Under the pieces are notes generated by a model that saw only the letters and a list, made by a program, of their open reading frames with translations, was not told where the DNA came from and did no database searches. A stretch of DNA of 43,702 nucleotides, filler included, from Jimgerdemannia flammicorona (taxonomy: Eukaryota): the NCBI GenBank assembly GCA_003990765.1. It is 2 parts of 2 records of this genome, joined end to end, with 100 filler letters (N's around TTAATTAATTAA, not from the genome) between each part and the next. Parts side by side here need not be neighbours in the genome. Positions count along the whole stretch, not along the records: positions 1 to 21,803 come from RBNJ01001392.1; 1 more part is not named here. The stretch is one strand, 5' to 3'. Numbering within the stretch: position 1 is the first letter of the stretch; each line of letters opens with the position of its first letter. The position numbers were made by a program, and so were the translations under genes. Positions 1 through 43,702 of the stretch are shown here, in pieces.

Positions 1-134
1 TGGTCGAGCTGCTGGACAATAGCTAGCCTAGGTTAATGGGGGGGCAGTGCTTGGTGGGTGGTGGGGGAGGGTTTTGGCCTATATAGTCTAGGTTCCCTTC
101 CAATAAAAATCCACGGGACATGAGTCCATAAAAC

Positions 135-161
<27 letters not shown>
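1..161 (+). mobile_element. 3' end and poly(A) tail of a SINE-like non-autonomous retroposon (copy A, cut by the window edge)
   Basis: 1-134 matches 1334-1467 base for base by eye, includes AATAAA (~101) and is followed by an A-tract to 161. Confidence 0.85.
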
Positions 162-165
<4 letters not shown>

Positions 166-293
166 GAGTATTTATACTAGTGAGGGGCTATCTGGGCTAT
201 GCTGAATATAGATGTAGCACTTAGTACCTTACTGAGTTGGAATGCAGTCACATAGTACAAGTGTGATCTGATATGTCAAGAGATTGTCTAACT

Positions 294-1480
294 AGCTCCT
301 TTCTCCACTACCTTACCAGTCACAAGGTTTGGTAGGCAACCTTCCAAGTCTCCTTTCCCCTATTATTACCCCCTCTACCTCAGGTTGGTTTGCTGTGCCT
401 GCAGAGGCATGGTGGGAGGAGGGCAATGGTGATGAGTTATCCCTTTATCGGTGTCGGATCGGTGCTTCCTCTACTTTTTCACGGATTCTGGTGCCTTCAG
501 CTGCATCTGAGGTGTACCCGTTTTGGTGTGGTGCCTTCTTCCTTTTGCCATCGCTAACAAGGTATTGTCTTGGTATATCTCAGGCTACATAGGGAGTCAG
601 CTGACCTTGGATATCAAGTGCTCAGTATAGGTTACCTGCAGGTCCTCGGTGCCTGTAGTGGGGCCCTCTGACTTTGGCGAGCTTCCTGGCAAGCATGGTT
701 CTGGTATAGGTGATTGCTTTTTGGGTGTGGTCGGGATGGGAGGAGAGATGGTCATTACAGATAGGTGGAAGGGTGATTATGGTGGACCAGTAGGGTGCCA
801 GGCTGGGGGCAGTCATCAGGGCTAGGGCAGGTGCTGCTTCGGTGGGGCCTTTTGATTGGTGTGGCATGGTTAGGTGGTAGGTGTCACTATTGGCTTCTTT
901 TGGTGGTCAGCGGGGTTGGGCCCCAGTCGTCAGGGGGGGTCAGGAGGCCTGAGGCTACCCATTTCAGGCATCTTGGCTGCACTCAACTGGAACCAAGAGC
1001 TGACATGACAACGTGATCGAGGCCCACAAGCTTGAGTAGTGGGGTATTGGGGGTTTCCTCTCACCTCATATGTAAGTCTTTTACTCATCTCAACTGAGAG
1101 AACCAGGCCCTACCCACCATATTGTGCTTTGATGAGAGTTTTTTATTTGCCTGTCATTCTCTTTGGGGTAGCAGGGGCTATTCTATTCGGCTTAGGCATG
1201 GCCTTGTACATACGTTGGGTTCTCAGGCATGCGCTTTTGGTCATTGGTATATAGTTGGGTTTTTCCTAATGGTAGGGAGAGCATGGTGCATAGAATGAGG
1301 TATGGGCCAACATAGGCCCTGCTGCGCCTGGCATGGTCGAGCTGCTGGACAATAGCTAGCCTAGGTTAATGGGGGGGCAGTGCTTGGTGGGTGGTGGGGG
1401 AGGGTTTTGGCCTATATAGTCTAGGTTCCCTTCCAATAAAAATCCACGGGACATGAGTCCATAAAACAAAAAAAAAAAAA
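294..1480 (+). mobile_element. Full-length ~1.19-kb non-coding poly(A) retroposon (SINE-like), copy B
   Basis: Starts AGCTCCTTTCTCCACTACC, the same 5' end as the copies at ~28519 (+) and 30493 (-). Ends AATAAA...ATAAAAC(A)n. Colinear with 28519-29724 throughout; no conserved long ORF. Confidence 0.85.
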
Positions 1481-2850
1481 GTATATTCAAACTATAGACA
1501 GAACTTTCCTATACCCTGATGATCACATTCTGCAAATACCCCAAGTTGAATATATTATGAAGGACATCTACAATATAATCTAGTTCAATAATGATAAAGC
1601 AGAAGATAATAATCTCTCTGATACTGATATGATCTCCAGCCAAGGATCTCTATTGGTCCTAATCACTCTATCAATATTGCTAATAAACTTATAATAGTTT
1701 ATAACTATCTATAAGACCTATTGGGATATCAACTACTGATATGAGTACTAATATATATTTATGTTCAATTACTTCAACTATAATGAAGAGACTGGAGAAT
1801 ATAATCTATATCTCTAGATAACTCTTAAAATTGAATTAACAACCCACCTTCTGAGTATGAACAAAATGAACAATAGCTACTAGTATACTATAACCCTACA
1901 ACTTATAGTACTGTAATTTATAGAAGATATACAAATAGTGAATCTGATGAAAGCAAAGACAATATACCTCTCCTTTGCTTACTAACTCTATATCTAGTAT
2001 ATGAGACAGATGATACTATTTTATAAGATAATGATATAATTCCAATATATTATTATCTAAGTAAATAGAGAGAAGTAATCCAAGAACTACTCTTTTTAGA
2101 TGACTACTTTATCAGAGATAATGTCATCAATAGTGATATTATTAAAGACTACTCAGATAGTATCTAAATCTATAGATAGCTTAGTAGTCATTAGTATAGT
2201 TATATTAGTCTTATATAATATAACTGTATATTAACTCAGCAGTCAGATAATCTCTTAATATATCAGTTTATACTTATACTATATAACTGTATTCTAACTT
2301 AGCAAAATACTAAGTACTATATTTATATTTAGTATAGTCCAGATAGTCTTCCATTAGTATAAATATCCTCTCTTCCAGACCTCAGAATCTCAGACTTGAA
2401 TAGACTCAAACAGATCTATATAAGAACTTCTAAATACTTTCCCACAATATTCCTTTATACAACTACTTCTAGTATAGCAATATTATAAACAGTGAATAAA
2501 CCTATTTAATAACCCACAAACTACTCTTAAATAAATCTAAACTCCATTAGATTCCACTCTTAATTACATTATAAAATTTCCTAATTAGGTATTGTCTGCA
2601 GTAATATATCAATTCAACTAAGCTGGTCTTAGTTTCTTGAACTTCCTGAAATATAAAAAATCCTAAACATTTAGAATAAGTCTGAAAAAGAACTTTGGTT
2701 GAGATATTAATCCAATCTTGAAATTAATAAGTATAAAGGATATACTCTATATGAAATTAATCTTGACCTTAAGAAAATGGTCTTCTAGAATATCCAGCAC
2801 TTCCAAAAAACTCTTTCAGAACTATATAATAGTACTTTTATAAGTATGTA
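1481..2850 (+). mobile_element. Heavily mutated repeat relic: acidic stop-riddled coding-like segment followed by a possible LTR-like segment; family unresolved
   Basis: CpG-free and TpA-rich. The + frames read as acidic protein-like text with stops (e.g. FLYPDDHILQIPQVEYIMKDIYNII*FNNDKAEDNNLSDTD). No diagnostic motif recognised. Confidence 0.3.
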
Positions 2851-5800
2851 ACTCTCTTATACTTTACTACCAAACTCATTCTCTTTCTATTTTTGAATAT
2901 AAACTATTAGTAGTCAGCTAATCTTATCTATATTATCAATACTCACTCAACTATAAGTTACTTATTATCAATATAACCTACTAACTATTCTCTCAAGTTA
3001 TCTCATCTTTATCTTTATCTACCATCATACTGTCTCACTCTTAGATAATATTTAACTATTACTTAGAAGTTATTAAGAATCTTATACTCTTATAACTAAT
3101 ATTGTTATAGACTCTTTTCTTTTATCTGACATTATAACAATCTTTATACTCCTATTTACTAAGTATTCTGATCTAAAGTTCAATATGATATTCCTTTTTA
3201 AGATCTACTATATCTCAGTACTTTAGGACTAGACTCTAGCCCAGTCTTATATCTTATTAATATCTACTAACTATCAGCTCACTAGTTATAAATTCTGTTC
3301 TATCTCTCATTAATACTCAATATTAGTACTAATATTGAAATCTATCACTAGCAAGCTATCCAATAGGAGCTTGTCTTACCTCTATATTACAGATCTCTAT
3401 TATATTTCTCTCTTATTACTTTATTAATATAAATCAATATAGTAAGTTCTCTCTACTATACTCCATCAGAATCTTCTATACTATAAGTATCTACTACCTC
3501 TTAGTTCAACTATTAATAATAGATCTCTAAAAGATTCTCTAAGAGAGAACCTTATCTTTCAGATCTTTTATATCAAAGACATCTACTCTTCACTCTATAA
3601 CTCAATAGCTCTCTTTATTTACTAAGCTCTAAGATAGTATAATCTTTTCAAGAAATCCACCAGAGCTACCAAGACTTCTCAATATATCTGACTCTATCTC
3701 TCTCTCCAAATTTAGTTCTTAGCTATTTTCAATAACCTCTTTATTACTCAAGCTAAAAAGTCTAAGTAATATATTAAATATTATAACTTCAGCAACTAGT
3801 AGATATTAAGGATTGATACTTATATATCTGATAAGAGAAATATAGTACTCCTCTCAACTCTAAAGAGTCTTCTGTCATTTTACTACCTTTTTTCCTATCA
3901 AACCCTAGATAAGCTGATCTATATATATACTAATAGAAATATATATATCCAGATACTATACTATCTCTCTAGTAGAGATAATAGTATCCACAATATCTCT
4001 ACCCACTAAACTATTTCTCAATACTATTATCTAGTGCTTCTAATAAATTGAATTGAATTGAATTAGACTCAAATTCAATTTAATTTGAAAACTTCAAATT
4101 AAATTAAATTAAGGTCTAATTCAATTTGAATTTTGATTTAAACCTAAATTTTTAAAATTCAATAACTTAACAAGAAAATGTCTAAATTTAATGATCTTTA
4201 TTATACTGGATTCATCTTATCAAGGTGAATTCAATAAGCTAAAATTTATCAAATTTGGATATATTTTTATCAAGTTATTATATTTCAAAGTTTAACTTTT
4301 AATTTTAAATTAAATCAGATCTTAATTCAATTTGAACTCAATTTAATTTAAACTCAATTCAAATTGAAAAATCCCCAATTTGATTCAATTTAAATTACCC
4401 CCAATTTAATTTGATTCAAATTGATTCAATTTATTTAAGAGTACTGCTATTATCTCATATTTATACTAGTTGAGCTTAGCTCTAGAGTACTCTTCATACT
4501 AGTTAATAGTAGTCTACAGCTCACTAATATTCTCAATAGAGCCAAGTCTCACTACTATATTATCTATAAAGGCCCCAATCTTTCAGACTATCTCTAAGAC
4601 TATAAGCTCTAATACTTTATAGTAAATTTAGTCTATTAAAATTCTAATGATAGTATATATAGAATAAGAGACAGCAGGTCTCTCTGAAAGATATCTCTCT
4701 TTAATAGAAATAAGATACCACAATATCTATTATATAAAATTACTGCCTGACTTTTCTCTAAAAGACTATTTATTAATAACTGAAATCAATGAAAGATACT
4801 AATTCTCTCTAATATCTTCTTTAGTCAGACTTACTATATCTGATCATAGGTCTTCTCTTGATTCAGAAAGATCAATCAGTCATTTAGTCTACTAGTTTTC
4901 ATTCTCTCAATTATACTATGAACCCAATCTATCTTATCTCTTATTAGTCTATTATTAATAAAGCTCCTCTACTTAACTCTCAATATCTATTAAGCCACCT
5001 TCTGCAACCTTGTAATAATTATCTTCATAACTAACTTCTTGTCTATATCTAGAAGTATAATTAGCCTCTAGTTCTTCTAATTCTCTCTCCTACTCTTATC
5101 TTTATAAAACAATATTACCAGACTAAGATCCTGACCCTCAACTTACTTCTCAGATAAAAGAACTAAGTTACATAATGCTATTATCTCTCCCAAGACCCTT
5201 GAAACTCTTACTATCTTCTTCTAAAAGTTCTAAGATAAGTTATTCTTACTGAGAGCTATATTTTGTTTTATAGCTAACAAGATATTCAAAATTTTCTTCT
5301 TCTTAACTGGCTGAGCCAAATCTTCAAAACTATCAATCTGTAGAGAGTACCAATCTTCCAGATAGTACTCAATTGTCCTCTTATTAGTATTACTCTCTTT
5401 CTCACTCTATAGATCTCTCTATCTATCTCTCAATAGACTCAGAATTCTCTATATTCTATTTATCAGGGTACTGTTCTTATTGAGCACTCTATTCTACTAC
5501 TACCTCACCCTCTTTATCTAAAGAAGCCTAGATACTTAATTGATCTCTCATCTTTCTCAAGCTTCTGCCATCTTAGCTAAGCAGCCATATTCTATATATA
5601 AGTCTCCTCCTCCTCTCTCAACACTCTCCTCAACTCCTCTATCTCTAGTTGAGCTCACCTCAGCCTCCAATCCTCTATATCCTCCTGTATTAATATCTCA
5701 GCCTATTCCAGCTATAATATCTCTATTCTATAAGAGGCCTACCTTATCTACTATCTCTGCTAAGCCTCTTAGAACTTACTAGTCTTACTCTAATATAATT

Positions 5801-8430
5801 TAGTAGCTTTTTTCAACTTTATCTAATAGATTCTAACTGAAGACCTCTCACTTTTTCAGTAAACAATCTTTCTCCCAATGTCCACCATTTATGTATTTTA
5901 TAATCTCTTCTTCTCTAATAAAGATATCAATATCTAGACCCATCTTTACTCCTCCAAAACTAGTCATACCCCAATAGTCCCCAATGATCAGATTATAGAC
6001 ACTACTCTATTTTCAAGGTCTTTTAGATATCTATCTCTCAGTAATTAGCTATCAGTATCTAATTAATTCTTATTCTAAATTCATTCACTCAATAAGTATA
6101 AACCCTCTAATCACTCTATACTATTCTGCTAGTATCCACTAATAAACTTAGATACTCTACTTTTTCTCAAATATCTATACTACTACTATAGTCTACAGTA
6201 TACCTCCCTTTATCAGTCTTGTTTGCTAACATATTTTACACTATATTGAAGTCTCTATCCAGTATATCTATATTAGCTTTAGTAAATACACTATACTTAT
6301 GAAGTCTATTCAGCTACTCTATATAATCACTTCTAACTACTAGACAATAATAAGAGTCTATCACTACTATGGTATTCCAATCTAGTCTATACTACTCTCT
6401 CTATATTAAGTGGTCTCTCTATCCTCTAACCTCATATAGTTCTCTCTTATCTTTCTGTACTAGAATCTCTACTCTATCTCTCCAAACTACTATACTACCT
6501 TATCTACTTATCTACTCTTATCTATTTAATTCTTTCTCTCAAAATATATTCTATAATAGAAAAATATCTATCTTCAAACTCTTCAGCTAAGCAAAAATAT
6601 TCTGATACTTTACTGAACCTCTCAGACTATTTATATTTAGTGAAAAAATATTAGTTATACTATTTATAAAAAAGTAATATTTTATAGCTATCCTATTTCC
6701 TTTATAGTTTTACACTTATCTTCTCTTCAGCTATGTCTAGATCATATTTTACAATAGCTTCTACCTCTTTAACTTCTTAGCATCCAATCTAGCTAATATC
6801 TCAGCTATCTTCTTGTTATTCTTAATCTCTATCTTCTCTTTATATTTCTTATACACTATCTGCTAGAGCTGCAATCTATACTACTACTTTTACTAAAAAA
6901 TAGTATATTCTCTAGTAATTACTACTAAGTCAGCCTCTCTTTCTACATCTACCTCATAGTCTTCATTCTCTAATAGTATAGCCAAAACTTTAGCTTTTAG
7001 CTTCCTTATTACTCTATCATCTCTCAATATCCTTATCTAGTACTTCTTACTGATAATATATAAGTCTATCTCTCTCAGCTTCTCTACAGCCAACTCATTT
7101 ATCATTACACTCATCCAATACATATCACCTATATATTTTTCATCTGAAGTCATAGACCTCCCCTCCTTTAGTAATATAGAATCAATACTAGTACTAGTAA
7201 ACTTATCCCACTCTTTCTCTGAAATATCATATAGCTTATTTTCCTCTACTCTGACCATCTATCCTCTCTTCACTATATCTGGTATTCTAAACTTAATTCT
7301 ATGTATGCTCCTTATCTTTATATTCTCTACAACTCTTCTTCTTTAAGTATTTGCCTATACTAGATATCTCTCCTTTTTCTTCCAGACTTTGAGCATATCA
7401 TCATTATAGAGCTGCTGACTCTTCACCTCCCTGCTTAATACTATATTCTCCTTTCTCTCTTCTACTCTACTTCTAGCCCAATTACTCACCATTACTTCTT
7501 CTGAGTCCTCCCCCTATCTCATCACTGTTCTCTCCTCCAAACTAGTCAGCAAGTCTCTCTGTCTCTTCCTCCCCTAAGTCTTCTTCTATATCATTTTATT
7601 TATATATATCCTCTTACTATTTATTACTTCCAAATATATTAATACTATATAAGTCTACCATACTATCATTCAATACTCAACTACTCTACTGAGTTTCTTC
7701 AGAGTCTCCAGTAAATCCTTCTCTTCCTTCTTACTCTTCTTAACTCTTATTATCTTACAGATAAATATATATCACATAAATACTACAGATCTGTCTCTAG
7801 TCTTCCTAATATCTTTCTTCTCTATAAGCTGAAGTCTAATATCAATATTATCTATTCTGAATATAGTACTCTTCTATATATTAAATCTTATATCTACTAT
7901 CTTCTTATACTCCTTTATCATCTCTTTAATCCTTCTTCTTATCTCAATAGTTATCATTATAGGTACTCCTTTTACAAAAAGCTATATAATTCTCAGATTT
8001 TATCTCAAATACTGAGCCATCAGCACTACTACTTTACTAATTAATAGCCCAGTCTTTATGGCCTCCATCAATAGCCTCTTCTTCTTAAAATATACCTCAA
8101 CTCCTCTAGTCTATACAGAAACTTCATTGAGGCTGCTCTAGTCAATTGGTTCATAATCAATCTCAAAACTATCTTAGTAGTTACTATAAGTCTCTAGAAA
8201 TATAAAGTAATAGTAATTCTGAGAATGATTTTTTGATTAATAGAGTTACTATTAATTCTATATATATCCTATCTACTCAGCCCTACTATTAGTCATTATA
8301 TCTGGATTTTTTTTCTAGATTTTCTATTATACTACCATCAGTAGTCACCTCTTAGCCCTCAGTAATAGCTTCCCAAGTCTCTATGTCTGCCCTACCAGAT
8401 AGTATCTCTCTAGCTCTTTTAGTACTCAAC
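2850..8430 (-). mobile_element. Decayed L1/Tx1-like LINE, copy 1 (ORF1 remnant plus APE endonuclease-RT ORF2), no 3' tail
   Basis: Mutated minus-strand motifs: SLNINSLRGS (EN start, ~6640), LDRDFN (=GGDFN, ~6250), SDHW (~5985), RDIFQRDLLSL (=RGVxQGDPLS, ~4680), GAFIDNI (=FADD, ~4565). Colinear with 8740-13600. Confidence 0.85.
4032..4446. mobile_element. 415-bp MITE, probably hAT superfamily, inserted in the RT region of LINE copy 1
   Basis: Perfect 8-bp TSD CTATTATC (4024-4031 and 4447-4454). Imperfect TIRs TAGTGCTTCTAATAAATTGAAT / CAGTACTCTTAAATAAATTGAAT. AATTG/CAATT subterminal repeats. The paralogous LINE has the empty site CTATCATC at 9608-9615. Confidence 0.85.
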
Positions 8431-11400
8431 TTTTTTTTTATTTTTTATTTTTATTTTTTCTATAGATATATAATCTCTTTATTAACTAATCTATAATAAA
8501 TATATAGTTCTCATACTATACTAGTAGCTCTAACCCAATCTACTCTACTTTACTCTATCCTAATATATTTTCTCTCCCCCACTCCTATTTTTCAAAACCA
8601 ACTATATTATTAACTATTATAATCTACTTACTACTCTTTTTATAAATTCTTTTCACCAGATACTGATGGTGACTACTCTGAGAGCTCCACTCTCTCTATC
8701 AGCTGAACAGTATATCTACTATTAGCTCCTCCTATCTCACTACCTTTCTCTTAAGACTATCTGCCTTTCATTCTCAAATACATATAACCAATAATCAGCT
8801 AACTCTATCCAAACTACCAATATATACTCAATAGTGAGCCACTTATTATCAATATACTCTATTAACTACTCTCTCAAGTCATCTCATCTACTCTCTTCTC
8901 TATTTACACATATATTAGACAGTTTTCAACCTTCTCTCAGAAGTCACTAAGTACTTTATACTTACTCAGTCAATGTTCAGATATCTGTACAATCTCCCTC
9001 TCTTGCCTTATATTAAGATAATTCTTACACTTAAAATTACTGCTTACTACTAAGTAATCTGACTTAAAGTTCAATATAAAATTTCTTCTCAAGACATATT
9101 ATCACACTATTTAGAACTTTAGAGGAAGCCACCACTATATCTCAGTATTCCAAGACCATACTCCAGCCTAGTCCCAAGTCTCACCAATACCTGCTGTCTA
9201 TCAGTTCAATGATTACAAATTCTGATCCACTCTTTAATAATAGATCCATACCTCTTCTATTTATTAAAGTCATCAGGATCTCTCAACTTATCTAACTTCT
9301 CCTTCTAGTCCAAATCCAGTTCTTAGTCATTCTTAGCAACCTCTTCACTATCTATACTAGAAAGTCTAAGTAGTATACCAGATATTAGAGCTTTAGCAAT
9401 CAGTAGATATTCAGAATTAATATCTACTCTATAAAAGTACTCTCTCTAATTCTGAAGAACATCTCTTCCTTCTACTATCTTTCTCTCACCAAACCCTGAG
9501 TAAGACATATCCATATACTGATAGAAATATATCCAGATATTACACTATCTCTCCCACAGGGACAATAGTTCTAACAATATCTCTATCTACCAAACTATCT
9601 CTCAGCACTATCATCTTATACTTATATCAGTTGAGCTTTACTTCAGAGTACTTCTCATATCATTCTACTGCTCTTCTCAGTATACTAATATCAGCAATCA
9701 AGCTGAGTCTAACTACTATGTCATCTACAAAGACTTCAACCTTCCAGACCACTCCTAGTATTAGAAGCCCTGATATCTTATAGTAAATTCTATTTGTTAA
9801 TAACTTTAATAATAAAGTATATAAGATAGAAATAGTGGGTCTCTCTGTAGAACTCTCCTCTCTAATAAAAATATAGTACTATAATAGTCATTATATAGAA
9901 TCATTGCTCTGCTGCCCTCTAATAGACTAATTATCAATATCTGAAATCAGTAAGAGATATCAATTTTCTTTAATACTATCTTTAGCTAAACTTACCAAAT
10001 TTGATCATATGTAGGTCTTCTTCTAATTCAGGAAGACCAATCTCCTATTCAGTCTATTAACTCTTGTCTCTTCAATCAAACTATATATTTATACTATTCT
10101 ATCTCAAATTAGTCTACTCTCAATAAAGCTCTAATACTTATCTCCTAATATTTATTAAACTACCTTCTATAGTCTTATAATAATCACTTTAGTGACTAAC
10201 TTTCTATCTATATCTAGAAGTATAATTGGTCTCTAATTCTTTCAATTCTCTCTCTTATTTTTGTCCTTATATAGCAGTACTATTAGACCAAGGTTCTGCC
10301 CCCTGACCTATTCTCCAGATATGAGAACAAAGTTACAAAGTACTATTATCTCTCTCAATATCTCTAGAACTCTCACTATCTTCTTCCAAAAGTCCCAGAG
10401 CAGGCCATCCTTATCAAGAGCTATTCTAATTTCATAGCTAATAAAATACTCAAGATTTCATTCTCCTAGACTGGCAGAATCAGATCCTTAAGATCATCAA
10501 TCTGTAGAGGGTACTAATTCTCCAAAGAGTGCCCAATGGTCTTCTCATCTATACTATCTTTCTCCTTACTCTATAGATCTCCTTACTAACTCTTCAAAGA
10601 ATCCAAGATCTACTATATTCTATTTACCAGAATACTCTCTTCATCTAATACTCTATCTCACTACTGTCTTATCTGAAGAAGTCTAGTCAGATACTTAGTG
10701 GGCCTCTTGCCTTTCTTAAGCCTCTATCACTATAGTCAAGCTGCCATACCCTATATCTAAGTCTCCTTCTCCTCCCTCAATATTCTCTTCAACTCCTCTA
10801 CCTCTATCTGAACTTATTTCAGTCTCTAATCCTCTATAGCCTCCTGGCTTAATAAATCAGCCCATTCTAGCTATAACCTTTCCAACTGATAAGAAGCCTA
10901 TCTCACTCTCTGTCTCTGTTGTATTCCTTTAAACTTATCAGTCTTACTCAAATATAACTTAGCAGTCTTCTTCAACTTTATCTAGCAGGCCCCTACAGAG
11001 GACCTCTTATAGTTTCATAGATAATCTTTGACCCAATGTCCTCCAATTAAGCCTCTTATAACCCCATCTCTGCTAGTAAGAAAAAAATTAAAATACTAAT
11101 ATCCAGACTTATCTCCACTTCTCTCAAACTGACTATATCTTAATAGCTCCCAATGATCTGACTATGAGTACCACTTAACCTTTAAATCTATCTAGATATC
11201 TATCTCCTAGCAGTCAGTAGTTAGCATTCAGTCAATTCTCATCTCAAGTTTATTTATCTAATGAGTATAAATCCTCCTATTCTCCTATATTATTCTGTCA
11301 GTATCTATCAAAGAACTTAGATACTCTACTTTCTCTCAGATATCTAAACTATCACTATAGCTCTCAGCACTTCTCTCTCTATCAGTCTTATTCAACAGTA

Positions 11401-13800
11401 TATTCTGTACTATGTTAAAATTTCCAACAAGTATATATGTATATCTATACCAGCCTCAATAAGTGTACCATACTTATGAAGTCTTTTATCTATACCACTC
11501 AGTCATCTCTAACTACTGAGTAATAGTAGAGCCAACTCTCATCCAGGCCTCTATCACTCTCTCTAAATCAAGCAGTCTTTTCAACCCCTGATCTCACAAA
11601 GATCTCCTTTATCTTTCTATATCAGAATTCTCACCTTACTCTTTCAAACTGCTGTACTACTCTATTATTTTACCTATTTTTTTCTATTTAAGTCTCTTTC
11701 ACAGTATATTCTATAACAGAAAAAGATCTGCTTCCAATTCTCTCAACTAAGTAAAAATGTTTTGATACTCTACAGAACTCCTCAGACTATTTATATTTAG
11801 TAAAAAAATATTAGTTATATTGTTTATAATAAAATAATATAATATTGTATTTCTAATTTTCTCACAGTTTCATATTCATCTCCTTCTAAGCCAAGTCTAG
11901 ACCATACTCTACAATAGTTTTCTCCTTCTCAATCTTTCTAGCCTTTAATATAGCTAGTATCTCAGCTATTATTTTATTATTCTTAGTCTCTATCTTCTTT
12001 TTATACTATATATATATATATCTCTTATTAAAGCTACAATCTATACTTCTACTTCTACTAGAAGGCAGTATATTCTCCAGTAGTCACTACTAATTCAGCT
12101 TCTCTTATCTTATCAATCTCATAACATTTCTTCTTTAAATATATAGTCAATATCTCTATAAACTTTTTTACCACTCTATCACTCTACAAAACTCTCACTC
12201 AGTACTCCTTACTGATAATCCTCAAGTCTACTTTTCTCAGCTCTTCTATAGCCAAAATATTCATTATTGTACTTATTCAATATAAGTCACTGATATTCTT
12301 TTCAATAAGAGTCACAGAACTCCTCTCTCTCAATATTGTAACATTAGTACCAGTACTTATAGTCTCATTTTATACCCCTTCTTGAATATCCTGTAGCTTA
12401 TTCTTCTCAACTCTAACTATCTGCCCTCTCTTCACTATATCAGATACTTCAAACTGGACTCTATATATACTTCTCATCTCTATATCCTCTCATCTTTTCT
12501 TTTCGGAGCTTTTGTTCTCACCTTATACTCCTTCTTCTCTCAGACCTCAAGCACTCTATCATTATAGAGCTGCTAACTTCTTGTATTCTCATTCTTCACC
12601 ATACTTATAATCTTCTCCTCTACTCTATCTCTAGTCTAATTACTAGTCTTCACCTCATCTGAACTCCCTCTAGTCCCAGTTACCAGCCTCTCCTTTATGC
12701 TCTCTAATAGGTCCCTCTGCCTCTTTCTTTTCTGAGTCTTCTTCTACATTATTTTGTCTATATAAATTCTCTTTTTATTCACTACTTCTAAGTATATTGA
12801 TATCTCATAAGCTCTCTATACTATCACTTTATATTCTATCACTCCACTGAGCTCTTTCAGAGTCTCTAGCAGATCTTTCTCCTCTTTCTTGCTCTCTTTT
12901 ACTCTTGTCATCTTATAAATAAAAATACTCTACATCAATATTGAAGGCCAGTCCTGAGTCTTCTCAGTAGTCTCTCTCTTAATAAGTCAGAGCCAGATAT
13001 TTATATCTTTAGTCCTAAATGAGATCTCCTCTTAGATCTGAAATTCAATATCTACTATATTACTATATTTTGCTATAACCTCTACTACCCTCTTTCTTAT
13101 TTCAACTACTATCACAATAGGCATCTTTTACTAGAAGCTGAACTATCCTTAAGTTCTATCTCAAGTACTATACTATTAGTACTATTATTTTTCCAATTAC
13201 TAACTCAGTCTTTAAGATCTTCTCTAGTAGCTCTGTCTTCTCAAAACCCATCTCAACTCTCTCCAGCCCCTACAAGAACTTCACCAAAGCTATGTCTACC
13301 ATCTGGTTCACAATTAAGTCCAGACTATCTTGGTCATTACTACTAGCTCTAGAAGTATAAAGTAATAGTAAATTTGGAAATTGACTTCTTAAGTAATGAG
13401 ACTACTACTAGCTCTATTATATCATCTATCAGATCACTCTTCCTAGCTGCTCAACTCTATTATCAGCAGTTATATCTGAATTTTTTTTCAAAGCTCTCAT
13501 CATATTACTATCAGCAGTTATACTCCTGTCTTCAGCAACTGCTTCACCAGCCTCTATGTCCACTCTATTAGGTACTGACCCTCCAGTCCTCTTAGTGTTT
13601 ATCTTTTCTCTTTCTCTAGACTTGCTATTCTGAGTACCTCTAGACTAACTCCCAGCCTTTACTCTGTTAGCAAATTTTATTGATCTCTACTCTTCACTAC
13701 TTATACTTAATAGCTAACTCTCACCAGGTCTGCCTTATCTACTCTCACTACTAAAAAACTCTATCTCTATACTGTAACCCCTTCTGACATATTGCTACCC
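8431..13800 (-). mobile_element. Decayed near-full-length L1/Tx1-like LINE, copy 2, with poly(A) tail
   Basis: T-rich tail at 8431-8459. Motifs: VGNFN (=GDFN, ~11420), RYLDRF (~11195), SDHW (~11155), ALDKDGLLWDFWKK (=APGxDGLPxEF, ~10400), RPIILLDIDRKLVTKVI (~10210), RRVLQRDPL (~9845), VFVDDI (=FADD, ~9725), and a C-terminal CCHC-like remnant (~8970). The 5' boundary is approximate. Confidence 0.9.
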
Positions 13801-13957
13801 AAAGGTCTCAGATCTATCCAACCTAGTATACTTGTCAGAATGCTTAAGTATTATTATATTGCTAGTATCTTTTCTTTAAAAACTATACAAAAAGTATTGA
13901 AAGGTATTTGTATAATGTGAATTGTACTGAAAAAAGGTGTCAACTTCTCCTTCTCCC

Positions 13958-15461
13958 CTAACTGACCACCTTGAGTACCTCCAGACCAACTACCAGCCTT
14001 TGTCTTCTCTGTGAAACTCATCTGACCCAATCTTCTACTGACCAATCTCTACTAATGACTCTCTCCAATTTCTCTCTGACCATCAGTATCTCCAAAGAAT
14101 CCCATCTCCATACCATACCTCCTTCCCACATACTGCCATCTGAATGCCCCAGGTCCACCAGACCTAACATATCTATCAGATCTTCCATTTGCTGATATAT
14201 CAATAGAACTTTTCTTCAAAAACTGCATAAAAGTGAGTTGTGAAGTTTGGTGTAATGTGAATGATAGCAGAGAAAGGTTGGTGTAGAATATATCTTCTTG
14301 ATGTAATTGCTATGTAGTTATGCACTGAAGTCTTTGTATAGAAGTTTTCTCTTTTTAGTAATTTACCTGTCCACTCTGAACCTTTTACTGTTTATGTACC
14401 TCCTACCTATATTAAACTCAACCAGGTCCCGACACCCATTCACGACAACCGCCAAGAACCTCTCGTCCACCTCTGTATCATTACTTATGCTAAGGTTTTC
14501 CAAGGCGACCCACGCCCCCATATCCACGATGCCCGCGCCCGTCACTCGTTTCAGCGGATCTTCCACGACAAGCTTGCGCAGGTTCGGCAACCTTGCTGCA
14601 CAACGAGCAAGCTACCGATTCGACACACCAGTGGGGGCGCCTACATGCAGCTTCTCGAGGCTCAGGTAGGCGTCGACAAGGCGGCAGAGCGACTCCTCGG
14701 TGACGTTTGTGGGGATCTCCTTAAATTCCACAAGGTTAAGCGAGACGAGGTTCGGGCATTGGTCGATAAGGATATAAACGGGGCTGTCCGACACACAATT
14801 GCTGCAGTAGGAGATGTGGAGCCGGCGGAGACGCGAGCCGAGCGCTTGGATGGCCTGCGAGACGGTATCAGCGTCGACGTAGGGAAGGTAACCTAGTTTG
14901 ACTTTGCGGAGGTGGGAGGGGGAGGGGGACGGCGAAGTAAATGCGTTGAGAGGCTTCGGGAGTCACGAGGCCGTGGATTTTGAAGGCATCTAGGCCGGTC
15001 CATATGAGGTTGATTATTTCGAAAAAGGTAATGGTGCACGCAGAGTGCTGGAGCAATGTGGAAATAAAGACGATTAGATCGACGAGCTCCTCGGTGAACA
15101 TTACCGTCGGTTTCTGAGGTAGCAGCTGGATGATCTGTACCATCGCACTGAGGCTGGTTTTCTCGCATAGGTTGTATGTGGCGATGTAGATGGACTTGAC
15201 GAGACGGATGCGTTGGACGGAGACTGGAGGTATATGTCGAGGTTTGGTTCGCTCAGAGCCAAGGTGATGTGTTTATAATTTTCTCGCTTGTCGGTATAAC
15301 ATTTAACAAAAGACCAGATTAACGGCAGGGCGGCATGACGCCATTCGCGAGCAGTTGAACAGGGAGGTGCGGCGAAAATGGTGGTCGAAGACATCATTGT
15401 CATTCACTTGTAGAAAAGAGAGGATATGATTCAGGATCTCTGGGATGGTTGGGAAGGGCAT
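13958..15461 (-). pseudogene. F-box/LRR (RNI-like) protein pseudogene
   Basis: ATG at 15461 gives MPFPTIPEILNHILSFLQ...RTSLFNCS, then frameshifts to REWRHAALPLIW (F-box pattern). LRR-type segments CPNLVSLNL, LPNLRKLVV and LENLSISNDTEVDERFLAVVVNGCRDL follow. There are several frameshifts and stops. A GT-AG intron at 14366-14223 joins the last exon in frame. Confidence 0.75.
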
Positions 15462-16176
15462 AGTGTTATTTGTGTTATGGTGATACGGCCTTGGGTGACG
15501 TCATACTAAGTACGGTGGCCTGTAGATTTCACAACGTCCGTTAGCCTGTTAACGTCCACTCTCGGTGTCCATTGTGTCTATCCCTGGACGCCTTCGGTTA
15601 CAAACCGTCTAGGCTTTGTGTGATCACCATTATATAAATAAATGAAACGAAAACTTGAGTAGAAAATGCGATCATTCTATGAGGAACCCATCACTCCGCT
15701 GTTTCCCTTTATCGTCAAGCCCTACCCAAAATCGGACCAAACATTTCCATTTTCCACAAAATATGCAAGCGGCGTTTTTAACGACCGGGAGTCCGTTGTC
15801 CAAATATTAAACAGCAAAGTGGCTGCTTCTTTTGCATAGCCAGAATTCATGTATATATACCGCGTTCCCGTTTGGTGTGACTGTCCATACTTTGTTGGTC
15901 GGAAGTAATTATATAATGCGCACAAAGATTTAAACGACAAACCTTGAACGAGGCCGAAAAAGGCAATTCAAGAATTCGGAAACAGGATCATCGAGTTCGG
16001 AGGAGGCGATGTGAACAAGACACGGCTGCAACTGTCATTCAATTTCGCTTTGTATTAATCGAATGTACGGCTTGATAGATTTTCATCTCTTATTGAGACT
16101 ATATTCACGGAAAATCATAGACCACTCCTACAAAAAGCCCCCGCTCATTACCGACTCGTCCACTATACTGCACTGC

Positions 16177-16671
16177 TTATGTTTTCCCTTCCATGCTCGT
16201 GCCCCTCGCTTGATTTATTTCCATACGGCCCCCCCTCAACAATCTAGCTGGCCTATTACCTTTACCCAGAGGTAATATTTTTTCTCCCTGATAGCTCCCC
16301 CCCCCTTTTTTCTCTTGTTCCCGCCTCTCGTGCTCGTATTTCTCTCCAGTCTCCTTCAGTACCTCTCCCTCATCTTCACAAAGCTCGCTGGGTCCATATA
16401 CCTTCATTACAGCCTCTCTCCTTTCTATCTTGGTTCCGTGGTAGGCTCAAAGTAAACCTGTGCTGAAGTCGCTCTAGTTAGGAGAGCTCAGAAACTCGCC
16501 GCCGAATTCGGACATAGCGTCCATAGGGAGGATGGGCACCAGGAGGTTCGGCAGGGGAGTTGCCCAAGGGCTTAGGGTTGAAGTATTGCCAAGGGAGTGG
16601 CTGGCCTGGACGAGCGCCAAGCCAAGAAGAGAGAGGACGGCGAGCATAATGAAATTGGGGTAGGGGATCAT
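16177..16671 (-). pseudogene. Possible small secreted protein pseudogene, or an unresolved spliced gene
   Basis: Signal-peptide-like N-terminus MLAVLSLLGLALVQA. ORFs 16474-16671 and 16177-16407 are in the same frame, separated by a TAG and a TGA. Confidence 0.3.
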
Positions 16672-17820
16672 TGTAGGTAGGGGCTAATGTGGTAAGTGGC
16701 GGAGTGGTGGGATCAGGGCTTTTGGCGGTGGCTGGGAGTGTTATTGGTCAGAGATTGTGAGATATTCGATAGTTGTTAATATATGGCTTATGACATAACA
16801 GAATCCTGGACACATCAGATATCCCAGATCGGTTTTGACCCCAACTCACTTGTCTAAGATTACGGTCGTTTTATCGATTAAATCTTGTCGCTGCCCTTCC
16901 GAAACTTTTGACGGCGCTGTTTTTAGCTCGGTGATGTGGTCGCCGATCCGGTGATTTCCTGCACGCTGCCCCTTGAAAACAAAAGCAACTTGCTATCAAA
17001 AAAAAAAAAAAAAAAAAAAAAGGTGGCCACTGCTGTTTCCAAAACAACCTTGATCCGTCTTAGGACAGGTTAGGCAGATGGCGCAGTTGCATCGTCGTGC
17101 GCTTGCAACACGGGGCGCATTGGGCCGACGCAAGAGCCTGTGTGCTTTGTGCGGCAAGACATAGGCCGAGTGTGCCGATTCAGTATTCAGAATTCGGATC
17201 CTCTGGATCGGTGGATCGGAAATAGCATCCAATGTTTTTTGGATGGTCGGCGCCGGGAGCGATCCGAGATGTGTCGCTTATCATGCGATAACCAGAAGAG
17301 ATGGCCCAAATCAAATGATGGATGATACCATCATGAGCTGGCCTTTGGGACTGCGACACTGCGACACGCATAAATATTGGCGAGGATCCGTCTGACCGTA
17401 TGCATGACGATTTTCGTCATCATCATGAGGGCACGGACAACCCAAATGCAAAAGATGGCGGAAAAAGGCAATTTGACGATGTTTTTATTAAGCCCACCCA
17501 TTCCTTTTTCTTCGTGCCTCGCGACATTTTGATGCACTTTCTCTCCCATATTCAATCGCCGTTTGGAAAAATAATAAGGAAATCCCCCCCCGTGTGGTCT
17601 TAGAAGCTAAACGCATAGTACGTTGACCACCGAGGGAGCGAGGATCTCAACCGTCAGTGCTATCCAAGTTTTCCTCCCTAGGGGCTCCCTTTAGTCTTGC
17701 AGCTCAATAATGCCTTGCACATACGTCAGCACCCAGTCCACCCAGTGTGAGCATCAATACATCCAGACACGTAGGAAACACCCCTCAACAACAGGCCGTC
17801 CTAAGGAAACACCAAAAGTG

Positions 17821-17828
17821 TATATAAG
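17821..17828 (+). promoter_or_regulatory. Candidate TATA box of the large disordered-protein gene
   Basis: TATATAAG about 100 bp upstream of the predicted ATG at 17923. Confidence 0.3.
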
Positions 17829-17922
17829 TTCCCGTCGAGGCCATCCTCCTAACTCTACCTCAGCCCACAATCAAAATAATACCATCCCACCATCGTCCTA
17901 CTCTCTCACAAGCAAGAAAAAC

Positions 17923-20900
17923 ATGAGTAGCCCAGACCGCAGAAGCAACCAACGCCGTGACAGCAGGTATTGTTCGGACCCGATGAACCCTTGCTAGCTT
18001 CAGCTGCTAGCTCGCACTCGCAGTAATATCAAACAAACTCTGCTCTCGCACCAGCGGACAATCATGCCCTTCTTATCCCAAGTGTAGGACTTGCGCGGCC
18101 TTTCGGAATATAACCTTGGCCATGCTCTCACCCACCCGTCACCCTTTTACTCCTTCTCAAAGGTCAAGTAGCCAAGCTAACTCCCGCTCCAGCCCGGAAG
18201 AACGTTCCAGCCCCCACACCGACGACCATCCTCGACGTCACCGCCCCTACGACCTCAATAGAAGTTTGTCCAGCGGTAGGACCTACGAGTGGCGCGCCGA
18301 CAACCATGGCCACCAGAGCACGCGCCATCATCGCGAGCATCAAGGCCGGCCACCACTTCGTATGTACGATAGCTACCGCCCCAATTACGAATGTCGAGTG
18401 AGCAGGCAGAGCGAAACAACACGTTCAGGGCTCCCCATCCGGTCCCTACAACAGTCCATTTCTAGCCCTCCTCCTTCCAATCAGTCGCGTCCAAACTCCA
18501 CCCATGCGAATTACTCTCGTCCTATATCGCCATCAAATATCACCGTCGGGCACCGCCGTTCTTCCAGCTATTTCAGCAGCAACTTCTCCCCTCCTCCACG
18601 TACGGCACCCTATCTTGATTTTCAGACATTCCCGTCCCCACCCACTCGCTTCGATTACCAGACTTACCGTCCGACATCATCCTCTTCCGTCCACACACTT
18701 CGCTCCTCTATCCAATCCCCACCACCCTGCCGCGGATCCCCCACCCAAGACACGGTCGAACTCCAACGCCGCATCGAGCGCACTAACCGCGATGGCCGTC
18801 TGGACCGTTATGTCCCGGAATACGCGGTCGTAAAGAGTATCGCCCCGCCCCCGCTAGCATCTCCGCAACCCGTCTACCCCCAATATGTCGTCCCATACGG
18901 CTATCCCGGATGCGGGTGGGTGTATGCGCCTCAAGCTGTACCAATCCAAGATGGGAAGCATGATCCAGATCTACTGATAAATAAACACGGTAGGGTTGTT
19001 ATGGACAGCTACAGACCTGAGTATACTTTGAACAGTTTGAGAGATTCGGAGTCGTGCGGGGAGTCCAGCAGTGCCGGCGGTGGCTCGGGTGGGAGAGACG
19101 CGAACATCGAGACGAAGCGGAGAGAGAATGTTGGTGATAGTCAGGGACGCGCACATCTACAGGCAGGGAATGAGGGTCGAGCCAAGCAGAAGCAGGGGCA
19201 TACTAAGGATGTCGCTGATGATGCCGAGCCCGCTGAATCAAATAACTCGGAGGGGAGGACAAGCCCACGACAATCTCAAGGCCCAACAACTTCTACCATC
19301 GCGAGGACTGGATCGGACCGGGATCTTCCAGAGCAGTCGAGCAACGGCTCAAAGCGTCGCTCCTCGTTGCAATCACAGCCTTCGCCGACTTATGGGCAAG
19401 ACCAACCTCAAACAGTCAGCGAGCAAGCCCAAGCACAACTCCCCAAACTTTGCAACGGCAAGCAGCGTGTGAACGACGCCCAACCGTCTTCGCGCATGCA
19501 GGGACAATCCCCCAGGTCCAACAATAGCAAGGGGTACGCCGACGACAACATCGCCTTCCAGCCATCCTCGCTTCGCATTCATCCACCGTTGCGCAACGTT
19601 GATCCTATGCCGCAGCCCATGATCAATGACATCGCCAACCCATCCACTTCTTTTAGCCTGGGACGCGTACAGAGACCTCATCGTCGCTCGCCACCGTCGG
19701 TCGTTGTAGCCAGCCTGTCGGGAGCCCCAAATATAGACGTTCCGGAAAGACGTGCCATGGAGCCTCCACTTCGCTCGACCACCTCCGACGACGAAGACGA
19801 TCATGTGCCTCTCGCGCGCTGGCGCGACATTGTCGTCAATATTAATGCCGTCATGGAACAAGTCACGACACAGGCGACTGGTCTTGGAGATGAGCATCCG
19901 CGTGGCCGTGACGCTGAAGCTGTGAGCGATGACGATGCGCCATCGTCGTCTGGTGGCGAAAGCACCACAGATACCCTCGTGGAGCCGGTGGGCGCGGTCG
20001 AATTCGGCGGTAAGGTTCGGTATGGGGATGCCAAAGTCGGTAATGCGTGCGGGACGGCGGGTGAAAAATTGGGGGCTTCTGATGTCTTCCCGTGTTTTAA
20101 AGTGGAGAAGCTTGAGATCGATCCCTCCAATGTCGGTAACGTTGTGCTACTTCACGGGGTTGTCGGTGCATCTAATGGCGGTGATATTGTGCTAGAAGAT
20201 GCAAAAAACGGTGAAGACAAACGAAATTCCTCGCTAGATCAAGTTAACGTCGCGCAAGTCGAGACGGTCGGATTGTCTGGTGAGGCATCAAACGAAACTG
20301 ACGCCATGCAGCGGTGCAACCAGAAAAAACCAGTGTCTCTTGGACATTTGTGGTCCACATACATGGACGAATCGTCCGCATCTTCCGATGACACTGACGC
20401 CAGCTCCTCATCTTCGGGATCTCTCACCGTTCAGAGATGCAGCACTCACCACGAGTCCTCTTCATCCTACCATCACCCCGCCGGGTATACGAGTGCCACT
20501 CACCCCACCAAGAGCAACCGCAGGCCTGGAAGAGTCACGCGCAATTTGCTGGAGGACAGTAAGGGCTTTGACACGGACCCGCTCGACCTTCCGCCCGACC
20601 AGCACAAGCAATTTACCGATTACGCACACGTACAGCCGTCGGGGTCTTCTACCGGAGGCGCGAGCGCGACAGATACAGATAACAATCACCCTCCCGCCGG
20701 AAATGACGCCCACAACACCCATCGCCCTATCCCCAACAGCCCCGGGCTATCACGCCCTCATCTTGTCGGCCGGAGAAGCCCGCATTCCCTAACGTGGCAC
20801 CCGTCCGTGCAGGATAATCAACACAGATCGCGCCCACTCCGCCGGTCCCCAAGCTACGTCGTTCAGAGATCGCCGATCAGGTCTCCAAACTACACATCTC

Positions 20901-21692
20901 AAAGTTCTCAGACCAAGTCCCCTGGTCACACTTCCCGACGCCCGTCGACCAGGTTCACAAACCACTCCGACAGAAGCTCCCCTGCCAGGTACGTCGGCGA
21001 AACCACCCAAAACCAACCAGCCAAATCCCCAACTCGCGCCGTCCAAACCACGTCAACCAACCGGTGCATATCCTCTTCCAGCGTTGGCCCCAGGTCCGTC
21101 AATCGCCGCACCAGCTCTAGCGGAAGTCGAGGCTCGAGCAATTCGCGCGGCAGCTCCACATCCAGCCCCACACCCACCGAGGAGCAGGAACAAGATCGTC
21201 CGAACAGGTTCTCATTTTCCCACATCCCACCATTTTTTTCGTGTCGCAGGCGTTCCTCAAACTCACCCGCCGAAATCCAACCGCCCTCGTCGGCGCCGGT
21301 CAACGACGATCAAACTCCAGAGAAGCGTCGTAAGGTTGGGTCGCAGAGTGAGGAGGACAGAGTGGCCGTCGGTGGGAGTCAGCGCGAGGCGGATGATAGG
21401 AGGAGCGGCATGTTTGGAGGGAAGTGGCTTTCGGTAAGTATCTACGCCGGTTGATGAGTGTTTCTTTAATTCTTCATCTGACTTTGTCTGGTGCTTGGCT
21501 GAATGGTTTCATACCTGAAATCCCCAGTATCGTTCCCAGATCAACCACAGTGGTTCACCTACACGCACTTCGATGTCACCCAGGCGGATGACGCCGCGGG
21601 GTACGCGACAGGTGACGGTCGAGAAATTGGAATGGGGGGATCGACATGTGATGACGTTTCGCTACAACTCCGAGGAGGATCAGGAGGAGTAG
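17923..21692 (+). CDS. Hypothetical Ser/Pro/Arg-rich, intrinsically disordered protein, ~1159 aa; predicted exons 17923-17966, 18163-21433, 21528-21692
   Basis: 3.3-kb open frame. ATG in AAAACATG context. Donor AG/GTATTG (17967) and acceptor TTCTCAAAG (18162) join in phase. Donor GTAAGT (21434) and acceptor TCCCCAG (21527) give an in-frame last exon ending ...RYNSEEDQEE*. Confidence 0.75.
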
Positions 21693-21765
21693 ATAGGACG
21701 AAGGGTCGTGATAGGATCATGTATATCTTTTATGACGTACATTGCATAATACTTATCACATGATC

Positions 21766-21803
<38 letters not shown>

Positions 21804-21903
21804 NNNNNNNNNNNNNNNNNNNNNNNNNNNNNNNNNNNNNNNNNNNNTTAATTAATTAANNNNNNNNNNNNNNNNNNNNNNNNNNNNNNNNNNNNNNNNN
21901 NNN
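21804..21903. other. Assembly gap with artificial six-frame-stop linker
   Basis: N44-TTAATTAATTAA-N44, exactly 100 nt, following a poly(T) contig end. Confidence 0.95.
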
Positions 21904-22575
21904 GGGGTTGGCGTGGAATCTCGTTGCTTTTTTGAATTCATTCTTGAGCTCCTTCTTTGAGCCGGATGGGGAGCTCCTTCTGAGACATGGCGTTTTTTTT
22001 TTTTTTTAATGACCCAATCCTTTGTAAAAGCTGTTCCTGAAAACATATGTAGGACATCATTTTCATTAAAGAGTTACTAAAGTATATCAAATATTTGAGA
22101 GATGTTTATTCAATTTTTCAAAGCTAATTATTTAGTGGTATGAGCACAGATCGGGAGTATGGCATATCATCAAATGTTGTGAAATTTCCATGTTATTGAG
22201 ACTTCGCAACACAAAAACAACTGAACATTGCGCGACGTCCAACAAGCAAGGGATCATTGGGCAACGACAGTATGAATAACTACAAGGACGTGCGCATTGA
22301 CCATCAATAACTAATAGGAATCATTAGCCAGTCAGAAATCCTTGAGAATAATCCAGTATTATCCGACGACCGTGGTGCAAAATATTGGCTTCGTCATTCG
22401 GGATTGGCAACAAAGTGCGTGCGACACCTTTTATTTTCCAGAATAAGGAATAAGAATAATGATAGGCAAACGCCGCCATACTATCTGTACTCTCTGCAAA
22501 GGCAGCTTACAATGTGAATCCGGTACTATTAGAGAACAAATTTCTGCGATCGATCATAGTTATGTCATCAGATTT

Positions 22576-24054
22576 CTATTGATAACGATATCGGGAACCA
22601 GGCCAGAGGCAAACGGCAGGATACACCTTCTCGGGAAGATCGCGCCATGCAATACCGTAATTGCGTCCATTGATCAAGAGCGAACAGGTGTGACTTGTCC
22701 CATCCATGTCCAGATGGAAAGTGACAACATCTCCAGGGTTGAGAGCTTGGCCGTACCTATCCATAGATCCTCCAGTTGTCCCTGGGAATATTTGAGCTAC
22801 ATTTGAATCCCATGTATGAAAAATCCACCGAGAAGTATCCGGCTCCATCATCCAGTTTGAGTTATATTTGTTGTAATTCTGCGAAACCAATCCCACATCG
22901 TTCACTGGTTTCTTGGAGAATGGATGTATCCCGATGGATTCAATGACAATGTTCCATTCACATGGCACTGTAAGAGGTGCAGCAGTGCTCGCCATCAGGC
23001 AACTCTCGGTATTGAATTCAACGACTGCACCGTTGTCCGACACGATAATATCGGCTCCGAGCCGCCATTTAACGCACGCCGGCATTGGTAATACCGGCGG
23101 CGGCGGCGGCCTCCCGCGCACCTTCGGCGGATGTCCGGTAGGGCACTGGACGTTTGCGCAAGCGTACTCGGAAAGGGCCGCGTAATGCGGCGACGTGTCG
23201 GTGAGCGCATCAACAGCATCCATCATGAACTTCAAGCGGTGCGGGCAGATAAGGGGAAGCTTCACGTGATGCCACATTTTGAGGAGCGACCTCCGTGTGA
23301 TGTCGTTCGCGAGGCTGACACGTGTATTCTCGCTTGGATCACCGTATGGCTCTGTTGGAAACTCGAGCCGTCTCAAACGTGCGTGGCGCTCGACGTCGCA
23401 TGGCACGTTTTCGCCGCGGGACCACGCCCAGTCGACGACGCATAGCAAGAGTTTGTACTCATTAGTATTAAAGGGGGCCTCAGGAGACTTGGTCCATGTG
23501 AGGAGAAACTCGAGCACCCCATCAGAAAGGCCGTTCAGCTCTCCGACCTCAAGAGTGCGCTTGCAGAATGGATCGAGGAGAATGTTGTACAGATCCGCGT
23601 TCGAGGTATCGTTGGGGGAGATCAAATTGAAGGCCCTTTCAAGTAGCGCCCTGGCGTCAGTTAGATTCCGGCTCTCCCAGTCAGCCTTTTTCAGGACGAG
23701 CTTCTTGAGCTTGGGGAGATGGAGGAGGGTCGCGGCATGGTAGGCCTCGACGGCCTCTGAAGGCGAAAGCAAGTTATCGCCAGTGGTCTCGGTATGGATA
23801 TAGCGGAGGACGACGCAGAGGCCTGACGATTTGACGGCATCGAGTTTAATCTTGCTAGGGGGAACGCGGCCTTCTCCGTAGATCATGCGCTTGAGGACGG
23901 ACGACCGCGAAGCGAGGAAGGAGCGGCAGGCGGTGGTCTCAGAGTTGTCGGCGCAGACGATGGTTAGGTCATGGTAGATTGGGTCTGTGAGGAGAGTGAC
24001 GACGTCGCCTTGCAGGCTGAGACCACTTTCGGGCTGGGTGGTGGTGGAAGTCAT
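22576..24054 (-). CDS. BTB/POZ - BACK-like - SPRY(B30.2) domain protein, paralog 1 (putative cullin-3 substrate adaptor), 492 aa
   Basis: BTB: DLTIVC..TACRSFLASRSSVLKRMIYG..LRYIHT. BACK-like: EYKLLLCVVDW. Poly-Pro linker. SPRY: GDVVTFHLDMD..LINGRNYGIAWRDLPEKVYPAVCL. Intact single ORF. Confidence 0.88.
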   Translation of the reverse strand: MTSTTTQPESGLSLQGDVVTLLTDPIYHDLTIVCADNSETTACRSFLASRSSVLKRMIYGEGRVPPSKIKLDAVKSSGLCVVLRYIHTETTGDNLLSPSEAVEAYHAATLLHLPKLKKLVLKKADWESRNLTDARALLERAFNLISPNDTSNADLYNILLDPFCKRTLEVGELNGLSDGVLEFLLTWTKSPEAPFNTNEYKLLLCVVDWAWSRGENVPCDVERHARLRRLEFPTEPYGDPSENTRVSLANDITRRSLLKMWHHVKLPLICPHRLKFMMDAVDALTDTSPHYAALSEYACANVQCPTGHPPKVRGRPPPPPVLPMPACVKWRLGADIIVSDNGAVVEFNTESCLMASTAAPLTVPCEWNIVIESIGIHPFSKKPVNDVGLVSQNYNKYNSNWMMEPDTSRWIFHTWDSNVAQIFPGTTGGSMDRYGQALNPGDVVTFHLDMDGTSHTCSLLINGRNYGIAWRDLPEKVYPAVCLWPGSRYRYQ

Positions 24055-24439
24055 GGTTAAGTGATAATATAGAGAGAGGTTGACAAATTGCCAATGACAA
24101 TTTCCACGTGATTATCTGTTATGGTCGCACTGCAATGTGTCTCGTCAACAAGTAAAGGGTTATATGTTTTCATTCTAATCCCACTTGTCTATTGCAGGCT
24201 GTTTGTCTCTGTATGTATTTACAAAAGACTAACATGTTTAAACCAAGTAACTGCACGGCAGACATTGGACTTGCACAATTCAAACGCAATGAAGACAATT
24301 CTGCAATCTCCAAATGCACAGTTTCACAAAATCCACCATACCCAATATTATCGACAAACCATTCCCCTCCTTCTCTGCAACCTGAACCCATGTCCACTCC
24401 CATGCCACCAAGATATCGCATACGAGGCCAGACATTTAT

Positions 24440-24483
<44 letters not shown>

Positions 24484-24526
24484 CAACACGACTACTTCAA
24501 TTCCGGAACTGGTATATACACGAATT

Positions 24527-24666
24527 GTTAATCGCCAGACCGGCAAGGATGCGGTTTAGTCTTTTAGAGCGATATTTCGGGAACTGGTACGCTAATGCAA
24601 ACAGATCGCTCGCCACATCGTTAATCGCCAGACTGGCAAGGATGCGGTTTAATTTTTTAGAGCGAT
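24527..24666 (+). repeat. 47-bp direct repeat, two copies (24527-24573 and 24620-24666)
   Basis: GTTAATCGCCAGACYGGCAAGGATGCGGTTTARTYTTTTAGAGCGAT, with 3 mismatches. Confidence 0.85.
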
Positions 24667-24823
24667 GTGTTCAACCACACCTTTTTCTTTAAGGTAGATA
24701 AACCGACATCATCGACGAGCATTCCGCAGAGTATTTGTCTTCAAGACAAAAGGGGGCATATAAGAGTACGATCGAACGGGAGTGATACGTGTTCTCGTAC
24801 GTGGTGCCTTTTGCCTTCTAACA

Positions 24824-24970
24824 ATCGCCTTTTGGCAAATCGTCGCCTTTTGGCAATCGTCGCCTTTGGAAAATCGTCGCCCTTCGTCACCCTTTGGCAA
24901 ATTATCGCCTTTTAGCAAATCATTGTCTTGGAATTGTCGCCATTTGCCAAAAAGAGGAAGATTTGCCAAT
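24824..24970. repeat. Array of ~17-18-bp TCGCCTTTTGGCAAATCG units followed by inverted partial units
   Basis: About five degenerate direct units at 24824-24920, then ATTTGCCAA twice (24942, 24961) in the opposite orientation. Confidence 0.7.
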
Positions 24971-25741
24971 CTGTCGAGACTTTGAAAGGCAATCTTGAGA
25001 CGTCGCAGTGTCCCGTACGAGGCCGAGACAGAACGAGACGGGACAAGTCCCGTTCCGTTCGGAGCACTAATTTTCCCATGGAATCTCGTCGCTCCTTTGA
25101 GTCGCCTTTCTTGGGCCGGATTTCGCAGGTCTTCTGATGTATTTATATATATATGTGTATATTAATGACGATATTTCACTAGAGAGTTGACTTAAGTGTA
25201 TCAAAATTGTTGAGATGTTTATTCATTATTTCGAAAGCTAATTATCTAGTGGCATCAGCAGCATGGCATGTCATAATTGGTTGTAAATCCCATATTATTA
25301 CGGGACATGCGATACCGGGAAAAAAAAAAAAAAAAAAAAGCATTGCGCGACGTAAACAAGCAACGGAGCGTTGGGCCAGATAAACAAAAGGAGCGAAGAG
25401 AAGAAACAACGGCACTGATGACCACAAGGACGTGCACATTGGTCATAATAGTCATTATTGGGCAGAAATTCTTGAGAGGTAATCCAATATAACCAACGAC
25501 TGTGATGTAAAATATCAATTTCGGGAGGTTGTCACCAAAGTGCGTGCGCACCTTCCTGAATTTTATTTTCCAGGAAAAAGAACAAAATTAATGGATATGT
25601 AGCTATCTTATATTACAGATATATCTTGATAGAAAAACGCTGTCGTACATAAAGATGGACTATTGCACTATCTGCAAAGGCAAGTTGCCCCACGTTACAG
25701 TATGAATTTGGTATTATCACAGACTGAATTCCTGTGACCGA

Positions 25742-27232
25742 TCATATGGCATCGGATTTCAATTGATATCGATATCGGGCACCAGGCCAGAGGTAAACGG
25801 CAGGATACACCTTGTCGGGAAGATCGCGCCATGCAACACCGTAATTGTATCCATTGATCGAGAGCGAACAGGTGCGACTGGTTCCATCCATGTCCAGGTG
25901 GAAAGTGACAACATCTCCAGGATTGAGAGCTTGGCCGTACCCAACTTTTAATTCTCCGGTTGTCCCTGGGAATATATGAGCTATTTCTGAACCTCGTGTA
26001 CAAAAAACCCACAAAGAAACTGTCTCTGACGTCCAGTACGAGTGAAATTCGTTGTAATACTGCGAAATCAATCCCAAGTTGTTCACTGATTCCTCGGAGA
26101 ATGGATGTATCCCGGTTGCTTCAATCACAATGTTCCATTCACATGACACTGTAAGAGGTGCGACGATGCTCGCCAGCAGGCAGCTTTCGGTATTGAGTGA
26201 AACGACTGCACCGTTGTCCGACACGATAATATCGGCTCCGAGCCGCCATTTAACGCACGGCGGCGGCGGCGGCGGTGGCGGTGGTGTCTGTGGCTTCCCA
26301 CGCATCTTCGACGGATGTCCAGCAGGGCACTGGACGCTCGCGCAAGCGTGCTCGTAAAAGGCCGCGTAATGCGGTGACGTGTCCGTGAGCGCATCAACGG
26401 CATCCATCATGAACTTCAAGCGATGCGGGCAGATAAGGGCGAGCTTCAAGTGGTGCCACATTTTGAGGAGTGACTCCCGCGTGCCGTCGTTCACGAGGCT
26501 GACACGCATGTCCTCGCTTGGATCACCGTATGGCTCTGTCGGTAACTCGAGCCGTTTCAAACGCGCATGGCGTTCGACGTCGCATGGCACGTTTTCGCCG
26601 CGGGACCACGCCCAGTCGATGACGCATAGCAAGAGTTTGTGTTCGTCAGTGTTAAAGGATGCCTCAGGAGACTTGGTCCGTGTGAGGAGAAGCTCCAGCA
26701 CCCCGTCAGAAAGACCGTTCAGTTCTCCGGCCTCAAGGGTGCGCTTGCAGAATGGATCGAGTAGGATGTCGTACAGATCTGCGTTTGAGACATCGTTGGG
26801 GGAGATCAAATCGAAGGCCCTTTCAAGCAGTGCCCTGGAGTCAGTCAGATTCCGGCTCTCCCAGTCAGCCTTTTCCAAGACGAGCTTCTTAAGTTTTGGG
26901 AGATGGAAGAGGATCGCAGCATGGTAGGCCTCGACGGCCTCTGAAGGCGAAAGCAAGTTATCGCCAGTGGTCTCGGTATGGATATAGTGGAGTGCGACGC
27001 AGAGACCTGGCGATTTTATGGCATCGAGTTTAATCTTATCAGTTGGAACGCGGCCTTCTCCGTAGATCATGCGCTTGAGGACGGACGATCGCGAAGCGAG
27101 GAAGGCGCGGCAGACGGTGGTCTCAAAGTTGTCGGTGCAGACGATGGTTAGGTCATGGTAGATTGGGTCTGTGAGGAGAGTGACGACGTCGTCTTGCAGG
27201 CTGAGACCACTTTCGGGTTGAATGGTAGTCAT
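25742..27232 (-). CDS. BTB/POZ - BACK-like - SPRY(B30.2) domain protein, paralog 2, 496 aa
   Basis: Intact ORF colinear with paralog 1 and carrying the same BTB, BACK-like and SPRY motifs. Confidence 0.88.
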   Translation of the reverse strand: MTTIQPESGLSLQDDVVTLLTDPIYHDLTIVCTDNFETTVCRAFLASRSSVLKRMIYGEGRVPTDKIKLDAIKSPGLCVALHYIHTETTGDNLLSPSEAVEAYHAAILFHLPKLKKLVLEKADWESRNLTDSRALLERAFDLISPNDVSNADLYDILLDPFCKRTLEAGELNGLSDGVLELLLTRTKSPEASFNTDEHKLLLCVIDWAWSRGENVPCDVERHARLKRLELPTEPYGDPSEDMRVSLVNDGTRESLLKMWHHLKLALICPHRLKFMMDAVDALTDTSPHYAAFYEHACASVQCPAGHPSKMRGKPQTPPPPPPPPPCVKWRLGADIIVSDNGAVVSLNTESCLLASIVAPLTVSCEWNIVIEATGIHPFSEESVNNLGLISQYYNEFHSYWTSETVSLWVFCTRGSEIAHIFPGTTGELKVGYGQALNPGDVVTFHLDMDGTSRTCSLSINGYNYGVAWRDLPDKVYPAVYLWPGARYRYQLKSDAI

Positions 27233-28060
27233 GGGTAAGTATAAAGAGAGATTGACAAATTGCCGATGACGTTTTCACGTGATAATCCATGCAAAGGGTT
27301 ATATATTTTCTTTCGTTATTTATCATAAAATCGCGTCTCATAGAGTATACTTGGTGTACACATATATATATATATACTTAAATTATGACGCAAGTATTCA
27401 ATGAATGGTACCAGGATTTTGTGATGGCAGGCTGCATGGCTCAGCATGTACAAAAGGCTAACATGTTTGACCCAAGTGACTGTGCGGCATACATTGGACT
27501 TAACACAATGAAGGCAATTCTGCAATCCACCATACCAACCGACACCAACAATCTCAAAACAGATCCATTCAATATAATGTGTTATGACATAACAAGGGTG
27601 GCTACAGATGTAATTAATAATTAATGATTAGCTGAAATAATTATCTGCAGAATGGTCTCTTAAAACTTTATAGTATCTTGAAAAAGATTTTGCAGTATAG
27701 GCTTGTCTGCTGGCTATCCACGGGTGTATGTGGTATGTGAGATGTCTTGTTGGCTTGATCATACCAGATATTATACAACAGAACCTGTAAGTAATCTCTT
27801 TATAGATATATAAATAGTGTTGACATTATAGTAGCTTTTATACTATAAGCACTTCTTCTTATAGATTACTAGTGTCCTTTTATATGATAGCTCTGCCTTG
27901 TCATACTTGATCTAGCTAAAGTAGAGCCCAGTTTGTCTGGCTATTCAGAGTATTGCTATATCTGGGTGCTCTTATCTCAATACCTTCTCATAGATCATCA
28001 GCACCTATTTGTATAGTGACTTAAATCTAATCATAATGTCAGAATAGCAGTTCTGATCTC

Positions 28061-29681
28061 TTTTTTTTTTTTTTTTTTTTTTGTTTTTGTTTTATGGACT
28101 CAGAGTCCTGCAGATTTTTATTGAAAGAGAACCTAGACTATATAGACCAAAACTCTCTCTCACTATCTATCAAGCACTACCCCCTTATTAATCTAGACTA
28201 GCTATTGTCCAGTAGCTCAACCATACTAGGTGCAGCAGGGCCTATATTGACCTATACCTCATTCTGTGCACCATGCTCTTTCTATCACCAGGGAGAATGC
28301 AGCCATATGCCAATGACTGAAAGTGTATGCCAAAGACCTCAATATATATGTATATAAGGCTATGTCCAAACTGAATAGAATAGCCCCTGCTATCTCAAAA
28401 AGAATGATAGATAAATAAAAAACTCTCATCAAAGTACATTATGGTAGATAGGGCCTATTTCTCCCAAATGAGATGAGTAGAGAAATTACATATAAGGTGG
28501 GAGGAGACCCCTATATGGTCTCTTTCTCCACTATCTTACCAGTTATAATGATTTGGTAGGCAACCTTCTGAGTCTACTTTCTATAATTATTATCCCCTCT
28601 ATCTCAGATTGATTTGCTGTATCTGTTGCAGAGTAGTGGAAGAGAGGCAATAGTGATGAGTTGTCCTTTTATTGGTGTCAGATTAGTGTCTTCACTTTTT
28701 TTGCAGTTTCTGATACCTTTGGCTATATCTGGAGTACATTTATTTTAGTGTGTTATCTTCTTCTTTTTGCCATTACCAACAAGGTACTGTCTCAGTATAT
28801 CATGGGTTATATAGAGAGTTGGCTGACCTTGAGTGTCAAGTGCTCAGTATAGGTTACCTACAGGTCCTTGGTATCTGTGGTGGAGCTCTTTAGCTTTGGT
28901 GAGCTTCTCAGTGAGCATGGTTCTGGTATAGGTGACTGCTTTTTGGGTGGTGTCAGGATGGGAGGGGAGATGACCATTACAGATAAAAGAAAGGGTGATA
29001 ATGATGAACCAGTAGAGTACCAGGCTGGGAGCAGTTGTCAGGGCTGGGGTGGGTACTACTTCAGTGGGGCCTTTTGATTGGTACAGAGTGGTTAGGTGGT
29101 AGGTATTACTCTTAGCTACTTTTGACAATTTGACAGATTGGACTCTAGTTATTGGGGGAGATCAGGGGGCCTAAGGCTACCCATTTCAGGCATCTTGACT
29201 ACACTCAACTAGAACTGAGAGCTGATATAGTAATGTGATCGAGACCTGCAGACTTAAGTAGTGGAGTATTGGGGGTCTCCTCCTGTCTTATGTGTAAGTC
29301 CTTTACTCACCTCAACTGGGAGAACCAGACCCTACCCACCATGATGTACTTTGATGAGAGTTTTTCTTTACCTATTATTCTCTTTGAGATGACAGGAGCT
29401 ATTCTATTTAGCTTGAGCATGGCCTTGTATATATATTAGGGTCTTGGGAATGTACTTTCAGTCATGGACATATGGCTGAATTCCCCCTAATAGTAGAGAG
29501 AGTATGGTATACAGATTGAGGTGTGGGCCAATATAGGTCCTACTGCATCTAGCATGGTTGAGCTGCTGGATAATAGCTAGTTTAAGTTAATAAGGAGGCA
29601 GTGCTTGATGGGTGGTGGGGGAGAGTTTTGGCCTATATAGTCTGGGTTCTCTTTCAATAAAAATTCATGAGATATTGAGTC

Positions 29682-29727
<46 letters not shown>

Positions 29728-30496
29728 TGAAGACCCCCAATACTCCACTACTCAAGCCTGCAGACCTCAATTACATTGCTATATCAGCTCCCAGTTCTAG
29801 TTGAGTATAGCTAAGATATCTGAAATGGGTAGCCTTGGGCCCTCTGATCCCTCTCAATAATTGGAACCCAATCCCACGTATTACCAAAAGAAGCTGAGAG
29901 TGATATCTATTATCTAACTGCTCTGTACCAATCAAAAGACCCCACTGAAGCAGTACTTGCCTCAGCCCTGATGACTGCCTCCAGCCTAGCACTCTACTGG
30001 TTTATCATAATCACTCTTCCTCCTATCTATGATGGCCATCTCTCCTCTCATTCTGATAATACCCAAAAAACAGTTACCTATACCAGAACTATGCTTGCCA
30101 GAAAGCTTTCCAAAGTCAGAGGGCCCCACTATAGATACTGAGGATCTACAGGTAATCTATACTGGGTACTTGATGCTCAAGGTTGGCTGATTTCCTATAT
30201 AACCCATAATGTACTAAGACAACATCTTATTGATAATAATAAAAGGAAGAAAGTGCTGCACCAAAATGAGTATACTCCAGATGCAGCTGAAGATATCAGA
30301 ATCTGTAAAAAAGTAGAGAAGACACTGATCAGATACTAATAAAAGAGCAACTCATCACTATTGCCCTCCTCTCACTATACCCCTATAGGCACAGCAAACT
30401 AATCTAAGGTAGAGAGGGTAATAATAGGAGAAAGGAGACTTAGAAGATTGTCTACCAAACCTTGTGACCAGTAAGATAGTAGAGAAAGGAGCTGAT
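28061..30496 (-). mobile_element. SINE-like retroposon copy C (minus strand), split into 28061-28511 and ~29731-30493 by nested copy D
   Basis: Poly(T) at 28061-28082. The two halves are contiguous in the family sequence at AGACCCC. 14-bp TSD GCAGTTCTGATCTC (28047-28060) / GCAGTTCTAATCTC (30497-30510). Confidence 0.88.
28519..29724 (+). mobile_element. SINE-like retroposon copy D, full length, nested antisense in copy C
   Basis: Colinear with 294-1480. A39 tail at 29686-29724. Degenerate ~13-bp TSD GGGAGGAGACCCC / GAGTGAAGACCCC. Confidence 0.88.
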
Positions 30497-31473
30497 GCAG
30501 TTCTAATCTCAGTAAAGATACTTATAGTATATAGAGATTTGATAAAATAGGGAGTTTTTTTTCATCAAAATAAGGTTATTGATAATATCACAGTATCAAA
30601 TAAGCTATAGATGAGATATCAAATCCCTGATAGGAGCAGTAGATAGTATAAATATTTTTATGCAAATTGTAAGTATAGAATATAATAATTAATAATATAA
30701 CATATATATAGGACTTTATATTAATCAGTAGTACTAATGAAACTTTTTCAAAAAGGCTAATCTAATTTATAATAGAATTCTGTATATTATAATTTACTTT
30801 ATATTTTCATTTTCAGTTATATAATATAATATCAAATATGAATTTTTTATATATTTATGCAGATAATAGTAATAGTAACTTATTTGCTAAAATATAACTA
30901 TAATATATACATCAACTATATAGACAATGTGCTATCAAGATTTTCACTATTAACAATATACTTCAACCTTATATATATACTTAAAATACTTAAAATAAAT
31001 CAATCAAAATATCACTGTAGCAATAACCTCAATTTTATTTATAATAACAGATACCTCCAATCAACTATAAAGTTTGCTCTAAAAGGACCACCCAGTTTAT
31101 ACTTAATAAAGTCCATAAAGGGGACCATAATATAATATTAATAGAAGATATATATATAATAGATAACTGATATCAGATAAATAAATAAAGTATAATGAGA
31201 TATTGATATATTATCAAAGAAGTATACTATATATGAATAGAAAAAACAAAACAGAATTCTATAACAGAACTTCTATTATTAATATACAAAATAAGTTTTC
31301 TAATATAATATTATTTACCTATTGATTACTATAAATAATCTAATTTTAGTTATATAATATAAAGTAGTAAAGAAGTTATTAAACTTCTTAATGAAACTAT
31401 TTCTATTGTTAGTCTATAGAATATAGTTAATAGAGTTAATAATCTATAATATAGAGATAATATAAATTAAGAC

Positions 31474-31931
31474 TATAATAGTTCTAGTTTCTTTAAGAGG
31501 AAGTGGCTAAGTTCTAGTAATTCTGATAGACCTAAAGTAGCTTGAAGAGATACTTATAGATTCAAGTACATATTATTAAAGAAATTCTGGAAGAAAATAT
31601 TCTGAGCTTTATTTAAGTAGAAAACAAGAATATTTATACAGGATCTGAAAGAAAAATCTGAAAAGATCTTGGAAAAAAAGAGAAAAGCTAAGAAATAGAT
31701 TCTCAGCAAAGATGACTAATAGAATTCTTCAATGTTTTAAAGGTTCTATGACTAGCTAAGATAAGATACTTAGTACTGAGAAAAGATAAGAATATTCTAG
31801 TAATATCTTAGTACCAAGAAAAGACTTATAAATATTCAGAAGATACTAAAATATAGTAGAATATTAAAAAAAGACTAGCAAAAAGATATAAAAAAGTACT
31901 AAGACTCAGATATAACTATGAAACTGTTATA
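31474..31931 (-). repeat. 3' LTR of the chromovirus (~458 bp)
   Basis: Colinear with 37115-37579. Termini TATAAT...GTTATA are interpretable as mutated TG...CA. Confidence 0.9.
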
Positions 31932-34900
31932 TATATCTCTCTTTAAGAATCAATATCCTCATTAAGTTCTTAGATAATATAAGACTAAATATACTTAACT
32001 AAAATTTCTCAAACTTATATTAGTATATTAGTAAGAACTAGCCATCTTTATATATAATAGAGGGCTATTATCAGACTAACTAACTGAGAGGATTCAAATC
32101 TAGCTAGTAGTTTCATTTTGATAGACTTCTTGTTTACTAAATTTTCTGCTAGTTCTGGAATTCCAAAGTAAACTTCTAATGTATAAGATACTAGTTATTA
32201 CTATAGGTTATCAATAATTTAAGAAAGTCACTATAGAAATTAAGTAATATATTTTACCTCAAATTCTTAAACTAGATCTTGAGAGTTCTTGAGATTGACC
32301 AGTAGTTTCTAGATAGTATTACATTTAGAGTAGCCCATCTACTTGACCAGGTATTCAGGATAACAGTAGTGAATTCACTTGTTAAAGATTTTCTTAACTT
32401 TATACTCAATTATAGTATTTAATAATTACAGAGGGCAGATAGCTTGAGAATTTGACCAGAGTAGAGTAGTGACTGATTCCAGATCTTGAGATATGATATA
32501 TGAAAGACTAGATATACTCTTATGGTTTTAGGTAGCTTAATATGATAGGAGAATGCAGAGACTTATTTAGTAATCTTAAAGGGTTCAATATACTTGGATT
32601 GAAAATTATTAAATAGGTAATTAACTTGAGATTATATCTTGAGATTCTCTGTAAACAATAGGACTTGATCACTAATAGTATATATAACATCATAGTACTT
32701 CTTATTAGTATACTTAGCTTGATATTATTGGGCCTTCTAGAGGTTCACAGTAGTAATCTTGAGTAATTCATCTATTTTATCTATAAGGTTCTTAATAGTA
32801 GAGACTTATATTTGACTACTTTTCTTAAAAGAGTCTGGACTTGCAGAGGTCTCAGGATCTTGACTATAGAGTAGTCAAAAAGGGAAAAGACCAGTGATGA
32901 TTAGATAACATTATTATATATAAATTCTGTATAAGTCAGATAATGATCCCAATTATCTTACTTATAAGAAATAGAGTTTCTGAGCATTTATTCTAGAGTT
33001 CTGTTCATGTGCTTGATTTGTCCATTAGTTTGTAGATAAAAGACAGTAGATATGACCAATTGAGTTTCCAGAGTCTTGAAAAGAGTTTGCTAGAAGTAAC
33101 TAGTAAACTTGGAATTATAATTACTGATAATTACTTATAGTAGACTATAGTAATAGAAGATAGACTAGAAGAAGATTCTTATAATCTCAGATATAGTAAC
33201 ATTAATAGTGATTAGTTTAGTAACTATAGTCTTTATCAGGCAGTTAATGAATATGATGATAGCATCAGTACCAGATTGAGTTCATAGTAGCTAAGTTATA
33301 AAGTTCATTATAACTTACTCAAATTTCTTAATCAGAATTGGTAGTAGTTATAGCAAACCAGCTAGTACTTAGTTGATAGACTTTTTTTACTGATAGAGAT
33401 TATAGCTAGTAATATAGTTCTTGATTTTCTTGATCATATTTGACCAATAATAGTAGTACTTAATATTCTTAATAGTTTTCTCAATTTCAAGATAACTGGT
33501 AAGAGGGGTATTACATATAGTATTCTTGTAGTATCTTATAGTATAGATTCATATTATTAGATAGATAGACTTTATTTTAATAATAGATCAGATTATCCTC
33601 AATAGTATATATATCCTTGAGCTTATTTGAGAAAACTCTAGTAGTAATAGTATCTTTTTTATAAGCTTGCCTAATTTGGTTTAGAAATTTGAGTGCTAAA
33701 GTGACTTGTATAATTGTGATAAGGTCTAGATATCTAGATAAGATATCTGATATTACAAGTATTTTGCTAGGCTTGTAGATGATCATCTGATTGAAGGTTT
33801 GAAGCTTCAGACTCTACTTGGCTTATAGATATAACAGAGTAGATTAGGTATTGATATACTTGAGAGATTGATGGTCAGTAATGATATCAAACTCAATATC
33901 TTCTAGATAGCATTACTAGTAGTTTAGTATATATATTATTACTAGTAGCTCCTTCTTATAAGTAGCTAGCTTTTATTTAGCTGGGGTCAAATTGTGAGAC
34001 TTGAAGATAATAGAATGATATTCTTTACTATCATTTTGTAACAAGACTACTCTAATAGCAAAATTCAATATATTAGTAGTGATAGTAAATTTCAGACTTA
34101 GATCTGCATTATATAGAACTAAAGTATAAGTTAGGCAGTTTTTGAGTTCTTAGAAGGCTTGTTGACTGAAGAGGTCTCAGATATAGAGCACATAGTGATC
34201 AGAGTTAGAGGTCTTCCTTATGAGATTAGTCAGTGGCTCAGTAATGCCAGAAAAGTTTCTAACAAAGCAGTGATAGTAGCCAGCTAGATAAAAAAAGGAC
34301 TAGAGTTCTATAAGGTTTGATAGAATAGAATATTCTTAAATTATCTCTATCTTATATAAATTCCTTATACAGAGACAATATGACCAAGATATTTAACTTG
34401 TTCTTTGAAGAATTCACATTTCTTGAGCTTAGTATATAACTTATATTTTCACAGGATCTCTAGAACTACTTGGATATATTTGAGATATTCTTCTTTAGTT
34501 ATACTAAAGATCAGAATGTTGTCAAGATATATCAACAAGAAGATGAATAGTTAGTTCTTGAATATCTTGTTCATGAGAGTCTAGAATATAGTAGGTATAT
34601 TAGTAAGACTAAATACTAGGACTAGAAATTTATAGAGTTCAAAGAGAGCTATAAATATAGTCTTTGAAATATCTTCTGACTTGATTTGAATTTAGTGATA
34701 ATCTGACATGAGGTCCAGCTTGATAAAATACTTAGCATTCTTGAGAGTATCAAAAATTTGATCAATTAAGAGTAGTAGATATCAGTTCTTGACTGTAAGC
34801 TTATTGAGTACTCAGTAATTTATACATATTTATAAAGTACTATCCTTCTTCTTGATAAATAAGACTGGTGAGCCATAAGAAGATTTGCTTGGTTGAATGG

Positions 34901-37114
34901 CTCCTCATATAAGTAGTTCTTCTAATTCCTTCTTAACTACTTCAATTTTAAGAGATATTATATAGTATATATATTTTTTGGATAGTATAGCTCCTGGGAT
35001 TAGTTCAATTTTTTGATCTACTTCTCATATAAGTGGTAAATCAGATAGCTTGTCTGAGAAGATATCCTTGAATTCTTCAAGCAATAATATAATTCTTTTA
35101 TTGATTAATAGCTTCTTGTCTTATTTCTTAGAACAGACTATTATAACAAAAATATATACTACTTTCTTAAGTGCTTTCTTATACTATATTGCTGATAGTA
35201 TTATAACTGAGGTCTTATTTATAGGCTTGTCTGTCTTGATAGTAATGTTGACTCCTTCTTGAAGTAAGGTAACTTCATTCTTGTACCAATTAATATTCAG
35301 ATTATATTTTGTAAGTTAGGGTTTTCTTAAGATCAAATTATGATCTCCTAGTAGTGTAATCTTGAAGTCTACTCATTCTCAATATTTCTAGATCTTGATG
35401 GATATTTTGACTGTAATTGACTTGATAAGATATAGTATATCATTTGCTATAACTATACTATCATTTTTGAATATAGGCTTAGTAAGGATCTTGAGGTTTT
35501 TGATAAGATTCTAGTTGATAAAGTTTTCTGTAGCTCTACTGTTTATGAGTACTTGTACTTCTTTTTTTTTTACTAGACCATTGAAAATGAGTATGGCTTG
35601 AGCTTAGGTTTTAGTGAGACTTGCTGCTTAATCAGTACTACCAAAACCTTTCTAGTCTCACTTAGTTTCAGATAGTTCTTAAACTTCTGTAACCTTAGGT
35701 TGACTATCTTTTTTGAGGATCATTTATATGACTCAGTCTCTTTTCTTGACTATGTAGTCTTGATTCTTCTAATTGATAAGTAAGACTTAAACTTGTTCTC
35801 AATTGTCTGAATCAATAATACTAGTATTAATATTTAAATGACATTTGATACTAAGTTCTGATTATAGTATAAATCTGGTATACATAATATCCTTTAGGAC
35901 ATTGGACTGCAATTTTAGTAAATATCAGAGTTCAGCCTTTGACTGAAATAGTGACTTGCTTGATAGAGTACAGGTCAAGATCAATGACTCTTTCTAATTG
36001 ATATTGAGGAATCTGGATCTTTGGATAAAGCTTCTTGATTTTGAGTTTAGATTAACTAGTAGTAGAGTTGACAGGTATGTATATCTTTGGACGACACAAT
36101 GACTGGTCTTGATTGTTCACTGGTCTTTTTAAGATGTTTAGTTGCAATATATCCTGTTTGTTAGAAGAAATAAGCTTTAGATTTTTTCAGGCAGTCTTTT
36201 TCTTCTAGAGTAAGCTTGGTATTCTTTTTGTTTATAGTGTCTAGATCTATTGATGCTGGGCCAACTATCTTGAGTTGGTTCTTGTGACAGTTCTCAAAAT
36301 AGTTCTTCTTATAGTACTCTAGTTCAAAGTAGTTATCAAAGATGATGACATTAAATCTGTTGGTAATTCTCATAGCTTTATTAAGGGTCTGTAGTTCTTC
36401 AAGCTCAATATTGACTCATATATTTTCTTTCAGGCCTCAGATATAGCAGTCTATCTTTTTGTCTTCAGCTATTATTAATAGCTTAAGTAGAATTTATAGG
36501 AATTGTACTTTGTAACTTTATATAAACTTAAGTTGCTTAATGTTTATTAGCTTATTTCAGACTAGCTTAGTAGTATTAGCAGACTTGAACTACTAGTAGA
36601 GGGTCTTTTTGAAAGATTTCCAATCTTGGATTCTTATATTTGAATAGAAAGTAGTAGTTATAATATAATTATACTATCAAATAGCTATATTTTCTCAGAG
36701 AAGTATGACAGAAAATTGGACTTATATGTCTTTTTCTATTCTTATAAGTTCAAAGTATTAGAAGATTTATATATCTGTAGTTAGTCCTTCTCAATAATCA
36801 TCAAAGATATTTGGCTTGAGTGACTTAAAGCTGACTAGTATAGTAGTAGAATATAATATAGCTATAGTTTTCATTTTCTGATATTCTAGTTGTACTTGAA
36901 GTTATTAGATCTGATAGACCATAGTGATAATCATATTCTCTAGATTAACTTATAGTTCTGTATCATCTATTTCTTCTATAGTAGAGGGGTCTAGATAGTA
37001 GGCTGGTTCTTCAGCATAACTCATTTTGAACTTATATAATTAGTTATAACTAGTTTTTGAATTTGTGTGAGGTTTTTTAATAAGATAAGTTATAATGATA
37101 CTGCTGCTATTAAG

Positions 37115-37579
37115 TATAATGATTTTAGTTTCTTTAAGAGGAAGTAGCTAAGTTCTAGTAATTCTAATGAATCTAAAATAGCTTAAAGAGATACTTATAA
37201 GTTTAAGTAGTCTTGATAAAATTCTGGAAGAAAATATTCTAAGCTTTATTTAAGTAGAGAATAAGAATATTTATATAAAATCTGAAAGAAAGATCTAGAA
37301 GAATCTTAGAAAAAAAGAGAAAAACCAAGAAATAGATTTTAGTAAAGATGACTAATAGAATTATACAATATTTTAAAAGGTTCTATAACTAGTTAAGATA
37401 AGATATTTGATACTAAGAAAAGACAAGAATATTCTAGTGATATCTTGGTACTAAGAGAAGATTTTTAGATATTCAGAAAATACTAGAACATAGTAGAATA
37501 TTTAATAAAAGATAAGAAAAGACTAGTAAAAAGATATGAAAATATACTAAGACTAAGATACAACTGTGAAACTATTATA
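37115..37579 (-). repeat. 5' LTR of the chromovirus (~465 bp)
   Basis: Direct repeat of 31474-31931. The adjacent minus-strand TAATAGCAGCAG resembles a mutated TGG-initiated PBS. Confidence 0.9.
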
Positions 37580-39110
37580 AAAATAGAAGTTTCAGAAGAA
37601 GTAGCTATGTATCAGTAAGATAAGAAGAGAAATAATAATACTATAAGTTTTATATAAAGTAAAAATTACTATAGCTATCTTAATAATCTATATTATAAAA
37701 TATCTACAAACTCTCAACTACTGATCTATTATATAAGTTAGTGAAATTCATCTTATCTTTCTAGTATATATTAATAATATTATAGATAGCAGAGATATTG
37801 AACATCTCTATTAAGTGGATAATAGTCTCATTATAGTAGTCAATCTCATAAATTATCTTAAATATATATATATAATTAAGTAATACAGAAATATAAATAA
37901 GAATATAATAGATATAAGATTATACTCTGCCATTTTACTCAATATAGTAAAACTAATATATATTATACAATATATACCACCTTAACCTCTCATTTCTTAT
38001 TCTTTCTCTCTGATCTTCTTTTATCATCTTCACCATCTTTATTCCTCTTCTCTCTCTCTTACTGATTTATCTAAGAGATTCTAGTTCTTATAAAATATTC
38101 TCCAGATCTCAAAAATTAAATACTCATACTATTAGCACAACTCTTCCTCTCTCTCCTTCTGTCCAACTCCTCATTCAATTCAAGTATATTATCATTAAAT
38201 AGAAACTTAGATCACTAGTATATCTGAGGTCAAATATTTATATCAAATCACATTAGGCTATAGACTGAAGAAAGAAATGTATTATAAAATAAAAATAGGT
38301 ATATATATATAAAAATACATCTTAATATAAGACTGGAATAGTTATACTAGTTATAGCTATTAGAGTAAAATATATAAGTCAAATGAAAGAATAACTTAGA
38401 TAAAAGACTATAGTAAAAGTAATTATATTTGGTAGTAAGCTTAGAGATAGAGTTAAGATAAGATTCTATATCAGTATCTATATCTTTGAAGAAGTGATAG
38501 AATATGGAATTATCTATAATTACATTAGCAGATATATACTTAAGAATATTTTTGAGATTAGAAGTTAAGAATAAAAAATAATATAATAAGAAAATATAAT
38601 ATCTCCTAAGCCACTTAACTATACTTTAGAAAATTTTACTAATTTCTAACTAGTACATATCTATTCATAGTTTATAAATGAACAATCTCTATTTATAACA
38701 AAAGTTGACTCTATGTTAGTAGTCAGTATTATAGCTCACATTATAGTTTATAATAATAATGAACTTTCTAAGTTATTTTTTCTTTGAGATTATTTTATTA
38801 GATAACAAATAGTATTATCATTCTAGAGTATTCTCCAACAGTCTAAACAACAAATAATATTATTGTAAACTCTATAATAAAGTAGTATTATTATTAGATA
38901 TCTAGAGTTCTCTTGACCAAAGATTATATTTCTAAGGATTTTAATATCTAAGTACTTTAATTGATCCACTTATACTCTATTTCTATGATTTATAATTTAT
39001 ATATACTCTATTTCTACTAATCATCATACATCTCAAAGAGGAGAGAAGAGTTAAATAGATGAGTACTTTTATAGCAATATCTGAAGAGTGATATTGTGGG
39101 ATTGTGAATG

Positions 39111-39147
<37 letters not shown>

Positions 39148-39299
39148 AGTTATCAGCCAAATACTCATTGGCCAAGTGGCCTAGTGGCCATTTCTCAAAT
39201 CAGACTATTTGATGACATAGGACTCATGAGCCAAGTCAATTAACTGAGTATATTGTGGCATTGGTTATGTATAATGAACTTCGACTGTACAGCTCAATA

Positions 39300-42200
39300 T
39301 GTCACAGATGACGTGTGCGATATATATAACTGAAGGCATTGATGACGTTTCGTGGGTCGTTGGTCATGTGATGGGTCGTTCAATTCGTGTGATAATAATA
39401 ATGGGGAGGTCATTTGGTTATTCAACGGCTCAGGACGTCGATGGCTCAATTGTTTAGTGGATAAGGGTGGTGATTATGCTGGCTAAGTTTCTTGGCAGCG
39501 ATTAACTAGGCGGCAAACTCGGCGGCAAACTCGGTGACAAACTTGGTGATGGTCTTGACTTTAAATGGTTCGTGGCGCAGTAGGTCGGGAAAACGTAGGT
39601 TGACAGCTCGCTTGTCCGTCTCGGTTAACTTGAAAGATTCCTGGCAGTCATTTGGGTATCTTGACGGGTCTTAGGCTACGGTCGGTCTTTGGCAGTCTAG
39701 TATCCTTGTCGTTCCTTGGTTTTCCGGGTCTTGAATCTCGAATGGCAGTCGAATGCGCAGTCCGAATGGCGGTCTGGTCTTGAATCCTTGGCTGGGTCTT
39801 GGGTCTCGAATGGCAGTCGAATGGCAGTGGTCGGTCTTTTGGTGGTCTAGTGCGGCTTTCCTTAGTGGCAGATCTTGAATGTTTTCTTTTCATAGCAAGA
39901 GAAAATTCTTTAACTCAAACTTCTGAGCGATCCATTGCTCTAGGTTGTTATCTTGTTCTCAGAATTTATCCAGTCTCTTGGAGGCAGTGAGGTTTCTTAG
40001 TAATTCTTTTTACTTTTAAACACAAGCTAACTGACTGAGGTTTATTCACTCTAAGAATATGGGTTATTTATACAAGTTTGCTAGCTATGGGAGAGGGGGC
40101 GCAACTAAGGCTAAGGTATACTACGTTGCAGCGTCCATTATGCTATTGGCTTGCACGATGCGAGGTGCAGGCTATTGTTTACTATGGATTGGGTTGTAGG
40201 GGATAGCAATGCTGAAAACGGGTGTGACAATTGTTTGCACCAAATAGGGATAAGATGGGTGCTAGTGCTGGATATGGATGTTGTGGGTGGTAACACTGGA
40301 TTCAGACTTGCTGACTTGCTATGATGATTGTTGCCAGAGATGGTTGTGGAGGGTGGCAGCACTGAAAACGGACTTGCTGACTAAAATGCTGAAAACAGTG
40401 GCACTGGATAGCAATGCTGGATTCAGACTTGCTGACTTGCTGACATGAAGGCTGCATAATTCTCACAGCTGATGGGTGGTACTTCTAGGGGGAATAGTAG
40501 TACCCTTTGTCCACGGCGGGCAAATCTTGCTGGGTTGCGATTTCTTCTTCATCATATCTATTCTCAAAGGGGGGAAGTGCCAGCCAAAAGGTGAGGGGGT
40601 AGAAAAGTGGCCAGTCATCTTCAACAACATTCTCCAACCCTTGAACAGCTTGAATGTGGACAGAGGACTGATAGACTCTCTGTTGTTCCTCTTCTTCTTC
40701 TGGAGCCTCATCAGTTTCAGTATCAGAGGGGGTTTCTTCAGGGGCGGGGTCTTGGAGTTCTTAGGCTTCCTCTTTAAAGATGGGGACCTCTTGAGCTTCT
40801 TCTTGATTCAGTTCCCAAATGATGAGATGTGAATTGTGGCTGACAGGGTGGTGGGTGGTTGGGGTAGCTCCAATGGGTGCTTCTATGGTAATGGGCAGTT
40901 CTTCAAATATCTCCATAAGACTCATTAGATGACCTTGATGGTTGTCTCGGAGTGGGGTGGTGTAGAAACCTGGCTGAGTAGGTTCGGTTTGTTGACTTTC
41001 TACAGCAATGCAGTTGCTGCCAATAGAGTTGGCTACTTCAGATTCTATCCAGTCAGCATCTTCAGTTGAAAGATGGGAGAGGCTACTGGCAGTCACCCCT
41101 TGTAAGTGTGCTATAGCCCAGGGAATATAGTGGAAGATTTGGTGGACACGGAGGGCTCTCTTGATTAGCTGGCTGGTGGTTAACATTTCGGCAATGAGGT
41201 CTTCTCGGTCATCTTCTTGAGTCTCCTGGCGAAGGCGGTGTCCGATTTCGTAGTCATGCTAGAGGGTCATTCATTCAGTAGTATCTTTGAGCTGTTGGGT
41301 CATTATATACTGGTAGTTGATGAAGTGTCCAAGGTCCTCGGTGTAGAAGTTCAAGTGTTCGGAAGTATCTGGGTGCCAGATGGCCTTCTTGATAGCTTCA
41401 AAGATCAGGGTCTTTGGGCTAGGCAGAGGGGTAGAGCGGCAGGAGGTCTGGTTGGTTCAGCGAGTGGGAGGTATTGTGTAGTGGGTACTTGGTTCTTTGG
41501 TGCCGATCCCTGAGATGGAGTATGGTTCCTTAAATAACGTGGTCTTCATTTTGACTCGGATCATCTTGTCTTCTTTGGGATGATCACCTAATGGGTCAGG
41601 CTGTCTATTTGATTGTTACGCCATTATGTCATCTGACCTTAGCAGTCACCGGTACTCCATTGTCAATTGTGTACGTCACATCTGCCCCTTGCAAAATTAG
41701 AGCCGTCCTTGGTGGTGAGGGTTACACAGAGTTGGGTGGTCTTAACTCCAGGGACGAGCGAAATGCTGGCACATTTGTGAGGACTGGCCATCCTTGTCTA
41801 GGGCGAGGGCTCCCATAGTCACGGCTGGGGGTTCGAACCCATCGGAAATAGTATTACTTGTAATCCGAGGCAATTTCTTAGTAACAATGTCTGTCATATG
41901 GATGGGCTTGAGTCTGGTTCCAACATTGTTGGCTTTCTTGAGTTCTGAGTGAAATGTCCGTCATATTTCCAGCAGAGATGACACAGGCAGAGTGAACAGA
42001 ATTGTTCAAATGCGTTTTGCTTCTCTTGAATAGTAGAGTCTTATGCGGTTATGATGTATCTTGGTCTTGAGTATAACTTCATCCAAGGTCTTGAGTTGAT
42101 AAGTGTGGTTCGAGAATACTTAGTGTATGAAATAGGGGCCTTCCCATTTTGGTTCAAGCTTGGCACTCCAATTTCCTTCTATGATGGTATGGTATACCAG

Positions 42201-43702
42201 AACCTTTTGTCCAATGAGCAGGGTTTCGAGGTCGGCTTTGCAGTCGTAGTACCTCTTTTGTCATTCTTGTGCCTTGGTGATAAATTCTCGTGCTTGCTGG
42301 CATATGTCATATAACCAGGTGATCTCTTTGGTGACTTGTTTTGACAGATCTAGCTAGACTGGTTCAGAAGGATCTTGTGCTTCTCGGCCATACACCAAAT
42401 AGAAGGGGGTCTGTTGGGTAGCGGTTGCCTTAGAGGTACGGATGTTGAACAGAATTGCTGGTAGATAGATATCTCAGTTTAGTTGATCTCTGGTTCTACT
42501 GAGACCTCGCTTGATGGTCTGGTTCATTCATTTAGTGAGTACATTTGCCTGTGGGTGATAGGCTGTTGTTGGTCATAACTTGATCTTGAAGTTACTTACA
42601 AAGGTCTTCATGGCTTGGTTGATGAATTCTTGGCCTTGGTTGGTAATGATTTCCTTGGGCACACTATGGCAGCTGAAGATTTCATCATACAGGATACCAA
42701 TAATTATCTGGGCATCGGCAGTCTTGATGGCAAAGGCTTTGGGCCATTTTGTTAGGTGGTCTTCAATAGTGAGAATGTAGCATCTTCCTCGGCTGGTTAC
42801 TGGTAGGGGTCCAATAATGTCTATTTCCAGTCTTTGAAAGGCTCCAGCTGGTGCTACGATTGGTATTAATGGTGCTCTGTCAGTAGGCTTTTGTCAGTAT
42901 CTTTGGCAGATATCACATTGTTGAATGTGCATTGAAATTTGTTTTCTCATCTTGGGCCACCAGTATCACTTCTTGATTCTTGCAATTGTGGCACCAATTC
43001 CTTGGTGTGCATTTTGGTCATGATTTGTTATCAGGATCTTCAATATTTCTTCTTCTCTTGGAACTCGGGTGTACTGCTCTCCCTCTACTCTCCAAAGTTC
43101 GCCATTGCCTTCTTGGAATTTCTTGAAATTCCTTTGGATAAATAACTTGTGGGCTGGTTGAATTCCTTTCTTGAAGCTTCTATGGTGCAGGCTCCAGGTG
43201 AGGGCGAGGCGCAATTCTTGGTTCATTTGGGCAAGCGGGAAGCAGCCTTCTCTTGTGGGGGCTCCTTCCCTTCTTGTTGGTTTTGCGGGATTCTTGACAG
43301 GGTATCGACATTGGAATTCTTAGCACCTTTCTTGTAGACAATAGTGAACTGATATTCTTGCAGAGACATAATCCATCTAGCGAAGATTCCTGAGGGCTCC
43401 GGCTTGTTGAACAACCATTGTAGAGCTTGATGGTCAGTGATGAGGGTGAATCTCTTTCCCAAGAGATAGTGTCAGAAGTGGTCCACAGCCCAAACTACTG
43501 CTAGACATTCCAACTTAGTGGCTCCGTAGTTCGCTTGTGTTTCATTCGTGGCCTTGCTAGCATATTTGATAACATGCTCCCTCTTCTGGTCATCTTGCTG
43601 AGACAGAATTGATCCAAGTCCTAAGGCTGAGGCATCAGTTGCCAGGATGAATGGTTTGCCAAAGTCTGGTCACACCAGGACAGGGGCTTTGGTAAGGGCC
43701 TT
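39300..43702 (-). mobile_element. Less-mutated Ty3/Gypsy retrotransposon (RNase H, integrase, extra 3' ORF, repeat-rich 3'/LTR region); continues past the window end
   Basis: RH: [83 protein letters not shown]. pol stop at ~42006. Candidate terminus TGTCACA at 39300; LTR limits uncertain. Confidence 0.88.
40485..41564 (-). pseudogene. Extra ORF downstream of Gypsy pol, ~360 codons, unknown function
   Basis: One frame runs from ATG 41564 to TAG 40485 and contains ORF 40761-41186. Its four internal stops (TGA, TGA, TAG, TAA) each revert to a sense codon by a single T>C. Confidence 0.6.

What the first reader, a model, noticed from the sequence alone, without database searches (positions are those of the whole stretch)
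294..1480. Unclassified ~1.19-kb non-coding poly(A) retroposon family with a fixed 5' end
Seen: four insertions in the window (1-161, 294-1480, 28061-30496, 28519-29724). The three whose 5' end is visible start at the same point (CTTTCTCCACTA). All carry AATAAA plus poly(A), and copy C has a 14-bp TSD. Established: an A-tail plus a ~10-20-bp TSD indicates target-primed reverse transcription, and L1-clade LINEs (present here) can mobilise poly(A) RNAs in trans. Inference: this is a long SINE-like element or retrotransposing lncRNA, with no Pol III A/B box I could see and no LINE-derived tail. The AATAAA suggests Pol II transcription from an internal promoter. SINEs are poorly documented in fungi.
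Basis: partly seen in the sequence, partly recalled or inferred. Interest (0 to 1): 0.72.

Follow-up and report, generated by a model that had tools for sequence, protein, structure and literature searches.

The report
LINE-headed non-coding fungal retroposon family
A 1.2-kb gene-less jumping element with thousands of copies in a fungal genome starts with the same short signal as the genome's own LINE retrotransposons, which suggests it borrowed both their promoter and their copying enzymes; parasites of this kind are known, but apparently not from this LINE group.

Summary
The family is real: 2,480 exact matches to a 5' motif, an estimated 5,000-7,000 copies. Target-site duplications (mode 15 bp) flank 41 of 56 copies tested, and 23 of 27 informative copies picked by their 3' end are full length. 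No ORF, Rfam hit, tRNA or A/B box was found. The first ~50 nt match the 5' terminus of this genome's L1/Tx1-type LINEs (35 identities in 48 columns with the nearest family). A matrix built from seven LINE heads alone scores the element's head at 22.6 bits against 2.5 for its next-best window. The 1.1-kb body matches none of the LINEs tested. Best reading: a non-autonomous retroposon transcribed by Pol II from a LINE-derived head and copied in trans by these LINEs, like NARTc/RIME and like Eg-R1 and Sadhu. Promoter activity and transcription are inferred, not shown. The scan met this family before on other DNA (e1-7552570, e1-7416174); the notes as shown to me do not mention the head link.

The parts
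294..1480 (+). Copy B, full-length element of the main subfamily; no TSD found
   Evidence: 9% diverged from the family consensus, mostly CpG transitions
299..344 (+). Head shared with the 5' terminus of the genome's L1/Tx1-type LINEs; presumed Pol II internal promoter/initiator (function inferred)
345..1434 (+). Non-coding, A-poor body of unknown origin with eight runs of 4 or more T in the consensus; a G-rich tract near its end
1435..1440 (+). AATAAA polyadenylation signal
   Evidence: present in nearly all copies listed
1449..1460 (+). 4-bp stem with 4-5 nt loop just before the A-tail, same place and size as in the LINE tails (weak evidence)
   Evidence: shuffle p 0.07; 0.006 in the LINE register, post hoc
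1468..1480 (+). Poly(A) tail of copy B
1..161 (+). Copy A, 3' end at the contig start; identical to B over 147 nt (duplication or assembly join possible)
28061..30494 (-). Copy C, older, split by copy D
28047..28060 (-). 3' copy of C's 14-bp target-site duplication
30497..30510 (-). 5' copy of C's 14-bp target-site duplication (1 mismatch)
28519..29724 (+). Copy D, second subfamily, inserted inside C in the opposite orientation; degenerate ~16-17 bp TSD (28499-28514 / 29725-29741) below my detection threshold
13911..13937 (-). LINE 5' head carrying the shared motif (start of the decayed L1/Tx1-type LINE that ends at ~8431)
14251..14277 (-). Second LINE 5' head with the shared motif

Best explanation
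A non-autonomous non-LTR retroposon built on a LINE head. Its first ~30-50 nt descend from the 5' terminus of the genome's B/C/D clade of L1/Tx1-type LINEs and serve as an internal Pol II promoter, which fixes the 5' end (homology shown; promoter function inferred). Pol II reads through a 1.1-kb non-coding body, and the RNA is cut and polyadenylated after AATAAA (inferred). LINE ORF1p/ORF2p bind it in trans through the poly(A), perhaps helped by a small 3' hairpin, and insert it by target-primed reverse transcription (TSDs, A-tails and occasional 5' truncation shown; the donor LINE is inferred, most likely the young LINE-B/D group). New copies decay by cytosine deamination, mainly at CpG (shown).
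For: TSDs of 12-23 bp, mode 15, in 41 of 56 copies with both flanks, against 13 of 500 mismatched flank pairs. Three LINE copies inspected have TSDs of similar size (L195; L244 and L245); two others (L208, L228) showed none. Head: best of ~2,300 windows of LINE-B, C and D is their own 5' terminus; 35 identities, 10 mismatches, 3 gaps with LINE-D. Matrix from seven LINE heads only: 22.6 bits, next window 2.5, best of 100,000 shuffles 12.1; all 44 hits at that score in 1.8 million windows with the element masked are LINE heads by inspection. A degenerate head pattern has 7,198 matches (control 0); of the 100 listed, about 44 are this family and 56 LINE-type heads, counted by eye. LINEs are intact-looking two-ORF APE-RT elements nearest human L1 ORF2p. 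Ages overlap: non-CpG divergence of the element from 1.3% (median 3.2%, n=62, sample biased young), LINE-B 1.3-2.6%. Eight T4+ runs and no A/B box argue against Pol III.
Against: No transcript, cap or start site was seen: the runs laid are contigs and the one true RNA run gave two contigs. Similarity beyond the 27-nt core is only modest (downstream-only p 0.01 for one of seven families tested, not significant for the other six), so a shared short motif could be convergent. LINE-A, equally young, has a different head (1,231 of 2,300 windows score as well) and could also be the donor. No primary-sequence homology at the 3' tail (20 of 2,330 LINE-B windows score as well); the hairpin is weak (p 0.07). 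Only four LINE families were compared at full length, within ~0.9 of 231 Mb fetched. LINE clade rests on domain layout and nearest hits, not on a tree.
Confidence: 0.7

Rival explanations
1. A host lncRNA or gene fragment whose own start carries the same transcription-factor site as the LINEs (convergence, not descent) and which became a poly(A) parasite, as Sadhu and Eg-R1 are described.
For: The body is not LINE-derived. Weak three-base periodicity in consensus positions 30-560 (p 0.002, window chosen after looking) hints at captured antisense coding DNA. The shared core is short.
Against: The match sits at the exact 5' terminus of both element types, is ungapped over 27 nt and extends to ~46 nt with LINE-D. 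The motif was found only at element heads among the hits inspected. No parent gene or protein was found.
Confidence: 0.15
2. An ordinary internal-deletion derivative of an unsampled or extinct LINE, the body being its long UTR or decayed ORF.
For: LINE-like head, AATAAA-hairpin-poly(A) tail layout, G-rich sense strand like the LINEs. Many LINE families exist and only part of the genome was fetched.
Against: No blastn, tblastn or nhmmer match of the body to LINE-A/B/C/D or other fetched DNA. These LINEs have 5' UTRs of only ~80 nt and very short 3' UTRs. Body A content 13% against ~20% in their ORFs. All 28 non-window copies picked by the last 88 nt led upstream into the element, a contig edge or another insertion, never into a LINE ORF2 with this tail.
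Confidence: 0.1
3. The 5' end is set by a self-cleaving ribozyme on read-through transcripts, as in R2 or L1Tc.
For: Precise 5' end; precedent in L1Tc/NARTc (PMC3383444, abstract).
Against: No Rfam match. My HDV-like descriptor found 0 hits in the first 330 nt (a crude descriptor, with no positive control). The 5' 104 nt fold no better than shuffles (z -0.24 and -0.45).
Confidence: 0.03
4. A classical Pol III SINE with an unrecognised RNA-derived head.
For: Non-coding, non-autonomous, high copy, A-tail.
Against: No tRNA in 7 of 7 loci, no Rfam hit, no A/B box, eight T4+ runs starting at position 183, AATAAA at mRNA-like spacing.
Confidence: 0.02

Closest known systems
NARTc/L1Tc and RIME/ingi of trypanosomes (Pr77 hallmark); bipartite ORF-less non-autonomous LINEs
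   Same: Short non-coding element that shares its 5' terminus with autonomous LINEs of the same genome; in L1Tc the shared head is an internal promoter (PMC3383444, abstract and opening read).
   Different: Partner LINEs here are L1/Tx1-like. Kojima 2018 (PMC5786205, section 23 read) reports ORF-less bipartite elements only from RTE, Ingi, Vingi and R2. Here the head is ~46 nt and about 73% identical, the tail shares only layout, there is a 1.1-kb foreign body, and no ribozyme was found.
Eg-R1, Egh24 and BG_Non-LTR elements of Blumeria (powdery mildew)
   Same: Fungal, high copy (Eg-R1 657 bp, Egh24 884 bp; PMC10648671 passages), no A/B boxes, internal poly(T), AAUAAA, taken as Pol II transcripts, conserved 5' region across families (PMC6022598 passages).
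   Different: That paper says genomic Eg-R1 copies lack poly(A); here A-tails are the rule. Blumeria LINEs are Tad1. The passages read report no link of the head to a LINE. Sequences were not compared.
Sadhu of Arabidopsis
   Same: ~900-bp non-coding, poly(A), 7-16 bp TSD, 5' motif plus polypyrimidine tract, no Pol III boxes, assumed LINE-mobilised (PMC2848041, part 1 and passages).
   Different: 39 copies against thousands; origin and partner of Sadhu left open in that paper, whereas here the head maps to identifiable LINEs.
HAL1 and Dictyostelium TRE5-A.2
   Same: Non-autonomous derivatives keeping the ends of a LINE and mobilised in trans (PMC5786205; PMC3159450 passages).
   Different: Both keep ORF1; this element has no ORF and no LINE-derived interior.

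Membership tests
Non-autonomous non-LTR retroposon (TPRT in trans) | Variable-length TSD, A-tail, no LTR/TIR, dispersed copies | tested here: met
   41 of 56 TSDs, 12-23 bp; A-tails
Non-autonomous non-LTR retroposon (TPRT in trans) | No coding capacity | tested here: met
   Longest stop-free stretch 125-138 codons against a shuffle median of 139; protein searches return only translations of element copies
Non-autonomous non-LTR retroposon (TPRT in trans) | Co-existing autonomous LINE of matching age | tested here: met
Classical Pol III SINE | tRNA/7SL/5S-derived head with A/B boxes | tested here: not met
Classical Pol III SINE | No internal Pol III terminators | tested here: not met
   eight T4+ runs
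Bipartite non-autonomous LINE (NARTc/RIME type) | 5' terminus shared with an autonomous LINE | tested here: met
Bipartite non-autonomous LINE (NARTc/RIME type) | 3' tail derived from the same LINE | tested here: inconclusive
   same layout (AATAAA, 4-bp stem, A-tail), no significant sequence match
Bipartite non-autonomous LINE (NARTc/RIME type) | Element is a simple internal deletion of the LINE | tested here: not met
   1.1-kb body matches none of four LINE families
Bipartite non-autonomous LINE (NARTc/RIME type) | Head acts as internal Pol II promoter | not testable with these tools
   only contig runs available
Bipartite non-autonomous LINE (NARTc/RIME type) | HDV-like ribozyme in the head | tested here: inconclusive
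   none found, but the descriptor had no positive control
Eg-R1 / Sadhu type Pol II SINE-like retroposon | 0.6-1.2 kb, non-coding, no Pol III boxes, poly(A) signal, conserved pyrimidine-rich 5' end | tested here: met
Eg-R1 / Sadhu type Pol II SINE-like retroposon | Sequence homology to Eg-R1, Egh24 or Sadhu | not testable with these tools
   no Repbase, Dfam or GenBank fungal/plant DNA on hand
Processed pseudogene | A parent gene and a restorable ORF | tested here: not met
   no ORF or protein relative; three subfamilies with thousands of copies indicate self-propagation; a non-coding parent is not excluded

The most novel reading that the evidence does not exclude
An ORF-less parasite of L1/Tx1-group LINEs that kept only a ~30-50 nt promoter hallmark common to a whole LINE clade (and a terminal hairpin mimicking their tail), filled its middle with foreign DNA and came to rival its hosts in copy number. 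This would extend the Pr77/NARTc strategy to the L1 group and to fungi, define a minimal LINE promoter by natural deletion, and offer a testable origin for orphan Pol II 'SINEs' such as Sadhu and Eg-R1.
Probability: 0.45. Interest if true: 0.7.

Novelty: new variant of a known kind. Interest (0 to 1): 0.5.

Why it matters
Pol II-type 'SINE-like' elements (Eg-R1, Sadhu) have been described without a known origin for their fixed 5' end. Here the end maps to the conserved first ~30-50 nt of the genome's L1/Tx1-type LINEs. That gives a concrete mechanism, points to a very compact candidate LINE promoter, and suggests a simple check in Blumeria and Arabidopsis (compare element heads with LINE 5' termini). 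It also accounts for roughly 3% of this genome. It remains a transposon family: no host function is implied.

Tried and rejected
Hidden ORF: none beyond shuffles in three subfamily consensuses; differences between subfamilies show no clear third-position excess; indels in the main subfamily are mostly 1-2 nt (51 of 56). Antisense frame at 622-906: its two stops recur in nearly all of the 150 best copies; database hits were two singleton translations that look like copies of the element and none among longer proteins. RNA families and tRNA: nothing. Global RNA structure: folds worse than shuffles (z +2.4). HDV-like ribozyme: no hit. LTR origin: no match to the gypsy-type RT loci (30 loci) or other fetched DNA. 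Expression: runs X8 (RNA only by guess) and X20 (RNA, 2 contigs) cannot show strand, start or level; not used as support. The endonuclease family search in the genome found nothing and one head pattern was mis-spaced and found nothing. No RT tree was built, for lack of named reference sequences. Literature searches listed no paper describing this family or an ORF-less L1-clade element with a shared head; they cover open-access text only, and Repbase/Dfam could not be searched.

Full report
Observation. The four pieces are in the window as described. The window is two contigs joined by an N-linker; places 1-21803 are G000:C1392, in a genome of 231 Mb in 35,354 contigs. The only named relative among four hits to a neighbouring BTB gene is from Endogone, so the host is probably an Endogonales-like fungus. 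Copy C has a 14-bp TSD with one mismatch and D sits inside it in the opposite orientation. Copy B has no TSD, and A equals B's last 147 nt exactly, so that pair may be a duplication or an assembly join.

Family size and shape. The full copy drew 5,931 first-look candidates. Exact patterns gave 2,480 5' ends and 1,546 3' ends, with reversed controls at 0. Of 30 loci picked by the 5' pattern 9 also carried the 3' pattern, and of 30 picked by the 3' pattern 11 carried the 5' one. That implies about 5,000-7,000 copies, near 3% of the genome (my estimate). Among the 30 loci picked by the 3' pattern in contig order, 23 are full length, 4 are 5'-truncated (at 78, 388, 774 and 788; three with clear TSDs, one weak), 2 run off the contig and 1 is interrupted. 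Of 28 non-window loci picked by best match to the last 88 nt, 18 are full length, 7 hit contig edges and 3 are interrupted by other insertions. TSDs were found in 41 of 56 full-length copies with both flanks (12-23 bp, mode 15) against 13 of 500 shuffled pairs; they start A/G-rich, usually after T, and 0-7 variable bases, mostly beginning with C, precede the conserved head. One contig of an independent run joins the two flanks of locus L026 with 17 bases fitting either side, the pre-insertion state, though that flank is itself a repeat. Of 74 full-length copies, 62 form the main subfamily, 5 a second (including D), 4 a third that shares positions 1-567 and the last ~130 nt but has a different middle with a duplicated module, and 3 were left unassigned. 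Decay is by transitions: 33% of C in CpG, 8% in CpA, 4% in CpC, 1% in CpT.

Non-coding. Longest stop-free stretches (125-138 codons) do not exceed shuffles (median 139), and most indels break frame. The antisense frame that looks protein-like keeps its stops in nearly all 150 best copies and has no relatives except two singleton translations that look like element copies. Rfam and ARAGORN found nothing. There is no A or B box, and eight T4+ runs would stop Pol III. A weak three-base periodicity in the 5' half (p 0.002, post hoc) is left as a hint that the body was once antisense coding DNA.

The LINEs. I fetched young full-length copies of four families, A to D, 5.8-5.9 kb long. They have two ORFs, APE endonuclease and RT, are nearest to human L1 ORF2p among solved structures (E 2e-26 against 6e-9 for R2), and their best database relatives carry the endonuclease, RT and zf-RVT domains (3 of 6 hits). 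They end in AATAAA, a 4-bp stem with a 5-nt loop, and poly(A). I call them L1/Tx1-type on this basis; no tree was built.

The key result. The element's first ~50 nt align with the 5' terminus of LINE-B, C and D but not A. For each of B, C and D the best of ~2,300 windows on both strands is the LINE's own start; with LINE-D there are 35 identities, 10 mismatches and 3 gaps. Forty-two LINE heads fall into seven families sharing a 27-nt motif. A matrix made from those seven alone gives the element's head 22.6 bits (LINE families left out in turn: 15.7-39.2), its next-best window 2.5 and the best of 100,000 shuffles 12.1. In 1.8 million windows of fetched DNA with the element masked, all 44 hits at that level are LINE heads by inspection, two of them in this window. 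A degenerate pattern covering both element types has 7,198 matches; of the 100 listed, about 44 are this family and 56 LINE-type heads, counted by eye, and three older-looking element heads carry the LINE base at one diagnostic position. LINE-B, C and D heads alone number at least 995, 754 and 166. Against this: similarity past the core is significant for only one of seven families (p 0.01), and the fetched DNA holds few host promoters, so convergence on a common promoter motif is not excluded. The body has no match to any LINE or other fetched DNA by blastn, tblastn or nhmmer. The tail shares layout only: its 4-bp stem keeps two pairs of the LINE stem and swaps two, and its loop varies between subfamilies while the stem does not, but chance gives such a stem 7% of the time (0.6% in the LINE register, post hoc).

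Mechanism. Shown: TPRT marks, non-coding state, a LINE-like head, and co-existing LINEs of overlapping age (element from 1.3% non-CpG divergence, LINE-B 1.3-2.6%, LINE-A 1.8-2.7%, LINE-C 4.5% and more; samples biased to young copies). Inferred: the head is an internal Pol II promoter, the RNA is polyadenylated at AATAAA, and LINE proteins copy it in trans. That LINE 5' extremities drive transcription and that bipartite elements are probably Pol II transcripts is stated in PMC5786205 (section 23). No transcript evidence was obtained.

Comparison. It works like NARTc/RIME (shared head; PMC3383444, abstract and opening) but is not a plain internal deletion. [quoted passage not shown] It looks like Eg-R1/Egh24 (PMC6022598 and PMC10648671, passages; Wei 1996 seen only as cited there) and Sadhu (PMC2848041, first fifth and passages), for which the text read gives no LINE origin of the head. 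Supplement Fig. S4 of PMC6022598, on the conserved 5' region of the Blumeria elements, was not seen and may bear on this. TRE5-A.2 (PMC3159450, passages) and HAL1 keep ORF1. A Candida review (PMC3956500, passages) added nothing specific. My nine literature searches listed no description of this family; Repbase and Dfam, where it or similar L1-derived elements could be filed, were not searchable.

Earlier scan notes. The same family seems to have been followed up twice and filed near Eg-R1 (e1-7552570, e1-7416174), and a VNTR element of this genome was said to keep a LINE start and tail (e1-7551782). That note prompted the head comparison, which I tested for this family only.

Verdict. A real, abundant, non-autonomous retroposon; a new variant of a known kind. 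Interest 0.5; 0.7 if the promoter role of the LINE-derived head and the L1/Tx1 placement are confirmed.

Noticed in passing
window 21804-21903: N-run with an artificial linker: the window joins two contigs, so its two halves are not neighbours.
   Followed up: yes
window 22576-24111 and 25742-27274 (minus): Two tandem, ~79% identical intronless BTB/POZ genes (510 aa) with SPRY-like relatives; nearest named hit from Endogone.
   Followed up: partly
window 18011-21454 (+): 1,147-codon low-complexity open frame with no Pfam match.
   Followed up: no
window 1-13900 and 28000-39000: Repeat blocks with essentially zero CpG beside gene blocks with normal CpG; C-to-T decay at CpG far above CpA, CpC and CpT, pointing to methylation-driven or RIP-like mutation.
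   Followed up: partly
L095, L102, L159; window ~25050-25070: Insertions into the element end in a similar hairpin-like stretch followed by CTAG-type ends, as Helitrons do (label recalled); a related stretch lies in the window.
   Followed up: no
L104, L109, L116, L121, L123, L157: Third subfamily with a swapped middle and an ~80-bp duplicated module: modular exchange between conserved head and tail.
   Followed up: partly
G000: Unusually many 5'-complete L1-type LINE copies (at least 995, 754 and 166 heads), with very short 5' UTRs (~80 nt) and Gly-rich ~700-aa ORF1 without a Pfam match above cut-off.
   Followed up: partly
window 39150-43702 (minus): Gypsy-like LTR retrotransposon pieces (RNase H and integrase-like frames) next to a 32-nt T-run.
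   Followed up: no
window 16998, 21768, 21993, 24443, 25320, 39114: Long A or T homopolymers without AATAAA or element homology, several in gene-rich DNA.
   Followed up: no

Follow-up and report, generated by a model that had tools for sequence, protein, structure and literature searches.

In Neurospora crassa, RIP is dependent on RID and takes place premeiotically, between fertilisation and meiosis. DIM-2-linked C-to-T mutation of methylated repeats has a further case in Zymoseptoria. The Neurospora process is described as preferring CpA first (PMC2621366, 10.1101/344036) and as depending on the 3' neighbour only (10.1101/344036). DIM-2-mediated RIP is described as mutating the linker that separates closely spaced direct repeats (10.1101/344036), and DIM-2 prefers CpT according to a review (PMC13297926). 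In the MATE elements of Aspergillus nidulans, CpG comes first and CpA second (PMC2621366), and among the transposable elements (TEs) of Tuber melanosporum a CpG signature is reported in 40% and a CpA signature in 25% (PMC4352252). In the Pucciniomycotina (Microbotryum, Puccinia, Melampsora, Rhodotorula), the hypermutation of TEs is reported at TpCpG (PMC3318451). According to a kingdom-wide screen of 1,239 species from 2025, RIP-like repeat signatures were found only in ascomycetes (Pezizomycotina) (PMC12543289).

The window analysed here is a stretch of DNA of 43,702 nucleotides from a probably fungal genome, and it contains two AT-rich blocks and a gene island. In block 1 (1481–14429, GC 0.311), a single CpG is present, at 12504, against 252.1 expected from the base composition (Poisson P ~8e-108). 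The earlier note on this DNA had described this interval as almost devoid of CG, with one at 12504, and as rich in TA. Both descriptions are borne out, with a TpA o/e of 1.18 in the block and 0.72 in the island. The flanking CpGs are located at 1447 and 14430, and thus the interval was exact to the base. Block 2 (27722–39281, GC 0.30), which was absent from the listing of that note, has three CpGs (29240, 29877 and 36092), where 251.4 would be expected. The gene island (14430–27720, GC 0.50) served as the internal control. It holds 878 CpGs against 824.5 expected (o/e 1.07), and contains an F-box/LRR-like gene, an S/P-rich spliced gene and two BTB-SPRY paralogs. At 14430, the number of CpGs per 200 bp jumps from 0 to 15; the mutation halts at the exact base pair where the gene DNA starts. 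Unconstrained non-TE DNA keeps GC 0.38–0.43 and CpG o/e 1.0–1.2, which indicates that the blocks are off the general mutational equilibrium of the genome.

The classical RIP index TpA/ApT is positive in both blocks (1.23 in block 1 and 1.15 in block 2), and the composite RIP index is +0.33 and +0.14, respectively. The (CpA+TpG)/(ApC+GpT) value of block 1 is 0.90. The CT+AG o/e of 1.6–1.8 in the blocks indicates that the remaining cytosines accumulate in CpT. The arrangement resembles the AT-rich isochores of Leptosphaeria maculans, where GC-equilibrated gene islands and mutated-TE blocks of ~30–36% GC meet at sharp borders (PMC4352252). In L. maculans, however, 90% of the C-to-T sites are reported to be CpA (PMC4352252), whereas CpG leads here and CpC is close to CpA. 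The GC content of the Tuber TEs is reported to match the rest of the genome (PMC4352252), whereas the window is sharply bimodal (0.30 vs 0.50).

The TEs of the two blocks, all of them decayed, comprise a LINE-like element in two copies, one full Ty3/Gypsy element, and a 1.3-kb poly(A) retroposon (family A) that is present three times. The LINE-like copies B1 (2889–8434, minus strand, heavily decayed) and B2 (8770–13607, minus strand) are arranged head-to-tail and are 70% identical over ~4 kb. B1 gives a weak RVT_1 match on the minus strand (E 3e-4). The RT motif reads FIDN at 4570 in B1 and FVDD at 9731 in B2. The full-length, heavily decayed Ty3/Gypsy element C (31466–37579, minus strand) was identified by Pfam domains and an LTR pair, and is ordered gag, dUTPase, protease, RT, RNase H, integrase and SH3. 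A dUTPase-bearing Gypsy element is also reported in Tuber (PMC2864245). The LTRs of element C (31466–31931 and 37109–37579) are 85.8% identical, and no CpG remains in either of them. YLDN is located at 34529 and NSRA at 35543. All the decayed forms named in the earlier note (YLDD>YLDN, DSGA>NSRA, FADD>FVDD/FIDN) were therefore found, each on the minus strand.

Copy A1 of family A (1–1480, plus strand) is a non-coding 1.33-kb retroposon with a poly(A) end, and is lightly decayed (GC 0.49, CpG o/e 0.26). It consists of the tail of one unit (1–147, identical to 1334–1480) and then a full unit; the Pfam domain search of A1 found no domain. The heavily decayed copies are A3 (28058–28511, minus strand, partial and inverted), A2 (28522–29702, plus strand, 78.7% identical to A1) and A4 (29725–30493, minus strand, inverted). 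The two 18-mers of retroposon copies quoted in the earlier note were located at 447 and 28671.

Contigs of the runs X1 and X2 supplied further copies. An RNA-type contig of X1 (over 9464–9793) corresponds to a third LINE-like copy; 24 of its 330 bases differ from B2, and the 19 differences listed are transitions without exception. Between the TE copies of the window and the contigs of both runs, 30 of the 32 listed differences are transitions, and by context these listed transitions fall at CpA (14), CpC (10), CpT (4) and CpG (2). At 4386–4387, for example, the window has CA and the other copy has TG.

It is highly improbable that the blocks are simply natively AT-rich, CpG-poor element families without hypermutation. 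The LINE-like family, which has no GC-rich copy within the window, agrees with such an origin. In family A, however, one copy has 49% GC, other copies have 40–42%, and the differences are directional transitions. G>A and C>T changes destroy catalytic motifs and reading frames, and the run contigs have C or G at positions that are T or A in the window, as well as the converse. Native composition is contradicted for family A and element C.

The sequence context was read on a two-copy state in which C/G is restored, and sites mutated in both copies stay hidden; A1 was the reference in three of the pairs. In six heavily decayed copies pooled, C-to-T change is found at 94/170 CpG (55%), 335/968 CpA (35%), 372/1191 CpC (31%) and 240/1649 CpT sites (15%; chi-square 241, p 5e-52), where the CpG sites are few and some columns of the LINE pair, only 69% identical, may be misaligned. 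CpG exceeds CpA (OR 2.34, p 5e-7), and CpA and CpC do not differ significantly in the pooled copies (OR 1.17, p 0.10). Neither the 5' base (27–32%) nor the second 3' base has an effect on C-to-T. The rate is set by the 3' neighbour alone, in the order CpG > CpA ~ CpC >> CpT. No TpCpG bias was detected (TCG 13/28, 46%, vs ACG 11/16, CCG 15/22 and GCG 9/14, 64–69%); the pooled TCG value is 29/56 (52%). C-to-T shows no strand asymmetry, both strands being equally affected. In the LINE copies, the per-site rates on the sense strand are 32% and 24% for C>T, and 29% and 27% for G>A. According to the runs tests in 10 copy comparisons (z -1.00 to +1.39), C>T and G>A are not clustered along the copies, and thus the copies lack the strand-coherent tracts that one round of RIP leaves.

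These results also bear on editing of retroelement cDNA or RNA by an AID/APOBEC-type deaminase during retrotransposition, by which the elements would arrive already mutated. Such enzymes read the 5' neighbour, and the LTRs of one element start identical at insertion. The affected sequences are all retroelements and block 1 has a strong GC skew (-0.3 to -0.6), which speaks for editing. However, the state reconstructed from the two LINE copies already has this skew (G 1269 vs C 427, sense strand), the LINE rates are equal on the two strands, and the 5' neighbour is without effect. The two LTRs of element C differ by 56 transitions on both strands, and so diverged after integration. Editing is contradicted by the LTR-pair and strand results, and we consider it very unlikely.

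The spectrum shares with Neurospora RIP the repeat-confined C:G-to-T:A change, the independent mutation of copies, the AT-rich, stop-laden relics and the positive classical indices. In both, the rate depends on the 3' neighbour only (10.1101/344036). The order of contexts is different, strand-coherent tracts are absent and a 2-kb gene duplicate is spared. With the Pucciniomycotina (PMC3318451), the locus has in common that the RIP-like C-to-T change of TEs centres on CpG and departs from the classical CpA pattern, but there is no 5' T preference and a strong CpA and CpC component is added. With the A. nidulans MATE elements and Tuber, the locus shares CpG first and CpA second; CpC close to CpA and spared CpT, which are also absent from the earlier note, are not part of the published descriptions of those elements as far as the cited accounts go. 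The action of a heterochromatin-targeted cytosine methyltransferase that raises C-to-T rates in repeats is described for DIM-2 (PMC13297926), and the blocks would be similar in this respect. The preferred context of DIM-2, CpT, is however the spared one here. The earlier note had called the pattern RIP-like but not of the classical CpA kind. The spectra from TE and LTR-pair alignments are indeed not CpA-dominated, and CpG outranks CpA; on the other hand, CpA is second at 35% and the classical indices are positive, and therefore the pattern falls within RIP-like mutation, as a CpG>CpA variant, and does not stand apart from RIP.

Transitions were compared between TE pairs and non-TE duplicates. 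The Ts/Tv counts of the six TE pairs are 224/27 (A1 and A2), 158/10, 71/9 (A1 and A3) and 151/17 in family A, 56/9 in the LTR pair and 951/262 in the LINE pair. The ratio is 6.2–15.8 in five pairs and 3.6 in the LINE pair. The two BTB-SPRY paralogs with flanks (22061–24116 and 25174–27287, both minus strand) are non-TE duplicates of ~2 kb without hypermutation. They lie 3.2 kb apart, are 84.5% identical (coding part 88%), and differ by 215 transitions and 97 transversions; their non-coding flank has 76 and 51, with CpG o/e 0.99–1.08. The ratio of non-TE duplicated DNA in the window is thus 2.2 overall and 1.5 in the flank, and each TE pair differs from the 215/97 control (p <= 0.004). The paralogs retain 140 and 145 of 169 reconstructed CpGs, so that not every duplicate is affected. 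This is weak evidence, since their flank, at 11% transversions, is older than the TE pairs. The TE repeats are mutated and the gene island is spared, including the 2-kb duplicates, which may predate the episode. The linker between the paralogs keeps CpG o/e 1.22, unlike the linker in DIM-2-mediated RIP. Of the C-to-T mutator on repeats proposed earlier, the strong C-to-T change confined to repeats (transposons) stands, whereas the repeats formed by the gene paralogs are spared.

Less decayed elements show the order of loss. At 36 of the 40 A1 CpG sites aligned to the decayed copies, TG, CA or TA is now present. In a three-way alignment, the private C-to-T changes of A1 are 5/10 at CpG, 3/47 at CpA, 5/96 at CpC and 4/80 at CpT. 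Of the Ty3/Gypsy element D (39282–43702, minus strand), which runs off the end of the window, the RNase H and integrase half is present. Its values (CpG o/e 0.46, CA+TG o/e 1.24, TpA o/e 0.69) indicate CpG loss only. In its integrase reading of 351 residues, six of seven in-frame stops are TGA, which would be the expected product of CGA by C-to-T at CpG. In a 1-kb scan, every window in which TpA/ApT exceeds (CpA+TpG)/(ApC+GpT) has CpG o/e <= 0.05, and in all six windows with CpG o/e 0.2–0.5 TpA/ApT is the lower of the two. Since the less decayed elements (1–1480 and 39282–43702) show CpG loss only, CpG is the fastest target and other contexts come after it, as proposed earlier. A1 and element D resemble 5mCpG decay under CG methylation of the DNMT1/DNMT5 type, as in Basidiomycota: CpG is lost, TG and CA are gained, other contexts change by ~5% and the stops are TGA. 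In the blocks, CpA and CpC are lost at 31–35% vs 15% at CpT and GC falls to 25–35%, and plain 5mCpG decay is rejected as the sole cause there.

A broader form of such decay deserves more weight, although we regard it as rather unlikely. No dedicated mutator would be needed if the CpG sites of TE heterochromatin were densely methylated, and its CpA and CpC sites less strongly; slow spontaneous deamination of 5-methylcytosine in ordinary growth would follow, with older insertions further along, and neither homology sensing nor a premeiotic step would be involved. In favour of this reading, CpG is lost fastest and is the sole loss in less decayed elements, strand-coherent runs are absent and the gene paralogs are untouched. 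The poly(A) of A1 stops precisely at 1480 and directly adjoins DNA that is already AT-rich, in keeping with a younger insertion. The private changes of A2 are 55 C:G>T:A and 21 reverse, and its C>T per transversion (55:11) is no higher than that of A1 (18:5; p 0.55). In the three-way alignment, however, A4 has 66 private C:G>T:A changes, 14 reverse changes and one transversion; 66:1 differs from the 18:5 of A1 (Fisher p 0.004), and a clock-like process would hardly reach it. Transversion divergence is only 1.3–2.3% in the LTR and family A pairs, yet their transitions amount to 12–20%, and GC is down by ~20 points. The clustered A copies (28058–30493) and the tandem LINE-like copies are heavily mutated and the distant A1 is not, as repeat-triggered mutation predicts.

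We presume that the CpG-free, AT-rich blocks are probably retroelement graveyards, inactivated by transposon-confined C:G-to-T:A hypermutation of a kind that is RIP in a broad sense. "RIP-like" here denotes the mutation spectrum, which fits a repeat-triggered mutator and slow decay of methylated cytosines alike. A member of the DNA cytosine-5-methyltransferase superfamily would either mark the cytosines or attack them. An activity of the CpG maintenance type (DNMT1/DNMT5-like) may cause the fast loss of every CpG, and a RID/Masc1- or DIM-2-like activity may add a layer at CpA and CpC; deamination would then turn the modified cytosine into thymine. CpG loss comes earliest, and alone in early-stage elements. 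The non-CpG layer comes next, taking GC from ~50% to 25–35%, and stops and broken catalytic motifs come after it. This would be a form of genome defence that is already known, but whose target order is unusual, nearest to the CpG>CpA type of A. nidulans and Tuber.

For the BTB-SPRY protein, the nearest clusters in the ESM Atlas are most commonly from Mucoromycota, a weak hint, and the best protein homologues are only 41–42% identical and come from unannotated assemblies, which is at odds with a well-sampled genus. Tentatively, the host may be of Mucoromycota type, outside Dikarya, with a true repeat-directed mutator that acts on C before G, A and C but not T, through an enzyme of the DNMT1 superfamily distinct from both RID and a Neurospora-like DIM-2. 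If so, it would contradict the 2025 kingdom-wide screen as reported (PMC12543289), and a RIP-like defence, or an independent invention of one, would have existed before or outside the ascomycete radiation.

The gene island (14430–27720) has a GC content of 0.50 and contains 878 CpG dinucleotides, where 825 are expected. It is flanked, one on each side, by two blocks of ~30% GC, with 1 CpG observed versus 252 expected in block 1 (1481–14429), and 3 observed versus 251 expected in block 2 (27722–39281). The borders are base-sharp. The final CpG ahead of block 1 is located at 1447, the sole CpG within the block at 12504, and at 14430 the CpG density rises abruptly to 15 per 200 bp. The interval of block 1 and its lone CpG are as described in the earlier note; all four decayed catalytic motifs named there are present, and the two 18-mers that it quotes were located at 447 and 28671. 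Block 2 is the same phenomenon as block 1, and the two are to be counted together. Two 44-N runs inside the gene island with 12 bases between them (21804–21847 and 21860–21903) were read as masked or unassembled sequence; the site is the filler between the two records.

Block 1 contains two LINE-like copies arranged head-to-tail on the minus strand, B1 (~2889–8434) and B2 (~8770–13607), with a weak reverse transcriptase (RT) signal. The two copies are ~70% identical, and the RT motif has become FIDN in B1 and FVDD in B2. Block 2 contains three copies of family A, a non-coding 1.33-kb retroposon with a poly(A) end. These copies (A3, A2 and A4; 28058–30493) lie in the order inverted, direct, inverted, and the arms of this trio could pair into long hairpins. 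No Pfam domain was detected by the Pfam search in family A or in 1481–2900. Block 2 also contains a full-length Ty3/Gypsy element, Gypsy C (31466–37579, minus strand), whose LTR pair can still be recognised and whose domains are gag, dUTPase, protease, RT, RNase H and integrase. Its dUTPase domain (35634–35864, minus strand; Pfam E-value 5.7e-7) is located between gag and protease; dUTPase-bearing Gypsy elements are known from Postia, Phanerochaete and Tuber (PMC2864245).

Two elements are far less decayed. One is A1 (1–1480; GC 0.49, CpG o/e 0.26), the family A copy at the window start, where family A is head-to-tail, with 1–147 identical to 1334–1480. The other is the RNase H–integrase half of a second Gypsy element, Gypsy D (39282–43702; GC 0.46, CpG o/e 0.46). 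A protein search with a Gypsy integrase gave 17 matches at 28–35% identity, animal names among them, and these are uninformative on the host; the matches of an integrase fragment in the Atlas search were of mixed taxa. The metagenome scan with the Gypsy D integrase gave 11 loci at only 25–44% identity, which are too distant to polarise mutations.

The mutation spectrum is read most clearly in family A, because A1 has stayed near the unmutated sequence. Compared with A1, the transitions number 224 in A2, 158 in A4 and 71 in A3, and the transversions 27, 10 and 9, respectively. In the three-way alignment of family A (766 columns), private C:G>T:A changes were found at 55 positions in A2 and 66 in A4, and the reverse changes at 21 and 14. 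At the 40 aligned CpG sites of A1, the decayed copies read TG 10, CA 15, TA 11 and CG 1. The sequence contexts were then pooled over six heavily decayed copies (A2, A4, B1, B2 and both LTRs of Gypsy C), with reconstructed cytosines as denominators. The cytosines now read as T are 94/170 in CpG, 335/968 in CpA, 372/1191 in CpC and 240/1649 in CpT (chi-square 241, p 5e-52). Neither the 5' base (27–32% over the bases) nor the second 3' base had an influence on the C>T fraction. AID/APOBEC deaminases read the 5' neighbour. Surviving cytosines are found in CpT, with a CT+AG o/e of 1.6–1.8 in the blocks versus 0.87 in the island. The order of targets starts with CpG, CpA and CpC follow, and CpT is spared.

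A small and independent sample agrees with this spectrum. Contigs of X1 and X2, two public sequencing runs of the coded organism A, represent other copies of the window elements. Among the differences in the TE part that are listed in the best-supported 40 rows, with 306 further rows beyond them, 30 of 32 are transitions, and their contexts are CpA 14, CpC 10, CpT 4 and CpG 2.

The window contains a non-TE duplicate, which serves as the control. The tandem BTB-SPRY paralogs (22576–24111 and 25742–27274, minus strand) belong to a small, fast-evolving family, and the duplication of 2 kb, at a distance of 3.2 kb, shows 215 transitions and 97 transversions, and sequence context has no consistent influence on these differences. 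Of 169 reconstructed CpGs, the paralogs retain 140 and 145. The duplicated non-coding flank, expected to be unconstrained, shows 76 transitions and 51 transversions with a CpG o/e of 0.99–1.08, and the linker between the paralogs has a CpG o/e of 1.22. Unconstrained unique DNA of the window has ~38–43% GC. According to the values of the pair and its flank, the background divergence of the genome therefore corresponds to a Ts/Tv of ~1.5–2 without CpG loss. The transition excess of the repeats, which the earlier note had set against that of non-repetitive DNA, is not equal to it: Ts/Tv lies above the control in 6/6 TE pairs (p 4e-3 to 2e-11).

The genes of the island are eukaryotic. Introns of 88–261 nt with GT..AG ends are seen as joints in the X1 and X2 contigs, which were compared over 1501–21500; none of the runs listed as containing part of the gene island is recorded as RNA. 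Spliced contigs lie over the genes, and the TE block is covered just in short patches that derive from other copies. The window gave no match to an rRNA, tRNA or Rfam family, and Pfam assigned no informative family to the F-box/LRR-like gene, the S/P-rich gene or the small ORFs. Spliced contigs from both runs cover the S/P-rich ORF (1147 codons, 17565–21433, plus strand), and their GT..AG joints fall at 17964/18161 and 20985/21247; X1 is ~99.5% identical (14/2835 other letters), and X2 is ~95% identical with many in-frame indels. Both runs also contain a 626-base contig at 16048–16731, which matches the window exactly in X2 and shows 4 differences in X1. A minus-strand ORF of 69 codons, with a start resembling a signal peptide, overlaps this contig and may encode a small secreted protein. 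In the F-box/LRR-like gene, the last ORF (14363–14611, minus strand) runs 66 bases past the border at 14430 into CpG-free DNA and then stops, with no LRR signal detected by Pfam past the border. The alternatives are truncation of the gene by the TE block and leakage of mutation into its 3' end. Word-indexed protein searches with the BTB-SPRY paralogs gave 5 and 1 matches among assembly proteins (32–42% identity), and the exhaustive HMMER search of 1.84 billion representative proteins gave 167 matches at E <= 0.001 (best 41%). The best relatives, at 41–42% identity, are from unannotated assemblies, which speaks against a host genus that is densely sampled. In the Atlas search, where large clusters only are searchable, the two clusters nearest to the BTB-SPRY protein are commonest in Mucoromycota (score 0.96), which gives a weak hint. 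As a rough estimate, a Mucoromycota-type host is the likeliest option, though at less than even odds, ahead of an under-sampled ascomycete and of other hosts, each of which is rather unlikely.

The less decayed elements indicate which site is mutated first. The private C>T changes of A1 are 5/10 in CpG, 3/47 in CpA, 5/96 in CpC and 4/80 in CpT. In Gypsy D, about half of the CpGs are gone, CA+TG is in excess (o/e 1.24), and TpA stays at the level of the island (0.69 versus 0.72). In the integrase reading of this element, 6/7 stops are TGA, which are probably the products of CGA after C>T at CpG. Across the 1-kb scan, a positive composite RIP index goes without exception with a CpG o/e of <=0.05, and 6/6 windows with a CpG o/e of 0.2–0.5 have a negative index. 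Only 1/37 reconstructed CpGs survives in A2, and from this copy the per-cytosine rate at CpG is estimated, with small numbers, as ~5 times that at CpA. The slight CpA excess in A1 (15/170 versus 8/144 at CpT) fits one process of graded preference as well as two layered processes. The C>T hypermutation confined to repeats, with CpG hit first, is real, and the interpretation of the earlier note as a whole is partly supported.

Several other readings were rejected. Strand-specific editing does not fit: the sense-strand C>T and G>A fractions are 32% and 29% in B1 and 24% and 27% in B2, both kinds of change occur in both LTRs of one element, and no strand asymmetry of mutation was found. Block 1 has a strong GC skew, which the state reconstructed from the two LINE copies already shows (sense G 1269, C 427). 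The skew therefore looks like a property of the LINE family, in which the sense strand has a G:C of ~3:1 and both strands mutate at equal rates. The TpCpG pattern of Pucciniomycotina (PMC3318451) is excluded, as TCG is without preference (13/28; the other NCG contexts give 11/16, 15/22 and 9/14). Plain CpG decay cannot take a third of the CpA and CpC cytosines with CpT at 15%.

Two readings of the tempo were compared. Pure slow, gradual decay of methylated cytosines agrees with the lack of strand-coherent runs of mutations in 10/10 comparisons, and also with the A2 branch, which is indistinguishable from A1 (p 0.55), the sparing of the BTB-SPRY gene duplicates, and the poly(A) end of A1, which abuts AT-rich DNA exactly, as for a younger insertion. 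On the other hand, A4 carries 66 C>T per 1 transversion versus 18 per 5 on A1 (p 0.004), which favours an active, copy-specific process. Transversion divergence is just 1.3–2.3% in the A pairs and in the LTR pair, versus 12–20% for transitions, and heavy mutation is found in the copies that lie clustered or in tandem, the distant A1 being spared it. We consider slow decay by itself rather unlikely, and RIP-like hypermutation layered on CpG-methylation decay is the favoured and somewhat probable reading. Because the 3' neighbour alone sets the rate, such hypermutation would involve an enzymatic step of the methyltransferase type. The same dependence is reported for Neurospora RIP, in which the methyltransferase flips the target base (10.1101/344036).

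The hypermutation in the window is of a known kind, with its own target order. In Pezizomycotina the rule is CpA-first RIP, with CpA at 90% of the sites in Leptosphaeria, whose genome has an isochore-like architecture that is the same as the mosaic of this window (PMC4352252). CpG is ahead of CpA in the MATE elements of A. nidulans (PMC2621366). Tuber melanosporum combines CpG and CpA targets with RID/Masc1-like and Masc2-type enzymes (PMC4352252), and its CG methylation is high (PMC7862722). In Microbotryum, Melampsora and Puccinia, CpG-only signatures accompany DNMT1 class IIA (PMC4352252). According to a review, DIM-2 prefers CpT (PMC13297926), whereas the window spares CpT. A kingdom-wide screen of 1,239 genomes in 2025 reports RIP-like repeat signatures only in four ascomycete classes, with a shared CpA preference (PMC12543289). 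In a limited literature search, we met no report of a spectrum with CpC equal to CpA and CpT protected, and the titles and abstract openings searched gave no report of RIP-like hypermutation in Mucoromycota or Mortierella.

RIP-like mutation governs the keeping of duplicated genes and the partitioning of the genome in a fungus. The mosaic of this window is of textbook strength, with ~30%-GC, CpG-free TE blocks set against 50%-GC genes, and with a different target order. As the window carries its own controls, namely the non-TE duplicates and two early-stage elements, it is a good test locus for methylation profiling. In an ordinary ascomycete host, the spectrum would be one more specificity variant. 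If the host is a Mucoromycota-type fungus, the known range of this defence would be widened, and the window would offer a tractable case for the responsible methyltransferase family.
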